A stretch of DNA of 64,000 bases from the NCBI GenBank assembly GCA_023228325.1, contig JALOBK010000001.1:1596111-1660110 (forward strand). The letters run 5' to 3'. The position numbers and the translations under genes were made by a program. This DNA comes from a bacterium (GTDB lineage: Bacteria; Auribacterota; UBA6266). Positions 1 to 64,000 of this stretch are shown here, piece after piece. Under the pieces are notes generated by a model. It made no database searches. It had not been told where the DNA came from and saw only the letters and a list, made by a program, of their open reading frames with translations. Numbering within the stretch: position 1 is the first letter of the stretch; each line of letters starts with the position of its first letter.

Positions 1-1
1 A

Positions 2-1036
2 ATCTGCGTCCCTACCCCGCTCAGGAAAACCAGAGACCCCGACCTGTCGTATATAATTGAATCTACGGAGAGAATTGCCGAGCATCTGCATAAAGGCCAG
101 TTAGTCGTACTGGAGAGCACGACTTATCCCGGCACTTGCGAAGAAGTCATAATGCCGATACTCGAAAATAAAGGGTTTAAAACGGGAAAAGATTTTTATA
201 TGGCGTTTTCCCCTGAGAGAGTTGATCCGGGAAATAAGCATTTCAGAACGAGAGATATACCGAAGGTTATCGGGGGATATACTGAAAAATGCACCGAAGT
301 CGCAACACTGCTGTACAAACATGTGATAATTGAGATTATACCTGTTTCATCTATAAAAGTCGCGGAGATGGTAAAGCTTTTGGAAAATACTTACAGGGCG
401 GTTAATATAGGGCTGGTGAACGAAATCGCGATGATGTGCGACCGCATGGGTATAAACGTGTGGGAAGTAATTGACGGCGCCGCCTCCAAACCGTTTGGTT
501 TCACTCCGTTTTTCCCGGGACCCGGTTTAGGCGGGCACTGTCTGCCTATAGACCCTTTATATCTTTCCTGGAAGGCGAAGAGTTATAATTTCGAAGCGAG
601 GTTTATTGAACTTGCGTCCCAGATTAATTCATTTATGCCCCATCATGTCATAAATAAGTTGCTTGAGATATTGAATATGAAGGGGAAATGCCTGAAAAAT
701 TCCAGAATACTGGTGCTTGGTGTCGCGTATAAGAAGAATGTAGGGGATACCAGGGAGTCCCCGGCGCTGGATATTCTGGAAAAGCTTGTTAGTGCGGGGG
801 GCAAAGTGAATTATTGCGACCCGTATGTTCCTATAATTGCGAATGAGAAAATTAAGCTTTCAAACAGCAAACTTTCAAAAAAGCTGGTTTCATCTTCCGA
901 TTGCATCCTTATATTAACCGACCATGACTATTTTGACCTTAATTTAATCCTGAAACATTCAAAGCTGATATTCGATACGAGAAATGCATTAAAGGTTGTT
1001 CCGCGGAGATACAGGAAAAAAGTTGTTAAATTATGA
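2..1036 (+). CDS. Nucleotide-sugar dehydrogenase (UDP-glucose/GDP-mannose dehydrogenase family, WbpA/TviB-like), 5'-truncated by window edge
   Basis: Reading frame is open from position 2 with no start codon; translation has 'VVLESTTYPGT' and 'GPGLGGHCLPIDP' motifs typical of the family; central and C-terminal domains present. Confidence 0.85.
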   Translation: MCVPTPLRKTRDPDLSYIIESTERIAEHLHKGQLVVLESTTYPGTCEEVIMPILENKGFKTGKDFYMAFSPERVDPGNKHFRTRDIPKVIGGYTEKCTEVATLLYKHVIIEIIPVSSIKVAEMVKLLENTYRAVNIGLVNEIAMMCDRMGINVWEVIDGAASKPFGFTPFFPGPGLGGHCLPIDPLYLSWKAKSYNFEARFIELASQINSFMPHHVINKLLEILNMKGKCLKNSRILVLGVAYKKNVGDTRESPALDILEKLVSAGGKVNYCDPYVPIIANEKIKLSNSKLSKKLVSSSDCILILTDHDYFDLNLILKHSKLIFDTRNALKVVPRRYRKKVVKL

Positions 1037-1047
1037 TTGGAGAGAAA

Positions 1048-1989
1048 ATGGCGCTGTATTTGGTAACGGGAGGGGCGGGTTTTATCGGTTCAAATATTGC
1101 TGAAAAGCTCGTCGAAACGGGTAATAAGGTAAGGGTGTTCGATAGCCTCCTTACCGGGAAAAAAGAAAATATCTCGCATTTTTCCGATAAAATAGATTTT
1201 ATCGAGGGGGACATAAGAGATAAATCTGCGACAGATCTTGCGACTAAAGGCGTTGATTATATTTTGCATGAAGCGGCCCTTCCTTCCGTCCAGAGGTCTG
1301 TGGAAGATCCTGTAACGACAAACGATATTAATATATCCGGCACGTTGAATCTTCTGATTTCCGCAAGAAACAACGGCGTAAAACGATTTGTTTTTGCGTC
1401 TTCATCATCTGTCTACGGCGATTCCGAACATCTCCCCAAAAGGGAGGATATGGTCCCTAATCCGCTGTCGGCATACGCCCTTTCCAAGTTAACAGGGGAG
1501 TATTATTGCAAAATTTTTTATGACCTGTATGGCCTTGAAACCATTTGTCTCCGTTATTTCAATGTCTTTGGCCCCAGGCAGGATCCGCAAAGTGATTATG
1601 CGGCTGTTATTCCCATGTTTATCAACGCTATTATATCAGCCGGGAAACCTGTAATTTACGGAGACGGGAAGCAGTCCAGGGATTTTACTTTTGTCCATAA
1701 TGTTGTGGAGGCTAACCTTATTGCCTGCAGCGCTCCCAGAAAAGCTGTCGGTAAGGTATATAATGTTGCGTGCGGAGACAGGTATTCCCTGCTGTGTTTG
1801 TTGGATAACTTGAGAAAAATATCCGGTGTTAATGTGGATCCCGTTTTTGAAAAGGCGCGGCTCGGAGATGTGAAACACAGCCAGGCAGACATAGAAAAAG
1901 CAAAAAAGTATCTTGGTTTAAAACCTCATATTGGATTTACCGATGGTTTGAAAAAAACGTTTGAATGGTATAAAGAAAATAATGCTTAG
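1048..1989 (+). CDS. NAD-dependent epimerase/dehydratase (UDP-sugar 4-epimerase, WbpP/TviC-like)
   Basis: N-terminal Rossmann motif 'LVTGGAGFIGS'; catalytic YxxxK ('YALSK'); ~315 aa; GGAGAG RBS 5 nt upstream of ATG 1048 (ORF-track ATG at 1033 overlapping the upstream stop is an alternative). Confidence 0.85.
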   Translation: MALYLVTGGAGFIGSNIAEKLVETGNKVRVFDSLLTGKKENISHFSDKIDFIEGDIRDKSATDLATKGVDYILHEAALPSVQRSVEDPVTTNDINISGTLNLLISARNNGVKRFVFASSSSVYGDSEHLPKREDMVPNPLSAYALSKLTGEYYCKIFYDLYGLETICLRYFNVFGPRQDPQSDYAAVIPMFINAIISAGKPVIYGDGKQSRDFTFVHNVVEANLIACSAPRKAVGKVYNVACGDRYSLLCLLDNLRKISGVNVDPVFEKARLGDVKHSQADIEKAKKYLGLKPHIGFTDGLKKTFEWYKENNA

Positions 1990-1997
1990 GCGGTAAA

Positions 1998-3104
1998 ATG
2001 AATATCCCGATTATTGATTTGGGTAAACTGTATAAAGAGATTAAGCCTGAAATTGATGCAGCGGTATCAAAAGTTATTGCTGATGCGAAATTTATTTTAG
2101 GGCCTGAAGTATCTGAAATAGAAAAGAAGATTGCCGGATACTGCGGATCAAAATACGCTGTCGGTTGCGCGTCGGGAACAGATGCCATACTGTTATCGCT
2201 GATGTCGCTGGGGGTAGAACCCGGAGATGAAATTATTACGACTCCATTTACTTTTTTTGCTACAGCAGGGTCTATTTCTCGGGCCGGCGCGATACCCGTT
2301 TTTGTGGATATAGAACCGGGAACTTTTAATTTGAACCCGGAGCTGGTTGAGACAAAAATAACCAAGAGAACAAAAGGAATTTTGCCTGTGCATCTTTTTG
2401 GGCAGATAGTTGATATGGATCCGCTTATAAATCTGAAAAAGAGATACAACCTTTTTATTGTTGAAGACGCATGCCAAGCCATAGGCGCAAAATATAAAAA
2501 TAAGATCGCGGGTTCAATAGGAGACGCGGGTTGTTTCAGTTTTTTTCCTACGAAAAATCTTGGCGGTTTCGGTGACGGAGGGATGCTGGTAACGGATGAT
2601 TCCGATGTCTATGAAAAAGCAAAATCTCTCAGGGTGCATGGAAGCAGGGACAGGTATTACCATGATTATATCGGTATAAACAGCCGGCTTGATACCATTC
2701 AGGCGGCAATTCTTCTCGCGGAAATAAAATATCTGGATAAATGGACGGAAAAAAGAAGAAAAAACGCTTCTCTGTATAATAGTTTGTTCCGCGGAATAAA
2801 CAGTGTACAGCTTCCTGTGGAGAAAAAGTATCTTTACCATGTGTATAATCAATATACTTTGCGCGTAAAAAACAGGGCCGGTCTTATTAATGCTCTTGAA
2901 AAAGAGGAGATAGGATACGGTATTTACTATCCTCTTCCGTTACACATGCAAGATTGCTATAAGCACCTTGGTTATAAGAAAGGTGATTTTCCCGAGTCGG
3001 AAAAAGCTTCTGAAGAGGTTATTTCCATACCTGTCCATCCGTTTTTGAGCAAAGAGTTAATAAATAAAATCGCGGATACGGTGCGTAATTTTTACGGAGT
3101 ATAA
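1998..3104 (+). CDS. DegT/DnrJ/EryC1/StrS family sugar aminotransferase (PLP-dependent)
   Basis: 368 aa; N-terminus 'IDAAVSKVIADAKFILGPEVSEIEKKIAGYCGSKYAVGCASGTDAI' matches family signature; follows dehydrogenase/epimerase genes. Confidence 0.85.
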   Translation: MNIPIIDLGKLYKEIKPEIDAAVSKVIADAKFILGPEVSEIEKKIAGYCGSKYAVGCASGTDAILLSLMSLGVEPGDEIITTPFTFFATAGSISRAGAIPVFVDIEPGTFNLNPELVETKITKRTKGILPVHLFGQIVDMDPLINLKKRYNLFIVEDACQAIGAKYKNKIAGSIGDAGCFSFFPTKNLGGFGDGGMLVTDDSDVYEKAKSLRVHGSRDRYYHDYIGINSRLDTIQAAILLAEIKYLDKWTEKRRKNASLYNSLFRGINSVQLPVEKKYLYHVYNQYTLRVKNRAGLINALEKEEIGYGIYYPLPLHMQDCYKHLGYKKGDFPESEKASEEVISIPVHPFLSKELINKIADTVRNFYGV

Positions 3105-3106
3105 TT

Positions 3107-3838
3107 TTGGATAATAAAATAAAAAATGATTTGGCGGATCTTGTAGATTCCACAATAGGTTATCTGAAGGGAAAAAAGAAAAAAGGGATAAATTTTGTTG
3201 CTTCTTCCGCCCCGGCCGTTCAAAAAGGTGTTTCCCGAAGGCCGGATTTATTTGAATCGGGTATATCCGATACCGAAATAAGCGCGGTTGGCAGTTTGGA
3301 AACATTAAAGGCGATGGTCGGCAAATGCAGAAAATGCCCCCTGGGAAATTTACGAAAAAATGCGGTATTCGGAGAGGGGAATCCTGCTGCCGGCCTTATG
3401 TTTATTGGTGAAGCGCCGGGTTCCGAAGAAGACCTGCAGGGAAAGCCTTTTGTCGGGAGAGCCGGACAATTACTGACCGATATCATTACAAAAGGCATGA
3501 AACTGCGCAGAGAGGATGTTTTTATAGCGAACATTTTAAAATGCCGCCCTCCCGAAAATAGAAATCCTTTACCCGAAGAAATCAATTGCTGTGAACCCTA
3601 CTTATTAAAACAGATAGAGTTTATAAAACCGAAGGTCATTTGCACGTTAGGGAACTTTGCCGCTCAGACATTGCTCAAGACGCGCGAGGGAATCACTAAA
3701 ATAAGAGGAAGATTTTTTGATTACAGGGGAATTAAATTGATGCCGACCTTTCACCCTGCCTACCTTCTCAGGAATTATTCGCGGAAAAACAGAGAATATG
3801 TATGGGAAGACGTTAAAAAGATACTGGACGAGATCTGA
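3107..3838 (+). CDS. Uracil-DNA glycosylase, family 4
   Basis: 'CRKCPL' 4Fe-4S motif, 'GEAPGSEEDLQGKPFVGRAGQLL', 'ANILKCRPPENRNP', C-terminal 'HPAYLLRN'. ORF-track start is TTG with a ~65 aa N-terminal extension; true start may be further downstream (internal ATG at 3314). Confidence 0.8.
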   Translation: MDNKIKNDLADLVDSTIGYLKGKKKKGINFVASSAPAVQKGVSRRPDLFESGISDTEISAVGSLETLKAMVGKCRKCPLGNLRKNAVFGEGNPAAGLMFIGEAPGSEEDLQGKPFVGRAGQLLTDIITKGMKLRREDVFIANILKCRPPENRNPLPEEINCCEPYLLKQIEFIKPKVICTLGNFAAQTLLKTREGITKIRGRFFDYRGIKLMPTFHPAYLLRNYSRKNREYVWEDVKKILDEI

Positions 3839-3845
3839 TTTTCTC

Positions 3846-5507
3846 TTATCTGTGCTGTTCCACGTAATCTATTATCTTTTCTTTAGATAGTTGTGATATG
3901 TCCGTGAAGTTTATTGCGAATCCTACACTGTCATTTATTCCCGAATAGGATGTGAGAAAGCGCACTACGGGTCCTTTGATATGGACAGGATCCCGGCTGC
4001 CTGGTAAATACAGTTCTACTTCAGTCATTGAGCCGAGTAATACGGGTTCTTTTTTGTGCAATGGAATTTCTATTACAGCTCCGCTTGCGCTGATGTTCGA
4101 AATTTTGGACGATATGCGTTCGGGTATTAAATTTAAATATTTTAATTCATTCCTTATGATTTTTGTGGTTGCATTGAGATTTGTGTTGGCCCGGGGACAT
4201 TTTCTCCTGTGTCTCTTCTTATCCATCGTTTCCAGCGGAGAATGGCTGTCATCAACTGGATCTGCGGATATGGTTCCGATTTCTTTTAATATCATCTGAG
4301 CCTTGAAATTGTTGGCGTTCTGTTCAATCAGATCCTGACAGATAGCTTTTGCCTTATCTTTTTCTCCTTTTTTAACATATGATTCCGCAATGGATTCCGA
4401 ACATTTTATAATTTTCCGGTTTATATCTGGGAAGTCGGGTTTTTCATTTGAGATTGAATTAAAATAACCGAATGCTGTTTCATATTCGCCTTCGGAAAGG
4501 AAAGCCGTTCCCAGCCAATACCTTGCTTTTGTATTTTCATTGTCGACTTCAAGCGCTTTCAGGTAGAAATCTTTTGAGGCCTCAAGGTTCTGCGGTCCTT
4601 CCATTTTTCTGTAAACATCTCCAAGCCTGTTGTATAGGCTTGCGCATTTTTTATTTAATTTCAAAGCTTCCTGATAATAAAAAATCCCGTCCTTTATAAA
4701 CTCTCCTTTTTTTACAAAACAGCAGATATCACCGAGGGCGACATACGCCGGGAAATGGTAGTCCATTTTTGGGGGTTTTAGAAGATACTTGGCTTTTTCC
4801 GCCCTTATGATGGAAAGGAGTATTTTTTCTGCGATATCATACCGGTCCACCCTTATGCATACAATGCCGGCCCTGTAAAGCAGATCGGTAAATGAAGAGC
4901 CCAATTCCCTGCATATTTCGTAAACTTCGATTTTATCTTCTTCGGATACGATATAACATCTTCCTAACTCCTCGAGTATAAAACTGTCTCTCAGCCCAAA
5001 TTTTTTAAACGCTCTTTCACACCATGATTTATACTCTGCCGACCGGTATTTCTGGTAAGGAGACCATTGAGTGTCAATATGCCGTATAAGCAGCGACAAT
5101 ACCTGGGGAGTATCCTTCTCCATCTGGATAAGGCTTTTTATCATCTGGACATGTGTATCATTCAAAGAAGATATTTTTGGAATTAACTTGTCAAGAAAAG
5201 GCATATTCTCCTCTGGATTAAAGTCATAGCCGATGGCTTCCAGCAAAGAAGAAAAGGCTGATTCATAATTACATTTTGAAAGTTCTATTTTTGATCTGAA
5301 GAAAAACAGTTCGGAAATGAATTCACGCGGGATAAAGCTTTTTTCCTTTAGTGTTGAGATTAGCTTGTTGCATTCCGACTCGGCAAGGGAAAACTCGTTA
5401 TCCTGAATTAATTTTTCCAGTCCATGTAATTTTTTCTTTTCAGACCAATTTATCATAACCACTCTGATTATACCATAAATGCTATCAATACGCTTCAAAT
5501 GTGTCAA
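3846..5507 (-). CDS. TPR-repeat protein with C-terminal PilZ-like (c-di-GMP-binding) domain
   Basis: 553 aa; TPR-like repeats in centre; C-terminal ~120 aa has 'KRHRRK' (RxxxR-type) followed by 'NISASG' ((D/N)xSxxG) and a beta-rich tail, the two PilZ signature motifs. Confidence 0.6.
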   Translation of the reverse strand: MTHLKRIDSIYGIIRVVMINWSEKKKLHGLEKLIQDNEFSLAESECNKLISTLKEKSFIPREFISELFFFRSKIELSKCNYESAFSSLLEAIGYDFNPEENMPFLDKLIPKISSLNDTHVQMIKSLIQMEKDTPQVLSLLIRHIDTQWSPYQKYRSAEYKSWCERAFKKFGLRDSFILEELGRCYIVSEEDKIEVYEICRELGSSFTDLLYRAGIVCIRVDRYDIAEKILLSIIRAEKAKYLLKPPKMDYHFPAYVALGDICCFVKKGEFIKDGIFYYQEALKLNKKCASLYNRLGDVYRKMEGPQNLEASKDFYLKALEVDNENTKARYWLGTAFLSEGEYETAFGYFNSISNEKPDFPDINRKIIKCSESIAESYVKKGEKDKAKAICQDLIEQNANNFKAQMILKEIGTISADPVDDSHSPLETMDKKRHRRKCPRANTNLNATTKIIRNELKYLNLIPERISSKISNISASGAVIEIPLHKKEPVLLGSMTEVELYLPGSRDPVHIKGPVVRFLTSYSGINDSVGFAINFTDISQLSKEKIIDYVEQHR

Positions 5508-5511
5508 CTTA

Positions 5512-5886
5512 TTAAAGGGCGGCTATTACCGAAATTTCTACAGAGGCTCCTTTGGGCAGAGAAGATATCACTACTGTTGTCCTTGCGGGATACGGTTCTG
5601 AGAAAAAAGAGCCGTATGCCTCGTTAACTTCTGCAAAACAGTCCATTCTGGTTAGGAAAATTTCCGTTTTGATTATGTTCTTATATGTACAACCGGCTTT
5701 CTTCAGTATCTCACCTACATTCTTTAAAATAGTTTTTGTCTGAAGGGCCGGGCTTCCGGTAACCGGTTTGCCGGTTGACGGGTCTATCGGTATCTGGCCC
5801 GAAACAAACAGCAGATTATTCGATAATATTGCCTGGGAATAGGGACCTATTGCCTTGGGAGCCGAATTTGTGGTAATCTGTTTCAT
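5512..5886 (-). CDS. ridA: RidA/YjgF family reactive-intermediate deaminase
   Basis: 124 aa; 'APKAIGPYSQAI' N-terminal signature and 'RTTVVISSLPKGASVEI' C-terminus; 4 bp upstream of TPR-PilZ gene on the same strand. Confidence 0.85.
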   Translation of the reverse strand: MKQITTNSAPKAIGPYSQAILSNNLLFVSGQIPIDPSTGKPVTGSPALQTKTILKNVGEILKKAGCTYKNIIKTEIFLTRMDCFAEVNEAYGSFFSEPYPARTTVVISSLPKGASVEISVIAAL

Positions 5887-5959
5887 ATATCACTCCTTCT
5901 TGTTTTTATTGCCGCTTAATGTAAATTTAACAATATATTTTAAACAGGGGAACTGAAAA

Positions 5960-6976
5960 ATGAAAACATTTTTTAAAAAATCAATTTTGCTTGTGATTAT
6001 CATGGGGTTGGCCTTTTCCAGTGATGTGTTTTCCGAAAATGCCGAAAATTCTGAAGAAAACATGCAGAATATGCATGCCACCGGTTTGTTTATGCTTTCT
6101 AAAGGGAAAATGGGCTCTGCCGGCCAAAAATTTACCGAGGCGGGGGAGATAGCCGTCTTACTGCAATCATGGCAGGGATGTATGGAGTCAGGTTACGGCC
6201 TTCTGGCGTGTAATAAACCCGATGAAAGCATTAAGTATTTCGGAGAAGCTTTTATAATTGCCCAAAATAATTCCGATTGGAGGGGATGCCTGGCAGCAAG
6301 TGTTGCGCTGTTGAATATGCCTTTGGAGTTTAAAGTGAAAGCTAAAGGGCAAGCTGCCATAGATTCTTCATATAAAATCGCATTGTCTGCAAGGAACCTT
6401 TACGGGCTTGTCGAAATTGCTAAAGTAGCGTTGGAAATGAAGAATATTGACATGTCTATGAAATGCCTTGAGGAAGCAAGGCTTCTTGCTGAGGAGGGGC
6501 AGAGCGCCAATGGAATGAACCGGATAGCCGCAGTTTATAAAATGATGGGCAGAAAAGATGATGCGGGGGAATGTTACCTTATGGCTAAAAAGTTCAGAAA
6601 AGGCGATAAGGAGATAGTCCCTCCGCCTCCGGGTTGGAACCCTGCCGGGGAAACGGTGGCCGGACCGAAAGAAATTCCTGTAGAAACCCAGAAAGCTTTG
6701 AGGGCCTCCGCCGATTCTCAAATAGACAGGAATGCCGCGGAAGAAAAAGAGGCGAAAAGGCTGAAACTTGAGAAAGAGAAGATTGAGTCGGAAAAATATC
6801 AATATGCCGTTGCGTATACACCCTATTATTCTTATCCTTTCGTATCTTATAATACATGGAGGCCTTTCGGCTATAGATATGTAAATTCATGGGCAACCGA
6901 CAGGCTTGGGTTTTATTATAGAAGCGGCGACAGGTATTTCAGATTTGACTACTACGACAGGCACCACCGGCATTAA
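5960..6976 (+). CDS. Secreted hypothetical protein with helical-repeat core and Tyr/Arg-rich C-terminal tail
   Basis: Signal peptide 'MKTFFKKSILLVIIMGLAFSSDVFS'; poly-Pro 'PPPPGWNP'; coiled-coil 'EEKEAKRLKLEKEKIESEK'; tail 'YTPYYSYPFVSYNTWRPFGYRYV...YFRFDYYDRHHRH'. Confidence 0.5.
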   Translation: MKTFFKKSILLVIIMGLAFSSDVFSENAENSEENMQNMHATGLFMLSKGKMGSAGQKFTEAGEIAVLLQSWQGCMESGYGLLACNKPDESIKYFGEAFIIAQNNSDWRGCLAASVALLNMPLEFKVKAKGQAAIDSSYKIALSARNLYGLVEIAKVALEMKNIDMSMKCLEEARLLAEEGQSANGMNRIAAVYKMMGRKDDAGECYLMAKKFRKGDKEIVPPPPGWNPAGETVAGPKEIPVETQKALRASADSQIDRNAAEEKEAKRLKLEKEKIESEKYQYAVAYTPYYSYPFVSYNTWRPFGYRYVNSWATDRLGFYYRSGDRYFRFDYYDRHHRH

Positions 6977-6978
6977 TT

Positions 6979-9222
6979 TTACAATAAAGACAGGGGATCA
7001 ACATCAGCGGATATTTTTATTCCTTTTATCGAAGATGATTTGTTTAACAACTCCTTTGCCGTTTCGTGCAGTTTTCGGATATTCTGGCTTTTTAGCAATA
7101 TCTGCCATCTGAAGTTGGATTTTGTTTTTTGAATCGCTGCCGGAGCGGGGCCTAAGATATCGATGCCGTCAGGTTTATTTTTAAGAACGGTTCCGTGCAG
7201 GAACTCGGCTTTATTTTGGACATGCGCCTCATTTTTTCCGGAGATGGTAAAGTTTATGATATGGGTAAAGGGAGGATATTTGAGTTCCTTGCGGAACTGT
7301 AGCTCTTTATTGATGAAGTCCATATAAGAATGTTTAGCGGAAGAAGTTACAGAGTAATGACCGGGCAAACATGTCTGTATTATAACCTTACCCGGCACAG
7401 CGCCTCTTCCTGATCTTCCCGAGACCTGTGTGAGCAGTTGATAGGTGACTTCGGCGGAACGGAAGTCAGGCAGAGAAAGAGATAAATCGGCAAATATTAT
7501 TCCTACTAAGGTAACATCGGGAAAGTCCAGACCTTTTGCCACCATTTGAGTCCCTATCAGGATATCGTATTTTTTATTTGCGAAATCTGTTAATAGTTTT
7601 CTGTGGGCATTCCTGAAAGAAGTTGTGTCAGAGTCCATCCTGAGCAGTTTTGCGTGAGGGAATAGTTTCTGAATATGATATTCAACTTTTTCTGTGCCAA
7701 GTCCGAGCTGTGTTAGTTTTGGATTTGAACACGTCGGACATACAGATGAAAGCCTTCTGTGATAACCGCACAAATGGCAAAAAAGCGATTTTTTTGATTT
7801 ATGATATGTCATTGATATACTGCAATTTTTGCATTTTATTGTTTCGCCGCAGGACGGACATATTATAGATGATGAGAAGCCCCTCCTGTTAATGAACAGA
7901 ATGGTTTGTTCTTTTCTTGAGATTCTTGACTCTATTTCTCCGGCCAATTCTTCAGAACATGATAGTTTTATATTTTGCCTGTCCGAACGCATGTCAATGA
8001 CTTCCACTGAAGGAAGTGTTTTTCCGTCTACTCTGTTCGGTAGTGAGAGTAATTTGTATTTTCCCGCGGTTGTGTTATAGTATGATTCCAACGACGGTGT
8101 AGCAGAGCCTAGAACCACCACGGCATTTTCCAGCTTGCCCCTCATTACCGCGACATCTCTCGCATTGTACCTGGGGCTGTCTTCCTGTTTATAACTTCTT
8201 TCATGTTCTTCGTCCACGATTATTAGGCCCAAATCCTTAACAGGGGCGAAAATGGCCGATCTGGCGCCGATTACTATCTTTGCGAGTCCTTTGGAAATTT
8301 TTTCCCACTGTTCTGAACGCTGTCCGTCAGACAGGCCGCTGTGAATAATTGCCAGAGGCTCGCTTATTCTCCTCCGGAATCTGTCAATTGTTTGAGGGGT
8401 AAGTGATATTTCCGGAACCAGGACTATAGCTCCTTTTGAATGTTGGAGCGCGTGATTTATTGAATTGATATAAATTTCTGTTTTCCCGCTTCCCGTTACG
8501 CCATGGAGCAGATAGGAGCAGAATTCATTTTTTTGTATCGATCCGGTTATTTTTTTTAAGGAACTTTCCTGTTCCTTCGTTAACTTGATTTCATGTACAA
8601 GAGGATAGGGGAAAGATATTTCGTCTTTTTCGGAAGCGCAAACCGGCCTCAGAGAAAGAACCCCTTTTTCAACCAGGGAAATTATCGCCTGTTTTGAGCA
8701 TTTTGCGGCGGATACAAGTTTTGGCATATCGAATTCTTTTTTTTCCGTATGAGAACAGATAAACCGCAGGACAGAGGACTGCTTTGGCGATTTTTTACGC
8801 ATTTTTTCCGCTATATCCGAAAGACGGTCTAAGGGTAAAGAAGAAATGACCCTGTAATCCTTTCTTCCTTTTATGTTTTTTCTTACACCTGGAGGGAGAA
8901 AAGACCTGTAAACTATGCCGAGAGGACACAAATAATATTCCGATAACCACGACGCAAGTTTTATCAGATTTTGGGAAAGCGCCGGTTTTTCATTTATGAC
9001 ACTGATGATTTCTTTCAATTTAGGCCGGGTTGAAGTATGGGATATATTTATAATATACCCGCGCAGAATTTTATTCCTGAAAGGGACTTTTACCATTGTG
9101 CCGGGGGAAATGGCCGAAAGCAGGTTTTCCGGAATAATGTAATCAAATTCCATGAATACGGGAATTTCCAATACAACTTTTGCGATCATAATGAAGAATG
9201 TTATCACAATGCTTAAGATCAA
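6979..9222 (-). CDS. priA: Primosomal protein N' (replication restart helicase PriA)
   Basis: 747 aa; Walker A 'GVTGSGKTE', DEEH box 'IIVDEEHE', Cys-rich zinc-binding insert 'CPSCGETIKCKNCSISMTYHKSKKSLFCHLCGYHRRLSSVCPTCSN'. Confidence 0.9.
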   Translation of the reverse strand: MILSIVITFFIMIAKVVLEIPVFMEFDYIIPENLLSAISPGTMVKVPFRNKILRGYIINISHTSTRPKLKEIISVINEKPALSQNLIKLASWLSEYYLCPLGIVYRSFLPPGVRKNIKGRKDYRVISSLPLDRLSDIAEKMRKKSPKQSSVLRFICSHTEKKEFDMPKLVSAAKCSKQAIISLVEKGVLSLRPVCASEKDEISFPYPLVHEIKLTKEQESSLKKITGSIQKNEFCSYLLHGVTGSGKTEIYINSINHALQHSKGAIVLVPEISLTPQTIDRFRRRISEPLAIIHSGLSDGQRSEQWEKISKGLAKIVIGARSAIFAPVKDLGLIIVDEEHERSYKQEDSPRYNARDVAVMRGKLENAVVVLGSATPSLESYYNTTAGKYKLLSLPNRVDGKTLPSVEVIDMRSDRQNIKLSCSEELAGEIESRISRKEQTILFINRRGFSSSIICPSCGETIKCKNCSISMTYHKSKKSLFCHLCGYHRRLSSVCPTCSNPKLTQLGLGTEKVEYHIQKLFPHAKLLRMDSDTTSFRNAHRKLLTDFANKKYDILIGTQMVAKGLDFPDVTLVGIIFADLSLSLPDFRSAEVTYQLLTQVSGRSGRGAVPGKVIIQTCLPGHYSVTSSAKHSYMDFINKELQFRKELKYPPFTHIINFTISGKNEAHVQNKAEFLHGTVLKNKPDGIDILGPAPAAIQKTKSNFRWQILLKSQNIRKLHETAKELLNKSSSIKGIKISADVDPLSLL

Positions 9223-9303
9223 GAAATCTAAATTAATTATTGCTTGATAAACGGTATGATATGGTTTAATTTTATGAAAGAATTATGGAGGTATGGTATA
9301 AAT

Positions 9304-10029
9304 ATGGGCAGCATGAAAGTAAAATTGCTGGAATCGACAAAAGATGCGGTGAATTTAATATATTCCGCCTGCCGGCAGTGTTATTCCGCCCGTTTTGCGG
9401 CGGAGATATTCCGCGATAAGAAGATATCGAAAAAGGAAAAAGCCCTTTTTATCAGGAAAATAGTGTCTTCGGGCCATGAGAGCCCGCTTGAACATGCCAA
9501 ATTTACCTTTGCGGTCGAAGGAGTTTCCAGGGCTCTGACACACCAGCTTGTCAGGCACCGCATAGCTTCTTACTCGCAGCAGAGTCAGAGATATGTCAAA
9601 GATGAAAGTTTTAGTTACGTTACTCCTCCCGTTTTTAAGTCAGACACGCTCCTGATGAAAGAATATGAATCGTGCATGAAAATGATAAGCGGCTGTTACG
9701 GCAGATTGATTAGTATACTCGAAAGAAAGGGCATAAAGGGGGAGTCCGCCAACCAGGATGCAAGGTTTATCCTGCCCCAGGGCGCGGAGACTAAAATAGT
9801 TATTACCATGAACTGCAGGGAACTCATTCATTTTTTCAAGCAGCGTTGCTGCGCGAGGGCCCAGTGGGAAATAAGGCAGCTTGCGTGGAATATGTTGAAG
9901 ATATGCGCTAAAAAGATGCCGGAAATTTTTTCCGGGATAGGGCCGAAATGTGAAACACTGAAATATTGTCCTGAAGGCAGGGATTTTTCATGCGGGAGGT
10001 ATCCGGTTAAGCAGAATTTTGATAGATAA
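9304..10029 (+). CDS. thyX: Flavin-dependent thymidylate synthase ThyX
   Basis: ThyX signature 'RHRIASYSQQSQRY' (RHRxxxxxxS); ~240 aa; ORF-track start at 9244 is TTG; ATG at 9304 or 9313 more likely. Confidence 0.85.
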   Translation: MGSMKVKLLESTKDAVNLIYSACRQCYSARFAAEIFRDKKISKKEKALFIRKIVSSGHESPLEHAKFTFAVEGVSRALTHQLVRHRIASYSQQSQRYVKDESFSYVTPPVFKSDTLLMKEYESCMKMISGCYGRLISILERKGIKGESANQDARFILPQGAETKIVITMNCRELIHFFKQRCCARAQWEIRQLAWNMLKICAKKMPEIFSGIGPKCETLKYCPEGRDFSCGRYPVKQNFDR

Positions 10030-10392
10030 TTATTTTCCCGTGCCCTGTTGTCTGAAGATAAGCCACAAGAGGTAAACGAAGGCTGAACTGTAGCAGAATG
10101 TGACGAAAGGCATGATAACCGTTATAAGCCACGAATCTTTTATTTTACTCAATATGCTTATCAGCAGTTTGAATAGTCCGCAATATAAAGCAAACGCAAT
10201 TGAATAAATAGTGACTAAAACGCTGAGCAGGGTAGCGGTAAGAAATCCTGAAATGGAATATTCGTTCAGATGAAGGAATATGAAATAAATAGCATAAATA
10301 TTTATTGCGGTCCCGGCATAAGAGCTGATCAGCGAAAAAGTCAAAGCCTTTTCGAGTTTCGGATTATGTTTTAATGAGGTTGTATTTTCCAT
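10030..10392 (-). CDS. Small integral membrane protein, function unknown
   Basis: 120 aa with 3-4 predicted hydrophobic helices; lies directly downstream of the aldose epimerase gene on the same strand. Confidence 0.4.
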   Translation of the reverse strand: MENTTSLKHNPKLEKALTFSLISSYAGTAINIYAIYFIFLHLNEYSISGFLTATLLSVLVTIYSIAFALYCGLFKLLISILSKIKDSWLITVIMPFVTFCYSSAFVYLLWLIFRQQGTGK

Positions 10393-10414
10393 ATTAAGAA
10401 TAACAAGCCTGCCA

Positions 10415-11287
10415 CTATTCTATAATAATCTTATAGAAACATTCAAATGATTTAGCCGGCTCGAGAGAGAGGATTCCCTCTTTATCCTGCAACCGTCCTG
10501 AGCAGTTATATTTGTCGGCAAGCCCGAACCAGGGTTCAATGCATATGAACAGAGGGAATTCGGGCTTCATCCACAATCCCAGATATGGAAATCTTTCAAG
10601 ACTCACGGTTATTTTATGCGGAGAAGTAATGGATTTTAATGATAAAGATTTTGATTTTAAATCTTTCAGGATGATTGCGTCATCCTGGAAAATAACAGGG
10701 TCTAACTGTAGTATTTTCGTATTATCAAGAAGAAGTTCTTTTTTGCCCGATAGCAGTCCGTTTTCAAGAAAATATCTGTCAGCGTGCTCTTTTTTTTCGA
10801 ATTCGATATAATAATCCGTAAATTTTTCATGATGGGAAAACGGACACCTTAAACCGGGATGGGCGCCTATGGAAAACCACATGGTTTTTGAATCGAGATT
10901 CAACACTTTATAAGTAACGGTCAGTTTGCTTCCTTCAAGAAGGTATGTTATCTCAAGTTTAAATCTGAAAGGGAACACATTTAAGGTATCGTCATTATAT
11001 TGCAGTTCGTATGAGATAAGATTTTTCTCTTTTCCGGAAATTTTAAACCTTGAATCCCTTGCGAAACCGTGTTGATTTAAGTTGTAAGAATTCCCGTTGA
11101 AGTTATAAAGGCCGTCTTTTAATTTGCCCACAACAGGGAAAAGCAGGGGAGAATGCCTTCCCCAGATTTTTTCATCCGCGCCCCATATAAATTCTATATT
11201 ACAGGATAATAATTTGAAACTGATTAGTTCCGCGCCTGAATCATCAACTGTGACTTCGGCATATTTATTGGAAATAGTTGAAAGCAT
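10415..11287 (-). CDS. Aldose 1-epimerase family protein (galactose mutarotase-like)
   Basis: 290 aa; motifs 'GRHSPLLFPVVGKL' and 'NQHGFARD' resemble aldose-1-epimerase fold; immediately downstream of carB. Confidence 0.7.
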   Translation of the reverse strand: MLSTISNKYAEVTVDDSGAELISFKLLSCNIEFIWGADEKIWGRHSPLLFPVVGKLKDGLYNFNGNSYNLNQHGFARDSRFKISGKEKNLISYELQYNDDTLNVFPFRFKLEITYLLEGSKLTVTYKVLNLDSKTMWFSIGAHPGLRCPFSHHEKFTDYYIEFEKKEHADRYFLENGLLSGKKELLLDNTKILQLDPVIFQDDAIILKDLKSKSLSLKSITSPHKITVSLERFPYLGLWMKPEFPLFICIEPWFGLADKYNCSGRLQDKEGILSLEPAKSFECFYKIIIE

Positions 11288-14200
11288 TTATTTAATGTCT
11301 CTGTGATATTCCTGGAGAGATTTAACTTTGAATTTTCCCTTTTCTGATTCTGCTATGCCTTTTACGGCCGCCAGAGCGGCAGGTACGGTTGTTATATACG
11401 GAATTTTATATTTTATTGCCGCTTTCCTGATATAAGAGTCGTCGTGTTTGCTGATATGGCCTATGGGAGTGTTGATTATCAGATGAATTTCCTTGTTTTT
11501 TATGGCGTCAACTATGTTAGGCCTTCCTTCATGCAATTTTTTTATTTGCTCTGTTTCTATTCCGTTATCTTGCAGATACGTGTGTGTTCCTGATGTCGCA
11601 AATATTTTAAATCCAAGTTTCTTAAACTGTCTGGCTATTTCCAATGCGCCTTTGCGCTCTTTGTCGGATAGCGTTATGAGAACAGTTCCTTCTACAGGAA
11701 GCTCGGGTTTTGCGGCTTCCTGGGCTTTAAAATATGCTAAACCGAAAGAATCTGCCATTCCGAGCACTTCACCGGTTGAACGCATTTCCGGACCGAGCAC
11801 AGGATCCACTTCCTGGAACATAGAGAAGGGAAGCACGGCTTCCTTTACGCCGAAATGAGGGATTTTCCTGTTTTTCAGGTTAAGCTCCGAAAGTTTCTTA
11901 CCGAGCATTAACTGAGTCGCGATTCTTGCCATTGAAATATTGCAAACCTTTGAAACAAGCGGGACAGTCCTTGAAGCTCTCGGATTAGCCTCCAGGACAT
12001 ATACTATATCATTTGCGATTGCGTATTGCATGTTCATCAGGCCGACTACCTTCAATTCTTTGGCTATTTTTTTCGTGTATTCACATATCGTTTTCAGGCT
12101 TTTTTCCGATATGCTGACCGGAGGAATGACACATGCCGAGTCTCCGGAATGTATTCCGGCCTGTTCGATATGTTCCATAACGGCGGGAATAAATGTATCG
12201 GCGCCGTCTGAGATCGCGTCCGCTTCGGCCTCTACGGCGTTTTCCAGGAATTTATCAATAAGTATCGGCCTTTCGGGTGTCACATCTACAGCCGCAGTGA
12301 CATATTCTTTCAGCATTTGTTCATCATGGACTATTTCCATTCCGCGTCCGCCCAGTACATATGAGGGCCTGACCATAAGAGGGTATCCGATTCGTTTGGC
12401 GACGGCAAATGCTTCTTCCATTGTGCTTGCCATTCCGGATTCGGGCATAGGAATATTAAGCTTGGCCATCATTTTTCCAAAGCGGTCGCGGTCTTCGGCG
12501 AGGTCTATGGTTTCAGGCGTTGTTCCCAGTATCTTAACACCTGCTTTTTCCAGTTCATCTGCTAAATTCAGGGGAGTTTGCCCTCCGAATTGGACAATTG
12601 CCCCAACCGGGTTTTCCTTCTTGTAAATACTCAGGACATCTTCAACCGTAAGTGGTTCGAAATATAGCTTGTCTGATGTGTCGTAATCGGTGGAAACTGT
12701 TTCCGGATTACAGTTAACCATGATAGTTTCATAGCCTTCGTCTTTTAATGTGAAAGCGGCATGAACACAGCAGTAATCGAATTCTATTCCCTGTCCGATG
12801 CGGTTTGGCCCGCCGCCGAGAACCATAACTTTTTTATTGGATGTTGTTTGAACTTTATCGGTTTTATTGTTATATGTTGAGAAGTAGTAGGCGGCGTTTT
12901 CCACACCGCTTACGGGGACAGGTTCCCATGTTTCGGTAATATTCAATGACAGGCGCTGATTTCTGATTTTTTCCTCCGGAACGGATAATATTTTTGAAAG
13001 GTACCTGTCGGCAAACCCGTCTTTTTTTGCCTTTATTAACAATTCATCGGGCAGTTCGTTGTTCCTGTATTTAAGGATTTCCCCCTCAAGCTCCACAAGT
13101 TCTTTCATCTGTCTTAAAAACCATGGTTTAATATGGGTTTTACTGAATAATTCATTGACATCAGCCCCTTTCCTCAGCGCTTCGTACATGATAAACTGAC
13201 GTTCGCTGGAAGGTTCTTTGAGAAGAGCCATTAAATCATCCAGGCTCTTTTTATTGAAATCTTTCGCGAAACCCAGACCGTACCTGTTAATTTCAAGAGA
13301 GCGTATCGATTTCTGGAAGGCTTCCTTGTAATTTTTGCCTATGCTCATAACTTCTCCGACTGCTTTCATCTGGGTTCCGAGTCTGTCCTGTGCATTTTTG
13401 AATTTTTCAAAAGCCCAGCGCGCAAACTTGACTACAACATATTCGCCGGAAGGCTTATATTTATCGAGGGTTCCTTCTTTCCAGTAGGGTATTTCATCCA
13501 GGGTCATGCCCGCCGCGAGCATTGAAGATATTAATGCGATGGGGAAGCCGGTTGCTTTGGATGCAAGAGCCGATGACCTGGAAGTTCTCGGGTTTATCTC
13601 TATTACAACAATCCGCCCTGTTTGTGGGTCGTGCGCGAATTGGATATTTGTTCCTCCTATAACCTGGATTGCCTCAACAATATCATAAGAGTATTTTTGA
13701 AGTTTCTGCTGAAGTTCCTGTGATATCGTAAGCATCGGGGCTGTGCAGTACGAATCTCCGGTATGAACGCCCATGGCATCTACGTTTTCGATAAAGCAAA
13801 CGGTTATCATCTGGTTTTTTGAATCTCTCACGACTTCAAGTTCCAGTTCTTCCCAGCCTAAGACGGATTCTTCGATGAGAACCTGTCCCACCAAACTGGC
13901 GGAAATCCCTCTGCTGGCTACGGCCTGAAGTTCTTCAAGGTTATATACAAGTCCGCCTCCGGTGCCTCCAAGAGTGTAAGCGGGCCTTACCACCACAGGA
14001 TATCCGAGTTCGGAGGCCGCTTTTTCCGCTTCCTCGACGCTGTAAACAGCCTGGCTTTTCGGCATGTCTATGCCTAATTTGTTCATCGTTTCTTTAAAAG
14101 CCGTCCTGTCTTCGCCTTTCTTTATCGCGTCTACGTTAACACCTATGACTTTTACACCGTATTTTTCTAGTATTCCCATTGACGCAAGTTCAGAGCTCAG

Positions 14201-14491
14201 GTTCAGCCCTGACTGGCCTCCGAGGTTGGGAAGCAGGGCGTCAGGACGTTCTTTCTCTATAATCTTCTCCATAGTTTTCGCGTCAAGTGGTTCTATATAT
14301 GTAGCATCAGCAAGACCGGGATCTGTCATTATCGTAGCGGGGTTGGAATTAACCAGTACAACATCATAACCGAGCTTTTTTAATGCTTTGCATGCCTGTG
14401 TCCCTGAATAATCGAATTCGCAGGCCTGTCCGATAATAATAGGGCCTGAACCGATTATCATAATTTTTTTTATGTCTTTTCGCGCCGGCAT
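11288..14491 (-). CDS. carB: Carbamoyl-phosphate synthase large subunit
   Basis: Two ATP-grasp halves; N-terminus 'IMIIGSGPIIIGQACEFDYSGTQACKALKKLGYDVVLVNSNPATIMTDP'; C-terminal MGS-like domain; start set at ATG 14491 preceded by GGGAG RBS (ORF track starts at upstream TTG 14506). Confidence 0.95.
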   Translation of the reverse strand: MPARKDIKKIMIIGSGPIIIGQACEFDYSGTQACKALKKLGYDVVLVNSNPATIMTDPGLADATYIEPLDAKTMEKIIEKERPDALLPNLGGQSGLNLSSELASMGILEKYGVKVIGVNVDAIKKGEDRTAFKETMNKLGIDMPKSQAVYSVEEAEKAASELGYPVVVRPAYTLGGTGGGLVYNLEELQAVASRGISASLVGQVLIEESVLGWEELELEVVRDSKNQMITVCFIENVDAMGVHTGDSYCTAPMLTISQELQQKLQKYSYDIVEAIQVIGGTNIQFAHDPQTGRIVVIEINPRTSRSSALASKATGFPIALISSMLAAGMTLDEIPYWKEGTLDKYKPSGEYVVVKFARWAFEKFKNAQDRLGTQMKAVGEVMSIGKNYKEAFQKSIRSLEINRYGLGFAKDFNKKSLDDLMALLKEPSSERQFIMYEALRKGADVNELFSKTHIKPWFLRQMKELVELEGEILKYRNNELPDELLIKAKKDGFADRYLSKILSVPEEKIRNQRLSLNITETWEPVPVSGVENAAYYFSTYNNKTDKVQTTSNKKVMVLGGGPNRIGQGIEFDYCCVHAAFTLKDEGYETIMVNCNPETVSTDYDTSDKLYFEPLTVEDVLSIYKKENPVGAIVQFGGQTPLNLADELEKAGVKILGTTPETIDLAEDRDRFGKMMAKLNIPMPESGMASTMEEAFAVAKRIGYPLMVRPSYVLGGRGMEIVHDEQMLKEYVTAAVDVTPERPILIDKFLENAVEAEADAISDGADTFIPAVMEHIEQAGIHSGDSACVIPPVSISEKSLKTICEYTKKIAKELKVVGLMNMQYAIANDIVYVLEANPRASRTVPLVSKVCNISMARIATQLMLGKKLSELNLKNRKIPHFGVKEAVLPFSMFQEVDPVLGPEMRSTGEVLGMADSFGLAYFKAQEAAKPELPVEGTVLITLSDKERKGALEIARQFKKLGFKIFATSGTHTYLQDNGIETEQIKKLHEGRPNIVDAIKNKEIHLIINTPIGHISKHDDSYIRKAAIKYKIPYITTVPAALAAVKGIAESEKGKFKVKSLQEYHRDIK

Positions 14492-14631
14492 AGGAACTCC
14501 CTTCAATTTGAAAATATTTTTAGTTTGAAATGATAAATTGTTTTGGAATTTAAATCAATGAATTAATGTTAAAGAATGAAAAAAGCCGCTATTTTGGTTA
14601 GAAATAGCGGCTTTTGGGGGAAAGAGCGCGG

Positions 14632-15291
14632 TTATCTCTTTCTGCGTGTTATCGAAATTACTCCAACAAGTCCCAACCCTAAAAGGACTATGCTTGTCGG
14701 TTCAGGCACAACATCAAAAGAGGCGTCGTCAACCCATATATCATTTGGATCCCCTGCCCCTGTTTTGCTGAATACGATTTCATATTTTGCGCCTACGGTA
14801 TCTGTCGGAGCTGTGAATACGTCTGAAAGAGAATGCCATAAGCCGGCTGTGTAAGTGTTATTGAAGAGTGAAGCCCCTTCATCTGTTTTTATTACCCCGC
14901 CGCCGGCATTAAGCCATTCAATTTTAAACAAGGCTCCACCCGGGGTAATATCCGACTGCCTGTTGAAAAATGCCGAAGCCGCGTATTGTGTCCCGGGATT
15001 AATCCCGCTTTCTATCGTTTGCGCAATCATTGAATATGCCCAGTTGCTGCCATACAGGAAAAGTGTGGCAGAGTGGGGAGCGCTTTTGGAATTGCTGTCT
15101 GTAACCCATGAGCCGCCGCCTGATGCAGTGCCGCCGCCGCCACCGCCCCACCAGGGGGTTGTATCCCATTTAATTTCCTGTACGGCCATTGAATCAAAGC
15201 CCGAGTCGGCTAACAAATTAGCTGAAGCGGGAGTGTTTGCGGTCAATACCAGAAGTAATACCGCAACCAGGCTTAAATACGTGTGTTTCAT
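14632..15291 (-). CDS. PEP-CTERM sorting-domain protein (exosortase substrate)
   Basis: Signal peptide; mature N-terminus 'ASANLLADSGFDS'; Gly-rich tract 'PWWGGGGGGTASGGGSW'; C-terminus 'VPEPTSIVLLGLGLVGVISITRRKR' = PEP motif + TM helix + basic tail. Confidence 0.8.
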   Translation of the reverse strand: MKHTYLSLVAVLLLVLTANTPASANLLADSGFDSMAVQEIKWDTTPWWGGGGGGTASGGGSWVTDSNSKSAPHSATLFLYGSNWAYSMIAQTIESGINPGTQYAASAFFNRQSDITPGGALFKIEWLNAGGGVIKTDEGASLFNNTYTAGLWHSLSDVFTAPTDTVGAKYEIVFSKTGAGDPNDIWVDDASFDVVPEPTSIVLLGLGLVGVISITRRKR

Positions 15292-15316
15292 CGAAACACC
15301 TCCTTTATTTTGTCTA

Positions 15317-15330
15317 AGGAAAACGTTTTC
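15317..15330. promoter_or_regulatory. Candidate LacI-family operator: 14-bp perfect CG-centred palindrome
   Basis: 'ggaaaacgttttcc' in the divergent region between PEP-CTERM gene 14632..15291 (-) and the EPS operon; ~25 nt upstream of the minus-strand ATG. Confidence 0.4.
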
Positions 15331-15497
15331 CTGAAGATTAAAAAAAAATAATACGCTGTTTTAATGTATTTAGGGCAATCGTTTTCCTTAAGGCTGTGCT
15401 GTAATATACATTACATGTTCAAATTTGTCAAGGGATGGATATATTATAGTAAAAGGGATGATCATAAAAAGTTTTTTTACAAAAAAACTGTTTTCTG

Positions 15498-15506
15498 TGC
15501 TATAAT
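15498..15506 (+). promoter_or_regulatory. Extended -10 promoter element upstream of the EPS export operon
   Basis: 'tgctataat' (TGnTATAAT) about 110 nt upstream of the secretin start. Confidence 0.35.
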
Positions 15507-15616
15507 AATCGACTATAATTAAGTGATATGTATTCCATTATATGAAAATAGATTAGAGTAAATGTAAGCAAAAAATACATAGAGAAAATGTTTTTATGAA
15601 AAATGAAAGGTTTCTG

Positions 15617-17305
15617 ATGAAAAGAACTATATCAGTTTTAATATTGATAACGTTAACTATCGGGTGTCTGCTCTCCACAGATATTTTTTCGGAAGAGAAC
15701 CTGATAAACCTGGATGTCGTCAATCAGGATATTCAGACTGTGCTTAAGATGCTGGCGCAGCAGCAGAATTATAACATAGTCATCAGCAGGAATGTTACGG
15801 GGGTGATTACTGTTAAACTTGAAAACGTTACGATTGAACAGGCGCTTGATTCTATCCTTAAACTTAACAACTATAATTATAGTATTGAAGACGGAATAAT
15901 CAATGTCATGTCATATCAGGACCTGCAGCATGAAGAAAGATTCGCGAAAAAACAGACCAAAGTATTTACCCTTCAAAATGCGGATGTGATGGATTTAAAA
16001 AGAGTTATTCTCTCGATGAAAAGCGCGAGAGGTAAAATCGAATTAAATCCGAAAAACAACCAGATAATTATTAACGACACTCCCGATAAAGTCGCTGAAA
16101 TCGGAGAGGCGATAATCGCGTTAGACCAGCCTGTTGAAGTAAGAAGATATAATATCCTTTATGCTGACGTTGACGATATCCAGACAAAGTTGCTGCAGGT
16201 GATTCCAAAAGAAAAAGGTGAGATCTTTATAGATGAGAAAAACAACGCTATTGTTATCAAAGCCACGCCTGTTGTCTTAAAACATGTGGATGAATTAGTC
16301 AGAGGCTGGGATTTTCAGCCTAAGCAGGTGCTTATCGAATCGCAAATGGTTAAAATCCAGCTGGATGACAATATGGCTTTGGGTATGGATTGGGAGATAA
16401 AAACCGGCGGCAAGGAGGGTAATAAGTTTGTTGACCTTGCCACTAAATTAACAGTTGCGGCTACTACCGGCGGAGCCGGGGGGATATTTACATTGGGTTC
16501 GCTAACCGCCGGGGAATATACCGCTACGATTGAGGCTTTAAAAACAACCAAGTTCGCCGATGTCCTTTCAGCTCCGAGAGTGGTTGTGCTGGATGGGGAA
16601 GAAGCTAAAATTCTTGTAGGAAGCAGTGAGCCTTACAAGGTTGCTGTAACCGATCCTGTGACAAAACTGCTTGTTGAAGAGATAAAATATGTTGATGTGG
16701 GTATAAAACTGGAAGTTACCCCCAGAATAGGGGAAGACGATTATATAACAATGAAAATCCATCCGGAAGTCAGCAAAGGTCAGAGAGTATTAAACGATTC
16801 TGCGGTACAGGTGATTCTTACGGAAGCTGATACGACTATGATGGTTAAAGACGGTGAAACCGCTATACTTGGAGGACTGATCGACTCCGAATCCTCGACA
16901 GAAATCGACAAAGTCCCGTTGTTAGGGGATATACCCCTGTTAGGGCTCCTGTTCAGGAAAAATGTTGAAACTGAAAAGAAAAGCGAACTGATTATCTTTA
17001 TTACCCCCCATATCCTGAATGATAATAAGAGAACTAAGATTTCGAAGCAGAGCTGGGATAATTTTAATGAAAGAGGTGAGGAATTCGATAAAAAGGTTGA
17101 ATTCGAGCGCCTGATGAAAATAAAAATGGGAAAATCTCCTTATGAGGAAGAAGACCTGATTCCTGACGCAAAGAGCAGAATTTTACTCGAGCAGTATAAC
17201 GAAACTGATTTTTCCGAGCCGGGCACAGAGAGCGGCAAAGTGGAAAATAATTCAATAAAAGCAGATGCTGATTTGTCCTTGGAGCCTGAGCCGTCTGGAG
17301 AGTAA
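15617..17305 (+). CDS. Secretin-family outer-membrane channel protein
   Basis: N-terminal signal peptide; secretin N-domains; C-terminal secretin signature 'VPLLGDIPLLGLLFRKNVETEKKSELIIFITPHIL'; first gene of the EPS operon (ORF-track ATG at 15596 is an alternative start). Confidence 0.8.
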   Translation: MKRTISVLILITLTIGCLLSTDIFSEENLINLDVVNQDIQTVLKMLAQQQNYNIVISRNVTGVITVKLENVTIEQALDSILKLNNYNYSIEDGIINVMSYQDLQHEERFAKKQTKVFTLQNADVMDLKRVILSMKSARGKIELNPKNNQIIINDTPDKVAEIGEAIIALDQPVEVRRYNILYADVDDIQTKLLQVIPKEKGEIFIDEKNNAIVIKATPVVLKHVDELVRGWDFQPKQVLIESQMVKIQLDDNMALGMDWEIKTGGKEGNKFVDLATKLTVAATTGGAGGIFTLGSLTAGEYTATIEALKTTKFADVLSAPRVVVLDGEEAKILVGSSEPYKVAVTDPVTKLLVEEIKYVDVGIKLEVTPRIGEDDYITMKIHPEVSKGQRVLNDSAVQVILTEADTTMMVKDGETAILGGLIDSESSTEIDKVPLLGDIPLLGLLFRKNVETEKKSELIIFITPHILNDNKRTKISKQSWDNFNERGEEFDKKVEFERLMKIKMGKSPYEEEDLIPDAKSRILLEQYNETDFSEPGTESGKVENNSIKADADLSLEPEPSGE

Positions 17306-18940
17306 ATGATGTCCGGTCTGAACGAAACGCTAAATAAAGAGAAAAACATTGTTTCTTTACGGGACTATCTTCAGATAATATTCCGGAGAAAGAATTTTTT
17401 TCTGATGCCTTTCCTTATAGTGTTTCTCACTTCGATGATAGGCAGTTTTTTCCTTCCCCGGTATTATGAATCAATCGTTATCATGCTTGCCGAAGAGGAA
17501 AATATTGTAAACCCATTATCAGATGAATCAAAATTGATGCGGGTGCAAAAGGAAGAAGAATCGCTACCAGAGCAAATAAAAACAATAACATTTAAAGTTT
17601 TGAGTTATCAAAATTTATTTAAGCTTATTGGTGAATTAGGATTGGATAAAGAAATCAAAAGCCAAAAACAACTCGAGAAGACAATAAAACAAATTCAAAA
17701 ACATACAGATGTAAAAATTCTTGCCCCGGAGGTATTCCAGATATCTTATGAAGATAAAGATCCCTGGATGTCGCAGAAATTGATAAATACTTTACTGAAA
17801 ATTTTTGTTGAAGAGACAGCGAGGAGAAAAAGGGAACGGGCTGAAGAAGGCGTAGGATTTGCCCAGGCAGAGGCGGAAGAGTATAGAAAGAAATTAGCGC
17901 AGGTAGAGCAGGAATTATATGAATACAAGGAAAAATATCCCCTCCAGCTTCCCGGCGAACAGGAAGATTATAACATTAAAATGCTTATCAATTACCAGAC
18001 CCAGCTTACACAGCTTGAAATGGCTGTGCGTGAAGCGGAAATGGATAGACAGCTCCTTGATGACCAGATAATGGGAAGGGAACCTGTTATTATAACAACC
18101 GAGCTGCTGGGGCTGAACCCCATAGTTAAAAGCCTGAATGAGAGGTTGCAGGAATTACAGTTACAGTTGGATTATCTGAACACGGAAGAACCTGATTCGG
18201 AGGATATACTTAATATACAGATCGAAATAGAAAATGTAAGCGAGAAGCTCAGGATTGAAACAGAGAAAATGGTTGACGGGGAAACAGCTGTAAACGCGCC
18301 GCTCTTCTATCAGGGACTGGAGCAGAAACTCAAAGATGCGAAAAAAGACCTGGATAAACTGGAAAAAAGAGAAAAAGATGTCAGGTCGCTTGTCGGGGAA
18401 TATGAGAATAAAATCAGAAACCTTAATGAGCAGCAGTTGCAATATGTAAAACTCATAAGGGATTTTGAGGTTAATAAGAAAATCTATGAAATGCTGCGTG
18501 TTAAAGCGGAAGAGAATAAGCTTACCTCCCAGGAAGTCCAAAAAAAGGGAACAAGATATGAAATAATCGAAAAGGCGAGACTGCCCCTTGAACCGTCCAA
18601 ACCGCAAAAACTCCTGATTTCCATTGTTGCGTTTATCATAGGTTCTCTGTCGGGGTTCGGGTGTGTTTTTCTTGTAGAATTTGCAGACCATACTTTTCTC
18701 GGTGTTGAAGATTTGAAGAAGTACACCGATCTTCCTGTGCTGGGTTCTATTTCAAATATAAAAAGCAGGAAAGAAACAGATTTGAAAATTGCAAAAAGAA
18801 GGAAATTCATAGTTGTATTTGTCATGCTTATATTTTTGTTGTTAATGACGGGTATTATAAATTCCTGCATACAGGATGAGAAGATGAATGAGATGATAAG
18901 AAAAGCTACTCTTGAGAAAGAAACCGGGCCGGAATTATAA
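17306..18940 (+). CDS. Polysaccharide co-polymerase (Wzz/GumC-like chain-length determinant)
   Basis: 544 aa; N-terminal TM helix, long coiled-coil periplasmic region, C-terminal TM helix; start abuts secretin stop. Confidence 0.75.
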   Translation: MMSGLNETLNKEKNIVSLRDYLQIIFRRKNFFLMPFLIVFLTSMIGSFFLPRYYESIVIMLAEEENIVNPLSDESKLMRVQKEEESLPEQIKTITFKVLSYQNLFKLIGELGLDKEIKSQKQLEKTIKQIQKHTDVKILAPEVFQISYEDKDPWMSQKLINTLLKIFVEETARRKRERAEEGVGFAQAEAEEYRKKLAQVEQELYEYKEKYPLQLPGEQEDYNIKMLINYQTQLTQLEMAVREAEMDRQLLDDQIMGREPVIITTELLGLNPIVKSLNERLQELQLQLDYLNTEEPDSEDILNIQIEIENVSEKLRIETEKMVDGETAVNAPLFYQGLEQKLKDAKKDLDKLEKREKDVRSLVGEYENKIRNLNEQQLQYVKLIRDFEVNKKIYEMLRVKAEENKLTSQEVQKKGTRYEIIEKARLPLEPSKPQKLLISIVAFIIGSLSGFGCVFLVEFADHTFLGVEDLKKYTDLPVLGSISNIKSRKETDLKIAKRRKFIVVFVMLIFLLLMTGIINSCIQDEKMNEMIRKATLEKETGPEL

Positions 18941-18956
18941 AAGTGAGTATAGAATA

Positions 18957-19790
18957 ATGGATAATATTGGGGACGCATTAAAAAAAGCCGCAGAAAAAAA
19001 GAAGGACACCTTTGGGAAAGGAATAATCCCTTTGAAATCCGATTCTCCTGTTCCCGTTGAATATAAGAAATCTATAGAAACTTCTGGCATAGATAAAACC
19101 AACCTAAAAAGAGGAAAGCAGGTTGATCCCAGAATAGTTGCTTATTATGAGGACAACGGCAAGATACTTGAAGACTACAGGGCTTTGTTGATGCAGATAT
19201 TGTCAATTCAGGAAGAGCCCGGCAAGCAACTCAAAACGATTGCTTTAACAAGTTCAAGAGAAGGAGAGGGAAAGTCGATAACAGCCCTTAATATGAGCAT
19301 AATTCTTGCAAAGAACTACAAGAAAAAAACATTGATAATGGATTGCAATATCAGAAACCCGGGCATTAATACTTTATTGGGAATAAATATTAAAAAGGGT
19401 TTAAGCGATATATTAAGAGAGGATGTTCCGTTCAATGTGGAGATTCTTGAGACTGGAGTGGATAATTTAGGCATGATACCTGCCGGAGAAATTTACTCCA
19501 ATCCCGCACAGGTATTCGCGTCGGAGAGAATGAAAAACCTTCTTGAAGAGGTTAAGAAACAATTTGATATTATAATTTTAGATACCCCCGCGGTCATACC
19601 TTACGCAGACCCGAGAATACTGGCGCCCCTTGTTGATGGAATCATACTGTTAGTTCAAAGCGGCAGAGTGAGACGCGAAGTACTTCAGAGGACCGAATCT
19701 ATTCTTCAGGAAGTCGGCGCAAATATCTTAGGATGTCTTTTGACCGGAGTGGAATATTATATCCCCGAATATATACACCAGCATTTGTAA
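18957..19790 (+). CDS. EpsG/CpsD-like tyrosine-kinase-type ATPase (ParA/MinD fold)
   Basis: Deviant Walker A 'SSREGEGKS', Walker B 'ILDTPAV'; ~277 aa; ORF-track TTG start 18912 overlaps upstream gene, ATG 18957 preferred. Confidence 0.7.
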   Translation: MDNIGDALKKAAEKKKDTFGKGIIPLKSDSPVPVEYKKSIETSGIDKTNLKRGKQVDPRIVAYYEDNGKILEDYRALLMQILSIQEEPGKQLKTIALTSSREGEGKSITALNMSIILAKNYKKKTLIMDCNIRNPGINTLLGINIKKGLSDILREDVPFNVEILETGVDNLGMIPAGEIYSNPAQVFASERMKNLLEEVKKQFDIIILDTPAVIPYADPRILAPLVDGIILLVQSGRVRREVLQRTESILQEVGANILGCLLTGVEYYIPEYIHQHL

Positions 19791-19825
19791 ATTGAAAAGA
19801 TGGTTAAAATTTTCGTAAGGAGTAA

Positions 19826-21298
19826 ATGAAGATCATTTCAGGTTTATTCAGTAACGATGGGACCTTATCTCAAAAAACAGTAAGAGGTGGGGTGTGGATT
19901 TTTGGTTCTCTAATTTTGAGCAGGATATTATTTTTTGTTAGGACAATTATATTAGCTAAGCTTCTTATGCCTAACGACTTTGGTTTGATGGGAATAGCTG
20001 TTCTTACAATAACGGGATTACAGCTATTCAGTGAAACTGGAATCACATATGCAATAGTACAGAAAAAAAATATTTCAGAGGATGTTCTCAATACTGCTTG
20101 GGTTATGTCAATATTACGCGGAACAGTTCTCTTTATTGTGCTTTTCTCCTTATCTCATATTATTGCAACCTTTTATAATAATCTAAAATTAGAAGCTATG
20201 CTTAGAGTCCTCTCTTTTTCTTTTTTATTTATAGGTTTTCAAAATGTGGGCATTGTGCTTTTTCAAAAAGATTTGAATTTTAAAAAAAGAGCTTTGTTTA
20301 TTACTGCAACAGATTTTGTAAATATAGTTTTAACTGTTGTTTTTGCTTTTGTTTTTAAAAGTGTTTGGGCTATGGTTATAGGACATCTTGTGGGTAACTT
20401 AACAGGATTAATTGTTTCATATATGATTCATCCTTTTAAGCCCTCATTTAAGTTTAATCCTAATATTGCAAAAGAGCTGTTCAATTTTGGTAAACATGTG
20501 TTCGGATCATCTATCATGATTTTTTTTGTTACACAAGGTGATGATGCATTGGTGGGAAAAATACTGGGCTTAGACGCTCTTGGCTTTTATGTATTAGCTT
20601 ATAGTTTATCTAATTCGCCAGCTACTGCGATTACCCATGTTATTTCACAAGTAAGTTTTCCTGCTTATTCGAAAGTACAGGATGATCTCATGAAACTCAG
20701 TAAAGGATATTTAGAAATATTGAAAATCACTTCATTGTTGGCTTTTTGTTTGGCGGGAGGACTTTTTATCCTTGCTCCGGAGTTTATAAGAATAGTTTAT
20801 GGCGATAAATGGCTGCCTATGTTACCTGCAGTATTGGTACTATGTTTTTTAGGGATTTTTCGTTCAATTGGAGCAACTATGGGACCAATTTTTTTCGCCG
20901 TTGGCAAACCCTACATACAGAATAAAATAAAACTCTTCGAATTAATAGTCATGGTTATCATTATATATCCACTAGTAAAATTTCTAGGGATTGTCGGTGC
21001 TGCATTAGCAGGAACAATTGTTTATTTGTTAAGCCTAATATTTCATTATTATAATCTTGTAAATATTTGTGAGAATCTAAAGGTAAAAATTTTAAAAGTT
21101 GTAATGAAACCATTTTTAGCCACATTGTTGATGATTTGGTTTTTATATTTACTGAAGAATTATATTTTTACATGTATAAACCTGCCCAATCTAATAATTA
21201 TTATTGGCTTAGGGATAAGTTTTTATATGACATTTAATTTTCTGTTTGATAAAAGCTTGTTTAAACTATTGAAAACAGTAATTAGTGCTATAACCTAG
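19826..21298 (+). CDS. Polysaccharide flippase (Wzx, MOP superfamily)
   Basis: 490 aa, ~12-14 predicted TM helices; AAGGAG RBS upstream; position after Wzz/kinase genes. Confidence 0.75.
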   Translation: MKIISGLFSNDGTLSQKTVRGGVWIFGSLILSRILFFVRTIILAKLLMPNDFGLMGIAVLTITGLQLFSETGITYAIVQKKNISEDVLNTAWVMSILRGTVLFIVLFSLSHIIATFYNNLKLEAMLRVLSFSFLFIGFQNVGIVLFQKDLNFKKRALFITATDFVNIVLTVVFAFVFKSVWAMVIGHLVGNLTGLIVSYMIHPFKPSFKFNPNIAKELFNFGKHVFGSSIMIFFVTQGDDALVGKILGLDALGFYVLAYSLSNSPATAITHVISQVSFPAYSKVQDDLMKLSKGYLEILKITSLLAFCLAGGLFILAPEFIRIVYGDKWLPMLPAVLVLCFLGIFRSIGATMGPIFFAVGKPYIQNKIKLFELIVMVIIIYPLVKFLGIVGAALAGTIVYLLSLIFHYYNLVNICENLKVKILKVVMKPFLATLLMIWFLYLLKNYIFTCINLPNLIIIIGLGISFYMTFNFLFDKSLFKLLKTVISAIT

Positions 21299-21310
21299 GC
21301 AAAACATAAA

Positions 21311-22696
21311 ATGAAATATAGTTCGGAAGAACATCCGATAATTGAGTTCCCTGCTTTACTAAAAATCTTTCTAGTATTTATTATGTTTTGTTTTGGAATT
21401 AGCCTTTTATTTTTACCTTGTTACATAGTTTTAGCATTATTTTTTGTTTTTTGTATAACTATTGGGATAGTTTTTAATCCCTTTATTGGGGTTATTCTTT
21501 TTTTAACAACTATTTATCTCCATGTTATGGCCTTTGCACCTGTGGAACTTGTTCTAATACATCCTGCTATAATTGCTGGAGGTATTGTGTTTTTTTCTTG
21601 GCTTTTTCATATTATTATTTTTAAAGATTTTAGTTTTCCAAATTCATCTCAGTTTTATTGTGTTGTGGGATTTAGTTTTATTGCTTTTCTCTCTATAATT
21701 TATCATTATAACGATTATAGTAACTTTTTTTTGGTTTTTAACCTTATTAAAATGTTGATTTTGTATTTTCTCATAGTAAATATGATTAAGACCAAAAGAC
21801 AATTTTATATATCATTAAGTTTAATCTTAGTATTGACTTTTAGCACCGCTTTTTATGGTATTTTGCAATATTTGCAAAGTGGGGGTAGCGGGGATATGAG
21901 TAGGGTTGTTGGTTTTGAGGGTAATCCAAATGCTCTTTCTATGAATTCGGTTTTGATTGTTCCCTGTCTTTTAGGTTTTATTTATTATCAATTTTCTCTT
22001 AAGTTAAAGTTGCTGTTTCTTGTTATATTTCTTGTAATTTTATTAGGTATTATTTTTACATTTTCTCGTGCCGGTTTTGTCACTTTAGCAGCAGTCTTTT
22101 CAATGAGTTTATTTGTGTTTAGTAAGGGGCGTGCTAGATTCATTATGGCAACAATCCTGTTTTTGCTTTTTATGGTTTTATTGCCTTTTTTGCCAGAACA
22201 ATATTGGGAACGTATTCAGTCAATAACTGATTTAAAAGAGGCAAGTATTGTGGCCAGGTTAGATAGCTATCGGGTTGGTTTGCAAATGATAAAGGATAAT
22301 CTGTTGATAGGTATTGGTCCAGGGAGATGGCATGCTGAATATGTTCCACATGCTGTTAAATTATTAGGTATTACAGCATATACAAAGTATCCTCACAACG
22401 TATTTATTGAAGTTGCAGCAGAAATAGGTGTTATTGCATTGATATTATATGGATTTTTGCTTTTTTTTAGCTTTAAAGAATTGAATGAAGCGCGTAAAAT
22501 TTTTAAAGAGAAGAAAGAATTTTTGTTGTCAATAATTTCCCAATCATTCTTAATAAGTTTAATAGGTTTTTTAGTTAACACCACCTTTGAAGCTGGTATT
22601 GGGTTAAAAATATTTTGGTTAATCGCTGGACTTGCTGTTGTATTGAAAAAAATAGCAATAAATATAGAACCTAAACCACAGATAAAAAATTCCTGA
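21311..22696 (+). CDS. O-antigen ligase/Wzy-like polysaccharide polymerase family membrane protein
   Basis: 461 aa polytopic membrane protein with large loop containing 'FTFSRAGF' and 'YPHNVFIEVAAEIG', typical of Wzy_C/O-antigen ligase domain. Confidence 0.7.
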   Translation: MKYSSEEHPIIEFPALLKIFLVFIMFCFGISLLFLPCYIVLALFFVFCITIGIVFNPFIGVILFLTTIYLHVMAFAPVELVLIHPAIIAGGIVFFSWLFHIIIFKDFSFPNSSQFYCVVGFSFIAFLSIIYHYNDYSNFFLVFNLIKMLILYFLIVNMIKTKRQFYISLSLILVLTFSTAFYGILQYLQSGGSGDMSRVVGFEGNPNALSMNSVLIVPCLLGFIYYQFSLKLKLLFLVIFLVILLGIIFTFSRAGFVTLAAVFSMSLFVFSKGRARFIMATILFLLFMVLLPFLPEQYWERIQSITDLKEASIVARLDSYRVGLQMIKDNLLIGIGPGRWHAEYVPHAVKLLGITAYTKYPHNVFIEVAAEIGVIALILYGFLLFFSFKELNEARKIFKEKKEFLLSIISQSFLISLIGFLVNTTFEAGIGLKIFWLIAGLAVVLKKIAINIEPKPQIKNS

Positions 22697-22701
22697 AAGA
22701 A

Positions 22702-23856
22702 GTGAATAAGATAAATATAGCACATTTAACATCTCCTCGTAGGGATCAATTATCCGGTTCAGACAAAATAGTTCTGTCTATAATATCGAGATCAGACAAC
22801 AGAAGATTTAAACACATTGTATTTTGTGTGGGGGATCCTAATTGTAAAGACTGCTTATTAACAACAGAAGTAACTAAATTAGGAGGAAGAGTAGAAGTGA
22901 TAAATTTTCGGTGGTGTCTTGATATAAAATCTGTTCTTCTTTTAAGAAGGTTACTAAAGAAATATTCAATTAATATTTTGCAAACCTATGAATATAAAAG
23001 TAATTTTATGGGGTGGCTTGCCACAGTTTTTACCAATGTAAAAAAAATTGCCCGTATTGGTGGGTGGTTGGGTTTTGGGTTGACATTCAAAAATAGCAAA
23101 TTAGATCGGAAGGCATTTGTTTATGAAAAAATAGATTCTTTTGTAAGGCAGAAATTTGACAAAGTCATTGTTATATCAACTAATATTAGGGATAAACTTA
23201 TTGCTCAAAAATGTCCCCTTGAGAAAATAGCATTAATTTATAATGGTATTGATTCCGCTGAATTTTGCTCAGTTGATTCTGCCAAAACCAGGAGAAGTTT
23301 GAATATTAAACCTGGTATGAAAATTATAGGAACAGTGGGTCGTTTGACTTCTGAAAAAGGACATAAATATTTATTACAAGCTTTTACTAATATAATAAAA
23401 AAGTATCCCAAGACTAAAATTATTATTGTTGGTGAAGGTAATCTTAAACAAAAACTAATTAACTATTCGGAAAAATTAGGTATTAAAGATAGAGTGCTTT
23501 TTACTGGATTTGTGCTAGAAGTTGCCAAATACTTATCGATTATGGATGTTTTTGTTTTTCCCTCATTATGGGAGGGTTTTGGAATAGCTTTGATTGAAGC
23601 AATGGCAATGGGTATTCCTATAGTGGCCACTAGAACCGGGGGTATCCCTGATATAATAGAGAATAATATAACTGGTATTCTAGTAGAACCAGGAAATATA
23701 TTAGAGATGCAGGAAGGAATTGGCAAGCTCTTAACCGAAAGAGATGCATCGAGATTAATGGCGGAAAATGCCAAAATAGTGTTTCATAAGAAATTTTTAG
23801 TTGATGAAATGGTGAAGAAATATGAGGAAGTTTATTTGGAACTAATGAATCTATGA
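22702..23856 (+). CDS. Glycosyltransferase family 1 (GT-B, GT4-like)
   Basis: C-terminal 'FPSLWEGFGIALIEAMAMGIPIVATRTGGIPDII' (EX7E-type motif); GTG start. Confidence 0.85.
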   Translation: MNKINIAHLTSPRRDQLSGSDKIVLSIISRSDNRRFKHIVFCVGDPNCKDCLLTTEVTKLGGRVEVINFRWCLDIKSVLLLRRLLKKYSINILQTYEYKSNFMGWLATVFTNVKKIARIGGWLGFGLTFKNSKLDRKAFVYEKIDSFVRQKFDKVIVISTNIRDKLIAQKCPLEKIALIYNGIDSAEFCSVDSAKTRRSLNIKPGMKIIGTVGRLTSEKGHKYLLQAFTNIIKKYPKTKIIIVGEGNLKQKLINYSEKLGIKDRVLFTGFVLEVAKYLSIMDVFVFPSLWEGFGIALIEAMAMGIPIVATRTGGIPDIIENNITGILVEPGNILEMQEGIGKLLTERDASRLMAENAKIVFHKKFLVDEMVKKYEEVYLELMNL

Positions 23857-24965
23857 GTCGAATAAATAAAATACTAGTGATCTGCTTGCAAGGCATCGGG
23901 GATTTGTTGTTGCTTACCCCAGCATTATCTTTGTTGCGGAAAGGATATCCTAAAGCAGAAATTTCTATTTTAATTTCTAATAAAGCAAAAGATGTAGTTC
24001 TGGGTAATCCCAATATTGATGAACTAATAGTTTTTAAGCATGAAAATAAAAATATTTTTAGAATATTTAAATTATTGAGATATTTATCGAGGAAACATTA
24101 CGATTTATCTATTTGTTCTTATCCAACAGGGTTGCGTTCTGCACTTGCAGGGTATATATCTGGAGCAAAAATAAGAATTGGACAGGATGTATGGCCTTTA
24201 AGAAAATTTCCTTTTCTGTTTACAAATAAAATTAAGGTATCTGAAGTTAAACATGCAGTTGAAATGAATTTGGATCTTCTAAAACCGTTGAAATTGAACC
24301 CCGATATAAGTAACAGAAAATTGTTTTTCCCATTAGAAGGTAAACATAAAGAGTTTGTAAAAGAATTAAGGAAAATAAATCATATAGCAGATAGAGATTT
24401 TACCGTGTGTATTCATCCTACAGCATGCGCAGAATCGAGAAGATGGCCTATAGATAGATTTATAGAACTTGCTAATAATTTAGTTGAGATGTTTAATGCA
24501 ACAATAATACTTCTTGTCGCAGCGAATGAAAAAAATATTGCAAATGAAATTGAAAAGGGAGTAAAAAAACCTTTATTGGCAATGGTTGGTGCTCCGTTAA
24601 AAACAGTAGCTGCTATGATAGAAAGTGCTTCTTTATTTATTGGTAATAATTCTGGTCTTATGCATATCGCAACTTCAGTAGAAACTCCTACAATAGGGCT
24701 TTTTGGAGATACCGACCCTCGGATACATTCTCCATATGGTAGAAAATATATAATTGTAAGATCAAATTTGGATTGCAGCCCTTGTTACTATCCGCATCTT
24801 CATGGAACTCTAGAATGTGCGAAATTAGGGCGTGGTGTAGTAAGGCGCAAATTTAAGTGTATGCGAAATAATTACGAATGCATGAAATTAATTTCTGTTG
24901 GAGATGTACTAAAGGCTGTGGAATATCTTATTTCTGGAGAAAATGAGGAATTAAAGAATGAATAA
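23853..24965 (+). CDS. Glycosyltransferase family 9 (heptosyltransferase-like)
   Basis: N-terminus 'ILVICLQGIGDLLLLTPALSLL' and C-terminal 'GNNSGLMHIA' are characteristic of GT9; 4-bp overlap with upstream gene. Confidence 0.8.
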   Translation: MSRINKILVICLQGIGDLLLLTPALSLLRKGYPKAEISILISNKAKDVVLGNPNIDELIVFKHENKNIFRIFKLLRYLSRKHYDLSICSYPTGLRSALAGYISGAKIRIGQDVWPLRKFPFLFTNKIKVSEVKHAVEMNLDLLKPLKLNPDISNRKLFFPLEGKHKEFVKELRKINHIADRDFTVCIHPTACAESRRWPIDRFIELANNLVEMFNATIILLVAANEKNIANEIEKGVKKPLLAMVGAPLKTVAAMIESASLFIGNNSGLMHIATSVETPTIGLFGDTDPRIHSPYGRKYIIVRSNLDCSPCYYPHLHGTLECAKLGRGVVRRKFKCMRNNYECMKLISVGDVLKAVEYLISGENEELKNE

Positions 24966-26664
24966 AAAAATAAAAGTAGCATCTATAATCTTTCAATTTT
25001 TTACTATTCTTATAAGTACATTCTTTTATTGCGATATGATTGAGGCGAAAGAAAAAATTCTTATTGTGCCTACGCCTTTTTCTGTAGAATTAAAAGATTT
25101 TGATGTAGTTTTAGATGAGAATTGGAGCATAGTTGTAGACACTTCTAATGAAAATAATTTATTTTGCGCTAAATATTTAAGCGAAAAATTATCCCCCAAA
25201 AATCTCCACGCTATATCCATTGAAGGTAGCTTAAACCCGCTTTTTGGAAAAAATATTTTTCTCGGATTAACAAATGAGGATTTTATTAAGCAGCTTGTTA
25301 AAGAAAGAAATATAATAATTCCTCCTGAAATCGGGGATGAAGGTTACCTATTAGATATTTCTTCTGATTCTGTTGTTGTTATTGCTAATAAATCCAGAGG
25401 GCTTTTTTATGGAGTTACAAGTTTTCTTCAGTTGATTGCTTTTGAGAATGAACATTTGAAAGTTCCCGGTCTTAAGATTATAGATTATCCCAAACTCAAG
25501 TTAAGAGGAGTTCATATCCTGAACATAGATTATAATAAGATAGAAGATCAAATTGATATGATGGCATCCATGAAAATTAATACTGTAATATTTAGTGATA
25601 AAAATTATTTTAATTTAGAACAGGTAAGTTTTAGAAAACAAATTAAAGAAATTTTTAATTATGCCCGGGAGAGATTTATTGAGCCTGTTCCGGAAGTGGC
25701 CGCTCTTGGATCTGCATATCCTATGTTAGCTCTAAATCCCCATCTTGCTGAAGGAGTGTGGATTACTGATGAACATTATAAATTTGTAAATGATAAAGCC
25801 ATCCCAATAAAAGCAACAGGGCATAATCTCGTTAATGTTATAAGGACAAAGGAAACAGATATAGAAATTACGAATTTAGAAAAGAGTAAAATATATAAAA
25901 AAGATATAGACTATAGAATAATTGATGGTGTTATATCATATCCATACGATATGACCAATCAGCCGACTGAAATAGCAAAAATTTCAAATGGAGATATTAA
26001 AAACGGTGATGAAGTCTTGATAAGTTATGATTACGTTGAAAATAAATGTGCTTCGTATGCACCTTGGAATATTCCATATTGTCTGTCTTCTGAAGAAGCT
26101 CGGCAAGTTATGTTTTCTGCCATTAAAAATACGATTGAATTATTAAATCCTAAATATATTGACTTGGGATATAGCGAAATTGGAGGAATGAATAAGGATA
26201 GTCGTTGCAAAAGGAGAAATTTAACAAACGCAGAATTATTAGCTGATGATATAAATAATATGTATGGATTTATTAAGGGGATAAATCCAGAGATAAAATT
26301 GATGATATGGGATGATATGATTAATCCATGGCATAATGGTGGAGATGAGAATTATCAGGTGAAATATGGTGGTATTCCAGGGAAAACAGCTCCGACTATA
26401 AATATGATTCCCAAAGACATAATTATTATAGTATGGTGGTATAAATCCAATGATGGTTTAGGAAAAATGAAGCAAAGCCCTGCTTATTTTGAGAAAAAAG
26501 GGTTTCAATATTTGGTTTCATCTTGGAAAGACAAAGAAAACATTGAAAGCTGGGTCGAAATTGCAAATAAGAAAAAAGGATGCTTGGGGATGATTGCAAC
26601 ATCTTGGAATGGACTGGATAAAAATTTCAGCAATATAAAATATGCCGCAAGCTTAATGTGGTAA
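24958..26664 (+). CDS. Secreted hypothetical protein, glycoside-hydrolase-family-20-like
   Basis: 568 aa with N-terminal hydrophobic signal; 'KVPGLKIIDYPKLKLRGVHILNIDYNKIEDQIDMMASMKINTVIFSD' resembles the GH20 N-terminal/TIM-barrel junction, but the expected 'HIGGDE' catalytic pair appears as 'EIGGMNKD'. Confidence 0.4.
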   Translation: MNKKIKVASIIFQFFTILISTFFYCDMIEAKEKILIVPTPFSVELKDFDVVLDENWSIVVDTSNENNLFCAKYLSEKLSPKNLHAISIEGSLNPLFGKNIFLGLTNEDFIKQLVKERNIIIPPEIGDEGYLLDISSDSVVVIANKSRGLFYGVTSFLQLIAFENEHLKVPGLKIIDYPKLKLRGVHILNIDYNKIEDQIDMMASMKINTVIFSDKNYFNLEQVSFRKQIKEIFNYARERFIEPVPEVAALGSAYPMLALNPHLAEGVWITDEHYKFVNDKAIPIKATGHNLVNVIRTKETDIEITNLEKSKIYKKDIDYRIIDGVISYPYDMTNQPTEIAKISNGDIKNGDEVLISYDYVENKCASYAPWNIPYCLSSEEARQVMFSAIKNTIELLNPKYIDLGYSEIGGMNKDSRCKRRNLTNAELLADDINNMYGFIKGINPEIKLMIWDDMINPWHNGGDENYQVKYGGIPGKTAPTINMIPKDIIIIVWWYKSNDGLGKMKQSPAYFEKKGFQYLVSSWKDKENIESWVEIANKKKGCLGMIATSWNGLDKNFSNIKYAASLMW

Positions 26665-26704
26665 GCAGAGATTATAAATAGATAGTTTTATGGAGGTGTG
26701 CAAG

Positions 26705-27748
26705 GTGAAAAAAGCGTTAATTACGGGTGTAACCGGTCAAGATGGCTCGTATCTGGCTGAATTCCTTTTGAGTAAAGGTTATGAAGTTCATGGGATTATT
26801 CGTAGGGCAAGCACCTTTAATACAGGGAGGATAGATCATATATATAAAGATGCTCATAATCCTAAAGTAAAAATGTTTCTTTATTATGGAGACCTGTCAA
26901 ATGGAGAGCAAATTTCAAATATTATTTATAATATAGAACCTGACGAAGTATATCATCTGGCAGCTCAAAGCCACGTCCGTGTTAGTTTCGATTTGGCGGA
27001 ATATACTGGAGATGTAACTGCGTTGGGCACAACGAGAATCCTGGAAGCAATAAGAAGAAGTAAAAAAAACATTAAATTTTATCAAGCTTCTAGTAGTGAA
27101 ATGTTTGGGGCAGCTAAATCACCACAAAGTGAAACAACTCCATTTAAACCTCAAAGTCCTTATGCCTGCGCAAAACTTTACGCATATTGGACAGCGAAAA
27201 ATTATTGTGATGGATATAATGTTTTTGCTTCTAATGGGATCTTATTTAATCATGAATCTCCTCGTCGGGGTGAAACCTTTGTTACCCGCAAGATATCAAG
27301 AGCCGTTGCGGCAATTCTAGCAAAGAAGCAGGACTATCTATATTTGGGAAATCTTGATGCCAAACGGGATTGGGGATATGCTCCTGAATATGTGGAAGCA
27401 ATGTATAATATACTTCAGCTTGAAAACCCGGACGATTTTGTTATAGGGTGTGGGGAAGCTCATTCAGTGAAAGAATTTGTGCAAGAAGCATTTTCCTATG
27501 TTGGTTTAGATTGGGAAAAATATGTAAGAATTGATTCAAGGTATTTTCGTCCAACAGAAGTTATAGAGCTTATTGCTGACGCAAGTAAAGCTAAGGAAAA
27601 GATAAAGTGGAATCCTAAAATTACATTTAAAGATTTGGTCAAAATAATGCTTGATTCAGATATGCGGAGAAAGAGACTTAGGCCAATTGGAGAAGGAGAG
27701 CAAATATTAAAAGTTAAATTACCTGATAGGTGGTGGAAGGCAGATTAA
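26705..27748 (+). CDS. gmd: GDP-mannose 4,6-dehydratase
   Basis: '[38 protein letters not shown]' is near-identical to canonical Gmd N-terminus; GTG start 8 nt after GGAGG RBS (ORF-track ATG 26690 lacks RBS). Confidence 0.95.
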
Positions 27749-27749
27749 A

Positions 27750-28691
27750 ATGAATTTTTGGATAAATAAAAAAGTTTTGGTAACAGGTGGTTCTGGTTTT
27801 CTTGGTGGTTACGTTGTAGATAAATTGATAGAAAGAGGCGTAAATCGGGAAAATATAGAGATTCCGAAAATGAAAGATTGTGATTTAAGAGAAAAAGAAA
27901 ATTGTGCAAAGGTTGTAATAGGGAAAGACATTGTAATACATTTAGCTGCTGTTGTTGGAGGAATTGGGGCTAATAGTAAAAATCCGGCAAAATTCTTTTA
28001 TGATAACGCGATTATGGGTATTCAATTAATTCATGAAAGCTGGAGAGCTGGTGTCAAAAAATTTGTTGCGCTTGGAACAATATGTTCTTATCCTAAATAC
28101 ACCCCCGTGCCGTTTAGAGAAGAGAATTTATGGGATGGTTATCCTGAAGAAACCAATGCCCCTTATGGATTGGCAAAGAAAATACAATTAGTACAAACGC
28201 AAGCTTATTGTCGGCAATATGGTTTCAACGCAATCTATTTATTGCCGGTTAATTTGTATGGTCCTAGGGACAATTTTAGTCCTGAAATATCTCATGTAAT
28301 TCCCGCCTTAATAAAAAAGTGTTTTGATGCGATTAGACAGGAGAAGAAAGAAATAATTGTTTGGGGAACAGGAAAGGCGAGCAGAGAGTTTTTATATGTT
28401 GAAGACTGCGCAGAAGCAATTCTTATGGCAGCTGAAAAATATAACAAGCCCGATCCCGTTAATATTGGCGCAGGTTTTGAGATTTCGATCAAAGAACTAG
28501 TCAATTTAATTGCAGAGCTTACTGGGTTTAGAGGCAAGATTATATGGGATGTTAAAAAGCCTGATGGACAACCAAGAAGAATGCTTGACACTTCGAGTGC
28601 TTTTCGTGAGTTTGGATTTAAATCTAATACAAATTTAAGAGAAGGTTTAAAAAAAACAATAGATTGGTATTTTTCTAATCGAAATAATTAG
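27750..28691 (+). CDS. fcl: GDP-L-fucose synthase (GDP-4-keto-6-deoxymannose 3,5-epimerase/4-reductase)
   Basis: 313 aa; '[11 protein letters not shown]', 'NAPYGLAKK' (YxxxK), '[12 protein letters not shown]', 'SHVIPALI', '[12 protein letters not shown]' match Fcl/WcaG pattern; directly follows gmd. Confidence 0.9.
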
Positions 28692-28701
28692 AAGATAAAA
28701 C

Positions 28702-29334
28702 ATGAAAAATGAAATAAAAAAATATCTTATAGAAATACCGTTTTTTTATTTTATCAGGAGAAGTTGTGAAATAATCTCTCTTGTTGGATGGGTATTGAAA
28801 GGCAAGCCTATTCCACCTCCACATTTAGTAAAACAAAGAACACTTAGAAAATATGCGAATAAATTTACGGTAGATACATTAGTTGAGACTGGCACATATC
28901 TGGGCGATATGATATTTGCTATGAGACGCTTATTTAAAACTATTTATTCTATAGAAATGGATGAGCATTTATACAAAAAGGCAAAGAGCAGATTTTTGAA
29001 ATACTCAAACATTTCTATTTTTCATGGTGATACTTCTGATATTCTTCCCCAAATACTAAAAACATTGTATAAGCCGATATTATTTTGGCTTGATGCTCAT
29101 TATTCTGGGGGAATTACAACAAAAGGTTCTTTGGAATATCCTATAATAAAAGAGCTGCAATATATTTTCGGTCATTCAATACGGAATCATGTGATATTGA
29201 TAGATGATGCTCGAATGTTTGATGGGTGTGATGGACGACCCCAAATTAAACACATTATGGAACTTGCTTACAAAAATTATCCAAATTGTATTTTTGAAGT
29301 TGAAAACGATATTATCAGTATTTGCCCCAAATAA
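28702..29334 (+). CDS. Putative class I SAM-dependent methyltransferase (sugar O-methyltransferase-like)
   Basis: Motif-I-like 'TLVETGTYLGDM' and downstream acidic 'FWLDAHYSGG', 'ILIDDARMF'; 210 aa; located after gmd-fcl. Confidence 0.4.
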   Translation: MKNEIKKYLIEIPFFYFIRRSCEIISLVGWVLKGKPIPPPHLVKQRTLRKYANKFTVDTLVETGTYLGDMIFAMRRLFKTIYSIEMDEHLYKKAKSRFLKYSNISIFHGDTSDILPQILKTLYKPILFWLDAHYSGGITTKGSLEYPIIKELQYIFGHSIRNHVILIDDARMFDGCDGRPQIKHIMELAYKNYPNCIFEVENDIISICPK

Positions 29335-29343
29335 GGCACTTAA

Positions 29344-30141
29344 ATGAATGATATTGAAAGAACATTTGCTGTACTTGTTGTGTCTTGTGATAAGTATGCT
29401 GATTTATGGAAACCCTTTTTTCAGTTATTCTGGCAATTCTGGCCCGATTGCCCTACCAATGTTTATCTGCTTACTAATGAGATTTGTACAAGCTTCCCTC
29501 GAGTTAAAAATTTGCTGATTGGGAAAGATATATCCTGGTCAGATAATCTGCGCAAAGCCATACTTGAATTAGATGAAAAATATATATTTTTGTTTATAGA
29601 TGATCTTTTTTTATATGATTTTGTCAATGCAAGTAAGGTATTGGAAATTTTCAAGTGGATTTTAAAATCGAATCCCAATTATATAAGAATGAATCCCACA
29701 CAAAAGCCCGATAGCCCTTATAATGAATTAGTAGGCAGTGTTTCTAAAGGTACAATTTATAGGACCTCTACAGTTTTGTCTGTTTGGAAGAAAAACGTTT
29801 TATTGGATTTGTTGAAACAAGGTGAGAGCGCATGGGATTTCGAAGTTTATGGGTCTGTCAGATCTGATGTATATGAGGGGTTTTACTCTACATGGAGTCA
29901 TTATTTCCCTGTTATCAATTGTGTGGTTAAGGCTAAATGGCAGAGATCTGCAATTAGGAAATTTAAAAGATTAGGAATTAACATTGATTTAACCAAAAGA
30001 GAAAAAATGAATTGCCCCGAAACAATATTGTCTTACTTTAAATATTTACGATCAGGTTTATTGAATATGTTTCCTGCCAGATATAGAAGAAGAATAAAAG
30101 ACATCGTATTAAATGGAAAGTATGACTATAAAATAAAGTGA
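29344..30141 (+). CDS. Hypothetical protein (possible GT-A-like transferase)
   Basis: 265 aa; no recognisable family from sequence alone; contains 'YIFLFIDDLFL' (DD, DxD-like); embedded among glycosyltransferases on the same strand. Confidence 0.5.
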   Translation: MNDIERTFAVLVVSCDKYADLWKPFFQLFWQFWPDCPTNVYLLTNEICTSFPRVKNLLIGKDISWSDNLRKAILELDEKYIFLFIDDLFLYDFVNASKVLEIFKWILKSNPNYIRMNPTQKPDSPYNELVGSVSKGTIYRTSTVLSVWKKNVLLDLLKQGESAWDFEVYGSVRSDVYEGFYSTWSHYFPVINCVVKAKWQRSAIRKFKRLGINIDLTKREKMNCPETILSYFKYLRSGLLNMFPARYRRRIKDIVLNGKYDYKIK

Positions 30142-30172
30142 ATAATATCAAGCTCACATTAAAAGGGAAAAA

Positions 30173-31315
30173 ATGCAAATAGCTTTTTTGATTCTTCTTG
30201 CTTTAATTATTTTTATTTACTTTGGGTATCCTGTTGTTTTAAGTGTTTTAGTTTTTTTGAAAAAGGAGATAATAAAAACAGGAAATATTAGCCCTTCTGT
30301 AACTCTTATAATACCAGCTTATAATGAACAGGCGGTAATACGTCAGAAGATTGAAAATAGTTTTTTTCTTGAATATCCAAAAGAAAAACTTGAAATCATT
30401 CTAGCGTTAGATGGATGTACTGATAAAAGCAAGGATATTGCTTTAAACTATATAAATAAAGGGTTGAAGATTATCGAACGGGAAGAGAGAGGAGGTAAAA
30501 TAGCAGCTTTAAACAAGGCTGTTTCGCAATCAAAGAATGAAATATTGATTTTTAGCGATGCCAATTCTATATATGAAGAGAATGCGATCATAAATTTAGT
30601 AAGAAATTTTGCAGATAAAAAAGTAGGATGTGTGTGCGGTGAACTTAAATATACACTTAAAGATCTTACTTCTGTTGAGGCGGGAGAAAATTTATATTGG
30701 AAATATGAAAAGTTTTTAAAAGAAAAAGAGAGTAAACTTGGTTCGCTGCTGGTTACCAACGGCTCAATCTATGCGATAAAGAGAGAGCTTTATTCGCAGA
30801 TTGATGAAGATTTAGCCGATGATTTTGTTAATCCTATGAGGGTGTATAAACAGGGATTCAAAGTAGTTTACGAGCCGGATGCAATTGCTTATGAAAAGGT
30901 AAGTTCCAGATTTAAAGACCAGTTTGATCAAAAAGTGCGTATTATTTCACAGGGATGGAAGGCAACTTTTAGATTGTGGGACATTATTTTGTCATCGGGC
31001 CCCTTGCGTATATTTGAGTTTTTATTCCATAAATTTCTACGGTGGATAATTCCTTTTTTCCTTATAGCTATGTTTATATCTAACTTATTTCTTGCTAACA
31101 TTAAGTTTTATCAGATATTGCTACTTTCCCAGGTGATATTTTATGTATTTGCCTTTATTGGCTATTTCTCTCAAAAATGGGGAAGTAGGATAAAACTATT
31201 CTATATCCCATTTTACTTCTGCATGGTTAATGCAACAGCTCTGTTGGCGTTATTCAGATATTTAAAGGGAGGGGAAACAAAAGTCTGGGAAAAAGCCCAA
31301 ACATCAAGGAGTTAA
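30173..31315 (+). CDS. Glycosyltransferase family 2 with C-terminal membrane domain
   Basis: 'VTLIIPAYNEQAVI', 'LDGCTDKS', 'IFSDANS', followed by ~4 TM helices; 380 aa. Confidence 0.85.
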   Translation: MQIAFLILLALIIFIYFGYPVVLSVLVFLKKEIIKTGNISPSVTLIIPAYNEQAVIRQKIENSFFLEYPKEKLEIILALDGCTDKSKDIALNYINKGLKIIEREERGGKIAALNKAVSQSKNEILIFSDANSIYEENAIINLVRNFADKKVGCVCGELKYTLKDLTSVEAGENLYWKYEKFLKEKESKLGSLLVTNGSIYAIKRELYSQIDEDLADDFVNPMRVYKQGFKVVYEPDAIAYEKVSSRFKDQFDQKVRIISQGWKATFRLWDIILSSGPLRIFEFLFHKFLRWIIPFFLIAMFISNLFLANIKFYQILLLSQVIFYVFAFIGYFSQKWGSRIKLFYIPFYFCMVNATALLALFRYLKGGETKVWEKAQTSRS

Positions 31316-31317
31316 AA

Positions 31318-32364
31318 TTGCTTAGCGAGTTACCTATATTTGTATACGTATTTCTGTCCTCAATTTTGGTCTCATTATTGCTGTGTCCATTAGTGATAAA
31401 GTTTGCAGTGAAATATCATTTATTTGATAAGCCCGGACACAGAAAGGTGCACCAGAAAAATATGCCCACAATGGGCGGCATAGCCATGGTGTTTGGTTTT
31501 TTTGCCGCCTTGGCGGTCTGTGAGGTATATTTTCCAAACGCCATCGAAAATTTCTATAGTAAGTTTTGGGGAATGATAATCGCGTCTTTTGTGTTGGTTG
31601 CCCTTGGCATTATCGACGACTTTAAAGGATTAAAGGCAAAGTTTAAAATTTATGTCCAGATACTTGTTGCGATAATACTTATCATTTCGGGTTTCTGCAT
31701 AGAGGAAATAACAAATCCGTTCGGAGATAAAATATCCCTTGGTATTTTCGGTTACATTATTACTGTTTTATGGATAGTGGGAATGATTAATGCCATAAAT
31801 TTTCTTGACGGTTTGGACGGCCTGGCGTGCGGTGTCAGCGGAATTATAGCTTTTTTTCTTTTTTTGTCTTCTTTAAAACAGGGGAATATAACAGCTGCAG
31901 TGATATCCCTTGCGCTTTGCGGCGCTTGTATCGGTTTTTTGCCGTTTAATTTTAACCCGGCGAAAATATTTATGGGCAATACGGGTAGTATGTTTCTAGG
32001 CCTTATCCTTGCGGTAATTGCTATTGCCGGATACAGCAAAACCCAAACCCTGATAACGCTTATAATTCCCGTGATAGCGCTGGGGCTTCCTATTATAGAT
32101 ACAGGTCTTGCTATACTCAGGAGAATAGCCCGTGGCAGGCATATTTTTCACGCCGATAAAGAACATATCCATCACCATATGCTTACCGAAAGGAAATCAC
32201 AGAGAAAAGTCGTCTTATCCATGTATTTCCTGTCATGCTGTTTCGGGATGATTTCCCTCAGCTTTACCGGCTTTAAAGGGATATTTGCCGTTATTGCCTT
32301 GATACTTGTTGTTGCTGTTACTGTTGACTGGATAAGAAAATCAGGATTCCTGAATTTTAGATAA
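31318..32364 (+). CDS. Polyprenyl-phosphate sugar-1-phosphate transferase (WecA/MraY family)
   Basis: 348 aa polytopic membrane protein; 'KPGHRKVHQKNMPTMGGIAMVFG' and 'NAINFLDGLDGLA' motifs of the family; TTG start. Confidence 0.8.
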   Translation: MLSELPIFVYVFLSSILVSLLLCPLVIKFAVKYHLFDKPGHRKVHQKNMPTMGGIAMVFGFFAALAVCEVYFPNAIENFYSKFWGMIIASFVLVALGIIDDFKGLKAKFKIYVQILVAIILIISGFCIEEITNPFGDKISLGIFGYIITVLWIVGMINAINFLDGLDGLACGVSGIIAFFLFLSSLKQGNITAAVISLALCGACIGFLPFNFNPAKIFMGNTGSMFLGLILAVIAIAGYSKTQTLITLIIPVIALGLPIIDTGLAILRRIARGRHIFHADKEHIHHHMLTERKSQRKVVLSMYFLSCCFGMISLSFTGFKGIFAVIALILVVAVTVDWIRKSGFLNFR

Positions 32365-32669
32365 TTTGTAAAAGTGTAAAATCCGAAAAACGAATAGTGA
32401 GGTAAAAAGAAAAAAAATAAAGGAAAGTTGTAACCACAGATAACACAAATTGACACAGATGGCGAGAAGGAAAAAGTATACTTGAAAACAAAGTCTAAGA
32501 AGTCTTTTCCTTGCCTACCTCAAGCAAGCGAGTTATCTATTTTCTAAAATTGATTATATTATGGTATTATATAAAGCTATAAAAGTATGAGATTATTGAT
32601 TTGCTTAATAACTTAGTAATCTTGCCCGCCTATGGCGGGTTAATAACTAACCCCCAGGGGAGATAAATT

Positions 32670-33530
32670 ATGTCAATTAAAGAAGCTTTTAATATCTCAA
32701 AATCTGTTTGGTCTATGTCCGTAAAAATGGCCCGTAAATACCCGGTAATATTACTGCCTTTCTTTATCACGGCGATTTGTAATGCGTTGGCCCTTGCGGT
32801 GTTATACTATTTTCCCAGGAAACCGTGGTCATTGTTTTTCGCTTCGCCCATAAGAAATTTTAAGGGTGAGAAGTTCCTTCATTATCCTTCGAATTTTCTT
32901 GTCCTGCCCGAACTTTTTTATTATTTCCAGATTCTTATTATGGCTACGGTAGGCATAATTATGTTCGGAATGGCTGTCAATCTTATTTACCAGGCGAATT
33001 CCGGTAATGTTCTGCCGAGGCCTGCCGGAAGTTTCAATAAATCCGTCAGGCGTTACCTGACGCTTATAGGCATATGGGCTACGCTTTTTGTGTTGAGTTT
33101 TATAATCTTGAAGGTTCCCGCTATTATGCTTGTTAAGTTCCTTGGAGCCAAACCGATAACATTGATATTGCTCAGGATATTCTTTTATTCCGGATTTATT
33201 TTGGTAATAATAATTGAAGCCCTGCTTGTTTATGCTTATCCTGCGGCAATAATAGATAAAAAGAAATATTTTGCGTCTCTGAAAAACAGTTTTGGTTTAT
33301 CTAAACGGGTTTTTATCGCGTCGCTTATTTTAGTCGCGGCGCCGCGCTTACTGGAGGTAGGCTATATTCTTGCAAGGGGTTATATGATTCCTTTTTTTGT
33401 TAAACATGTTCCTGAGTTAAGTGTAGGGGTAATAGCATTTGGGATTGTTTTGGTGATGTTTACCGATTTTTTTGTAATATGCGCTATCACGAATCTTTAT
33501 ATACTTGCAAAAGAAACAAATGGAGAATAA
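32670..33530 (+). CDS. Integral membrane protein, function unknown
   Basis: 286 aa, ~6 predicted TM helices, no recognisable catalytic motif; preceded by ~300 bp noncoding leader. Confidence 0.5.
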   Translation: MSIKEAFNISKSVWSMSVKMARKYPVILLPFFITAICNALALAVLYYFPRKPWSLFFASPIRNFKGEKFLHYPSNFLVLPELFYYFQILIMATVGIIMFGMAVNLIYQANSGNVLPRPAGSFNKSVRRYLTLIGIWATLFVLSFIILKVPAIMLVKFLGAKPITLILLRIFFYSGFILVIIIEALLVYAYPAAIIDKKKYFASLKNSFGLSKRVFIASLILVAAPRLLEVGYILARGYMIPFFVKHVPELSVGVIAFGIVLVMFTDFFVICAITNLYILAKETNGE

Positions 33531-33577
33531 TACAGATAAATTCTAAATTCTAAGCACGAAATACTAAACAAACTAAA

Positions 33578-33940
33578 ATGATTAAAACTCAAAATTCAAA
33601 ACAATATGACTTGGAAGAAAGAACATTGGAATTTGCAAGAGAAGTTAGAAATTTTGTTAGGGAATTGCCGCAGACTTTAGCTAATATGGAAGATGGAAAG
33701 CAGTTGATAAGATCTTCAGGTTCTGTAGGGGCAAACTACATTGAATCTAATGAATCTTTAAGTAAAAAAGATTTTGCAATGAGAATAAAAATATCCCGTA
33801 AAGAAGCAAAGGAAAGTTGTTATTGGTTAAAGCTTATTAGAGCTAATACTGACAATTTAGAAAAGGAGAGAAAAAGATTAGTTCAGGAAGCACTGGAACT
33901 TACCAAAATATTTGGTTCAATAGTAGAGAAAACAAAATAA
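33578..33940 (+). CDS. Four-helix-bundle protein (family historically annotated as '23S rRNA intervening-sequence protein')
   Basis: 120 aa; 'LEFAREVRNFVRELPQTLANMEDGKQLIRSSGSVGANYIESNESLSKKDFAMRIKISRKEAKESCYWLKL' matches the family pattern. Confidence 0.8.
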   Translation: MIKTQNSKQYDLEERTLEFAREVRNFVRELPQTLANMEDGKQLIRSSGSVGANYIESNESLSKKDFAMRIKISRKEAKESCYWLKLIRANTDNLEKERKRLVQEALELTKIFGSIVEKTK

Positions 33941-34017
33941 TGTTTAGGATATTTGAGTTTAGAATTTATTTAGAATTTTGATATTAGGATTTTGAATTTA
34001 TAATAGGATGGGGGTTT

Positions 34018-34890
34018 ATGAAAACAGATAATAAGAAAAGGTATTACGGGAAAATATTATACGGGTTGTTTATAGTGTCCGTGTTGTTTGTGATTGGCTG
34101 CGGCGGCGGAGATTACGAGGCGGAAAAACTTTATTGGAAAGCCAATAAAATGTATGTCCAGCTGCTTAAAGACCCGCAAAACACAAAGCCGCAGGACTAT
34201 GAAAATATTATAGTCGCTTATCAGAAAATTGTTTTTAAATTTCCCCGCTGGGCCTTTGCGCCGAGAGCGCAGTTGACGATAGGGCAGCTTTACGCTATGC
34301 AGAATGATTCCGTGAAGGCAAAGACGGAATACGAAAAAGTTTTGAAACATTTCCCCAATGACCAGAATTCGTGCGCCGGCGCGTTATTCGCTATCGGAAA
34401 AATATATGAGTTTGATAACAAGTGGGATAAGGCCCTTGAAAATTACAACAAAATAGTTTCCGATTATCCCAATACGTATGCGGCATTCCAGGTTCCTCTT
34501 TATATAGCGCAGTATTATAAAACCAAGGGATTGGAACAGAAAGCTCAAAATGCTTATAAAGATGCCATAAGCCGTTATTCAAAGATAATAGAAGAACATC
34601 CCAACACTTTTGCGGCTCTTACGGCGCAGAATTTCACAGTTGCCGCCCTGATTGAACAGCAGAAATGGAATGAGGTTCTCGAAAATCTGAGAAAGCTTGC
34701 CTCTTCATATCCCGGCACTCCTGTTGCCGCCGAGTCATTGAACACAATGGCCGGCATTTATGTTAATCAGTTGAATGAACCTGAAAAAGGCGCTGAAATC
34801 CTGAAAGAACTGCTTGAAAAATTTCCTCAGATAGGAGCCAGGGAATTAATAGAAGAAAAAATTACAACTCTTACATCGGGTAAGAATTGA
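34018..34890 (+). CDS. TPR-repeat lipoprotein (BamD/YbgF-like)
   Basis: Lipobox 'VLFVIGCGGG'; several TPR-like repeats ('AIGKIYEFDNKWDKALENYNKIVSDYPNT'); 290 aa; immediately upstream of exosortase. Confidence 0.65.
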   Translation: MKTDNKKRYYGKILYGLFIVSVLFVIGCGGGDYEAEKLYWKANKMYVQLLKDPQNTKPQDYENIIVAYQKIVFKFPRWAFAPRAQLTIGQLYAMQNDSVKAKTEYEKVLKHFPNDQNSCAGALFAIGKIYEFDNKWDKALENYNKIVSDYPNTYAAFQVPLYIAQYYKTKGLEQKAQNAYKDAISRYSKIIEEHPNTFAALTAQNFTVAALIEQQKWNEVLENLRKLASSYPGTPVAAESLNTMAGIYVNQLNEPEKGAEILKELLEKFPQIGARELIEEKITTLTSGKN

Positions 34891-34900
34891 GGGTGTTTTA

Positions 34901-35716
34901 GTGAAAAAATTTCCAATATTTTTATGTGTAATAGGTCTTTTATTTTGTATAATTTATTGGCCCACATTTGTCTGGATGAAAGCAAGGTTTGTTGCTACAG
35001 GCACGTATTATTCTCACGGATTCCTTGTTCCATTTGTTGTAATTTTTCTCGTGTGGAGGAAAAAAAATATATTCAAGGAATCATATGAGTCTAATAAAGT
35101 GGGAATTGTAATAATTTTGGGAAGCCTTCTTATTCATCTTCTTTCATATACATGGAAGATTTTTTTTATATCAGGATTTTCAATGATTTTTACTTTGATA
35201 GGTCTCATACTTTACGTATTTGGAAATAGAATTTTAAAAGAACTTTGGTTTCCCTTATGTTTTTTGGTTTTTATGATACCTTTACCTATATTGGTTATTG
35301 ATAACATAAGTTTTAAGTTAAAGATATTCGTTGCGCAGATAGCTACTTGTATAATAAATATATTAGGAATTCATGCGGAAAGAGAAGGCAGTGAGGTAAT
35401 ACTACAGAATACATCGCTTATGATAGGAAGTCCGTGCAGCGGCTTAAGAAGCCTGATTTCTCTCACAGCGCTTGGTTCTTTGTATGCTTATATTGTTGAC
35501 CTGTCTAATACGAGAAAAATAATCTTATTTGTTTCTTCTATTCCTCTTGCACTTTTATCGAATATAATACGTGTGGTTTTATTGCTTTGGGTTGCCAGGG
35601 GATGGGGTTCCGAAACGGCGACCGGCTGGTTTCATGATTTTTCCGGGTTTCTTGTTTTTATTTTTGCGTTTTTAGGATTAAAGATTGTGGAAAATATGCT
35701 TTCATGGAAAAGTTAG
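34901..35716 (+). CDS. Exosortase (EpsH/Xrt family transpeptidase)
   Basis: 271 aa polytopic membrane protein; conserved Cys 'GSPCSGLRS', Arg 'NIIRVV', N-terminal 'YWPTFVWM'; co-localised with EpsI and PEP-CTERM genes; GTG start. Confidence 0.85.
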   Translation: MKKFPIFLCVIGLLFCIIYWPTFVWMKARFVATGTYYSHGFLVPFVVIFLVWRKKNIFKESYESNKVGIVIILGSLLIHLLSYTWKIFFISGFSMIFTLIGLILYVFGNRILKELWFPLCFLVFMIPLPILVIDNISFKLKIFVAQIATCIINILGIHAEREGSEVILQNTSLMIGSPCSGLRSLISLTALGSLYAYIVDLSNTRKIILFVSSIPLALLSNIIRVVLLLWVARGWGSETATGWFHDFSGFLVFIFAFLGLKIVENMLSWKS

Positions 35717-36336
35717 GAAAGAAACAAATAATTCTTATAGTAATTTTATCGTTGTTTGCAGTCGCGATAATGATTCTTTATTTACGAAAAACTCTGCCTC
35801 CTACAGAGGGAAAAATAATGGATTTTCCTCTGAAAGTCAAGGACTGGCAAGGCGCTAAAGAAGATGTCGATCAAATGGTTGTAGATATACTTGAAACCGA
35901 TAAAGTGCTTTTGACCGTTTTTACAAGCCAACAAAATAAAAAAGTTTGGTTTTCGATTGTATATGGAGAGGACAACAGGTTAAGCTTTCATCCCCCCGAA
36001 AATTGTTATCTTGGCAGTGGACAAACGGAATTGTTATCAAAAGATGAAATTACTTTGGATTTAAACGGAAGAAAACTCGAGGTTAATAAGAGGATTTTTA
36101 ACACTAAAAACACTAAACAATTAGTTTTATATTGGTATATGGCAGGGGATAGGGAAATGGCGAGTTACTACAAACAACAATTCTATCTTGTATTAGATCA
36201 GATAAAGTATAGAAAAAGCAAAGGAGCTCTTATAAGGGTTTCTTCGGTCATTGTAAATGATAATGAAGAGGAAACGTATAAAATCCTCTACGATTTTCTT
36301 ATAGATATCTTACCGGTTTTAAGAGATTACTATTAA
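35704..36336 (+). CDS. EpsI-family exosortase-associated protein
   Basis: 210 aa, N-terminal TM anchor then periplasmic domain; 13-bp overlap with exosortase gene (these two are fused in some genomes). Confidence 0.7.
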   Translation: MEKLGKKQIILIVILSLFAVAIMILYLRKTLPPTEGKIMDFPLKVKDWQGAKEDVDQMVVDILETDKVLLTVFTSQQNKKVWFSIVYGEDNRLSFHPPENCYLGSGQTELLSKDEITLDLNGRKLEVNKRIFNTKNTKQLVLYWYMAGDREMASYYKQQFYLVLDQIKYRKSKGALIRVSSVIVNDNEEETYKILYDFLIDILPVLRDYY

Positions 36337-36437
36337 GCTACTTGACAAATCACAAAAAATAAGGTAAGTATTGACAAATCTTTTTTTTATTCAATAAGTT
36401 GATAGTCAACCATACAAGTATAGAAAAGGAGGAATTC

Positions 36438-37064
36438 ATGTTAAAGAAGCTCTTGTTAGTAGTAACAAGCTTGTTGATTGCCACAAGCGTCAGCGCTTTC
36501 AGCTTTGATTCCGGAACAGAAGGTTGGACGCATGACAGCGGATGGGGAACAGGTATTACGGCTGATCCCGCCTGGTCCGGCTCTATGGATCACACAGGTA
36601 ATGGCGGTGGAGTTATTACAAGCGCGGTAGCATTGCAGGCAGATGGCAGCGGCGGCGCGTTGAATTTAATGTATGCAACGCCTCAGGATTTAAGCTCTTA
36701 TTCATTAATTAAGGGTTATGTCCAGGTTGATACAAACCCTATTCATAATGTGGGCGGTCCGGGTTATGGTATCGGCGCCAGATTGCATATCAAGACAGGT
36801 GCCGGGTGGACAACCTCTATGGGTGACTGGATTAATCTTGAAACAGCGAATACATGGCATGAACTAACGTTGAATTTAGCCGGTATTCCCAACCTAAGTG
36901 ATGTCAGGGCAATCGGAGTTCATATCGGTGATGGCGGAGCATCAACATGGTCGGGCAATTTATTTGTTGATGATATAAATGTTGTTCCTGAACCCGGCAG
37001 TTTGATTATGCTTGGGGCAGGGCTTCTCGGTTTAATCGGTTTTGCGGCAAGAAAAAGAAAATAA
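36438..37064 (+). CDS. PEP-CTERM sorting-domain protein
   Basis: Signal peptide; C-terminus 'VPEPGSLIMLGAGLLGLIGFAARKRK'; AGGAGG RBS; paralogous to 50188..50799 ('FDSGTEGW', 'NLSDVRAIGVHI'). Confidence 0.85.
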   Translation: MLKKLLLVVTSLLIATSVSAFSFDSGTEGWTHDSGWGTGITADPAWSGSMDHTGNGGGVITSAVALQADGSGGALNLMYATPQDLSSYSLIKGYVQVDTNPIHNVGGPGYGIGARLHIKTGAGWTTSMGDWINLETANTWHELTLNLAGIPNLSDVRAIGVHIGDGGASTWSGNLFVDDINVVPEPGSLIMLGAGLLGLIGFAARKRK

Positions 37065-37306
37065 TGTAATATAGTTCACCTCCTATGAAATTGGGCTGAA
37101 GCGCATAACGTGCTTTGGCCCAATTTGTTATGAGATAAAAATCATTCCGGTGTCGCAAATTCATACATCAAAGCATACCAGATACATACGAGATACAACG
37201 ACACGTGACGATATATACAATATATTATTTCAAAATAATTTGTCGTCTACAAAACAACAATTACACTTGACATAATAGTTATAATATGGTAAAAAGATAC
37301 TTAAAT

Positions 37307-37326
37307 AAATCGAAACGTTTCGATTT
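37307..37326 (+). promoter_or_regulatory. Candidate LacI-family operator: 20-bp perfect CG-centred palindrome
   Basis: 'aaatcgaaacgtttcgattt' in the leader of PEP-CTERM gene 37350, ~23 nt upstream of ATG, just before the RBS. Confidence 0.4.
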
Positions 37327-37349
37327 AGTAGAATAAAGGGGGTGAACGG

Positions 37350-37961
37350 ATGAAACAAATAGCAATTATAATTGCTGTGCTTGCTTTTTCATTGAGTTCT
37401 TATGCAAGCGCGAACCTGCTTGTTAACGGTGATTTTGAGCTTACCGGTGAAGATGGTCATCTGACGGGCTGGACAATTGACTACAATCAGAATATCGCAG
37501 AAGCTCAGGATAATCCTGAATCAGGCGCCTGGCACGCAAGAAACTATAACGATGGGGGTATGTATCAGGATGTTTCAATTACCGGTGGAATGACTTATGA
37601 TATTACTGGATATGCTTATATTCCTTCCGGGACAGGCGGCAGCCCTTGGGGAACATATATAGGGGTCAAGTTTTTGAGAGCTAATGGAACCACAGCAACG
37701 GGTGGTAGTTTTCAAGTTGATATGCAGGGTTTACCAAGGGATGTATACAATTTAGCTGATACTGGTTGGGTTGTAGCTCCTTCTGATGCAGTAACCGCGA
37801 GAGTAAGGTTTGGAACATGGTCGAATGCTCCGTATGAACCTGTTGCTCCGACAGATTTTGATAATTTCTCTTTAGTGGCGGTTCCTGAACCGACTAGTTT
37901 AATGTTGTTAGGATTAGGCTTATTCGGAATCATAGGTTTCGCGGCAAAGAAGAAGAAATAA
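37350..37961 (+). CDS. PEP-CTERM sorting-domain protein with CBM-like N-terminal module
   Basis: Signal peptide then 'ASANLLVNGDFELTGEDGHLTGW'; C-terminus 'VPEPTSLMLLGLGLFGIIGFAAKKKK'. Confidence 0.85.
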   Translation: MKQIAIIIAVLAFSLSSYASANLLVNGDFELTGEDGHLTGWTIDYNQNIAEAQDNPESGAWHARNYNDGGMYQDVSITGGMTYDITGYAYIPSGTGGSPWGTYIGVKFLRANGTTATGGSFQVDMQGLPRDVYNLADTGWVVAPSDAVTARVRFGTWSNAPYEPVAPTDFDNFSLVAVPEPTSLMLLGLGLFGIIGFAAKKKK

Positions 37962-37975
37962 GGTTGTTTTAACAT

Positions 37976-38013
37976 AAGAAGGGCTGACTGGTATCAGGCA
38001 GCCCTTCTTTTTT
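37976..38013 (+). terminator. Rho-independent terminator after PEP-CTERM gene 37350..37961
   Basis: 11-bp perfect stem 'aagaagggctg'/'cagcccttctt' followed by T6 run. Confidence 0.7.
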
Positions 38014-38174
38014 CTAAAGTATATAAACACTTTTCTCTGCTTCCCACTCTTAAAAAATAATTTTTCCTGTTAAATTACCTGTTGGATTGATATGGTTTAT
38101 TCCCGTTTATTTTTATTTAACATATTCGTGAATAGTGATATATTATTGCAAAACATTTTTAGCAGGGCTCTGTT

Positions 38175-39212
38175 ATGGATATAAAAAAGAAAAACATTAC
38201 GATAAAAGATATAGCCGCAGAAGCTGGAGTCGCTCATTCTACGGTATCCCTGGTAATGAATAATAAGGGGTATGTGAGCGAGGAGCTTCGGACGCGCATC
38301 CTTAAATCCGCAAAGAAACTGGGCTATGAGCCCAATCTTATCGCCCGCGGTCTGATAAGCAGGAAATTTCCTGTTCTTGCCGCTGTTTTCCCTGAAGATC
38401 CGCATTTTTTCGCGGTAGCGTACTTTCTTGGTATTTTGGCCGGTATCCAGGATATATGCCGTAAGAATGAAAAAGCCCTGATGTTGTTCAATACTGATCA
38501 GGCGCAGAAGGATTCTTACTATCAGATTACCCGCAAATGGCTTAGCAGCCTTATGATTATTGTTAATATCGATTACACGAAGAATATTGAGAATAATCTC
38601 CGCACACTGGCAAAAAACGACATTCCGTTTGTTCTTATAAATAAGTATCTGGGGGAAGAAGATGTGAATTATGTCTGCGTGGACAATTATGACGGAGTCT
38701 ACCAGGCCATCGAACATCTTGTGGATCTGGGGCATAAGGAAATCGGCATGATAAAGGGGAATATGAATACCCCGGACGGCCTTGAGAGGTTTGAAGTTTT
38801 TAAGGAAGTTTTGGAAAGGTTTCATTTGAAATATAACCCCGAATGGGTTTTTGACGGGGATTTTACCGTAGAAAGCGGTGAAAAAGCGGGAGATGAGTTT
38901 TTAAAGCTTAAGCAGCGCCCTTCAGCGGTTTTTGCGTCCAACGATGATATGGCAATCGGCATAATGAAAAAATTGCAGTCCCGGGGCTTATCTGTTCCCA
39001 GAGATGTTTCGCTTATTGGGTTTGATGACAATTTGCAGGCCGGTTTTCTGATTCCGGGATTGACTACGATTAAGCAACCGTTATTTGAAATGGGGCAGGA
39101 AGCGGCAAAATTAGTAGTGAACTATAATGAAGAAGAAAATCACAAGACTCATCATATTATCTTGAAGCCTAAACTGGTTATACGCGAATCCACAGCTTCT
39201 TATTCTAAGTAG
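38175..39212 (+). CDS. LacI-family transcriptional regulator
   Basis: N-terminal HTH 'ITIKDIAAEAGVAHSTVSLVMNNKGYVSEELRTRILKSAKKLGYEPNLIARGL'; periplasmic-binding-protein-like effector domain; 345 aa. Confidence 0.9.
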   Translation: MDIKKKNITIKDIAAEAGVAHSTVSLVMNNKGYVSEELRTRILKSAKKLGYEPNLIARGLISRKFPVLAAVFPEDPHFFAVAYFLGILAGIQDICRKNEKALMLFNTDQAQKDSYYQITRKWLSSLMIIVNIDYTKNIENNLRTLAKNDIPFVLINKYLGEEDVNYVCVDNYDGVYQAIEHLVDLGHKEIGMIKGNMNTPDGLERFEVFKEVLERFHLKYNPEWVFDGDFTVESGEKAGDEFLKLKQRPSAVFASNDDMAIGIMKKLQSRGLSVPRDVSLIGFDDNLQAGFLIPGLTTIKQPLFEMGQEAAKLVVNYNEEENHKTHHIILKPKLVIRESTASYSK

Positions 39213-39368
39213 GTCTTTTTCCCATCTCTCATTTAAAATTGTCTACATCGGTATGCCTTTTTAATATTATTATGTACCTATACATCGTAACGTATATATA
39301 TCAACACGTATTGATTAATTATTAAAAACGTTATACTAAATCTTACCGTCGGTAATAAAAAAATATTC

Positions 39369-39397
39369 TTGACAACATAAACCCTATATGCTAATAA
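39369..39397 (+). promoter_or_regulatory. Sigma70-like promoter for PEP-CTERM gene 39457
   Basis: TTGACA - 17 nt - TAATAA, about 60 nt upstream of ATG. Confidence 0.45.
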
Positions 39398-39411
39398 TTT
39401 GAATTAATAAC

Positions 39412-39425
39412 TCGAAACGTGACGA
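39412..39425 (+). promoter_or_regulatory. Candidate operator half-conserved with 37307 site
   Basis: 'tcgaaacgtgacga' shares the 9-mer 'tcgaaacgt' with the 37307 palindrome; same position relative to promoter and ATG of gene 39457. Confidence 0.3.
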
Positions 39426-39456
39426 GCAAACAATAACCAAACAAGGGGGTGAATGG

Positions 39457-40071
39457 ATGAAGAAGTTAGTAGGATTAGTGGTGCTGGCCCTGTTTTTACC
39501 TACGTTTGCGAGCGCGAATCTGCTTAGCAATGGAGGGTTTGAAACCGGTGATTTAAGCGGTTGGGACACATGGAACGAGGGAAATACACAGAGTTATGAC
39601 TGGGGACATAACGGCAGCAGCCACGCTGTAGGCGGCTGGTGGGCATTTTCCGGGTGGCAGCATATTGACGGTATTAATCCGGATGCTACATATACAGTCG
39701 GAGGTTATCTCTATGATGATGTAGCGGGCGGGGAAAGTATGCGCAATGGGGTTTATGCGAATCTGGAAGCCCAGTTTAAGAAGGCTGATGATTCGATAGT
39801 GGGAACATGGTCATCGGGAAATATCACGGGCGCCGATATGGTGGATGACGCGTGGAATGAATTTATTGCGCAGATTAAACCTTCCGATTACGGAACCGGT
39901 ATTACAAGGGTTACATTTAAATGGGAAATGAATAACAACGGTTCGGGAGACGGAAGAGGCGTATTTGATGACCTTACGGTTGAAGCTGTTCCTGAACCCG
40001 GCAGTATTGTCCTTTTAGGTATTGGGCTTGCTGGAATAATCAGTTTTTACGCTGGGAAAAGGGAAAAATAG
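39457..40071 (+). CDS. PEP-CTERM sorting-domain protein with CBM-like N-terminal module
   Basis: Signal peptide then 'ASANLLSNGGFETGDLSGWDTW'; C-terminus 'VPEPGSIVLLGIGLAGIISFYAGKREK'. Confidence 0.85.
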   Translation: MKKLVGLVVLALFLPTFASANLLSNGGFETGDLSGWDTWNEGNTQSYDWGHNGSSHAVGGWWAFSGWQHIDGINPDATYTVGGYLYDDVAGGESMRNGVYANLEAQFKKADDSIVGTWSSGNITGADMVDDAWNEFIAQIKPSDYGTGITRVTFKWEMNNNGSGDGRGVFDDLTVEAVPEPGSIVLLGIGLAGIISFYAGKREK

Positions 40072-40083
40072 GTTTAGTAACAG

Positions 40084-40115
40084 AAAAAAGCCGCTGAAAA
40101 CCAGCGGCTTTTTTC
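40084..40115. terminator. Bidirectional rho-independent terminator between convergent PEP-CTERM genes
   Basis: 'aaaaaagccgctg-aaaac-cagcggcttttttc': GC stem with A-run upstream and T-run downstream. Confidence 0.8.
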
Positions 40116-40137
40116 ATTTTTAGGGGGAAGGTAAATA

Positions 40138-40809
40138 CTACCTTCTTCTTTTGGAAATCAGTAAAAGTCCGGCAATACCCGCTCCGAAAAGAGCTATTGT
40201 GCCTGGTTCGGGAACGACACTTGTGGCGCCTATATTGTCTAATCCCCAGCTCACGCTTCCGCCTGCGGGAGCGGAAATAATAAAGTTAGCTGACGCGAAA
40301 TCGCCTGTCCAGATATTATTTCCGATGCCGGAATTGTCATCCACGAAGGCTGAAAATGGGATTATGACTTCCTGCCATCCTGTCCAGTTTATCGGCAGCC
40401 AAATACTTTCATCTTCAGTCCATTCCCCGTATTTGAACATATCTCCATCTTTTTCCTTTAACTCTATCTTCAGGCTTCCCCAGGATGAATCACCTTTCAC
40501 CAGCAGTCGCAGGGAATCATAAGCGCCGAGATCCATCTCTTTGTAATGTCCGGCTCCGCCGGTATAGTAGTTATAGTTATTGTCAGCGGCTTGAATATCA
40601 AGATAGTTGCTGCCCTGAGGGGCTCCGCTTGAAGATAGGGTTGGTGTAAATATGTCTCCGGTATCCGAATATTTCCACCAGTAGTTGGGAGCGCTGCTAT
40701 TTACCCAGTCGATTCCGCTTTCAAAGTCATCAAAGATGACATCGGCAGTTGCCGCTTGTGCTGCAACAGCGAATATCACAGCAAAGCATGTGAAAAACAG
40801 TTTCTGCAT
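40138..40809 (-). CDS. PEP-CTERM sorting-domain protein
   Basis: Signal peptide 'MQKLFFTCFAVIFAVAAQAATA'; C-terminus 'VPEPGTIALFGAGIAGLLLISKRRR'. Confidence 0.85.
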   Translation of the reverse strand: MQKLFFTCFAVIFAVAAQAATADVIFDDFESGIDWVNSSAPNYWWKYSDTGDIFTPTLSSSGAPQGSNYLDIQAADNNYNYYTGGAGHYKEMDLGAYDSLRLLVKGDSSWGSLKIELKEKDGDMFKYGEWTEDESIWLPINWTGWQEVIIPFSAFVDDNSGIGNNIWTGDFASANFIISAPAGGSVSWGLDNIGATSVVPEPGTIALFGAGIAGLLLISKRRR

Positions 40810-40852
40810 AAAACACCTCCTTTATATATAACAGGTTTACAACCGGTATACT

Positions 40853-40881
40853 ATACTAACACCGCATATTGATTTTGTCAA
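40853..40881 (-). promoter_or_regulatory. Sigma70-like promoter for PEP-CTERM gene 40138..40809
   Basis: On minus strand TTGACA - 17 nt - TAGTAT, about 45 nt upstream of ATG. Confidence 0.45.
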
Positions 40882-40962
40882 TAGGGTAATGTAAAATTTT
40901 TTGTCGTCGATAAAGATAAATTCATCTTGACAGATGGTAAAATTTCATTAGAATTTAAGTAT

Positions 40963-41033
40963 GAATGTAACCGATTACATTAAGTGTTTTGCCAGCTTTG
41001 TTTTTTATGTCTTAAATATGTAACCGTTTACAT
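40963..41033. promoter_or_regulatory. Two cre-like CG-centred palindromes (TGTAACCG[A/T]TTACA)
   Basis: 'aatgtaaccgattacatt' and 'atgtaaccgtttacat' ~54 bp apart, upstream of PEP-CTERM gene 41060; both fit the TGWAANCGNTNWCA pattern. Confidence 0.35.
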
Positions 41034-41059
41034 TTTTAAATGTGGGGAAAGGGGGAAAC

Positions 41060-41692
41060 ATGAGGAAAGTTTTATTTTCGGTTCTCGTAGGTGTTCTGTT
41101 TGTCCTTCCTGCATCAGCCCAGGCTAATATGCTTGATAACCCCGGGTTTGAATCGTGGGTCGATTATCAGGGAACAAATGTACCTGATAATTGGTGGCAT
41201 ATGTTTGGGGATGCTGATGTGGCAGGAACACAGAGCAGCAATGCAAAGTCGGGTTCTTCATCCGGGCAAATAACTATTACAGGTTCAGGATGGGGAGGCT
41301 GGGGCCAGTGGGTAAGCGAGACTGTGACAGCTGGACAAACTTTTTATGCTTACCAGCCTATTAATATTCCCACGGCGCTGGTAAATGCCGAAGCTGTTCT
41401 GGAGTTAAAATTCCAGGATAACGGCGGCGGAACAGTGGGAAGCGCGCTTCTTACTAACAGAACTACGGCAACAAACGGATGGGAAGCGCTTTCTTTAAGC
41501 GGAATAGCTCCTACAGGGGCAACAAAGCTTTCTTACACGGTTTTGGTGAGGGATACTGCGTCGAGTCCGAACGGGACGGTTTATTTTGACGATGCCTATG
41601 CAGATACACAGCCAGTTCCTGAGCCGGCAAGCTTATTGCTTCTCGGGTTGGGCCTTGCGGGTATTTTGGTATTTAAGAGAAACAGGGCGTAA
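41060..41692 (+). CDS. PEP-CTERM sorting-domain protein with CBM-like N-terminal module
   Basis: Signal peptide then 'AQANMLDNPGFESW'; C-terminus 'VPEPASLLLLGLGLAGILVFKRNRA'; GGGGGA RBS. Confidence 0.85.
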   Translation: MRKVLFSVLVGVLFVLPASAQANMLDNPGFESWVDYQGTNVPDNWWHMFGDADVAGTQSSNAKSGSSSGQITITGSGWGGWGQWVSETVTAGQTFYAYQPINIPTALVNAEAVLELKFQDNGGGTVGSALLTNRTTATNGWEALSLSGIAPTGATKLSYTVLVRDTASSPNGTVYFDDAYADTQPVPEPASLLLLGLGLAGILVFKRNRA

Positions 41693-41715
41693 TTCAGAGA
41701 TTCTTTACATTAGTA

Positions 41716-41748
41716 TGGGGAAGGGGAAATGCCCTTCCCCATTTTTTA
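41716..41748 (+). terminator. Rho-independent terminator after PEP-CTERM gene 41060..41692
   Basis: 'ggggaagggg-aaatg-cccttcccc' followed by 'attttttat'. Confidence 0.7.
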
Positions 41749-41797
41749 TGTCTTGATGCAGATATAACATCATAGTATAATATTAATTACAAATGAG

Positions 41798-42256
41798 ATG
41801 AAACTATTTCTGAAAACGTTAGCCGTTATTTTTTTTGTATTATATGTTTCTACCTGTATGGCTGCTTTCGAATATTTATATACAAGTGATATATCAGGGA
41901 ACCCAAAATCGGAATTTGGAATTGAAGAAACTCCTTATATTCATCTTAGTCTTCCCAGAGATGGTTCAGCCTTTCTTGCCTCCTGGTGGTTAAGCCCCGG
42001 TATCGTGTCACACTTTGACGGAGGAAGGGTATCCGCTCAAAGAGAATTAATAATTAGTGTCAGCGGCTGGAGTGATATAGTGGAAACAGGAAGGTGGAAT
42101 ATCAATGCCCTTTATTTTTTCCCGAATAACGGCGACACAGGTTCAGGTACCGTTTTTTTTGATGTAGTCCCCGAAATCAGCACAATCATTTCATTTCTTG
42201 CTTGTCTTTTTCTTCCGGTTCTTAAAAATTTTCCCCGCAGTAATATTTTGCTGTAA
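41798..42256 (+). CDS. Secreted hypothetical protein with degenerate PEP-CTERM-like C-terminus
   Basis: Signal peptide; C-terminus 'VVPEISTIISFLACLFLPVLKNFPRSNILL' has VPE + hydrophobic helix but lacks the Arg/Lys-rich tail. Confidence 0.45.
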   Translation: MKLFLKTLAVIFFVLYVSTCMAAFEYLYTSDISGNPKSEFGIEETPYIHLSLPRDGSAFLASWWLSPGIVSHFDGGRVSAQRELIISVSGWSDIVETGRWNINALYFFPNNGDTGSGTVFFDVVPEISTIISFLACLFLPVLKNFPRSNILL

Positions 42257-42342
42257 TATTACTTGCCTGATAAAACCATTCTGGTAAAATGAGCTGGTTA
42301 TGGCCTTGTCCGATGTAAATAAGATAAGGATTGAGTTCAAAG

Positions 42343-43131
42343 ATGAAAAGAACCGGAATAATTACGCTTTTAACTGATTTCGGCAGTAAAGATTTTTATG
42401 TTGCTGCCATGAAAGGTTCGATATTAAGCATAAGCGATGAAGTGCGTATTGTGGACATCACTCACAATATGGAACCGGGGAATATAGAAGAAGGCGCGTA
42501 TACCTTGTTTAATGTATATTCGGATTTTCCCGCCGGTACTATCCATGTAGCGGTAGTAGATCCATCGGTAGGCGGAAAAAGAAGACAGTTAATTATCCAA
42601 ACGAACAACTATTTTTTTATCGGGCCGGATAACGGTTTATTATACCCTTCGGCCGCCAAAGACACTGTTAAAAGAGCGGTTGAAATCAGTAATACTGAAT
42701 ATATGCGCTTGCCTGTTTCAGATACTTTTCACGGGAGAGATATCTTTGCGCCCGCGTCTGCGTGGCTCAGCAACGGGGTTGATATATCCGAGTTCGGTCC
42801 GGAAATTATGGATATACGTATATTAGAATTCAAAAAACCGGAATACAGGGATGACAAACTGTATTTAAAGGCAGTGAATATAGATGTTTTTGGCAATATA
42901 ACTACCAATCTCGGTAAAGATTTCATTATGTCTTTGAATAAAAATTTGCCCGCGAAAGTTAAAATACAATCCATGGATATTTTTTGCGGAAAAATATACT
43001 CCGATGTCAAAAAAGGGGAATTGGTTTGCTATTGGAACAGCAACGCGATGCTTGAAATAGCCGCTAATTGCGGAAACGCCGCGGAAATGTTATCTTTGAA
43101 AAAAAATGATAATATAATAATTCAATTATAG
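42343..43131 (+). CDS. SAM hydroxide adenosyltransferase family protein (DUF62; fluorinase/chlorinase superfamily)
   Basis: 'IITLLTDFGSKDFYVAAMKGSILSI', 'DITHN', 'VAVVDPSVGGKRR' are hallmark motifs; ORF-track TTG start 42331, ATG 42343 preferred. Confidence 0.8.
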   Translation: MKRTGIITLLTDFGSKDFYVAAMKGSILSISDEVRIVDITHNMEPGNIEEGAYTLFNVYSDFPAGTIHVAVVDPSVGGKRRQLIIQTNNYFFIGPDNGLLYPSAAKDTVKRAVEISNTEYMRLPVSDTFHGRDIFAPASAWLSNGVDISEFGPEIMDIRILEFKKPEYRDDKLYLKAVNIDVFGNITTNLGKDFIMSLNKNLPAKVKIQSMDIFCGKIYSDVKKGELVCYWNSNAMLEIAANCGNAAEMLSLKKNDNIIIQL

Positions 43132-43152
43132 TTGATATATACGGGAGGAAGC

Positions 43153-44541
43153 ATGGTAAAAGACATATTGTTTGATTTTAACAATTCGCTTGCGGATATT
43201 GTCGGTCGGGATGATGGATTCGGCAGAGAAGATATTGAATCAATGGATGGAAAAATATCAGGAGCGATTTCAAGGATAGAGACTATCCGGAAAGAGGGGA
43301 ATCCCGGTTTTGTAAGACTTCCTTTCAGCCGCGATGTCGCTTCTGAAATAAGCGCGTTTGCCGAATCCATAAGGGATAACTATGAAAACTTTGTTGTTTT
43401 GGGTATAGGAGGGTCGGCGCTTGGAAACATAGCTTTAAACACGGCGTTAACGGATCCCTATAAACGCAAAAAAGGGTTTCCGAAACTTTTTGTGATGGAT
43501 AATATTGATCCTGAGATATTCAGTTCTTTGCTTGAAGGGATCGATTTAAAGAAAACGGTATTTAATGTAATAACAAAATCCGGAGGCACATCCGAGACAA
43601 TGTCCCAGTTTCTTATTGTTAAGTCGATGCTGGAAAAAATGTACGGGTCAAAATACAAAGAACACATTATAGCGACAACAGATCCTGAAAAAGGGGATTT
43701 AAAGACTATTGCAGAAGAAGAAGGATATAAAACTTTTTATATTCCGCAAAATGTCGGAGGAAGGTTTTCAGTGCTTTCTCCTGTGGGGCTTTTGTCAGCT
43801 GCGATAACCGGTATTGATATTCATGAGCTTCTTGCCGGAGCAGAGAAAATGGAAACACGCTGCGGGGAACGGGATTATTTTCTGAACCCGGCCTATATGT
43901 ATGCCATACTGCACTATATTCTCGATGTTAAAAAGAATAAAAAGATTTCGGTTATGATGCCTTATTCAACAAAATTGAGAGATATTGCCGATTGGTACAG
44001 GCAGCTTTGGGCCGAGAGCCTGGGCAAAACAAGGATTGTGGAAGGGAATTCGCTTTTTGTCGGGCAAACTCCCGTCAAAGCGCTTGGGGCGACTGACCAG
44101 CATTCGCAGGTCCAACTGTATGTGGAAGGCCCTAACGATAAATATTTCGTATTTGTCGGAGTAAAAAAATTCGCCAAAGACATTAAAATCCCCGCCGGTT
44201 TTGAAAGCAAAAAAAGTATAAATTACTTATCCGGGCATACTATGGGCGAACTTTTCCATGCTGAACAGAAAGCGACAACGCTTGCTTTAACAAAAGCAAA
44301 ACGCCCTAATTCGACAATATGGCTTCCTGAAATATCTGAAAATTCAATCGGGCAGTTGTTATATATGCTTGAGCTTGCCACCGCCTTTGCGGGCTATCTT
44401 CTTGAAATAGATCCTTTTAATCAGCCCGGTGTTGAGGAAGGGAAGAAATTGACATATGCGTTGATGGGGCGCCCAGGTTTTGAGGAAAAGAAAGCGGAAA
44501 TAGAGAAAATAGGGAAACCGGATCCAAGGTATATTATATAA
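43153..44541 (+). CDS. pgi: Glucose-6-phosphate isomerase (short bacterial/archaeal type)
   Basis: 'GIGGSALG' and 'GGRFSVLSPVGLLSAAITGIDI' SIS-domain motifs; ~460 aa; GGGAGG RBS before ATG 43153. Confidence 0.85.
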   Translation: MVKDILFDFNNSLADIVGRDDGFGREDIESMDGKISGAISRIETIRKEGNPGFVRLPFSRDVASEISAFAESIRDNYENFVVLGIGGSALGNIALNTALTDPYKRKKGFPKLFVMDNIDPEIFSSLLEGIDLKKTVFNVITKSGGTSETMSQFLIVKSMLEKMYGSKYKEHIIATTDPEKGDLKTIAEEEGYKTFYIPQNVGGRFSVLSPVGLLSAAITGIDIHELLAGAEKMETRCGERDYFLNPAYMYAILHYILDVKKNKKISVMMPYSTKLRDIADWYRQLWAESLGKTRIVEGNSLFVGQTPVKALGATDQHSQVQLYVEGPNDKYFVFVGVKKFAKDIKIPAGFESKKSINYLSGHTMGELFHAEQKATTLALTKAKRPNSTIWLPEISENSIGQLLYMLELATAFAGYLLEIDPFNQPGVEEGKKLTYALMGRPGFEEKKAEIEKIGKPDPRYII

Positions 44542-44679
44542 AAAGGGGGGAGTTGCTGAGTTACTAAGTATATTATTGTAGAAATCAAAACTTAATAACT
44601 TAATAACAAATAACTCAATAACTAAATAATAACCTGTTTTTCAAGTCTTGACTGTCAGAAAACAGGATTATAGTATTAG

Positions 44680-45084
44680 ATGAAAATCATGGAGGTGAAT
44701 AAGGTGACAAAAGGCCAAAAGATAGAATTTAAATGTGTCAGCAAAGATTGCGAGGGTTCAATTGCTTTTCTTGTCCCCCAGATAAAGAAAAACAGCGTCC
44801 TGAAATGTGATAAGTGCGGAAATGAATATAAATTCGACCGGGACCTTATTTCCAAACTGGAGATGTTTGACCATCTGGTTAGGGCTGTAAGCGATGCAAA
44901 ATCGATTCTCGGAGATACTAATGTTGCGATAGATTTTGAAGGCCATAATCTTAAGGTTCCCTACAGGCTTCTGCTGACCAGATTAAGCACTTCTTTGAAA
45001 TTGGATATTGGCGGGCAGACGGTGGATTTTTCTTTCAGGGTGGAACCGTTGAAAGATGAAGACCTGAAAAAATGGAGCAGCTGA
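44680..45084 (+). CDS. Hypothetical small protein with N-terminal zinc-ribbon-like Cys pairs
   Basis: 'CVSKDC...CDKCGNEY' (C-x4-C ... C-x2-C); flanked by AT-rich repeat-bearing spacers; alternative GTG start at 44704 after GGAGG. Confidence 0.45.
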   Translation: MKIMEVNKVTKGQKIEFKCVSKDCEGSIAFLVPQIKKNSVLKCDKCGNEYKFDRDLISKLEMFDHLVRAVSDAKSILGDTNVAIDFEGHNLKVPYRLLLTRLSTSLKLDIGGQTVDFSFRVEPLKDEDLKKWSS

Positions 45085-45200
45085 TAGAAAGTTAAACGGT
45101 TAAGATAGTTGAACAGTTCAGTAGTTAAAAGAATAAAAATAAAAATAAAATTAAAAACTATTCAACTGCTAAACCATTAAACTAGTGAACTATATTAATT

Positions 45201-45743
45201 ATGAAAAACGGTATTAAAATCACATTAACTCTTTCAATTATATGCCTTATTGCGGGTTTATGCCTTGGCGTTGTTTATAAACAGTCAAGGCCATCCATTG
45301 AAGCCCGGCAGAAAGCAGATGAAGAGAAAAGGCTAAGGGAAATATTTCCTGAAGCGGACGATTTTGAGGAAAAAACCGGCAATTTGCCCAAAATAGTTGA
45401 AAAATATTTTCTTGTTAGAGAAAAAGGGAAACTTCTGGGATATGTTTTTATCTGCTCTGATTACGGTTACTCCAGCGATATTGAACTTATGATAGGTGTG
45501 GATGGCAAAGGCGATGTTGCCGGAGTTAAAGTTTTATCTCAATCTGAAACCCCGGGGTTGGGAACAAGGATAGGAAACCCGGATTTTATCAACCAGTTTG
45601 AAGGCTGGAATTATGACTCATATCAATCAGGTAAAGCGAAGTTCGATTCCATTACCGGCTGTACTATTTCTTCAAAAGCCGTTCTGAACGAGATTATTGC
45701 AGCTATGGAGTTATGGAGAAAACTTGGGGAAAAGCAAAAATAA
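45201..45743 (+). CDS. FMN-binding domain protein (RnfG/NqrC-like), membrane-anchored
   Basis: N-terminal TM helix; 'SQSETPGLGTRI' and 'DSITGCTISSKAV' resemble the FMN_bind domain including the flavinylation-site region; stop overlaps downstream start (TAAATG). Confidence 0.7.
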   Translation: MKNGIKITLTLSIICLIAGLCLGVVYKQSRPSIEARQKADEEKRLREIFPEADDFEEKTGNLPKIVEKYFLVREKGKLLGYVFICSDYGYSSDIELMIGVDGKGDVAGVKVLSQSETPGLGTRIGNPDFINQFEGWNYDSYQSGKAKFDSITGCTISSKAVLNEIIAAMELWRKLGEKQK

Positions 45744-47507
45744 ATGCCATTTTCAGATTTTTATTTAGTCGAAAAGGAAATCCTTCCTTTTGTAGAGAAA
45801 CCCGCCAGATATATCGGCGGTGAGATTAATTCCTCCGAAAAACCGTTTGATACCGAAAACATAAACCTGTGCCTCGCGTTTCCGGATATTTACGAAATAG
45901 GCATGAGTAATTTAGGCAACAGGATTTTATACAGTATCGTCAATAACAGGGAAGGTTTTTCCGCCGAACGAGTTTATTGCCCGTGGAAAGATATGCAGTC
46001 TGAAATGGAAAAAAGAGATATTAGACTTTTTTCCCTGGAAAATAAGGTTCCGGTTAAGGATTTTGATATTGTCGGGTTTTCATTGCAGTATGAGCTTTGT
46101 ATTACGAATGTGCTTTGTATGCTGAATCATGCGGGAATCCCCCTGTTTTCTAAAGACAGGGTTGAGGGCGCGCCTATAATAATTGCCGGGGGATCTTGTG
46201 TGTCTCAACCGGAGCCTTACGCGGATATATTTGATGTTATGATTCCCGGAGACGGGGAAACGGCCATATTGGGGTTTCTGGAGTGGTTTAAAAAGAACAG
46301 GGATCTAATATTATCCGATAGGAAAAGAGCTTTAAAAAGATTATCGGAAGAGAATAGTTATGCTTATGTTCCTCAGTTTAAGATTGAAGGCAGGAAGATC
46401 AGGAAGAATGTAGAGAACAAAGTTTTTACGGATAATTTGTCCGGAATTATTATACCGAATATACGGACTGTCCATGACAGGGTGGTTGTTGAAATAATGA
46501 GAGGATGCGCCAGAGGGTGCAGGTTTTGCCAGCCCGGAATGATTAACAGGCCGTTAAGGGAAAAGAATATTGCTGAAATAGCTGAAGAGGCGGAAAAAAA
46601 AATTAATGACAGCGGCTATGAAGAAATATCCCTTCTTTCGCTGTCTTCGGGGGATTACAGAAACATTAAAGAACTTTGTGAGAGCCTTAACCGGATATTT
46701 TCCCGAAAGAATGTGTCTGTAAGCCTTCCTTCGCTGAGATGTGATTCATTTTGCGTAGATCTTGCCGACCAGGTCAGCAGGACAAGAAAAAGCGGTTTGA
46801 CTTTTGCCCCCGAAGCGGGAACGGAGCGCCTGAGAAAAATATTAAATAAAGATTTATCGGATGAAGAAATAGTCAATTCCTGCCTGTATGCTTTTGAAAA
46901 AGGATGGAAACTGGTTAAGCTTTATTTTATGGTGGGGCTTCCTTTTGAAACAGATGACGATATTGATGCGATAGGTTTACTTGCGGAGAGGATACTTTCC
47001 TGCGCCGGGAAGGCCGGGCACAGGGGAATAAAACTTAATATCGCCGTCTCAAACTTTGTTCCCAAAGCCCACACTCCGTTCCAGTGGGAGGAAATGAACA
47101 GCGTTGAAGTTCTCAGGATTAAGCACCGCAGGGTTAGAAATGCGGTGAAAAGCAAAAAAATAAAGCTCAGTTTTCATAATCCCGAAATGAGTTTTCTGGA
47201 ATCTTTATTTGCGCGCGGCGACAGAAAGCTGCTGCGGGTTGCTGTCAGAGCGGTGGAAATGGGCGCGGGTTTTGACCAATGGACTGACCGTTTTGATTAT
47301 AGTATATGGAAAAAGGCTTTTTCTGAATGTAAAATTGAAATGAAGACAGCTGTGATGCCCGGGGATATTCTTCCATGGAGCCACATGGATTATGGCGTAA
47401 ATGAGCAATATCTGTTATCCGAGAGGGTAAAAGCCGGCACGGGACAGTTGACGCCTGATTGCAGAGCGACCGGTATTTGCGGCAATTGCGGGGTGGCCTG
47501 TCCATAA
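45744..47507 (+). CDS. Radical SAM protein with N-terminal B12-binding-like domain (TIGR03960-type)
   Basis: 587 aa; radical SAM cluster motif 'CARGCRFC'; N-terminal domain consistent with cobalamin-binding fold; C-terminal Cys cluster 'CRATGICGNCGVAC'. Confidence 0.85.
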   Translation: MPFSDFYLVEKEILPFVEKPARYIGGEINSSEKPFDTENINLCLAFPDIYEIGMSNLGNRILYSIVNNREGFSAERVYCPWKDMQSEMEKRDIRLFSLENKVPVKDFDIVGFSLQYELCITNVLCMLNHAGIPLFSKDRVEGAPIIIAGGSCVSQPEPYADIFDVMIPGDGETAILGFLEWFKKNRDLILSDRKRALKRLSEENSYAYVPQFKIEGRKIRKNVENKVFTDNLSGIIIPNIRTVHDRVVVEIMRGCARGCRFCQPGMINRPLREKNIAEIAEEAEKKINDSGYEEISLLSLSSGDYRNIKELCESLNRIFSRKNVSVSLPSLRCDSFCVDLADQVSRTRKSGLTFAPEAGTERLRKILNKDLSDEEIVNSCLYAFEKGWKLVKLYFMVGLPFETDDDIDAIGLLAERILSCAGKAGHRGIKLNIAVSNFVPKAHTPFQWEEMNSVEVLRIKHRRVRNAVKSKKIKLSFHNPEMSFLESLFARGDRKLLRVAVRAVEMGAGFDQWTDRFDYSIWKKAFSECKIEMKTAVMPGDILPWSHMDYGVNEQYLLSERVKAGTGQLTPDCRATGICGNCGVACP

Positions 47508-47834
47508 TTAATTGACAATAAGGCGGTTTTGTAGTTTAATAAAATATCATTTTAAATGGAAAGGTATCTGTTGGGTGCCTTAAAGGATAAAGGTTTATAT
47601 ATTATGATAGAGCACAATAAATTAATATTAAATGAAAATTGTGCCGGAAAATTTTTTCTAAATGACTTTATTTATGTTGATTTTAATTTTGTTTTGTCTG
47701 GAAAATACCGTTGCCGGTTGGAAAAACGGGTTGCGTCTGATTCAAAATTTGCTTGAACAGCAATAATACGTCATTTCTGAAAATTATCCTTCATAAAGCC
47801 TTTATTCCCGCACAAACAGATCGTATATCGTAAG

Positions 47835-48509
47835 ATGAATAATACTTGCTATGCCTACAGGGCGTTATATGAAAAAAAGGGTTTAATCCGTTTTGTTTCT
47901 CATCTTGATGTCGCCAGGATGGTTATGAGAGCGCTCAGACTGGGAGTGGATGAATTGAACTTCAGCAGGGGGTTTAATCCGCATCCGAAAGTATCATTCT
48001 GCCAGGCCTTGTCCCTTGGGTTTGAAAGCGATTCTGAATATTTTGATTTTGAAGCTCTTAGCCGGCTGGATATGGGATTATTACCCGGCAAAATCAATAA
48101 GAACCTGCCCGGAGGATTGAAGATAGTCCGGGTTAACGGATTGGAGCGTGAAAACAGCGTTGGCGAACCTGTTTCGTGCAGTTATGCGGTGGAACTTGAA
48201 AGGGATCCTGAATATATTGCCGAATGCCTGGATAAATTCAATTCCGGTGAAACATGGGTTTTCCGGAAGGAAAACGGGCGGGAGATAAACCTCAGGGAAA
48301 CGGTGGAAGAAATTAAGTTGTTTGACAAAGAGGATAACAGGGCCGGATTGTTTTTAAAGATAAGCCTTGAAAACAAGAAGTATGTTAATCCCAGGGCTAT
48401 TATTTGTGAATTGTTCAATTATACTGAAAAAGATGTATTAAAATTTGTGTTTTGCAGAAAACATTTTGATTGGAGACGGAAAGATGCAGAAAATACTAAT
48501 AAATGTTGA
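47835..48509 (+). CDS. Radical-SAM-linked protein (TIGR03936/DUF2344-type)
   Basis: 224 aa; 'LIRFVSHLDVARMVMRALRLGVDELNFSRGFNPHPKVSF' matches the family that is usually adjacent or fused to TIGR03960 proteins. Confidence 0.7.
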   Translation: MNNTCYAYRALYEKKGLIRFVSHLDVARMVMRALRLGVDELNFSRGFNPHPKVSFCQALSLGFESDSEYFDFEALSRLDMGLLPGKINKNLPGGLKIVRVNGLERENSVGEPVSCSYAVELERDPEYIAECLDKFNSGETWVFRKENGREINLRETVEEIKLFDKEDNRAGLFLKISLENKKYVNPRAIICELFNYTEKDVLKFVFCRKHFDWRRKDAENTNKC

Positions 48510-50004
48510 AGGCGGAGAAAAAAGGATTGCTGTTTTGAAAAACAACACGCTTGAGGATTTTTCCCTGGAGCGGTTGGATAACAGAAAAATTGTAGGGAAC
48601 GTATATAAGGGAAAAGTTGATAATGTTATGCCCGGTATGCAGGCGGCATTTGTGAATATCGGATTGGAAAAAAACGCATTTCTGCATAGTTCGGATGTGC
48701 TGGATTCCGAGGTATCATGTCAGGAACTTCTGGATGAGGAAATCGAACATTTTCCCCAGGACGGGAATAAGATGTCCGGGAAAATAGAGAATCTTATTAA
48801 GAAAGACAGGGATATATTGGTTCAGGTTGTAAAGGATCAAATCGGATCAAAAGGCGCCAGAATTACCACAAATATAAGCCTTCCCGGACGCTATCTTGTT
48901 CTTATGCCGAATTCGGCAAAATCCGGAATATCCAGAAAAATCAGCAACAGGGAGGAAAGAACAAGGCTGCGGAAAGTCCTTTCCGAACTTAAAATTCCAA
49001 AGGGAATGGGAATTATCATAAGGACGGTGGGCGGCGGCGAGGAGACAAAAAAGTTCAAAAGAGACCTTAACTACCTGCTGGGGGAATGGAAAAGAATAAG
49101 GAGAAGAAATATAATCAGCCGGACCCCTTCCTGCCTGCATAAGGAACTGGATATAGTCCTTAAGACATTAAGAGATGTAATGGCGGATGATATAGATGAA
49201 ATCCTTGTTGATGACAAGAGGGAGTTCAGGGTCGTTAAAAGATTTGTAAGTATTATTTATCCGGAAGCCAGGTCCAAGGTTAAGTTCTATGATGGACGGG
49301 AGCCGATGTTTGACAGGTTTGGAATTGAATCTGAAATTAATAAAGCCTTAAGCAGAAAGGTATGGCTGAAGTGCGGAGGTTCGATTGTAATAGACCGTAC
49401 GGAGGCATTGACGACAATAGATGTTAATACTTCGAAACACATCGGAAGCAAAAGCCTTGAAGATACTGTTCACAGGACTAATATGGAAGCCGCCGAGGAA
49501 GTTGCTTTACAGCTTAAACTGAGAAATATCGGCGGAATCATTATAATTGATTTCATTGATATGAAGAGCAGGAGGAACCAGAAAGCTGTTTTAAGGAAGC
49601 TTGAAGAGTTTCTGAAAAAGGACAGAGCCAAAACATCTATATCGGCGATTTCACCTCTCGGCCTTGTGGAGATGACAAGGCAGAGGGTGAAAGAAAGCTG
49701 GATAGAGGATATGTATGAAACATGCAAATGCTGCTCCGGCAAGGGTGTTATAAAAAATTCCATAACCATAAGCCTTGAAATACTGAGGAATACGCGCAGG
49801 ATATTGGGGAAATCCAAAAACCAGAAATTAAAGATTTTATGCAACCCTGAAATTGCAAAAAAACTTGAGCATTATCGCGACCTGAAGGTGCTTGAGAGAA
49901 AGTTCAGTGTCAAAATCGAGATAACAGGGGATTATAATAAAAATTTTGAGGAAGTAATTTACTATGATCCCAACGGCAAAGAAATAGATTTAAAGCGCCT
50001 GTAA
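48484..50004 (+). CDS. rng: Ribonuclease G/E family endoribonuclease
   Basis: S1 domain 'IVGNVYKGKVDNVMPGMQAAFVNIG'; catalytic domain; ~506 aa from ATG 48484. Confidence 0.85.
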   Translation: MQKILINVEGGEKRIAVLKNNTLEDFSLERLDNRKIVGNVYKGKVDNVMPGMQAAFVNIGLEKNAFLHSSDVLDSEVSCQELLDEEIEHFPQDGNKMSGKIENLIKKDRDILVQVVKDQIGSKGARITTNISLPGRYLVLMPNSAKSGISRKISNREERTRLRKVLSELKIPKGMGIIIRTVGGGEETKKFKRDLNYLLGEWKRIRRRNIISRTPSCLHKELDIVLKTLRDVMADDIDEILVDDKREFRVVKRFVSIIYPEARSKVKFYDGREPMFDRFGIESEINKALSRKVWLKCGGSIVIDRTEALTTIDVNTSKHIGSKSLEDTVHRTNMEAAEEVALQLKLRNIGGIIIIDFIDMKSRRNQKAVLRKLEEFLKKDRAKTSISAISPLGLVEMTRQRVKESWIEDMYETCKCCSGKGVIKNSITISLEILRNTRRILGKSKNQKLKILCNPEIAKKLEHYRDLKVLERKFSVKIEITGDYNKNFEEVIYYDPNGKEIDLKRL

Positions 50005-50025
50005 AAATTTTTTAAAGATAGCCCC

Positions 50026-50054
50026 TTGACAAATTTTGATTAAGGGGCTATAGT
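50026..50054 (+). promoter_or_regulatory. Sigma70-like promoter for PEP-CTERM gene 50188
   Basis: TTGACA - 17 nt - TATAGT; overlaps a hairpin 'agcccctt...aaggggct' downstream of rng. Confidence 0.5.
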
Positions 50055-50187
50055 TTAGACCATAAATAGTATACACAGATATATTCAATATCGTTCTTAA
50101 ATAATCGATTGTTTTAAACTTGTATAGTAAATTTACAATAACAGAGTATACTCGGGTATATTTACATACAAATTAAGGGAGGTAAAA

Positions 50188-50799
50188 ATGAAGAGAGTTG
50201 TTTTGCTTTCAATAAGCATCTTTTGTTTATTGCTTTCTTCCCAAACCGTAGTTGAAGCGGCAACAGGTGTATATTACGGTTTTGAAAGCGATACGGAGGG
50301 TTGGGCAGCAGAACCATGGGGTTACGGAGTACCTGCTTTGGTATGGAATGCAGATCAGAATCTTCGGCTGGACACCGGTACTGTGGATGTGGATGCAAGT
50401 GACTGGGCTAAAATTCATATCAGGAGAGACCAGGATGAAGCATTGGATCTGGCCGGCAATGCGGCATATTCGATGAATATATTCATTCCTTCCAACGCGT
50501 ATTATGTAAAAGCGAAATTAACTGTAAGGTCCGGTAATAACTGGGATTTCTGGGCAGGACAGGAGTTTGAACTTGAAAATAATAATACATGGCAGACAAT
50601 AAACTGGGACCTGAGCGGAGCGTCAAACCTGAGCGATATCAGGCAGATAGGTCTTGAAGTTCAGGGGTTTTTAGGCGAAGACCCTTCTTTCTATATAGAT
50701 GATGTAACAGCGGGAACAGTTCCTGAACCGTCCAGCATAGCGTTGCTTGCGGGAGGAATCCTGGGGCTGTTTTTTGTTGCGAGAAAAAATAAAGTTTAA
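50188..50799 (+). CDS. PEP-CTERM sorting-domain protein
   Basis: Signal peptide; C-terminus 'VPEPSSIALLAGGILGLFFVARKNKV'; GGGAGG RBS; paralog of 36438..37064. Confidence 0.85.
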   Translation: MKRVVLLSISIFCLLLSSQTVVEAATGVYYGFESDTEGWAAEPWGYGVPALVWNADQNLRLDTGTVDVDASDWAKIHIRRDQDEALDLAGNAAYSMNIFIPSNAYYVKAKLTVRSGNNWDFWAGQEFELENNNTWQTINWDLSGASNLSDIRQIGLEVQGFLGEDPSFYIDDVTAGTVPEPSSIALLAGGILGLFFVARKNKV

Positions 50800-50803
50800 T
50801 GTA

Positions 50804-50860
50804 AACCCGGCTGGCTTTTTTAGTTATTACCCCCCCATTTAAAGTCAGCCGGGTTTTTTA
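50804..50860 (+). terminator. Putative terminator after PEP-CTERM gene 50188..50799
   Basis: 'aacccggctg ... cagccgggtt' stem with long loop, followed by T6. Confidence 0.5.
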
Positions 50861-51058
50861 TGTGAAGATGCCGCGGATTATATGTAGCTGTATAATTAAA
50901 CATGATCCCCTGTTGGAGAGCGGTTAATGCGCCCTTTGTTTTTACGGTGTAAAATTCGCCGGAATAAGTAAATTTTTGGCTTGACACAAGTTATGTTAAG
51001 AATATATACTTTCCAACCTGTATTCTATTATATAAAGAGTTATTCGGAGGTTCATAAA

Positions 51059-51373
51059 ATGTACGCGGTAATTGAGACTGGAAGCAAGCAGTATAAAGTT
51101 GAAGAAGGCGACATCATTGATATCGAGCTTATCGGGAAGAAAGCAGGGGAAAAAGTTGATTTTGAAAAGATTCTTCTTGTTGCTGATAAAAATGATGTGA
51201 AAGTCGGGACGCCTCTGGTAAAGGATGCTAAAGTTACCGGTGAAATTTTAGCTGAGAAAAAAGGCCGAAAACTGATTGCTTTTTTCTACCGGAGAAGGAA
51301 AGATTCAAAAAGAAAAGTGGGACACAGGCAAAAGTGCCTTAGTGTTAAAATTTCTGAGATTTCCGCGAAATAG
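51059..51373 (+). CDS. rplU: 50S ribosomal protein L21
   Basis: 'MYAVIETGSKQYKVEEGD' canonical L21 N-terminus; GGAGG RBS; ~104 aa. Confidence 0.95.
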   Translation: MYAVIETGSKQYKVEEGDIIDIELIGKKAGEKVDFEKILLVADKNDVKVGTPLVKDAKVTGEILAEKKGRKLIAFFYRRRKDSKRKVGHRQKCLSVKISEISAK

Positions 51374-51391
51374 TAACGGAGGATTTTTCAT

Positions 51392-51640
51392 ATGGCGCAT
51401 AAAAAGGGAATGGGAAGCACCAGGAACGGGCGCGACAGCATATCTAAGCGTCTGGGCGTAAAAATGTATGGCGGGCAACAGATAAAGTGCGGGAATATTA
51501 TCCTGCGCCAAAGAGGGACAAAATTCAAGCCCGGAGTCAATGTTGGACGCGGAAGCGACGATACATTATTTGCCAGGGTTGACGGTGTAGTGCATTTTAA
51601 CAAAAGAATTGTGAGTGTATTACCTTCGAGCAGTAAATAA
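51392..51640 (+). CDS. rpmA: 50S ribosomal protein L27
   Basis: '[24 protein letters not shown]' canonical L27 N-terminus; 82 aa. Confidence 0.95.
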
Positions 51641-51663
51641 TTTTTAAAATGAAAAACTTTGAA

Positions 51664-51710
51664 TAACACGGGTGACCGGCAATATAGTTCATCCGTGTTA
51701 TTTTTATTTT
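51664..51710 (+). terminator. Putative intrinsic terminator/attenuator between rpmA and obg
   Basis: 'aacacgg ... ccgtgtt' stem followed by 'atttttatttt'. Confidence 0.5.
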
Positions 51711-51723
51711 CAGGGATGTATTT

Positions 51724-52743
51724 ATGGTAAAACCAAAATCATTTATTGACAGGATTGAAATAGTTGCCTGCGGGGGTGACGGCGGAAACGGGTGTATGAG
51801 TTTTCGCAGGGAAAAATATGTCCCCAGGGGCGGTCCTAACGGCGGTGACGGCGGAAACGGCGGCAATGTTGTTTTAATTGCGGATAAGAATCCTTACACG
51901 CTTCTGGATTTTTATTATAACCCCCAATTGAAAGCTAAGGGGGGAGAAAACGGCAAAGGCAAAATGATGACGGGTGAAGACGGAAAAAATATTATAAGCA
52001 GGGTTCCAATAGGGACAGTTGTCAAAGATCCTGAAACAGGGATCATACTTTGCGATTTGGTTAATGACGGCCAGGCTTATATTGCCGCTAAGGGCGGCCG
52101 GGGCGGCCGGGGAAATGCCTGTTTTAAGACAGCCACAGAGCAGGCGCCGAGATATGCCGAAAAGGGCAAACCCGGTGAGAATATCAAATTATTACTTGAG
52201 CTTAAGATAGTTGCTGATATAGGGCTTGTGGGTTTTCCTAATGCGGGGAAATCGACGCTGATAGCGGCAATTTCGTCGGCAAGGCCTAAAATTGCGGATT
52301 ATCCTTTTACTACACTTGTGCCGAATTTAGGTGTTGTTTATGTGAATAATGATAAAAGTTTTACGGTAGCGGATATTCCGGGTCTTATTCAGGGAGCTCA
52401 CAAAAATGCCGGACTCGGACATGATTTTTTAAGACATATTGAAAGAACCAGAGCAATACTGTATGTTATTAATCTGAAGCCGTTTGAAGACAGAAAACCG
52501 TCGGATGAATATACGATTTTATATGAAGAGTTGAAATACCATAAAAAAGAACTGATTCAAAAACCGTTTTTGATAGTTCTAAACAAAGTGGATCTGATCG
52601 AAAATGAAAAGGAAATCGATGAATTTATAAAAGCGGCGGGAGTTAAGAAAGAATCGGTTATCTCCGTTTCCGCGAAACAAAGGATTAACCTGGAAAAACT
52701 TGTTGAACAAGTCGGTGATTTAATAGAAAATAAAAACATATGA
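51724..52743 (+). CDS. obg: GTPase Obg
   Basis: Gly-rich Obg fold 'GGDGGNGCMSFRREKYVPRGGPNGGDGGNGG'; G1 'GFPNAGKST'; 339 aa. Confidence 0.95.
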   Translation: MVKPKSFIDRIEIVACGGDGGNGCMSFRREKYVPRGGPNGGDGGNGGNVVLIADKNPYTLLDFYYNPQLKAKGGENGKGKMMTGEDGKNIISRVPIGTVVKDPETGIILCDLVNDGQAYIAAKGGRGGRGNACFKTATEQAPRYAEKGKPGENIKLLLELKIVADIGLVGFPNAGKSTLIAAISSARPKIADYPFTTLVPNLGVVYVNNDKSFTVADIPGLIQGAHKNAGLGHDFLRHIERTRAILYVINLKPFEDRKPSDEYTILYEELKYHKKELIQKPFLIVLNKVDLIENEKEIDEFIKAAGVKKESVISVSAKQRINLEKLVEQVGDLIENKNI

Positions 52744-53876
52744 GAAAGTATCTGGAAAACGTTAAAAATGTGACGCTTAAAATCGGGACCAATGTCCTGA
52801 CGGATTCATGCGGCAGGATACAGAAGAACATTATATCTTCGATTGCGCGCCAGGTTTGCGCAATAAGAGAAAAAGGCGTCAATGTCATGATTATAAGCTC
52901 GGGCGCCATAGCGGCGGGAAGATGGAAATTAGAATTTGGCAGTAAGGAGTTGACACTCAGACAGAAACAGGCGGCGGCCGCGGTGGGCCAGACACAGTTA
53001 ATGAGATATTATGAAGATGCTTTTGCCGAAAAAGGGATTGTTGCGGCGCAGGTATTATTGACCGATGACGGTTTATCCGACAGAAAACGCCAGTTGAACG
53101 CAAAAAACACTTTATTAACGCTTATCGAAAAAAAAGCGGTGCCTATCATCAACGAGAATGATACGGTTTCCGTTGAGGAAATCAAGTTCGGCGATAATGA
53201 CAGGCTTTCTGCGCTGGTTGCCCAGATGACGGGAAGTGAATTGCTTATATTATTGACAGATACCGACGGCTTGATGGATAAAGACCCCAAAGTGGAAAAG
53301 AACGCAAAGTGTATCAGTATTGTAAACAGCATAGACGCGGGGATAGAGAGGATTTGCGGCAAAAAAGGGTCATCCCTTTCAACCGGGGGGATGTATTCAA
53401 AGATTCAGGCCGCCAGGATGGTTGTGACTGCGGGAGAGTTTGCGGTTATAGCTAATGGAAAAAGAGAAAATATTATTTCAGATATCCTTTCCGGTAAAGA
53501 TGCAGGAACTCTATTTCTGCCGTTGCGGCACAAAATGAAGGGGAAGAAACGCTGGATAGCTCATTTTAAACGTTCGTCCGGGTTCCTGGTTATAGATGCC
53601 GGCGCGGTTCTCGCATTAAGGGAGAAGGGAAAGAGCCTTCTTGCCTCCGGTATTATATCAGCGAAGGGTGATTTTTCGGCCGGGGATATTATAATTTTAA
53701 GGGATGAGAAGGGAAATGATATAGGAAAAGGGCAGATAAATTATTCTTCCGGCAATATAAAAAAGATAACCGGGTTAAAAACATCCCAAATCAAAGCTGT
53801 TTTAAGCGGAAAAGTGCTTGATGAGGTAGTCCACCGGAATAATATGGTTATATACGGCGAAACACGGGGAAAATAA
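52740..53876 (+). CDS. proB: Glutamate 5-kinase
   Basis: Amino-acid kinase domain plus C-terminal PUA domain; 378 aa; operon position before proA. Confidence 0.9.
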   Translation: MRKYLENVKNVTLKIGTNVLTDSCGRIQKNIISSIARQVCAIREKGVNVMIISSGAIAAGRWKLEFGSKELTLRQKQAAAAVGQTQLMRYYEDAFAEKGIVAAQVLLTDDGLSDRKRQLNAKNTLLTLIEKKAVPIINENDTVSVEEIKFGDNDRLSALVAQMTGSELLILLTDTDGLMDKDPKVEKNAKCISIVNSIDAGIERICGKKGSSLSTGGMYSKIQAARMVVTAGEFAVIANGKRENIISDILSGKDAGTLFLPLRHKMKGKKRWIAHFKRSSGFLVIDAGAVLALREKGKSLLASGIISAKGDFSAGDIIILRDEKGNDIGKGQINYSSGNIKKITGLKTSQIKAVLSGKVLDEVVHRNNMVIYGETRGK

Positions 53877-53877
53877 A

Positions 53878-55146
53878 ATGCAGGGTTCCGGAAAAATAAA
53901 GGAATATGTGAAACAGCTGGCTGAACAGGCAAAAGATTCTTCAAGAAAACTTGCCTTAATGAGCGCGGACCATAAAAATAACCTGTTGAAGAACATTGCT
54001 GTTTCCATAAGAAAAAACAAAGAGATTATATCGGAAGCCAATAAAAAAGACATTAAAGAAGCGGAAAAAGAAGGTTTATCGGGAGCATTGATCGACAGGC
54101 TCCTGCTGGATGGGAAAAGAATAGAGCAGATGGCGGGCGGATTAGAGGAAGTCGCGGCGTTGGATGATCCGGTGGGAAGAGTATTAAATAAAAAAACGAG
54201 GCCGAACGGGATGCAGATTTTTAAAATCAGTGTTCCAATAGGTGTTATCGCTATTATATATGAATCCCGTCCCAATGTTACCTCTGATTCGGCCGGCCTG
54301 TGCATTAAAGCCGGGAATGCGGTAATATTAAAAGGCGGCAGGGAAGCTTTTCAGTCCAATAAATCCATCGCTGCCTGCATGAGAAAGGCTATAGCCGGTT
54401 GCGGAGGCCCTGAGAATATTATTCAATTTGTGGAAACAACGGAAAGAAGCGCTGTCGCTGAAATGCTGAAATTAAATTCACTGATCGATCTGGTTATTCC
54501 GAGAGGCGGGGAAAGCCTGATAAAAGCGGTAACTGAAATGTCAACAATACCGATTATCAAACATTATAAAGGCGTTTGCCATGTGTTTGTCGATAAAGAC
54601 GCGGATTTAGATAAAGCCCTGAAGATTATCAGGAACGCGAAATGCCAGAGACCCGGTGTTTGCAATGCCATGGAAACACTGCTTGTTGATAATGCCATAT
54701 CGGAGAAATTCCTTCCTTTGGCGGCGGATATGCTGAAGAAAGAAAAAGTAGAACTCAGGGGTTGTCCCCGGACAGTGAAAATATTGAAAGGGATTAAACA
54801 GGCCGCTGAAGATGACTGGTATGAGGAATACCTGGATTTGATTTTGTCAGTTAAAATCGTGGACGGAGTTGATGAAGCCGTAGAACATATCAACAAATAC
54901 GGCTCCATGCATTCAGATGCCATTATTACCGAGAATCAGGCGTCCGCTTTGAAATTCTTGAACATGGTGGATTCTGCCGCTGTATATTTGAATGCGTCTA
55001 CAAGGTTTACGGACGGAGGACAGTTTGGGATGGGCGCTGAAATAGGTATCAGCACCGACAAGATTCACGCCAGGGGTCCCATGGGTCTTGAAGAACTCAA
55101 TACTTACAAATATGTGATTAAAGGTGATGGCCAGATTCGAGATTAG
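53878..55146 (+). CDS. proA: Glutamate-5-semialdehyde dehydrogenase (gamma-glutamyl phosphate reductase)
   Basis: 422 aa aldehyde dehydrogenase-fold; 'IPIGVIAIIYESRPNVT' typical of ProA; follows proB. Confidence 0.9.
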   Translation: MQGSGKIKEYVKQLAEQAKDSSRKLALMSADHKNNLLKNIAVSIRKNKEIISEANKKDIKEAEKEGLSGALIDRLLLDGKRIEQMAGGLEEVAALDDPVGRVLNKKTRPNGMQIFKISVPIGVIAIIYESRPNVTSDSAGLCIKAGNAVILKGGREAFQSNKSIAACMRKAIAGCGGPENIIQFVETTERSAVAEMLKLNSLIDLVIPRGGESLIKAVTEMSTIPIIKHYKGVCHVFVDKDADLDKALKIIRNAKCQRPGVCNAMETLLVDNAISEKFLPLAADMLKKEKVELRGCPRTVKILKGIKQAAEDDWYEEYLDLILSVKIVDGVDEAVEHINKYGSMHSDAIITENQASALKFLNMVDSAAVYLNASTRFTDGGQFGMGAEIGISTDKIHARGPMGLEELNTYKYVIKGDGQIRD

Positions 55147-55151
55147 TGTTT

Positions 55152-55772
55152 ATGAAAACAGGTATTTTCGGCGGTTCTTTCGACCCCGTTCATAACGGAC
55201 ATATTGAAATTGCAAGGAAAGCTAAGAGCCTGTTTTCGCTTGACAGGATTTATTTTGTTCCGTGTTATATCCAGCCTATAAAAGGCCAGCCGGCTTCCGA
55301 TGCGGAAGATAGGGTTGCCATGCTTGATATCGCCGTCAAAAATATAAAAGGTTTCAGTGTGTGTATGCGCGAAATAGAAAAAAAAGATGTGTCTTACACG
55401 ATTGATACATTAAGATATATTAAAGCCGAAAACACAAATGAAAAACTGTTTTTTATTTTAGGCGCTGATTCATTGAGCGGTATTATGTCGTGGAGAGAAC
55501 CCGGGAGCTTTTCGGACCTGTGTGAATTTATCGTATATCCCAGGAAGGGGTCGGATTCAGGGAAGATCGGGGATGCGCTGGTTAAAATTCCGGGACTCAG
55601 AGTCAATTTTATGGATGGAGGCGAAATAAACATATCGTCGTCTGTTATCCGCAGGCGGATTTCCGAAGGGAAAATCGATGAGATATCATGCCTGGATGAA
55701 GATGTAAAAAAGTATATTAAGGAAAGGAGACTTTACAGCATTGAAAAAAACGGCTTTAAAGGGAACTGTTAG
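55152..55772 (+). CDS. nadD: Nicotinate-nucleotide adenylyltransferase
   Basis: 'GIFGGSFDPVHNGH' (HxGH nucleotidyltransferase motif); ~206 aa. Confidence 0.9.
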   Translation: MKTGIFGGSFDPVHNGHIEIARKAKSLFSLDRIYFVPCYIQPIKGQPASDAEDRVAMLDIAVKNIKGFSVCMREIEKKDVSYTIDTLRYIKAENTNEKLFFILGADSLSGIMSWREPGSFSDLCEFIVYPRKGSDSGKIGDALVKIPGLRVNFMDGGEINISSSVIRRRISEGKIDEISCLDEDVKKYIKERRLYSIEKNGFKGNC

Positions 55773-56115
55773 AAAGAGAAAGGCCAGTTCGCGTGAACTG
55801 GCTAATCTATGCGTGAAAATGGCGGAAGAAAGGAAAGCTTTTGATATAACGGTGATGAAAGTAAAGAATATCTCATCAATTGCGGATTATTTTGTTATCT
55901 GCTCCGGCAGGTCCGAGAAACACGTTGACGCAATAGGAGATTTCATAGAAAAAGAGCTTAAAGACAGGAATATCATCTGCCTAAGAAGCGAAGGCATAGG
56001 CAGTTCAAGATGGGTCGTAAAAGATTATGGTGATGTTATAGTCCATATTTTCTACCATGAAATAAGACAGCGCTACAGCCTGGAGCGTTTGTGGGGAGAT
56101 GCTGAGTTTTTATGA
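55741..56115 (+). CDS. rsfS: Ribosomal silencing factor RsfS (Iojap family)
   Basis: 'ADYFVICSGRSEKHVDAIGDFI...DYGDVIVHIF' aligns with RsfS; start uncertain (TTG 55741 overlapping nadD, or ATG 55819). Confidence 0.8.
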   Translation: MKKTALKGTVRKRKASSRELANLCVKMAEERKAFDITVMKVKNISSIADYFVICSGRSEKHVDAIGDFIEKELKDRNIICLRSEGIGSSRWVVKDYGDVIVHIFYHEIRQRYSLERLWGDAEFL

Positions 56116-57809
56116 AAATTGAATTGAAAGAAATAATAGCCGGGGCTATCCTCTCCTGTTACAGGGATCTTATCGGGAATGAGGAATGCCGGATACCGGA
56201 GAATATATCGGTTGATTTCGATGTCCCCAAAAACAGGGACCATGGCGATTTGACCACCAACTTTGCGATGAAATACGCGTCTTCCGCGAAAAAGCGTCCG
56301 ATTGAACTGTCCAGGATGATTTGTGATCGTGTTTCTTCCTCGGGCATTGAAGGGTTGAAAAAGATTGAACCGGCCGGGCCCGGTTTTATTAATGTTTTTT
56401 TGGAACATGAAGTTTTTTACAATGTCGTCCTGGAAGTGCTGGATAAGCGCGAGAAATATGCCGTTTCTGACACGGGCAGGGGAAGGAAAGTAATAATCGA
56501 GTTTGTCAGCGCTAATCCTACGGGCCCCCTTACGGTTGCCCACGGCAGACAGGCTGCGGTAGGCGACGCTCTGGCAAGATTGCTTGCTAATTCGGGCTGC
56601 GAGGTTTTCAGGGAATACTATCTCAATGACAGAGGCAGGCAGATAGAGATTCTCGGGAAATCATTGTATTCGAAGTATATGAAACTTTGCGGACGGGAAT
56701 ATCCTTTCCCCGATGACGGGTATAAAGGCTCTTATATAGATGATCTGGCAAAAAAACTTTATTCCGAAAAAGGGCCGGAGTTTTCCGGGATATCCGAAAA
56801 AACGATTGAATTCATGTGCGATTACGCTAAAAATAACATCCTGGAATGGATTAAAAAAGATCTTGCGGATTTCAGTGTTGAATTTAATTCTTATTTCAGT
56901 GAAAAGAAGTTTTCAGAAACAGGAAAAGTCGAAAAAGCGATAAAATTACTTGAAAAAAAAGGACTCGTTTATGAAAAAGACGAGGCTATCTGGTTTAATT
57001 CGCGGAAATACGGTGATGACAAAGACAGGGTTATGGTTAAGAGCAGCGGCGAATGGACATATATAACACCCGATATCGCGTATCATAAGGATAAACTGGA
57101 TAGAGGCTTCAACCTTTTGATAGATTTATGGGGTCCTGATCACCACGGTTATATTCCGCGTATGAAAGCGGCGGTCCAGGCAATGGGATTTGATGCCGAC
57201 TGCCTTAAAGTGGTAATAATCCAGCTGGCCACACTTTACCAGGGAAAAAATAAACTTTCAATGTCTACGAGGCAGGGTGAGTTTATTTCTCTCAGAGAAG
57301 TAATGGATGAGGTTGGAATTGATGCCGCAAGATATTTCTTCCTGATGCTGAACACGGACAGCCATCTCGATTTTGACCTTGAACTGGCGAAAAAGAAATC
57401 GGCGGAAAATCCTGTGTATTATATCCAATACACGCATGCCAGAATTTGCAGTATGCTGGAAAAATATAATGAGAAATTCGGCCACGACTATATTCCTGTT
57501 GTACGGCCCGAAATTCTTGAAGAGCTTACCAACCGGGAAGAAAAAGACCTGATTAAAAAGATTTCCGTATTCCCTTCTGCCGCCGAGTTAGCGGCTTCTT
57601 TGCTTGAACCCCATAGGATTCATGTGTATCTGACAGAGTTGGCATCCCTGTTCCACAGCTATTATCATAAAGATTCAAAAAAATTCAGAGTTATCGGAGA
57701 AAAGGAAGATAATATTACTCTGGCCAGGATGGCATTGGTCTCGGCCGTAAAAATTATTATAGCTTCGGGACTTGGTCTTCTCGGTATTACTGCTCCGGAG
57801 AAAATGTAG
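56112..57809 (+). CDS. argS: Arginine--tRNA ligase
   Basis: 565 aa; 'FVSANPTGPLTVAHGR' (HIGH-region variant) and anticodon-binding C-terminus. Confidence 0.9.
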   Translation: MKIELKEIIAGAILSCYRDLIGNEECRIPENISVDFDVPKNRDHGDLTTNFAMKYASSAKKRPIELSRMICDRVSSSGIEGLKKIEPAGPGFINVFLEHEVFYNVVLEVLDKREKYAVSDTGRGRKVIIEFVSANPTGPLTVAHGRQAAVGDALARLLANSGCEVFREYYLNDRGRQIEILGKSLYSKYMKLCGREYPFPDDGYKGSYIDDLAKKLYSEKGPEFSGISEKTIEFMCDYAKNNILEWIKKDLADFSVEFNSYFSEKKFSETGKVEKAIKLLEKKGLVYEKDEAIWFNSRKYGDDKDRVMVKSSGEWTYITPDIAYHKDKLDRGFNLLIDLWGPDHHGYIPRMKAAVQAMGFDADCLKVVIIQLATLYQGKNKLSMSTRQGEFISLREVMDEVGIDAARYFFLMLNTDSHLDFDLELAKKKSAENPVYYIQYTHARICSMLEKYNEKFGHDYIPVVRPEILEELTNREEKDLIKKISVFPSAAELAASLLEPHRIHVYLTELASLFHSYYHKDSKKFRVIGEKEDNITLARMALVSAVKIIIASGLGLLGITAPEKM

Positions 57810-57818
57810 GATATTTTT

Positions 57819-58460
57819 ATGAAGGTTAAGGATTTTTATGATATTGATTATGAGGAGATGCGCGATATACAGAGAAAGGAAGTCTCTGAAGTTATAAGCG
57901 GAGGCGAAAACAGAGTCCTTTTCCCTGGCTTTCATCATATAATGACAACGGGAAGGGATTTTAAAAAATCCGACCTTCTTGTGACGGATAATATTTTAAA
58001 TTCGTTGGGGATTAAGGTTTTTGCGGCTGACAGAGGGGGGAATATAACCTATCACGGACCGGGTCAGATTGTCTGTTATCCTGTCATCAATCTGAAATAC
58101 TGGAAAAAAGATGTAAACTTGTTTATCCGCGTTATAGAAAATGTAATTATAGCGGTGTTGGCTAAGACAGGAATTGCCGCAGTTAAAAAAAAACAGTTGA
58201 CAGGCGTCTGGGTTAAAGATAAAAAAATAGCATCGATTGGGATAGGTTTTTCGAAGTGGGTGTCGTATCATGGTTTTTCATTGAACGTTGAACCCGGGCT
58301 GTATTATTTCTCAATTATAAATCCGTGCGGAATCAGGGATGCGGAATATACGTCAATAAATAAGGAAACGGGGAAGAACTTCAGCATTGAATTATTAAAG
58401 GGTTATATTATCGATGAGCTCGAATGCTGTTTCAACAAGGCTGCCGCCCTGGCTTATTAA
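57819..58460 (+). CDS. lipB: Octanoyltransferase (lipoyl(octanoyl) transferase)
   Basis: 'RGGNITYHGPGQIVCYPVI' and 'KIASIGI' LipB motifs; 213 aa. Confidence 0.85.
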   Translation: MKVKDFYDIDYEEMRDIQRKEVSEVISGGENRVLFPGFHHIMTTGRDFKKSDLLVTDNILNSLGIKVFAADRGGNITYHGPGQIVCYPVINLKYWKKDVNLFIRVIENVIIAVLAKTGIAAVKKKQLTGVWVKDKKIASIGIGFSKWVSYHGFSLNVEPGLYYFSIINPCGIRDAEYTSINKETGKNFSIELLKGYIIDELECCFNKAAALAY

Positions 58461-59301
58461 GAAAATATACCGGAATGAAATATCTCTTGAGACCAAAGAG
58501 ATATTAAGGTCGCTTAAATTAAACACTGTCTGTGAAAGCGCGCGCTGTCCGAACATGTGGGAATGTTTTTCAAAGCGCCGCGCTACCTTTATGATCCTTG
58601 GGGATATTTGCACCAGAAACTGCGCTTTCTGTTCAGTAAAAAAAGGATTGCCCGACCTCCCCGAAAAATCAGAACCCGCGAATATAGCCGAAGCGGTGGG
58701 CAGGTTGGATTTAAAACATGTGGTCATAACATCTGTTACCAGAGATGATCTGGAAGATGGCGGGGCAGATCACTTTGCCCGGACGGTTTCTATGATTAAA
58801 AAGATGCATTCCGATGTTGTGGTCGAAGTTTTGACGCCGGATTTTCAAGGTGACGTAGACTGCATAAGGCAGGTTGCCGAATCCGGGCCGGACATATTCA
58901 ACCATAATATTGAAACAATAAGCAGGTTATATAAACAGGTAAGGCCTCAGGCTGATTACTCCAGGTCATTAAATCTCCTGAAGTTCATCAAGGATAATTA
59001 TCCCGGTATATACACAAAATCGGGTTTGATGGCAGGCCTTGGAGAAAACAGGTATGAACTTGAGGCAACTTTCGATGACCTTATAGCGCATAGTTGCGAT
59101 ATCCTTACGATAGGGCAATATCTTTCTCCTTCCAGGAACAATATTCCCGTTGCCGAATATATCCATCCTGACGAATTTAAGTATCTGGAAAAGGTTGCTT
59201 TTGAAAAAGGTTTTTTGTATGTTATGTCCGGTCCGTTTGTGCGCAGTTCTTACAACGCGGATCAGGTATTCAGTAAAAATAACGGTAAAAAGGAGGTATA
59301 A
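58414..59301 (+). CDS. lipA: Lipoyl synthase
   Basis: Two Fe-S motifs 'CESARCPNMWEC' and radical SAM 'CTRNCAFC'; 295 aa; overlaps lipB end. Confidence 0.9.
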   Translation: MSSNAVSTRLPPWLIKKIYRNEISLETKEILRSLKLNTVCESARCPNMWECFSKRRATFMILGDICTRNCAFCSVKKGLPDLPEKSEPANIAEAVGRLDLKHVVITSVTRDDLEDGGADHFARTVSMIKKMHSDVVVEVLTPDFQGDVDCIRQVAESGPDIFNHNIETISRLYKQVRPQADYSRSLNLLKFIKDNYPGIYTKSGLMAGLGENRYELEATFDDLIAHSCDILTIGQYLSPSRNNIPVAEYIHPDEFKYLEKVAFEKGFLYVMSGPFVRSSYNADQVFSKNNGKKEV

Positions 59302-59305
59302 TCTT

Positions 59306-59593
59306 ATGTTTGAAGTCGTTGTCCCGGATCTGGGCGCTGATGTTGAGAAAGCAAAGATATCGTTCTGGCATTATGATGAGGGTGATAAGGTGGAAAAGAA
59401 CGATGACGTTGTGGAATTAGCCACAGATAAAGCCACATTTAACGTTCCGGCCCCCGAATCGGGTATAATAGCAGAGTTATGTGTTAAAGAAGGAGATGAA
59501 GTGGAGGTGGGGGAAGTTATAGCTTTTATAGATGAAGAAGCCGAGGAACTTGAACTTGTTGAAGAGGATGAAGAAGAAGATACAAAATTCTGA
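59306..59593 (+). CDS. Stand-alone lipoyl/biotinyl-attachment domain protein with acidic C-terminal tail
   Basis: 95 aa; 'VVELATDKATFNVPAPESGIIAEL' contains the conserved acceptor Lys in a DKA context; tail 'EEAEELELVEEDEEEDTKF'; AGGAGG RBS 9 nt upstream. Confidence 0.7.
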   Translation: MFEVVVPDLGADVEKAKISFWHYDEGDKVEKNDDVVELATDKATFNVPAPESGIIAELCVKEGDEVEVGEVIAFIDEEAEELELVEEDEEEDTKF

Positions 59594-59595
59594 TT

Positions 59596-60360
59596 ATGAA
59601 AATTCATTCAACTGCAATAATCGGTAAAAATGTTAAATTGGCGGATGATGTGGAAATCGGCCCCTACTCGGTTATCGATGGAGATATTAATATCGGCCGT
59701 AAAAACAGGATACATCCATTTGTCCATATTAAAGGAAAAGGAACGATAGGAGAAGGTAATGAAATCCACACCGGCGCTGTCATAGGCGATATTCCTCAAG
59801 ACCCTAATTACGAAGGGAAAAAATCTTCATTTAAGATAGGCAACAACAATAAGATCCGCGAAATGGTTACCATCCATATAGGTTCTTCAGAAAAGTCGCC
59901 GACCGTCATCGGAAACAATAATTTCATTATGGCGTGCGCCCACGTCGCGCATGACTGTGTGCTCGGTAATAATATCATAATGGCCAATGCCGCGCTGCTG
60001 GCGGGACATGTCGTTATTTTTGACCAGGTTTTCATATCGGGAGGGGTCGCAATACATCAATTTTGCAGGATAGGCAAATGCAGTATGATGAGCGGCAACA
60101 GCAGGATTTCAAAGGATGTCCCGCCTTTTATAATGGTTGCGGAAAGAAATGAGGTTTACGGAATCAATGCTATCGGCATGAAAAGGAACTCATATCCCAG
60201 AGAAACAATAAATGAAATAAAGGAGATCTATAAAATATATTATAAAAAGGGAATAAATAAACATAATGCCATGGATAAGATAAAATCAATCGGTTTTAAA
60301 ACACCTGAAGCAGGTGAATTTATAGAATTTATTATCAGCTCAAAAAGAGGGGTCTGCTGA
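59596..60360 (+). CDS. lpxA: Acyl-ACP--UDP-N-acetylglucosamine O-acyltransferase
   Basis: Left-handed beta-helix hexapeptide repeats throughout; ~254 aa, 'IHSTAIIGKNVKLADDVEIGPYSVI' N-terminus typical of LpxA. Confidence 0.8.
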   Translation: MKIHSTAIIGKNVKLADDVEIGPYSVIDGDINIGRKNRIHPFVHIKGKGTIGEGNEIHTGAVIGDIPQDPNYEGKKSSFKIGNNNKIREMVTIHIGSSEKSPTVIGNNNFIMACAHVAHDCVLGNNIIMANAALLAGHVVIFDQVFISGGVAIHQFCRIGKCSMMSGNSRISKDVPPFIMVAERNEVYGINAIGMKRNSYPRETINEIKEIYKIYYKKGINKHNAMDKIKSIGFKTPEAGEFIEFIISSKRGVC

Positions 60361-60456
60361 TTATATTCAAAATATTCAAAAAAGGGCTGGAAATACCCAG
60401 CTCTTTTTTTTATGCTGTTTATGGTATTTAATGTTATTAAAATAGAGTAAAAATAT

Positions 60457-61572
60457 ATGAACAGACTTCTTTTGTGTTATATCTCCCGGAGGTCAGGGCA
60501 TCATAAAGCGGCTCTTGTCCTGGAAAATGCGCTGAAAACGGCAAACCGGGACCTTAAATTGAAAGTTATTAATCCTTTTCATTACACCAATCCGCTGCTT
60601 TCCAAGATGACTTTAAAAACATATATGGGTTTGATACGGAGAACACCCGAAATATGGGATTATTTGTATGATAACAGAAATGTAAAAGCCAGGACAGTTA
60701 AGATCAGGAATTTTTTCCAGAAAATAAGCATGGCCAGGATAGATAAACTGCTGAATGAATTTTACCCCGATATTGTGGTTTGCACACAGGCTTTGCCGTG
60801 CTGTCTGTTCTCTCAATACAAGAAAGTAAAAGATAAAAACATAAAGGTCGCCGCTGTAATCACGGATTATGTAGTGCATTCTTATTGGATAAATGATGAG
60901 GTTGATATGTATTTTGTGCCGTCCCGGGAAGCCGCAGACCGCCTTATTGAGGAAGGTATCGCTGCTGACCGCGTATATGTATCCGGCATACCGATAGATT
61001 TAAGGTTCAGCGATAATACAGATAAGCCAAGGGCAAAGATAAAACTTGGATTGCCGGCGTCAAAATCACTGGTTACCATTATGGGAGGAGGGTACGGCTT
61101 AGGGTCTCTTGAAGATGTAATAACTGAACTATTGAATATTTCCGGTGAAACATTTTTGCTTGTTATAGCCGGAGGTAATAATAAGCTGTATGAAGCGCTT
61201 AACAGGGATTATGGCAGCAGAGAGAATATCAGAATAACAGGATATACCGATGAAATAAATATTATAATGGATGCTACTGATATATTGATATCCAAACCCG
61301 GGGGCATAACTTCGGCGGAAACCATGGCAAAAGGAGTCCCGATGATTATAAATTCTCCGTTACCGGGACAGGAGAAGTCAAATGCCAGATACTTAAGCGA
61401 TAAAAACGCCGCGTTGTTATCAAGGAACGCGAAGGATGCCGGTGATTTGACAAAAAAACTGCTTACAGGCGAGATCGACAAGAAAAATTTAGTTGAAAAT
61501 GCTTTAAAAATCGGGAATTTAAAAAGCGCCGGGATAATATCACAAAAAATAAATGAATTATGGTTAAGATAA
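60457..61572 (+). CDS. GT28-family glycosyltransferase (MGDG synthase/UgtP-like diacylglycerol glycosyltransferase)
   Basis: 'ISRRSGHHKAALVLENAL' N-terminal motif, 'VITDYVVHSYWINDEVDMYFVPS', C-terminal 'KPGGITSAETMAKGVPMI' match UgtP/MGDG synthase pattern rather than LpxB. Confidence 0.75.
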   Translation: MNRLLLCYISRRSGHHKAALVLENALKTANRDLKLKVINPFHYTNPLLSKMTLKTYMGLIRRTPEIWDYLYDNRNVKARTVKIRNFFQKISMARIDKLLNEFYPDIVVCTQALPCCLFSQYKKVKDKNIKVAAVITDYVVHSYWINDEVDMYFVPSREAADRLIEEGIAADRVYVSGIPIDLRFSDNTDKPRAKIKLGLPASKSLVTIMGGGYGLGSLEDVITELLNISGETFLLVIAGGNNKLYEALNRDYGSRENIRITGYTDEINIIMDATDILISKPGGITSAETMAKGVPMIINSPLPGQEKSNARYLSDKNAALLSRNAKDAGDLTKKLLTGEIDKKNLVENALKIGNLKSAGIISQKINELWLR

Positions 61573-62429
61573 TATATTTTTCTTTACTGCATTTTCTGGC
61601 TTTGCATCTGCCCAGGAGGATAAGCTATGCGATAGCATGGTTTATTGCGAATTTGAATTTTTTTCTTAACAGAGCGAGCAGGAGAGGCGTTATCGCAAAT
61701 TTATCCGTAATAATGGAGTTTAAAGGCAGAGACATCAGGGATAATTCAACAAAGAGGGAAATAAAAGGAATAGCCAGAAGGACTTTTATTAATTTCGGGA
61801 AATATCTTGTTGATTTTTTCGGGGCCGGGAATTTAACCAGGGATTTTATCAACAGAAAAATTGAGATAAACGGTTTAGAAGCGCTGGACAAAACGATTAA
61901 AAATAACAAAGGCGGTATTTTTGTTTCAGTTCATCTGGGTAATTGGGAGTTGGGCGCCATAGTTCTTGCGCTGCTGGAATATCCTATAAATGTTGTGGTA
62001 TTGCCGCATAAAAATAAAAAAGTGGATGGATTATTTGTTGAAAAAAGGACAAGTAAACATGTAAAAGTTATCCCCATAGGGTATGCTCTCAGAAGATGTT
62101 TTGAAGCGTTAAGAAAAAATGAGATTGTGGCCGTATTAGGCGACAGGGATACTACTTTAAACGGGGAAGTGCATAAATTTTTCGGAAAAAGATGTATTTT
62201 GCCCAAAGGCTCTGTAGACATCGCGTTGCGGACAGGTTGTAATATAGTATTTGGGTTTTTTGTCAGGAAATCATATGATAAATACCTATTTGAGATTAAC
62301 GGCCCGATAGAGGCTGATAAGAATAATATATCGAGAGATGAATTGTGGGACAAGATAATCGTGAAAATGGAAGAAATGATTTTAAAATATCCTGACCAGT
62401 GGTTTGTTTTTTATCCTTTATGGAGTTGA
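61560..62429 (+). CDS. Lysophospholipid/lipid A late acyltransferase family protein (LpxL/HtrB-like)
   Basis: 'VHLGNWELGA' (HX4E/D acyltransferase motif); 289 aa; N-terminal hydrophobic anchor. Confidence 0.75.
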   Translation: MVKIIYFSLLHFLALHLPRRISYAIAWFIANLNFFLNRASRRGVIANLSVIMEFKGRDIRDNSTKREIKGIARRTFINFGKYLVDFFGAGNLTRDFINRKIEINGLEALDKTIKNNKGGIFVSVHLGNWELGAIVLALLEYPINVVVLPHKNKKVDGLFVEKRTSKHVKVIPIGYALRRCFEALRKNEIVAVLGDRDTTLNGEVHKFFGKRCILPKGSVDIALRTGCNIVFGFFVRKSYDKYLFEINGPIEADKNNISRDELWDKIIVKMEEMILKYPDQWFVFYPLWS

Positions 62430-62435
62430 TGGCAG

Positions 62436-63122
62436 ATGGAAATAATCGCTTTAATCAGCGCGTTTAATGAAGGAAGATATGTTGCGGGCGTAGTCGGGAA
62501 AGCGAAAAAGTACTGTAAAGAGATAATTGTTGTGGACGACTGCTCAGAGGATAATACATCCGATGAAGCAAAATCGGCGGGGGCGGCTGTTTTAAGGCAT
62601 GATATCAATAAAGGCAAAGGCGCGGCGATAGGAACGGGGCTTAGTTACCTGGCGGGGAGAAATTTTGATGCGGTCGTGCTGATGGATGGTGACGCCCAGC
62701 ATGACCCGGATGACATTCCGGTGTTAGCCGAATGTATGGAAAGGACCGCTGCCGATATTGTAATAGGTTCCAGGATGCATAATCCGGAAGATATGCCGTT
62801 GATAAGATTGCTTACCAATAAGTTTATGAGCTGGATTCTCAGAAAGTATACGAAAATCAGTTTAAGCGATACGCAATGCGGGTTCCGTCTCATCAAGAAA
62901 CATGTAATAGATAATTTAAGCTTAAATTCCGATAAGTTTGAAATTGAATCAGAACTTATCATTAAAGCGGCGGCAAAGAAGTTTAAAGTGTCTGAAGCTC
63001 CTGTAAAGACAATTTACGGTTCTGAAAAGAGCAAGATAAGACCTTTCAGAGATACTTTGAGATTTATAAAATTTATGCTGTCTGTTAAAAAAGGGCAAAA
63101 TGCGGAATTTACAGGAAAATGA
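62436..63122 (+). CDS. Glycosyltransferase family 2 (polyprenol-phosphate sugar transferase-like)
   Basis: 'ALISAFNEGRYV', 'VDDCSEDNT', 'LMDGDAQHDPDDIP'; 228 aa soluble GT-A. Confidence 0.8.
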   Translation: MEIIALISAFNEGRYVAGVVGKAKKYCKEIIVVDDCSEDNTSDEAKSAGAAVLRHDINKGKGAAIGTGLSYLAGRNFDAVVLMDGDAQHDPDDIPVLAECMERTAADIVIGSRMHNPEDMPLIRLLTNKFMSWILRKYTKISLSDTQCGFRLIKKHVIDNLSLNSDKFEIESELIIKAAAKKFKVSEAPVKTIYGSEKSKIRPFRDTLRFIKFMLSVKKGQNAEFTGK

Positions 63123-63759
63123 TTTTTCCGAACAAAGAAGGGAAATGGTACATGGCCAGCTCATGGCCAGGGATATATATTCTGAAAAGGTAATAAAAGC
63201 TTTTTTGTCCGTCAGGAGAGAATTATTTGTGCCTGAAGAATCCCGTGAGCACGCGTACAGGGATTTTCCTCTGGGAATAGGATTCGGACAGACTATTTCT
63301 CAGCCGTATATAGTAGCTTTAATGACACAGGCGGCAGATGTTTTTGAAGGGTCAAAAATATTGGAAATCGGGTCAGGCTCCGGGTATCAGGCCGCAATAC
63401 TGGCTTATATGGGAGCGGAAGTTTACTCTGTTGAGAGAATACAGGGCTTGAAAGAACTGGCTGAGCGAAACTGCGGGAAAGCCGGTTTCCCTGCAGTCAA
63501 ATTTAAAATCGGAGATGGGAGTCTCGGTTGGCCCGAATACGCTCCTTACGATATAGTCATCGTTACCGCGGCTTCTCCCCATATTCCGGGAGAACTTGTT
63601 AATCAGCTTAAGGAGAATGGCAGGATGGTTATTCCTGTGGGCGGGTCGGCGGTTCAGGATTTATTATTGGCCCGAAAAAAAGATAATAATATTATTAAGC
63701 AAAAATTATGCGGCTGCAGGTTTGTTCCTCTTATAGGAGAAGATGCTTGGAAAGATTGA
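63100..63759 (+). CDS. pcm: Protein-L-isoaspartate O-methyltransferase
   Basis: 'ISQPYIVALM', SAM motif 'ILEIGSGSGYQAAILA', 'VTAAS'; 219 aa. Confidence 0.9.
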   Translation: MRNLQENDFSEQRREMVHGQLMARDIYSEKVIKAFLSVRRELFVPEESREHAYRDFPLGIGFGQTISQPYIVALMTQAADVFEGSKILEIGSGSGYQAAILAYMGAEVYSVERIQGLKELAERNCGKAGFPAVKFKIGDGSLGWPEYAPYDIVIVTAASPHIPGELVNQLKENGRMVIPVGGSAVQDLLLARKKDNNIIKQKLCGCRFVPLIGEDAWKD

Positions 63760-64000
63760 ATTTTTACGTTACTCTTGTTTTATTAGTTGTTTTTTGCGGG
63801 TTATCCTATGCTCAGGAAGACAGTATAGGATACAGGATAGCGGATGACCTTCAAAAAAGGGGAATTTCGCAGGAATCCGCCGTATTGATAATCGCCGCCC
63901 TGCCGATTGTCGAACTCAGAGGTTCCATCCCGGTGGCTCACCTTATGGGAATGGAACCGTTTAAAGCGTATCTCATTTCCATAGCGGGTAATATGATACC
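63760..64000 (+). CDS. Hypothetical protein, 3'-truncated by window edge
   Basis: Open frame from TTG 63760 to window end, hydrophobic N-terminus; no family assignable. Confidence 0.3.

Follow-up and report, generated by a model that had tools for sequence, protein, structure and literature searches.

A conserved pair of LacI-type operator-like sites in the leader of a PEP-CTERM gene of an uncultured bacterium

PEP-CTERM proteins are abundant in environmental bacteria, and to our knowledge little is known of their function or of how their genes are controlled. The only control of such genes that we found described is that by PrsK/PrsR with sigma-54, or RpoN (Haft 2006, PMC1569441; PMC9850573). 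Among the papers retrieved by full-text search with both "PEP-CTERM" and "LacI", and judged from titles and abstracts, none had a title on LacI control of PEP-CTERM genes. LacI-family motifs are typically even palindromes of 16-22 nt, a central CG pair is found for 1173 of 1303 LacI-family transcription factors, and more than 75% of the sites lie 30-140 bp upstream (Ravcheev 2014, PMC4052901).

Here we analyzed a 304-bp spacer (15292-15595) that separates a PEP-CTERM gene from an exopolysaccharide (EPS) operon. It lies in a 64-kb stretch of DNA from an uncultured member of the Auribacterota, and this whole stretch is called the window below. The locus resembles the PrsK/PrsR/RpoN systems in that a PEP-CTERM gene beside an exosortase/EPS locus appears to have dedicated transcriptional control. 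It differs in that its promoter hexamers are of the sigma-70 type, and its sites look like those of a repressor and not like an enhancer for an activator. No sigma-54 GG-N10-GC (-24/-12) element was present on either strand of 15292-15595, and control here is therefore unlike that by PrsK/PrsR/RpoN. We consider it probable that the sites, which follow the pattern GGAAAACG(W)TT(K)CC, are an operator pair for a dimeric LacI-family repressor that would control the PEP-CTERM gene 14632-15291 and not the EPS operon.

A palindrome pair conserved in a drifting spacer

A search of the window placed the palindrome GGAAAACGTTTTCC at 15318-15331, and with its flanks included it extends to AGGAAAACGTTTTCCT at 15317-15332, a perfect palindrome of 16 bp centred on CG. 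It ends 26 nt 5' of the minus-strand ATG at 15291, with its centre 33 nt upstream of that ATG, which confirms the preliminary description of a perfect palindrome about 25 nt before the minus-strand start. That description also noted a second half-site about 60 bp further on. The site is there, but it is a full copy and not a half: GGCAATCGTTTTCC at 15374-15387 is identical to GGAAAACGTTTTCC at 12 of 14 positions, and its centre lies 89 nt upstream of the ATG, 56 bp from the centre of the first copy. These two are the only matches to GGAAAACGTTTTCC with two or fewer mismatches in the 64-kb window. The gene calls around the spacer held as well, with the PEP-CTERM gene 14632-15291 on the minus strand and the secretin-led EPS operon on the plus strand. 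Sites of this class are called A-type below, and the features are collected in Table 1.

Table 1. Coordinates of the features discussed in the text
Feature	Position	Strand	Description
PEP-CTERM gene (proposed regulated gene), 219 aa	14632..15291	-	Signal peptide, CBM/lectin-like beta-sandwich, PEP-CTERM sorting tail; PEP-CTERM matches
Ribosome-binding site AAGGAGG	15299..15305	-	7/7 columns invariant
RBS-proximal operator-like site, A-type	15317..15332	.	AGGAAAACGTTTTCCT; 13/14 core columns invariant in four Auribacterota genomes; counterpart in L033
A9/T9 tract between the two sites	15340..15348	.	Run of 7-9 in all four Auribacterota genomes, surroundings variable
TSS-proximal operator-like site	15370..15391	.	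TTAGGGCAATCGTTTTCCTTAA; core 15374-15387; 12/14 core columns invariant
Predicted sigma-70-type promoter	15403..15431	-	TTGACA 15431..15426, 17-nt spacer, TATATT 15408..15403; 11/12 consensus match
Likely -10 elements, secretin/EPS operon	15498..15519	+	TGcTATAAT 15498-15506, second TATAAT 15514-15519; without A-type site
Exosortase	34901-35716		
37307 palindrome, B-type	37306..37327	.	TAAATCGAAACGTTTCGATTTA, 22 bp perfect; invariant in L001, L003; top matrix match
LacI-family regulator, 345 aa	38175..39212	+	Pfam LacI and Peripla_BP_3; HTH AHSTVSL; hinge PNLIARGL

The spacer is 27% GC, and palindromes are therefore cheap in it. A perfect even palindrome of at least 14 bp appeared in 6.7% of 20,000 dinucleotide shuffles of the spacer, a frequency that favors reading the sites as chance palindromes of AT-rich DNA without function. 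The paired pattern was much rarer, because a palindrome accompanied by a second copy with two or fewer mismatches appeared in only 43 of the 20,000 shuffles (0.2%). The same pair is also found in five genomes, including one from another phylum. With these results, we regard chance as an extremely improbable explanation.

Homologous spacers were found in L015 (secretin 99% identical at the amino acid level), L028 (secretin 97%), L018 (secretin 88%) and L031 (PEP-CTERM protein 90%). The L015 spacer is identical to that of the window, and a metagenome scan with the secretin found one close relative only, identical in the spacer. For the LacI-like protein and the secretin, near-identical or close relatives occur in the uncultured "Candidatus Auribacterota/Aureabacteria" MAGs UBA6266, STD1_172 and Zod_Metabat.1009. 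We aligned the spacers of four Auribacterota genomes, read in the direction of the PEP-CTERM gene. Conserved islands stood out at the -35 hexamer TTGACA and the -10 hexamer TATATT (both invariant in the four genomes), at both sites, at the T-run between the sites and at the ribosome-binding site, whereas the promoter spacer and most of the DNA separating the sites have drifted. Our comparisons rest on few genomes, four close Auribacterota genomes and one Omnitrophota MAG. In the four, 25 of 28 columns were invariant in the sites versus 36 of 87 in the rest of the stretch from the -35 hexamer to the ribosome-binding site (Fisher p = 7e-6).

The substitutions within the sites either remain inside the consensus or shift toward it. 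The TSS-proximal site reads GGAAAACGATTGCC in the window and L028, and GGAAAACGTTTACC, nearer to the palindrome, in L018 and L031; the GGTAAACGTTTTCC carried by these two is nearer to the consensus. At the RBS-proximal site, L028 has a symmetric change from A:T to G:C at +/-8, and L018 has one change in the central flank. The A9/T9 tract between the sites may contribute to DNA bending. In the Omnitrophota MAG (L033), the interval that matches this tract holds a GC-stem hairpin followed by GTTTTTA instead.

L033 encodes an ortholog of the PEP-CTERM protein with 53% amino acid identity. Upstream of it we found TTGACA-17-TATTCT followed by GGAAAACGATTTCC and GGAAAACGATTGCC, 59 bp apart (with fuller ends, TAAGGAAAACGATTTCCT and then TTAAGGAAAACGATTGCCCTT), which is the same layout of promoter and sites as in the window. 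Two A-type matches occurred in the 16.7 kb of L033 against 0.10 expected, and none of 200 shuffles reached two. The 20-mer at 15372-15391 of the window is identical to L033 7950-7969, which could reflect gene transfer instead of long-term constraint. Across 501 kb of compared sequence, every match with two or fewer mismatches but one, which is intragenic, lies upstream of an ortholog of 14632-15291. Taken together, 20 half-sites from five genomes gave the 22-bp consensus TTARGGAAAAC-GTTTTCCYTAA, with GG at NT-7/-6, AA at NT-4/-3 and C at NT-1 invariant in all 20.

A further L033 sequence, GGTTTAACGTTAACC at 9929-9943 (centre 9936), is also CG-centred with GG at NT-7/-6. Because it falls within the codons for the signal peptide of a CBM30-like gene, we set it aside as an additional operator; it may be either an intragenic operator or a chance match. 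This CBM30-like gene heads a string of glycoside hydrolase, CBM and LacI genes downstream of the orthologous PEP-CTERM gene.

From the predicted promoter, we infer that transcription of 14632-15291 starts near 15396 and gives a leader of about 105 nt, with the TSS-proximal site at about +10..+23 and the RBS-proximal site at about +66..+79. No intrinsic terminator or attenuator was found on the minus strand of this leader. The palindromes might instead act in the mRNA, where hairpins or pairing between the two copies would alter mRNA stability or access to the ribosome-binding site. Both copies lie inside the predicted 5' leader, and in the minimum free energy fold the two copies pair with each other, 5' half to 3' half. 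In addition, the symmetric change in L028 is what would be expected of a hairpin stem, and the change in L018 falls in the would-be loop. The folding results, however, speak against an RNA element. The leader fold had a z of -0.76, and 35 of 200 shuffles reached an equally good or better fold; the local hairpins are weak (-4.7 kcal/mol); the TSS-proximal copy does not fold (-0.8 and -0.4 kcal/mol in the window and L018); and the better-paired copy switches between the window and L033. Across the leader and eight single sites, folds were either no better than those of shuffles or absent. A hairpin would also leave the invariant central CG and half-site letters unexplained. Rfam gave no match at the gathering score over the whole window and, at E<=1 over 15200-15700, only a match to a plant miRNA (17 bits, E = 0.36), and a tRNA scan of the window found none. 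We therefore consider action at the RNA level very unlikely.

The preliminary description called the motif operator-like, and this term is justified, because the sites are kept amid drifting surroundings, resemble LacI-family operators in shape and lie just downstream of a conserved promoter. From sequence comparison, we conclude that the element in 15292-15595 is very probably functional. We read it as a conserved pair of probable LacI-type operators within the PEP-CTERM gene leader.

The gene served by the sites

The sites lie between two transcription units. An AlphaFold model of the 14632-15291 product (pLDDT 71) is a beta-sandwich that matches the CBM16, CBM22 and Fbs1 sugar-binding folds. 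Its paralogs and orthologs give either weak CBM_4_9 matches or firm Mann_GBD matches, and the orthologs in other phyla share 44-61% identity with it. On the plus strand, the EPS operon consists of a secretin-like gene, an XrtA-type chain-length determinant, a Tyr autokinase, a flippase, Wzy, glycosyltransferases and sugar-nucleotide enzymes that include GDP-mannose dehydratase and epimerase. Two other genes in this part of the window are worth recording. A gene for a 120-aa protein of the "23S rRNA-intervening sequence protein" family (33578-33940; PF05635, E = 4e-13) sits between the glycosyltransferase block and the TPR/exosortase genes, and a homolog interrupts a glycoside hydrolase string in L026. 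About 10 kb upstream of the EPS operon, 3846-5507(-) encodes a TPR protein that carries a PilZ domain at its C terminus and may be a receptor for c-di-GMP.

The preliminary description proposed that the motif couples PEP-CTERM expression to expression of the EPS operon. This proposal was not supported. Both A-type sites lie in the minus-strand leader, 110-190 bp upstream of the EPS -10 elements, which form a block that is nearly invariant in the four genomes. A third A-type site near the EPS promoter would be a candidate for looping, and none with three or fewer mismatches was found in 15388-15700. Gene content points the same way. In L020 and L022 (secretin 65-67% amino acid identity), no PEP-CTERM gene lies between carB and the secretin gene, the EPS operon is intact, and the 224-bp spacer between carB and secretin (4777-5000) has no A-type sites. 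L033 shows the reverse, with the orthologous gene and its two sites present and no secretin/EPS operon adjoining. Because the sites are absent where only the EPS operon occurs and present where only the gene occurs, they most likely belong to the PEP-CTERM gene 14632-15291 and would control it, not the neighboring EPS operon. On this reading, the earlier idea of a link through this element between PEP-CTERM expression and the EPS export operon needs correcting.

We also observed that carB directly adjoins the secretin operon in L020 and L022. The PEP-CTERM gene and its control region thus behave as a module that can be inserted or deleted, judging by these two genomes.

LacI-family form of the sites and candidate regulators

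The form of the sites agrees with what is described for LacI-family operators in three respects. The 16-bp perfect palindrome at 15317-15332 and the 22-bp consensus are even palindromes within the 16-22 nt range. The C at NT-1, and with it the central CG pair, is present in 20 of 20 half-sites from five genomes. The centres lie 33 and 89 nt upstream of the ATG, downstream of TTGACA-17-TATATT. In addition, LacI genes accompany orthologs and paralogs of 14632-15291 in three phyla. In L032 (Verrucomicrobiota, ortholog 58% amino acid identity), a LacI gene lies 0.1 kb directly downstream of the ortholog, and in L033 one, at 13375-14409, lies 4.7 kb downstream of it in a string of glycoside hydrolase and CBM genes. 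Symmetry and conservation prove only a symmetric, sequence-specific reader, and no cognate LacI gene was found in the window, both of which leave room for a dimeric transcription factor of another family that binds the sites and controls the PEP-CTERM gene likewise. We consider such a factor rather unlikely, because LacI-family factors have as their signature an even palindrome in which AA/TT flank an invariant central CG (PMC4052901), because LacI genes sit beside orthologs and paralogs in three phyla, and because the recognition code fits the L033 regulator.

In this code, NT-6 covaries with residue AA-20 of the recognition helix, where Arg pairs with G, and NT-5/-4 covary with AA-15/16 (Camas 2010, PMC2978694). 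The pair (V,A) at AA-15/16 corresponds to TA, and (I,T) to AA, although the latter rule rests on only 4 binding sites (Camas 2010 Table S1, PMC2978694). The helix of the L033 LacI protein, SITTVSR, gives the predicted triplet G-A-A, which equals that of GGAAAAC, by an (I,T) rule drawn from those 4 sites. As a control, we applied the code to the L032 LacI protein, whose helix SVATVSR predicts G-T-A; the site adjoining its own gene is TGTAACC (TGTAACCGGTTACG). The invariant G at NT-6 of the A-type sites thus points to an Arg-20 (TVSR-class) LacI paralog. Most likely, the gene for the cognate regulator lies outside the window and encodes such a paralog, a relative of the L033 regulator.

The window itself encodes a single LacI-family protein, 38175-39212, which was the only tblastn match. 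Its gene lies 23 kb from the A-type sites and is flanked by two PEP-CTERM paralogs of 14632-15291 (37350-37961 and 39457). This protein could bind both the sites at 15.3 kb and the 37307 palindrome and thereby co-regulate the PEP-CTERM genes and the divergent EPS operon, and several observations favor such an arrangement. There is no second LacI gene within the window, the genes in question are paralogs with the same layout of promoter followed by operator, A-type and B-type sites share AAACGTTT with its central CG, and CTAAAAACGTTTTTAG, near a LacI ortholog with 60% identity, shares the 10-bp core AAAACGTTTT. The shared core was also the point of the preliminary description, which matched it to the 37307 palindrome. 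The match is real, although the 8-mer AAACGTTT occurs four times in the window against 2.4 expected, so that the shared core alone proves nothing, and the 37307 palindrome is longer than was stated.

We built a half-site matrix from sites at LacI orthologs (57-60% identity) together with two sites beside the window LacI gene. The orthologs in L024, L025 and L027 (57-60%) adjoin GH2_C/GH5-like genes and CBM or PEP-CTERM genes, and at about +5..+20 after the promoters of these genes we found sites such as TCAAAACGTTTCGA and ATAAAAACGTTTCGAT. At the ortholog locus in L026, no AANCGNTT site was found in the spacers. The four best matrix matches in the window, with scores of 14.5-23.7, were 37316, 39418, 39307 and, in fourth place, 37204. 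All four adjoin the window LacI gene and make up two pairs, one (112 bp apart) around the promoter of 37350 and the other (111 bp) around that of 39457. The 37307 palindrome itself (37306-37327) lies just after the promoter of the PEP-CTERM gene 37350-37961, with its partner at 37197-37212, 112 bp upstream. In contrast, the A-type site at 15324 ranked 94th (score 4.2) and that at 15380 ranked 2810th (-6.1) among 63,984 positions.

The two classes also differ in their letters. B-type half-sites follow T-C-R-A-M-A-C-G (TCGAAAC-G) and have T-C or T-A at NT-7/-6, whereas all 20 A-type half-sites have GG there. The window LacI protein and its orthologs have Leu at AA-20 (AHSTVSL), and the residue linked to G at NT-6 is Arg. 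Given these poor matrix scores and the difference at NT-6 and NT-7, we set aside the earlier suggestion that the same regulator serves both loci. Together with the distance of the sites from the EPS -10 elements, and their absence with the EPS operon only and presence without it, these results make control by the window LacI protein unlikely. That protein most likely serves the B-type operator class, including the 37307 palindrome, and the A-type sites would answer to an Arg-20 paralog.

The B-type pairs have a layout of their own. AACGACACGTGACGAT at 37197-37212 is paired with ATCGAAACGTTTCGAT at 37309-37324 (112 bp apart), and ATCAACACGTATTGAT at 39300-39315 with CTCGAAACGTGACGAG at 39411-39426 (111 bp apart). 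Both pairs straddle a TTGACA promoter, a layout that resembles gal OE/OI looping, and all four sites are conserved in L001-L003. [quoted passage not shown] Elsewhere, the LacI orthologs end strings of GH2_C/GH5-like genes, and small PilZ-like genes follow them in L025, L026 and L027.

Other PEP-CTERM genes in the window are preceded by CG-centred sites of different sequence. A third type (C-type, TGTAAnC) comprises TGTAACCGATTACA at 40966-40979 and TGTAACCGTTTACA at 41019-41032, 53 bp apart. Both follow the TTGACA-16-TAGAAT promoter of the PEP-CTERM gene 41060-41692, in a divergent spacer whose other side is the PEP-CTERM gene 40138-40809(-). These sites fit the GalR/CcpA-like pattern TGTAAnCGnTTACA, are conserved in L002 and L003, and by the recognition code would need a further LacI paralog of the (V/I/T,A)-TVSR class. 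Similarly, the near-palindromes AATAATCGATTGTT at 50100-50113 and TATACTCGGGTATA at 50147-50160 follow a TTGACA-17-TATAGT promoter in the leader of the PEP-CTERM/Mann_GBD gene 50188-50799. Of the 18 best CG-centred palindromes in the window, 7 precede PEP-CTERM genes.

Proposed mechanism and comparison with known systems

We propose the following model for the A-type pair. RNA polymerase would start from the predicted strong sigma-70-type promoter of the minus strand (TTGACA-17-TATATT). Two repressor dimers would bind, the first at about +10..+23 and the other at about +66..+79, and jointly they would prevent clearance of the promoter, or elongation, until released by a sugar effector. The gene product is predicted to be an exosortase-sorted surface protein with a fold like that of a carbohydrate-binding module, and for such a product sugar-dependent control would make biological sense.

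The conserved LacI-type operators, the CBM-like folds and the neighboring glycoside hydrolases in several uncultured phyla suggest a sugar switch for PEP-CTERM proteins and a part for them in capturing glycans. A broader hypothesis, which we put forward tentatively, is that paralogous exosortase-sorted CBM/lectin-like proteins of Auribacterota, Omnitrophota and Verrucomicrobiota are each wired through leader operators to a different sugar-sensing LacI repressor. If so, the sets in the window would be those with A-type GGAAAAC, B-type TCGAAAC and C-type TGTAAnC sites. PEP-CTERM proteins would then be substrate-inducible glycan-capture devices of loci resembling polysaccharide-utilization loci, and not constitutive partners of the cell's own exopolysaccharide. 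The sugar-switch hypothesis is concrete, and in the case of organisms that resist cultivation it can be tested in a heterologous host.

Among well-studied repressors, lac O1 is centred at +11, lac O1 and O3 lie about 92 bp apart, and gal OE and OI lie about 113 bp apart and flank the promoter. The A-type pair is like lac O1 and gal OE-OI of E. coli in that one operator lies just downstream of the start and the second lies in the transcribed region, positions that point to repression by blocking initiation, clearance or elongation. It differs from lac and gal in that its operators are 55-59 bp apart and both downstream of the promoter. This spacing does not correspond to full helical turns, and cooperative looping is therefore not obvious. 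The window LacI protein (345 aa) shows no sign of a LacI-type C-terminal tetramerisation helix.

Operators of the RbsR/PurR type read CGAAAC-GTTTCG and GCAAAC-GTTTGC, and both PurR and RbsR have TVSH, with no Arg at AA-20. The PurR and RbsR motifs are compared in Fig. 8 of PMC4052901. The B-type sites come close to these. The 37307 palindrome and its relatives (TCGAAAC-GTTTCGA) have the same CGAAACGTTTCG core and, similarly, a regulator without Arg at AA-20, although the window LacI protein has Leu at that position. The A-type sites differ from the RbsR/PurR type in having GG, and not CG or GC, at NT-6/-7, which places them in another specificity class. We conclude that the element is of a well-known kind, and that its modest novelty lies in target and lineage. 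Compared with LacI/GalR-family operators of the RegPrecise type (PMC4052901), the half-site TTARGGAAAAC matched no named regulator, the host belongs to an uncultured candidate phylum, and the predicted target is a PEP-CTERM surface protein and not a catabolic enzyme or transporter.

What the first reader, a model, noticed from the sequence alone, without database searches (positions are those of the whole stretch)
15617..17305. Secretin-family channel as the first gene of a Wzx/Wzy-type EPS operon
Wzx/Wzy-dependent polysaccharide export usually uses a Wza-type outer-membrane protein together with the Wzz/kinase pair. Here the co-polymerase and EpsG-like kinase follow a protein with a clear secretin C-terminal signature, and no Wza-like gene is visible in the operon. 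A secretin acting in exopolysaccharide export would be unusual.
Basis: partly seen in the sequence, partly recalled or inferred. Interest (0 to 1): 0.5.

Follow-up and report, generated by a model that had tools for sequence, protein, structure and literature searches.

The report
Secretin hard-wired to an exopolysaccharide operon
A true secretin, the kind of outer-membrane pore normally used for proteins and pili, is the conserved first gene of a sugar-polymer (Wzx/Wzy plus exosortase) export locus that has no Wza-type exporter in the 64-kb window, in a group of uncultured PVC-group bacteria; this suggests, but does not prove, that the secretin is the exit channel of this pathway.

Summary
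ORF 15596/15617-17305 is a bona fide secretin (Pfam Secretin 3.5e-45; N0 plus two ring domains; Foldseek PulD 3.5e-25). It abuts a Wzc/PslE-like co-polymerase, a tyrosine autokinase, Wzx, Wzy, glycosyltransferases and a WecA-like primer.

No Poly_export/SLBB (Wza-type) protein is encoded anywhere in the 64 kb. The organism is a Candidatus Auribacterota bacterium.

The secretin-to-co-polymerase-to-kinase order recurs in every relative examined: 15 loci found from the secretin and 22 of 22 found from the co-polymerase, down to about 45% identity in Auribacterota and Omnitrophota. Two other complete loci repeat the whole secretin-to-exosortase array without an OPX. Two genomes also carry a separate sister secretin, in one case next to PilO/GspC-like genes, so this is a dedicated paralogue. 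A distant co-polymerase has a Wza-type OPX in exactly the secretin's position.

Best reading (about 0.5): the secretin replaces Wza as the outer-membrane exit. Main rival (about 0.25): it exports PEP-CTERM proteins. A Wza gene elsewhere in the genome could not be tested. I found no description of this arrangement in the searchable literature.

The parts
15596..17305 (+). Secretin (569 aa; alternative start at 15617 gives 562 aa). Layout: signal peptide, N0/STN, N1, N3, secretin barrel, long C-terminal helix, acidic disordered tail.
   Evidence: Pfam Secretin 3.5e-45, two Secretin_N, STN. Below the NCBIfam cut-offs for GspD (260.5 vs 351) and PilQ (259.5 vs 284). AF2 model. Foldseek PulD 3.5e-25. 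PDB sequence hits to PilQ and GspD.
17306..18940 (+). Polysaccharide co-polymerase (PCP-2-like; the kinase is a separate protein). TM helices 30-51 and 435-461, a periplasmic domain of about 385 aa rich in E/K/Q/L, and a third hydrophobic segment at 495-524.
   Evidence: GNVR 1.5e-13. TIGR03007 XrtA chain-length determinant 1.5e-79. Profile hits to PslE (4.8e-14) and Wzc. Hydropathy analysis. The gene starts at the base after the secretin's stop codon.
18912..19790 (+). Bacterial tyrosine autokinase; the likely true start is the ATG at 18957.
   Evidence: TIGR03018 2.4e-44 and TIGR01007 139.9 bits, above its cut-off of 108. Walker A GEGKS, Walker B IIILDTP and a C-terminal YY..Y cluster.
19826..21298 (+). 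Wzx flippase (MOP family)
   Evidence: Polysacc_synt_3 1e-78; MOP flippase NF007773 2.3e-77.
21311..22696 (+). Wzy-type polymerase / O-antigen-ligase-like protein
   Evidence: Wzy_C 1.9e-21; TIGR03097 5.8e-25.
22702..32364 (+). Repeat-unit synthesis block: GT4, GT9, GH20-like, GDP-mannose 4,6-dehydratase, epimerase/reductase, methyltransferase-like protein, an unknown 265-aa protein, GT2, and a WecA/MraY-family priming transferase (31318-32364).
   Evidence: Pfam and NCBIfam hits. Genes are separated by gaps of -8 to +31 nt. G+C falls to 0.30-0.35 here.
32670..33530 (+). Polytopic membrane protein of unknown function, conserved before the TPR/exosortase genes in relatives (280 aa in L088; 268 aa, DUF7847 faint, in L117).
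   Evidence: No Pfam or NCBIfam hit. The sequence is hydrophobic throughout. Synteny.
34018..34890 (+). TPR lipoprotein (lipobox VIGC), conserved immediately upstream of the exosortase.
   Evidence: TPR families, with YbgF 2e-23 and BamD 3e-18. Sequence. Synteny.
34901..35716 (+). Exosortase (EpsH family)
   Evidence: PF09721 2.5e-63. TIGR02602 157 bits, above its cut-off of 105.55; the XrtA-specific model scores 170, below 208.
35704..36336 (+). EpsI (DUF3485), the exosortase-associated protein
   Evidence: PF11984 5e-37; TIGR02914 7e-32.
14632..15291 (-). PEP-CTERM protein, divergently transcribed from the secretin
   Evidence: PEP-CTERM 8.9e-06; PepA-like 2.2e-10.
36399..41692 (.). Five PEP-CTERM proteins (36399-37064 +, 37350-37961 +, 39457-40071 +, 40138-40809 -, 41042-41692 +), some with lectin-like Mann_GBD or CBM11 domains, plus a LacI-type regulator (38175-39212). 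A seventh PEP-CTERM protein lies at 50188-50799.
   Evidence: Pfam PEP-CTERM hits.

Best explanation
This is a dedicated secretin paralogue that serves as the outer-membrane exit of a conserved exosortase-linked Wzx/Wzy exopolysaccharide system of Auribacterota and Omnitrophota. It takes the place that a Wza-type OPX protein holds in canonical systems.

Shown:
- It is a real secretin.
- It is immediately followed by a Wzc/PslE-like co-polymerase and a tyrosine autokinase, in every relative examined.
- The complete loci examined contain no OPX.
- A separate sister secretin exists in the same genomes, next to PilO/GspC-like genes in one case.

Inferred:
- Repeat units are built on undecaprenyl phosphate by the WecA-like primer and the glycosyltransferases, flipped by Wzx, and polymerised by Wzy under control of the co-polymerase and kinase.
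- The periplasmic domain of the co-polymerase (about 385 aa) docks on the N0-N1-N3 rings of the secretin, as it would on Wza.
- The polymer leaves through the gated secretin pore.
- Because the array ends with an exosortase and EpsI, and lectin-like PEP-CTERM proteins are encoded around it, the wide secretin channel may let polymer and folded PEP-CTERM proteins, possibly joined together, leave by one route.
For: 1. Identity as a secretin.
2. Tight gene array from secretin to EpsI, with a gap of 0 nt between the secretin and PCP genes.
3. From the secretin side, 15 loci at 44-92% identity have PCP directly downstream, followed by the kinase wherever the contig continues (one was checked only by tblastn coordinates). 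From the PCP side, 22 of 22 loci that include upstream sequence have the secretin directly upstream.
4. The flanking genes differ between lineages (CarB, GGDEF regulator, tRNA_bind), so the link is to the module and not to the neighbourhood.
5. The same genomes hold a sister secretin without PCP, flanked in one case by PilO and a T2SSC-like gene: GCA_004196255.1 and MAG B26_G9 (L012 and L015).
6. No Poly_export/SLBB protein in the 64-kb window, nor in two other complete loci of about 39-43 kb. tblastn with a real OPX finds nothing in the window or in the fetched loci.
7. In a distant PCP locus (L115), a Poly_export+SLBB OPX lies 4 nt upstream of the PCP, in the same position as the secretin here.
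8. LpxA and a lipid A acyltransferase in the window indicate that the organism has an outer membrane.
9. Experimental precedent that PilQ/GspD secretins are needed for exopolymer secretion: PMC12475490.
Against: - There is no experimental or structural evidence for a PCP-secretin contact.
- Solved Wzc and PslE structures are deposited with eight chains per entry and secretins with 12-15, so a symmetry mismatch would have to be accommodated.
- An OPX encoded elsewhere in the 1.99-Mb genome cannot be excluded; only 64 kb was seen.
- The secretin is equally linked to the exosortase wherever the full locus could be read (the window and two others), so synteny does not tell polysaccharide cargo from protein cargo.
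- No residues clearly separate this secretin from its T4P/T2SS-type sister.
- From my general knowledge of XrtA loci (not tested here), proteobacterial exosortase loci use an OPX, so a secretin is not a general requirement of such systems.
Confidence: 0.5

Rival explanations
1. The secretin is the outer-membrane translocator for the PEP-CTERM proteins processed by the exosortase of the same locus, by analogy with GlyGly-CTERM and MYXO-CTERM proteins, which cross the outer membrane through the T2SS. The polysaccharide itself leaves by another route, either an OPX encoded elsewhere or an unrecognised porin.
For: The array ends in TPR lipoprotein, exosortase and EpsI, and seven PEP-CTERM genes lie in the window. 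The secretin and the exosortase sit 18-22 kb apart on the same strand in two other complete loci. Shared contig lengths suggest the two co-occur on three further contigs. MYXO-CTERM and GlyGly-CTERM proteins depend on the T2SS for surface delivery (PMC11980579; PMC12475490). The outer-membrane route of PEP-CTERM proteins has been unknown since Haft 2006 (PMC1569441).
Against: The secretin is glued to the PCP and kinase genes (gap 0-150 nt in every locus) and lies at the opposite end of the array from the exosortase. No pseudopilin, GspE/F or GspC genes, which a T2SS-like protein pathway needs, occur in the window. PEP-CTERM genes adjoin the secretin only in the closest relatives. No OPX or alternative polysaccharide channel is seen in the three complete loci.
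Confidence: 0.25
2. It is the cell's ordinary type IV pilus, T2SS or competence secretin, and its place beside an EPS operon is an accident of gene order. JGI annotates it as PilQ.
For: Sequence scores are close to the PilQ and GspD models (259.5 and 260.5 bits). JGI names it PilQ. It is 36-55% identical, depending on the domain, to the sister secretins that lack an adjacent PCP.
Against: It falls below both curated cut-offs. It has no AMIN domains, and no pilMNOP or gsp genes lie nearby. The adjacency to PCP and kinase is conserved in all 15 secretin-side and 22 of 22 PCP-side loci despite different flanks. Two genomes carry a separate sister secretin, one of them next to PilO/T2SSC-like genes.
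Confidence: 0.05
3. The secretin acts indirectly. It secretes an enzyme of the locus, for example the conserved GH20/GH123-like hydrolase, or another factor that matures the polymer outside the cell, rather than conducting the polymer.
For: A GH20- or GH123-like protein is conserved in the array. Zuckerman et al. considered this kind of indirect model for PilQ/GspD.
Against: It does not explain the strict pairing with PCP and kinase, or the absence of an OPX. No T2SS inner-membrane platform is encoded in the locus. From general knowledge (not tested here), hydrolases in EPS operons are usually periplasmic.
Confidence: 0.08

Closest known systems
Wza-Wzc (OPX-PCP) trans-envelope complex of Wzx/Wzy-dependent capsule and EPS export (E. 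coli group 1 capsule; Pseudomonas PslD-PslE)
   Same: Wzx, Wzy, a PCP-2-type co-polymerase related to PslE and Wzc, a tyrosine autokinase with a C-terminal Tyr cluster, a priming transferase, and an outer-membrane gene placed directly upstream of the PCP gene, as the OPX is in L115.
   Different: The outer-membrane gene is a secretin (PF00263), not a Poly_export/SLBB/Wza_C protein. No OPX lies in the window. From general knowledge, the expected oligomer is 12-15 subunits rather than 8, and the pore is a wide gated beta-barrel rather than a narrow alpha-helical barrel.
PilQ/GspD 'slime nozzles' of filamentous cyanobacteria and Myxococcus xanthus (Zuckerman, So and Hoiczyk 2025, PMC12475490)
   Same: A secretin-family channel is implicated in releasing a non-protein exopolymer. 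That paper asks whether a secretin can be the outer-membrane part of an already known EPS pathway, and this locus fits that description.
   Different: There the secretin is the shared T4P/T2SS secretin, with no reported genetic link to Wzx/Wzy/PCP genes. The proposed partners are pseudopilins (the hps locus) and a synthase-type system. Here a separate paralogue is hard-wired to PCP and kinase, and no pseudopilins are conserved.
XrtA/PEP-CTERM exopolysaccharide loci (Haft 2006, PMC1569441; NCBIfam TIGR03007, TIGR03018, TIGR02602, TIGR02914)
   Same: Exosortase, EpsI, multiple PEP-CTERM proteins, an XrtA-type chain-length determinant and an XrtA-type kinase.
   Different: The scores for XrtA, TIGR03007 and TIGR03018 all fall below the equivalog cut-offs. 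No OPX was found anywhere in the window (Pfam), and no PrsK/PrsR regulators, EpsL-type barrel or GspA-like ATPase were found among the 20 locus proteins scanned with NCBIfam. A secretin heads the array.
T2SS-dependent surface delivery of C-terminally sorted proteins (GlyGly-CTERM/rhombosortase; MYXO-CTERM/myxosortase, PMC11980579)
   Same: A C-terminal sorting signal cleaved by an intramembrane enzyme, with a secretin as the outer-membrane exit.
   Different: Those systems use the complete housekeeping T2SS encoded elsewhere. Here only the secretin is present, and it is coupled to polysaccharide genes.
Composite OPX/beta-barrel translocons (M. xanthus WzaX-WzpX; bioRxiv 10.1101/2022.02.11.480155)
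   Same: Another case in which the outer-membrane step of a Wzx/Wzy pathway does not use a classical full-length Wza.
   Different: Those systems keep a Poly_export-SLBB protein and add an 18-stranded porin. Here neither is present in the locus.

Membership tests
Secretin superfamily (PF00263) | C-terminal secretin domain above the curated threshold | tested here: met
   154.1 bits against a cut-off of 27.5, aa 314-474.
Secretin superfamily (PF00263) | Periplasmic N0 (STN) domain plus ring-building Secretin_N domains and an N-terminal signal peptide | tested here: met
   STN 41.2 bits and two Secretin_N stretches. The AF2 model shows N0 at 30-109, N1 at 113-169 and N3 at 174-231. A hydrophobic N-terminus spans residues 1-26.
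Secretin superfamily (PF00263) | Secretin fold | tested here: met
   Foldseek: PulD 3.5e-25, GspD, InvG and PilQ, all at probability 1.00. TM-scores are low because the domain orientations in a monomer model differ from those in the assembled ring.
Secretin superfamily (PF00263) | Assembles into a 12-15-mer gated outer-membrane pore | not testable with these tools
   This needs multimer modelling or cryo-EM.
T2SS secretin GspD (TIGR02517) | Equivalog score above the cut-off | tested here: not met
   260.5 bits against a cut-off of 351.35.
T2SS secretin GspD (TIGR02517) | Encoded with gspC/E/F/G-K genes | tested here: not met
   No T2SS family hit in any window ORF.
Type IV pilus secretin PilQ (TIGR02515) | Subfamily score above the cut-off; AMIN domains; pilMNOP upstream | tested here: not met
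   259.5 bits against 284.35. There is no AMIN hit, and the upstream gene is a divergent PEP-CTERM protein. One member of the sister paralogue group (L006) has PilO and a T2SSC-like gene upstream.
OPX / Wza family | Poly_export (PF02563) plus SLBB domains | tested here: not met
   Neither the secretin nor any other window protein hits these families. The same method finds them in L115. So the secretin may work like an OPX, but it is not one.
Wzx/Wzy-dependent polysaccharide pathway | Wzx flippase, Wzy polymerase, PCP, and a priming phosphoglycosyl transferase | tested here: met
   Polysacc_synt_3 1e-78, Wzy_C 1.9e-21 and GNVR 1.5e-13; Glycos_transf_4 5.5e-45.
Wzx/Wzy-dependent polysaccharide pathway | OPX partner of the PCP | tested here: not met
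   Absent from the 64-kb window and from two other complete loci.
XrtA/PEP-CTERM EPS system | Exosortase, EpsI and multiple PEP-CTERM proteins | tested here: met
   TIGR02602 157.2 bits against 105.55 and TIGR02914 110.3 against 42.8. Seven PEP-CTERM hits.
XrtA/PEP-CTERM EPS system | XrtA-specific exosortase, and XrtA-type PCP and kinase equivalogs, above their cut-offs | tested here: not met
   XrtA 170 against 208. TIGR03007 267.5 against 278.85, and TIGR03018 151.2 against 230.65. These are the closest families, but the locus is not a member by the curated thresholds.

The most novel reading that the evidence does not exclude
A secretin paralogue has replaced the OPX protein as the dedicated outer-membrane partner of a PCP/tyrosine-kinase Wzx/Wzy machine. 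That would define a further architecture for polysaccharide export across the outer membrane. Because the same array carries the exosortase, it may also be the long-sought outer-membrane route by which PEP-CTERM proteins, possibly attached to the polymer, reach the cell surface.
Probability: 0.4. Interest if true: 0.8.

Novelty: new variant of a known kind. Interest (0 to 1): 0.62.

Why it matters
Three routes for polysaccharide export in diderm bacteria are recognised, and the Wzx/Wzy and ABC-transporter routes are thought to rely on OPX (Wza-type) proteins at the outer membrane. In 2025, experiments showed that PilQ/GspD secretins are needed for slime secretion. The authors asked whether a secretin can be the outer-membrane part of a known EPS pathway, and how widespread this is (PMC12475490).

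This locus offers a genetically explicit candidate: a separate secretin paralogue fixed next to the co-polymerase and kinase of a Wzx/Wzy pathway, across two candidate phyla, with no OPX in the locus. It yields a small, testable set of parts (secretin, PCP, kinase) for interaction and cryo-EM work.

It also bears on an unanswered question from 2006: how exosortase substrates cross the outer membrane. The annotations seen for this protein and its homologues ('PilQ', 'GspD', 'secretin N-terminal domain-containing protein', 'hypothetical protein') hide this context.

Tried and rejected
- Promoter and terminator scans of 15200-35000 gave no more sites than shuffled sequence, so I make no operon-boundary claim from them.
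- A search for residues that separate the EPS-linked secretins from their sister secretins found only eight weak positions. There is no clear specificity signature.
- The NJ tree puts both paralogue sets in one clade but does not resolve whether the EPS-linked set is monophyletic. No stronger phylogeny program was available.
- I tried to show, by contig-length fingerprints, that an exosortase is present on the large contigs of L001, L003, L004 and L005. Neither exosortase search listed those contigs. This is uninformative, because the lists are truncated or limited by the word index.
- A PEP-CTERM motif scan of all flanks found adjacent PEP-CTERM genes only in the two closest relatives.
A profile search against the PDB was used instead.
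- Literature searches for a true secretin inside a Wzx/Wzy or exosortase cluster, or in Omnitrophota, found nothing relevant. Some papers use 'secretin' loosely for Wza.
- The unknown proteins at 29344-30141 and 32670-33530 were considered as cryptic OPX candidates and rejected. The first has no signal peptide, and the second is a polytopic membrane protein.
Full report
**The observation**

The ORF at 15596-17305 (+) encodes 569 aa.

Pfam gives Secretin at 154 bits against a cut-off of 27.5 (E 3.5e-45), two Secretin_N domains and an STN/N0 domain. An AlphaFold2 model (mean pLDDT 68) shows N0 (30-109), N1 (113-169), N3 (174-231), a beta-barrel secretin domain (237-467), a long helix (469-503) and a disordered acidic tail. 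Foldseek against the PDB returns PulD (3.5e-25), GspD, InvG and PilQ, and sequence search of the PDB gives PilQ and GspD.

The protein is below the curated NCBIfam cut-offs for GspD (260.5 vs 351.35), PilQ (259.5 vs 284.35) and every other secretin subfamily. It is therefore a real secretin that no curated subfamily claims.

**The surroundings**

The next gene starts at the base after the secretin's stop codon. It is a 544-aa chain-length determinant (GNVR). Its best NCBIfam match is the XrtA-type TIGR03007, at 267.5 bits, just under the 278.85 cut-off. It has two transmembrane helices enclosing a periplasmic domain of about 385 aa rich in E/K/Q/L, and it is related to PslE and Wzc in the PDB.

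The rest of the array, in order:
- a tyrosine autokinase with Walker A and B motifs and a C-terminal tyrosine cluster;
- Wzx and Wzy;
- GT4, GT9, a GH20-like protein, GDP-mannose dehydratase, an epimerase, two small unknowns, and GT2;
- a WecA/MraY-family primer;
- a polytopic membrane protein;
- a 23S-rRNA-IVP gene;
- a TPR lipoprotein;
- an exosortase and EpsI.

All of these lie on the + strand. Apart from one 305-nt gap before the membrane-protein gene and gaps of 47 and 77 nt around the 23S-IVP gene, the genes are separated by gaps of -13 to +35 nt. Seven PEP-CTERM proteins lie around the array.

Every non-nested ORF of at least 120 aa in the 64 kb was scanned with Pfam. None hits Poly_export or SLBB, and none is a T2SS or T4P component. 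LpxA and a lipid A acyltransferase show that the organism makes an outer membrane.

The exact proteins are MCK9555680.1 and MCK9555681.1, on a 1.99-Mb contig labelled 'bacterium'. The closest named relative, at 92% identity, is a Candidatus Auribacterota MAG in the PVC group.

**Is the adjacency more than chance?**

Searching from the secretin, homologues at 44-92% identity in Auribacterota, Omnitrophota and 'PVC group' MAGs all have PCP directly downstream, followed by the kinase wherever the contig continues, then Wzx, Wzy and glycosyltransferases. This holds for 15 distinct loci (L001, L003-L005, L007-L012, L016, L019, L087, L116; L002 repeats the L001 arrangement on another contig), one of them (L011) checked only by tblastn coordinates. 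The genes upstream differ between lineages: CarB, a GGDEF-GAF response regulator, or a tRNA-binding protein.

Searching from the PCP in metagenomes, 22 of 22 loci at 36% identity or more that include upstream sequence have the secretin immediately upstream.

More distant secretins from other Omnitrophota, Desulfobacterota, Gammaproteobacteria and others (25-37% identity) never have the PCP next to them.

**A dedicated paralogue**

A sister set of secretins (38-48% identity; L006, L013-L015, L017, L018, L021) lacks the PCP, and several of them share a run of small upstream genes of similar sizes. In L006 the two genes directly upstream are PilO and a T2SSC/GspC-like protein.

Two genomes carry both kinds. 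GCA_004196255.1 has P0066 (EPS-linked) and P0109 (PilO-linked) on the same 684-kb contig. I infer this from the matching contig length. MAG B26_G9 has L012 and L015.

In an NJ tree the two sets form one clade, separate from all other secretins. The tree does not resolve their internal order.

**Whole-locus conservation**

Two other complete loci could be assembled from overlapping or nearly contiguous fetches: L087+L088 (secretin 46% identical) and L116+L117 (52%). Both repeat the window's order: secretin, PCP, kinase, Wzx, Wzy, GT4, GT9, a GH20/GH123-like protein, GT2, the WecA-like primer, a membrane protein, a TPR protein, then the exosortase (followed by EpsI in L088). The exosortase lies 18-22 kb downstream of the secretin on the same strand, and neither locus has an OPX. 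Matching contig lengths suggest that the secretin and an exosortase co-occur on three further contigs.

**Positional equivalence with OPX**

In a distant PCP locus (L115), a 537-aa Poly_export+SLBB protein lies 4 nt upstream of the PCP. This serves as a positive control for the Pfam scan. It also shows that the secretin sits in the slot an OPX normally fills. tblastn with that OPX finds nothing in the window or in the other fetched loci.

**Mechanism**

The best-supported reading is that this secretin paralogue is the outer-membrane exit of the pathway and couples to the PCP in place of Wza. The polysaccharide steps (priming, Wzx flipping, Wzy polymerisation, PCP/kinase control) follow from established knowledge of these families. 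The PCP-secretin docking is inference.

The main rival comes from the exosortase context. GlyGly-CTERM and MYXO-CTERM proteins cross the outer membrane through the T2SS (PMC11980579), whereas the route of PEP-CTERM proteins has been unknown since Haft et al. 2006 (PMC1569441). The secretin could therefore carry PEP-CTERM proteins. Against a protein-only role are its fixed position against the PCP and kinase genes, at the far end of the array from the exosortase, and the absence of any pseudopilus, ATPase or platform genes.

A combined model is attractive but untested. The PEP-CTERM proteins here carry lectin-like domains (Mann_GBD, CBM11). From general knowledge of the published Wza and secretin structures, not tested here, a folded domain would not pass the narrow Wza neck but would pass an open secretin.

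**Comparison with what is known**

Zuckerman et al. 2025 showed that PilQ/GspD form the slime nozzles of cyanobacteria and M. xanthus. They asked explicitly whether secretins serve as the outer-membrane component of known EPS pathways, and how widespread this is. They reported no genetic link to Wzx/Wzy genes.

Work on OPX classes describes Wza variants and OPX/porin pairs, and does not mention secretins as alternatives.

My searches of the held literature found no report of a PF00263 secretin embedded in a Wzx/Wzy or exosortase cluster. Sources that name this protein or its homologues call it 'PilQ', 'GspD' or 'secretin N-terminal domain-containing protein'.

**Limits**

- Only 64 kb of a 2-Mb genome was visible, so an OPX elsewhere cannot be excluded.
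- No multimer modelling was possible.
- The organisms are uncultured.
- I could not establish whether any secretin-PCP module exists without an exosortase.

**Verdict**

I rate this a new variant of a known kind of system, of above-average interest, because it turns a recent open question into a defined set of genes that can be tested.

Noticed in passing
L003 7987-10014, L087 7990-9996, L116 7987-10014; window 3846-5507 (-): In three Omnitrophota loci, a response-regulator-GAF-GGDEF protein lies immediately upstream of the secretin on the same strand (4 nt before it in L087), and its reading frame overlaps the secretin start in L003 and L116. The window has instead a TPR-PilZ protein about 10 kb upstream. 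Both hint at cyclic-di-GMP control of the module.
   Followed up: no
L003 6290-7597; L116 6627-7579: Two or three prepilin-type (N_methyl, SBP_bac_10) genes lie just upstream of the GGDEF-secretin pair in one Omnitrophota lineage, but not in the window or in the other lineages. They could be pseudopilins working with the secretin, or just the prepilin-like genes that, as I recall, are numerous in PVC-group genomes.
   Followed up: partly
window 33578-33940 (+); L087 1864-2211: A 23S-rRNA-intervening-sequence-protein gene (PF05635) sits inside the array, between the membrane protein and the TPR lipoprotein. It is absent from that position in L088 and L117, and a copy lies upstream of the secretin in L087.
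   Followed up: no
window 20000-34000: G+C drops to 0.30-0.35 across the glycan-specific genes (Wzx to the primer), against 0.39-0.43 for the secretin, PCP and kinase genes and the flanks. The gene content of this block differs between relatives (for example a pyruvyl transferase in L001). This fits a swappable glycan cassette between conserved ends.
   Followed up: partly
window 17306-18940, aa 495-524: The co-polymerase has a third hydrophobic segment after the GNVR/TM2 region, and it is conserved in the alignment of homologues (A2). It would place the extreme C-terminus back outside the cytoplasm, which I do not recall seeing in Wzc-type PCPs.
   Followed up: no
window 34018-34890 (+): The TPR protein in front of the exosortase has a canonical lipobox (VIGC), and its best matches are BamD and YbgF. 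From memory, TPR lipoproteins of similar size (PilF, PilW, Tgl) act as secretin pilotins, so it might help assemble the secretin rather than serve the exosortase. No PilW-family hit reached E 0.001.
   Followed up: partly
L030 10001-11359 and 11571-12908: Two secretin genes in tandem in a MAG labelled Planctomycetales, from a more distant secretin clade (28-33% identity to the query).
   Followed up: no
window 36399-41692 and 50188-50799: The PEP-CTERM proteins are short (about 200-220 aa), several carry lectin-like Mann_GBD or CBM11 domains, and a LacI-type regulator (38175-39212) lies among them. L088 has three CBM_11 proteins in the equivalent place.
   Followed up: partly

Follow-up and report, generated by a model that had tools for sequence, protein, structure and literature searches.

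A gmd–fcl-linked gene pair with a predicted GT-A glycosyltransferase and a putative sugar O-methyltransferase in an exosortase-associated exopolysaccharide operon

Modules for methylated 6-deoxyhexoses are known from the Rhizobium etli O-antigen, which carries methyl-fucose, and from the mycobacterial GPL rhamnose/fucose O-methyltransferases, and NoeI performs the 2-O-methylation of Nod-factor fucose. In such O-antigen and glycolipid loci, the gene logic is the same as in the locus described here: the genes for making a GDP-6-deoxyhexose lie together with those for a transferase dedicated to it and for a SAM methyltransferase. Their methyltransferases and transferases come from other families, however (FkbM, TylF-like, GT2, GT4, and others). 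That a deoxy-sugar pathway clusters with its transferase and a methyltransferase is textbook organization for a polysaccharide locus, and no concept is changed by finding it again.

The present locus lies in a 64,000-nucleotide stretch (the window) of contig JALOBK010000001.1, assembly GCA_023228325.1, from a bacterium of the Auribacterota (UBA6266). According to the open reading frame list, four tightly packed genes on the + strand span 26690-30141 with intergenic gaps of 1-10 nt. They belong to an exopolysaccharide (EPS) operon of the Wzx/Wzy type that is associated with exosortase/PEP-CTERM, and they lie in its variable, low-GC part. All genes of this operon share one strand, and the gaps are 1-31 nt. 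The sequence-only reading of this DNA had named the order gmd, fcl, a 210-aa protein (ORF210), and a 265-aa protein (ORF265), and all four were found on the + strand. Of its coordinates, 26705-30141, the end was correct, whereas the start falls 15 nt inside the longest gmd reading frame, which begins at 26690. The GT1, GT2, GT9, and WecA-like enzymes that it placed nearby were also present, the GT1 gene being a GT4 gene (Pfam Glycos_transf_1). The features are as follows.

15596..19790, + strand: secretin, XrtA-type chain-length determinant, and tyrosine-autokinase-like ATPase (export, co-polymerase)
19826-21298, + strand: Wzx flippase
21311-22696, + strand: Wzy_C-domain polymerase or ligase
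22702..23856, + strand: GT4-family glycosyltransferase, conserved scaffold
23853..24965, + strand: GT9-family glycosyltransferase, conserved scaffold (PF01075, 121.5 bits)
24958..26664, + strand: GH20b-domain protein, 568 aa, its start overlapping the GT9 stop
26690..27748, + strand: gmd, GDP-mannose 4,6-dehydratase, 352 aa (TIGR01472, 495 bits; PF16363, E 3.7e-133)
27750..28691, + strand: fcl, GDP-L-fucose synthase (GDP-4-keto-6-deoxymannose 3,5-epimerase/4-reductase), 313 aa (NF047922 as best NCBIfam family; PDB matches)
28702..29334, + strand: ORF210, predicted O-methyltransferase (class I, SAM-dependent, probably cation-dependent) from an unannotated family, 210 aa
28882..28905, + strand: motif I of ORF210, VETGTYLG, predicted SAM-binding glycine loop after beta1, following model strand 59-63 (E62/G64/G68 invariant)
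29092..29094, + strand: ORF210 D131 (in WLDAHYS), end of beta4, invariant putative metal ligand
29203..29208, + strand: ORF210 D168-D169 (in LIDDA), end of beta5, invariant putative metal ligands
29344..30141, + strand: ORF265, predicted glycosyltransferase with a GT-A fold from an unannotated family and a candidate fucosyltransferase, 265 aa
29599..29604, + strand: ORF265 D86-D87, acidic pair at the DxD-equivalent position, flanked by strands 80-85 and 88-90 (conservation, model secondary structure)
30173..31315, + strand: membrane GT2 with four hydrophobic segments (one N-terminal, three C-terminal), alternative candidate for the fucosyltransferase
31318..32364, + strand: WecA/MraY-family polyprenyl-phosphate HexNAc-1-P transferase, initiator (PF00953, E 5.5e-45)
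34018..37064, + strand: TPR protein, exosortase (EpsH), EpsI, and first PEP-CTERM protein

Gmd passes the TIGR01472 equivalog cut-off (495.2 bits vs 415). Fcl scores below the NF047922 equivalog cut-off (293 bits vs 500), and this NCBIfam family is still its top family by a wide margin, the runner-up reaching 102 bits. Its top 18 PDB matches are all GDP-L-fucose synthases, including 8du0 (3e-65) and the E. coli enzyme 1e6u (1e-57). In the printed alignment to 8du0, the SDR triad and the epimerization Cys/His pair are conserved as T110/C112/Y139/K143/H182, whose equivalents in E. coli GMER we take to be S107/C109/Y136/K140/H179. From family membership and these conserved catalytic residues, Gmd and Fcl are predicted to convert GDP-mannose to GDP-beta-L-fucose.

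ORF265 had been described as a protein without a recognizable family, and searches agreed: nothing was obtained with Pfam, NCBIfam, phmmer against the PDB, or a family-profile search against the PDB. The sole PDB profile match of the family was a spurious repeat with an E-value of 0.2. None of 43 family members matched Pfam Glycos_transf_2 at E <= 1, hhalign of the family against two GT2 proteins gave probabilities of 0.1-0.2% (no relationship), and tblastn against PLSDB plasmids returned only "hypothetical protein" annotations. Clustered at 50% identity, the family amounts to about 4,700 clusters from many bacterial phyla, and it carries no functional name in any source.

The structure model of ORF265 is confident and shows one Rossmann-like alpha/beta/alpha domain whose topology is that of GT-A enzymes. 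Its top structural matches by two methods were GT-A enzymes, with B4GALNT1 and GnT-I as the best neighbors. The motif FLFIDDLF at 29587-29610, like VETGTYLG in ORF210, lay exactly where it had been reported, and both are conserved in homologues and are no chance matches. The acidic pair of ORF265 lies exactly at the DxD position of the model, in the loop after beta4. Among 143 cluster representatives (28-50% identical to the query), position 86 was D or E in 142 and position 87 was D in all; D16, N45, D62, R140, E161, E167, and R173 were conserved in at least 90%. Moreover, GT4, GT2, Wzx, and sugar-nucleotide genes neighbor the homologues, and every homologue of ORF210 and ORF265 examined was located in a polysaccharide locus. 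Fold and motif thus argue that ORF265 is a soluble, metal-dependent glycosyltransferase of GT-A fold with a [D/E]-D motif. It would be very improbable for it to be a nucleotidyltransferase-type enzyme (e.g., a sugar-phosphate cytidylyl- or guanylyltransferase) instead of a Leloir glycosyltransferase; the alpha/beta core is common to both.

ORF265 shares 6-13% identity with the inverting GT-A enzymes of GT12 (B4GALNT1), GT13 (GnT-I, POMGNT1), and GT2 (TarP, SpsA, K4CP), from which it differs as a stand-alone bacterial cytoplasmic protein of 265 aa with a C-terminal basic helical tail. It also stands apart from known fucosyltransferases. The classical families GT10, GT11, GT23, GT37, GT65, and GT68 have a GT-B fold (PMC12595478), whereas the predicted fold of ORF265 is GT-A. 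Known bacterial fucosyltransferases of GT-A fold (GT2) include WrtF and the Bacteroidetes O-glycosylation FucT. WrtF of Rhizobium tropici is a metal-independent GT2 enzyme with G-A-D in place of DxD (PMC12595478), whereas ORF265 has a strictly conserved [D/E]-D pair, is not recognizable as GT2, and is structurally no closer to WrtF than to generic GT-A enzymes. The literature search yielded no paper describing the ORF210 or ORF265 family, and GT-A fucosyltransferases of the GT2 type only.

Gene linkage suggests that ORF265 probably moves fucose from GDP-fucose. Among homologues that share 58% identity or more with ORF265 and have 4 kb or more of sequence upstream, gmd and fcl occurred in the same operon in four of five (five of six with the window), and fcl directly adjoins the homologue in loci L175 and L173. 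In four related loci, some of them from Omnitrophota, the set gmd-fcl-(methyltransferase)-ORF265 was either complete or wholly absent, never partial. Locus L172 has the order gmd-fcl-FkbM methyltransferase-ORF265, the FkbM protein not being homologous to ORF210. In L174, the scaffold is kept at 30-68% identity (secretin to GT9, WecA, unk286, TPR, exosortase), and gmd, fcl, ORF210, and ORF265 are missing together. In L172, the gene after ORF265 is a GT2, and the fucose-less L174 contains an orthologue of it at 59% identity. Homologues of ORF210 and ORF265 also lie within ~1.1 kb of each other in five further loci (L011, L012, L013, L034, L065), and within ~2.5 kb in four more (L092, L096, L097, L142), while in L037 and L005 they are separated by ~5-6 kb. 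Planctomycetota, Nitrospirota, and Acidobacteriota are the taxa named among the paired loci.

Across the wider family the linkage is looser. Among loci with enough flanking sequence, gmd lies within 10 kb in ~28% (19/69), a raw share to which we give no weight by itself, and a true fcl is rarer than gmd. L001, with a 61% identical ORF265 homologue, has no gmd or fcl within 8 kb, and in L005 a GT11 fucosyltransferase-type gene lies beside the homologue. Because of this low linkage and of L001 and L005, the family cannot have a single donor specificity, and the donor may not be fucose here. ORF265 might use a donor other than GDP-fucose, for example a UDP-hexose or UDP-HexNAc, with fucose being added by the membrane GT2, the GT4, or the GT9, and its adjacency to gmd and fcl reflecting operon packing. 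Its best structural neighbors, B4GALNT1 and GnT-I, use donors of this type, and the membrane GT2 (30173-31315) is also locus-specific relative to L174, the GT2 in the same slot there being only 22% identical, and it could be the fucosyltransferase. However, four independent loci, with three different scaffolds between them (L012, L172/L173, L175), have a close ORF265 orthologue together with gmd-fcl, and the orthologue is lost together with gmd-fcl in L174. Full-length homologues of the membrane GT2 were present in only three of the fetched loci (L023, L051, L058), none of which has gmd or fcl. The GT4 and GT9 proteins have orthologues (58% and 51% identical, respectively) in L174, which is without gmd/fcl. 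The use of another donor by ORF265 is thus judged unlikely, albeit a serious contender. The GT9 had been an attractive fucosyltransferase candidate, as GT9 donors are also beta-linked, and was set aside as unlikely on account of its persistence in L174; orthologues ~51% identical occur in L172, L173, and L174.

The suggestion that the 210-aa protein is a methyltransferase was supported by its predicted fold, which fits class I; its sequence gave only sub-threshold methyltransferase matches. No Pfam or NCBIfam match was significant, including Methyltransf_3, Methyltransf_24, and TylF; PF01596 was not matched by ORF210, and PF13578 matched just 4 of 41 family members (best E 0.007). The AF2 model is confident and shows a seven-stranded Rossmann-like fold in which beta1 is followed by the glycine loop and beta2 by an acidic residue. 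Among 41 homologues, E62/G64/G68, E85, G109, D131, H133, and D168/D169 are invariant. By hhalign, D131/D168/D169 align with D141/D169/N170 of COMT, at a probability of just 57% and an E-value of 1e-4. The catalytic Lys of COMT is not kept, an invariant Ser135 occupying its place, and H133 or K141 are candidate catalytic bases. The fold and conserved residues point to a methyltransferase that uses SAM, is built like COMT/CCoAOMT/TylF, and has a putative metal site of three Asp residues. Unlike COMT, CCoAOMT, TrmR/YrrM, and TylF/SpnH-type proteins, ORF210 has a conserved N-terminal extension (W30, G34, P38, P40, K44) and a conserved HYSGGITxKG loop. Structure prediction, proposed earlier as a check on both proteins, thus placed ORF210 with sugar-type methyltransferases and ORF265 with glycosyltransferases.

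The ORF210 family exceeds 5,000 clusters and has no functional name in any source. Nine homologue contexts were read gene by gene, among them a RefSeq Azospirillum O-antigen locus; all were polysaccharide or O-antigen loci, and other methyltransferases and 6-deoxyhexose genes were often present. L111 keeps the order gmd-fcl-ORF210, and gmd or fcl adjoins the homologue in L107, L127, L148, and L160. Against a glycan target, ORF210 could methylate rRNA or tRNA (Erm/KsgA/TrmR-like), a small molecule, or the nucleotide sugar GDP-fucose. Matches to RNA methyltransferases do exist; however, they cover the generic SAM-binding half (residues ~45-124) at ~25 bits against cut-offs of 171-525. Together with the nine polysaccharide contexts and with the non-homologous FkbM methyltransferase that fills the slot of ORF210 in L172, this makes such targets improbable, though less clearly so for GDP-fucose. 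An Erm/KsgA-type RNA methyltransferase was rejected, as the matches are confined to that half, lie far under the cut-offs, and do not fit the contexts.

Taken as a four-gene fucose module, the genes would make GDP-L-fucose, transfer it through ORF265, and O-methylate the glycan through ORF210, a function that we regard as rather probable. Gmd and Fcl would supply GDP-beta-L-fucose from GDP-mannose, and the WecA-like enzyme would start an undecaprenyl-diphosphate-linked repeat unit. From the gene linkage, ORF265 would add fucose to this unit, and ORF210 may then O-methylate a hydroxyl on one of the sugars of the nascent glycan before Wzx flipping, in the simplest case on the fucose itself or beside it. 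The fucose-containing and possibly O-methylated polysaccharide anticipated by the sequence-only reading is in line with the gene content and the predicted enzyme classes.

A broader proposal is more tentative, and as a whole somewhat doubtful: ORF265 would represent a new GT-A family of metal-dependent GDP-6-deoxyhexose (here L-fucose) transferases, distinct from WrtF and the GT-B enzymes, and ORF210 a new family of Mg2+-dependent sugar O-methyltransferases, the two being paired to install O-methyl-fucose in exosortase-linked EPS. If true, ORF265-type proteins would give bacteria another GT-A route to glycans that carry fucose or a 6-deoxyhexose, and ORF210-type proteins would be widespread small sugar O-methyltransferases. 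Two large "hypothetical" families can now be assigned to enzyme classes with testable substrates proposed. This would allow O-antigen, capsule, and EPS loci to be annotated better in many uncultured phyla and would provide enzyme candidates for glycoengineering.

As for the surrounding operon, the GT9 protein scored under all heptosyltransferase equivalog cut-offs (TIGR02201 132/170, TIGR02195 124/134.6, and TIGR02193 96/185 bits), and no ADP-heptose pathway genes were found among the window proteins scanned. No window protein scanned matched PF01531 or another fucosyltransferase profile. The GH20b-like protein is not homologous to the GH123_N-like proteins in the same slot of L172 and L173. 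The WecA-like protein has eleven hydrophobic segments and reaches 143.9 bits with TIGR02380, which is under the cut-off. XrtA-specific models were just under their cut-offs (170 vs 208; 267.5 vs 278.85). The exosortase (TIGR02602, 157 vs 105.55) and EpsI (110 vs 42.8) passed theirs, and with the chain-length determinant and tyrosine-kinase-like ATPase in the same locus and six PEP-CTERM proteins in the window, an exosortase/PEP-CTERM EPS system is present.

The genes gmd and fcl, together with ORF210 and ORF265 (encoding proteins of 210 and 265 aa), were located within a long plus-strand operon spanning approximately 15.6 to 37 kb. Scans against Pfam and NCBIfam yielded the gene order listed below.

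15596-17305, +, GspD/PilQ-type secretin
17306-18940, +, XrtA-type chain-length determinant
18912-19790, +, tyrosine-autokinase-like ATPase
19826-21298, +, Wzx flippase
21311-22696, +, Wzy_C protein
22702-23856, +, GT4 (Pfam Glycos_transf_1)
23853-24965, +, GT9
24958-26664, +, GH20b-domain protein
26690-27748, +, gmd
27750-28691, +, fcl
28702-29334, +, ORF210
29344-30141, +, ORF265
30173-31315, +, membrane GT2
31318-32364, +, WecA/MraY-family initiator
32670-33530, +, six-TM protein, no family assigned
33578-33940, +, 23S-rRNA-IVP-family gene
34018-34890, +, TPR protein
34901-35716, +, exosortase
35704-36336, +, EpsI
from 36399, PEP-CTERM proteins

The intergenic gaps from gmd through fcl and ORF210 to ORF265 were 1, 10, and 9 nt, respectively. 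Over 20-33.5 kb, where the glycan-specific genes are situated, the GC content was 0.27-0.37, compared with approximately 0.41 elsewhere in the window. Low GC is usual in the serotype-specific part of polysaccharide loci, and this stretch would fit a variable cassette exchanged by horizontal transfer.

The sequence-only reading had proposed a fucose pathway, a methyltransferase, and a DD-motif protein in a glycan locus. The observation itself was confirmed, and the proposal was supported and sharpened. Gmd scored 495 bits and passed the curated equivalog cut-off of 415, and Fcl scored 293 bits against NF047922, below the cut-off of 500. The best matches of Fcl by far were GDP-L-fucose synthases, in NCBIfam and among solved structures alike (8du0, 3e-65; E. 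coli GMER, 1e-57), and the SDR triad T110, Y139, and K143 was kept, as was the Cys/His epimerisation pair C112 and H182. Family membership and conserved residues thus show Gmd and Fcl to be the predicted enzymes of GDP-beta-L-fucose synthesis, as originally read.

The motif FLFIDDLF of ORF265 was located at 29587-29610, and the statement that this protein has no recognisable family held true, as no match was found in Pfam, NCBIfam, or PDB sequences. A word-indexed search returned 229 homologues, and an exhaustive profile search returned 4,748 clusters at 50% identity (1,064 with E <= 1e-30), almost all single-domain and of 250-300 aa. The acidic pair D86-D87 was placed between strands 80-85 and 88-90, at the site corresponding to the loop in which the DxD motif of GT-A enzymes sits (PMC12595478). 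In 143 cluster representatives (28-50% identity to the query), residue 86 was D or E in 142 and residue 87 was always D; D16, N45, D62, R140, E161, E167, and R173 were kept in at least 90%. When the family profile was compared with GT2 sequences, no relationship was found. ORF265 is therefore assigned to the GT-A glycosyltransferases, in a family that current profile libraries miss; fold and conservation show it to be of the DxD type. Sugar-phosphate nucleotidyltransferases appeared in the structure comparison at or below 11.8, and Foldseek agreed with this comparison; a nucleotidyltransferase function is unlikely because ORF265 has no glycine-rich loop after beta1 and carries the DxD-type motif. 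Previously described fucosyltransferases of GT-A fold belong to GT2. Of these, WrtF is metal-independent, with G-A-D where DxD is expected (PMC12595478), whereas a DXD motif is present in the Bacteroidetes O-glycosylation FucT (PMC8698959). Unlike WrtF and other GT2 fucosyltransferases, ORF265 is not recognisable as GT2, and its [D/E]-D is strictly conserved.

For ORF210, the motif VETGTYLG was located at 28882-28905, and the only matches were weak, partial, and of methyltransferase type; the protein belongs to no current profile family. The word-indexed search yielded 5,238 homologues, nearly all without a Pfam domain and none with a functional name. In alignment A2 (41 homologues), E62, G64, and G68 of motif I and E85 at the end of beta2 were invariant, as were G109, D131, H133, S135, and D168-D169. 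The matches included other family-3 O-methyltransferases, with Erm, KsgA, and similar RNA methyltransferases scoring lower. A profile-sequence alignment with human COMT (57% probability) placed D131, D168, and D169 opposite the Mg2+ ligands D141, D169, and N170. In the same alignment, H133 was opposite H142, and the catalytic K144 was opposite the invariant Ser135. By its modelled fold, ORF210 is thus a predicted SAM methyltransferase, probably metal-dependent; in fold and conserved residues it has the structural type of the metal-dependent O-methyltransferases. Neither the profile signatures of COMT/TylF-type enzymes nor their catalytic Lys is present in it.

All inspected homologues of ORF210 and ORF265 were in polysaccharide loci (Wzx, Wzy, Wzz, Poly_export, ABC-transporter O-antigen genes, or glycosyltransferases). 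Immediate neighbours were counted in 80 genome loci with an ORF265 homologue (fetched loci carry L-numbers). Upstream, GT4 (22/68), SDR sugar-nucleotide enzymes (8/68), and DegT aminotransferases (5/68) were found; downstream, GT2 (9/71) and GT4 (7/71). gmd was found in 18 of these loci, and the ORF265 homologue directly adjoined gmd or fcl in L034, L059, L060, L061, L064, and L073. The window order gmd-fcl-ORF210 recurred in L111, and gmd or fcl adjoined the ORF210 homologue in L107, L127, L130, L148, and L160. Homologues of both proteins were close together in L011, L012, L013, L034, L065, L092, L096, L097, and L142; in L037 and L005 they were separated by approximately 5-6 kb. Where a taxon was named, these loci were from Planctomycetota, Nitrospirota, and Acidobacteriota. 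In Parabacteroides distasonis (L170), a distant ORF265 homologue (26% identity) was directly 3' of a four-gene CDP-6-deoxyhexose pathway, rfbF-rfbG-reductase-rfbC-like. The presence of aspS, tilS, rho, and a capsule-type locus suggests that this record (NZ_OY725761.1), although labelled 'plasmid 16', is a piece of chromosome. An Azospirillum brasilense plasmid (L171, NZ_CP059454.1, 8980-9567) encodes an ORF210 homologue annotated as hypothetical (36% identity over residues 43-173). It is in an ABC-transporter-type O-antigen locus, where its neighbours are a class I methyltransferase of 516 aa and an acyltransferase, and this species may be a cultivable system for testing the function of the family.

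Four related loci (L172-L175) and the Planctomycetota locus L012 were arranged as follows, with identities in brackets.

L172: GT4, GT9, (GH123_N-like), methyltransferase, gmd (69%), fcl (67%), FkbM methyltransferase, ORF265 homologue (66%), GT2
L173: gmd (69%), DegT, fcl (61%), ORF265 homologue (65%), GT2
L174: secretin, chain-length determinant, ATPase, Wzx, Wzy, GT4, GT9, GH20b protein, GT2, WecA, membrane protein, TPR, exosortase
L175: Wza/Wzz scaffold; gmd (61%), fcl (63%), ORF265 homologue (67%)
L012 (Planctomycetota): gmd, fcl, then ORF265 and ORF210 homologues

L174 (Omnitrophica MAG GCA_023140385.1) shares the window's scaffold of common operon genes at 30-68% identity, and gmd, fcl, ORF210, and ORF265 were all absent from it. 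In L175, the fcl stop overlaps the start of the ORF265 homologue. Within L172-L175, gmd-fcl-(methyltransferase)-ORF265 thus occurs as a full set or not at all, and the methyltransferase slot can take a non-homologous enzyme (FkbM in L172). Among the five closest ORF265 homologues with enough upstream sequence, four, including L012, share an operon with gmd and fcl; in the exception, L001, an FkbM methyltransferase is 3' of the ORF265 homologue. An orthologue (59% identity) of the GT2 that follows the ORF265 homologue in L172 occurs in the fucose-less L174, as do orthologues of GT4 and GT9. Across L172-L175, the glycosyltransferase tracking the fucose pathway is ORF265.

With Gmd and Fcl as the source of GDP-beta-L-fucose, this linkage suggests that ORF265 transfers L-fucose to the Und-PP-linked repeat unit, which the WecA-like enzyme would prime and GT4, GT9, and GT2 would extend. 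Like its structural neighbours, ORF265 is probably an inverting enzyme and would form an alpha linkage. The linkage likewise suggests that, before Wzx and Wzy act, ORF210 O-methylates a hydroxyl of that glycan on the cytoplasmic side. We regard this mechanism as a whole as reasonably probable, and the identification of ORF265 as the fucosyltransferase itself is favoured slightly. The main rival, in which ORF265 uses another donor and fucose is added by the window-specific membrane GT2, appears doubtful. Clustering of a deoxy-sugar pathway with a transferase and a methyltransferase is standard in O-antigen and EPS loci, and the most fitting class for ORF210 and ORF265 is that of new, uncharacterised members within enzyme superfamilies already known.

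The GT9 had been considered unusual in an EPS locus, which was borne out only in part. Of 169 other fetched loci, just one had a GT9 homologue, but the gene is part of the conserved scaffold, common to three related loci and independent of fucose. Its closest relatives were from Omnitrophota (51% identity), which points to that phylum as the source of the window. The start of the adjacent GH20b-domain gene overlaps the GT9 stop by 8 nt. In its 568-aa product, which has a hydrophobic segment at the N-terminus, the GH20 catalytic domain is matched only weakly and in part. As this slot is filled by a 759-aa GH20b protein in L174 and by a non-homologous GH123_N-like protein in L172 and L173, a glycoside-hydrolase-like partner of GT9 seems to be a conserved requirement.

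Further observations were made around the operon. The secretin, which has an STN domain and is the first gene of this exosortase EPS operon, occupies the slot expected for a Wza-type polysaccharide exporter, an arrangement repeated in L174 (44% identity); it may be the outer-membrane conduit for the EPS or PEP-CTERM system. The six-TM protein (286 aa, approximately six hydrophobic segments), for which no Pfam or NCBIfam family was found, also has a counterpart directly 3' of the WecA-like gene in L174 (30% identity). The 23S-rRNA-intervening-sequence-family (four-helix-bundle) gene between it and the TPR gene is absent at that position in L174, and another copy is inside the L175 polysaccharide locus (6854-7087). 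Six small PEP-CTERM proteins flank the operon (14632-15291(-), 36399-37064, 37350-37961, 39457-40071, 40138-40809(-), and 41042-41692). Two have carbohydrate-binding-like domains: Mann_GBD_bact (36399-37064) and a weak CBM_11 match (40138-40809). A TPR protein with a C-terminal PilZ domain (3846-5507, -) may be a c-di-GMP receptor, and a GGDEF response regulator is immediately upstream of the secretin in L174; together they hint at c-di-GMP control of the EPS system. A second, separate sugar-nucleotide gene set at 152-3104 comprises an SDR epimerase/dehydratase, a DegT-family aminotransferase, and a UDP-glucose/GDP-mannose dehydrogenase-family protein, from whose listed ORF the N-terminal NAD-binding domain is mostly missing. 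The housekeeping genes UDG, PriA, ThyX, and CarB are located between this set and the EPS operon.
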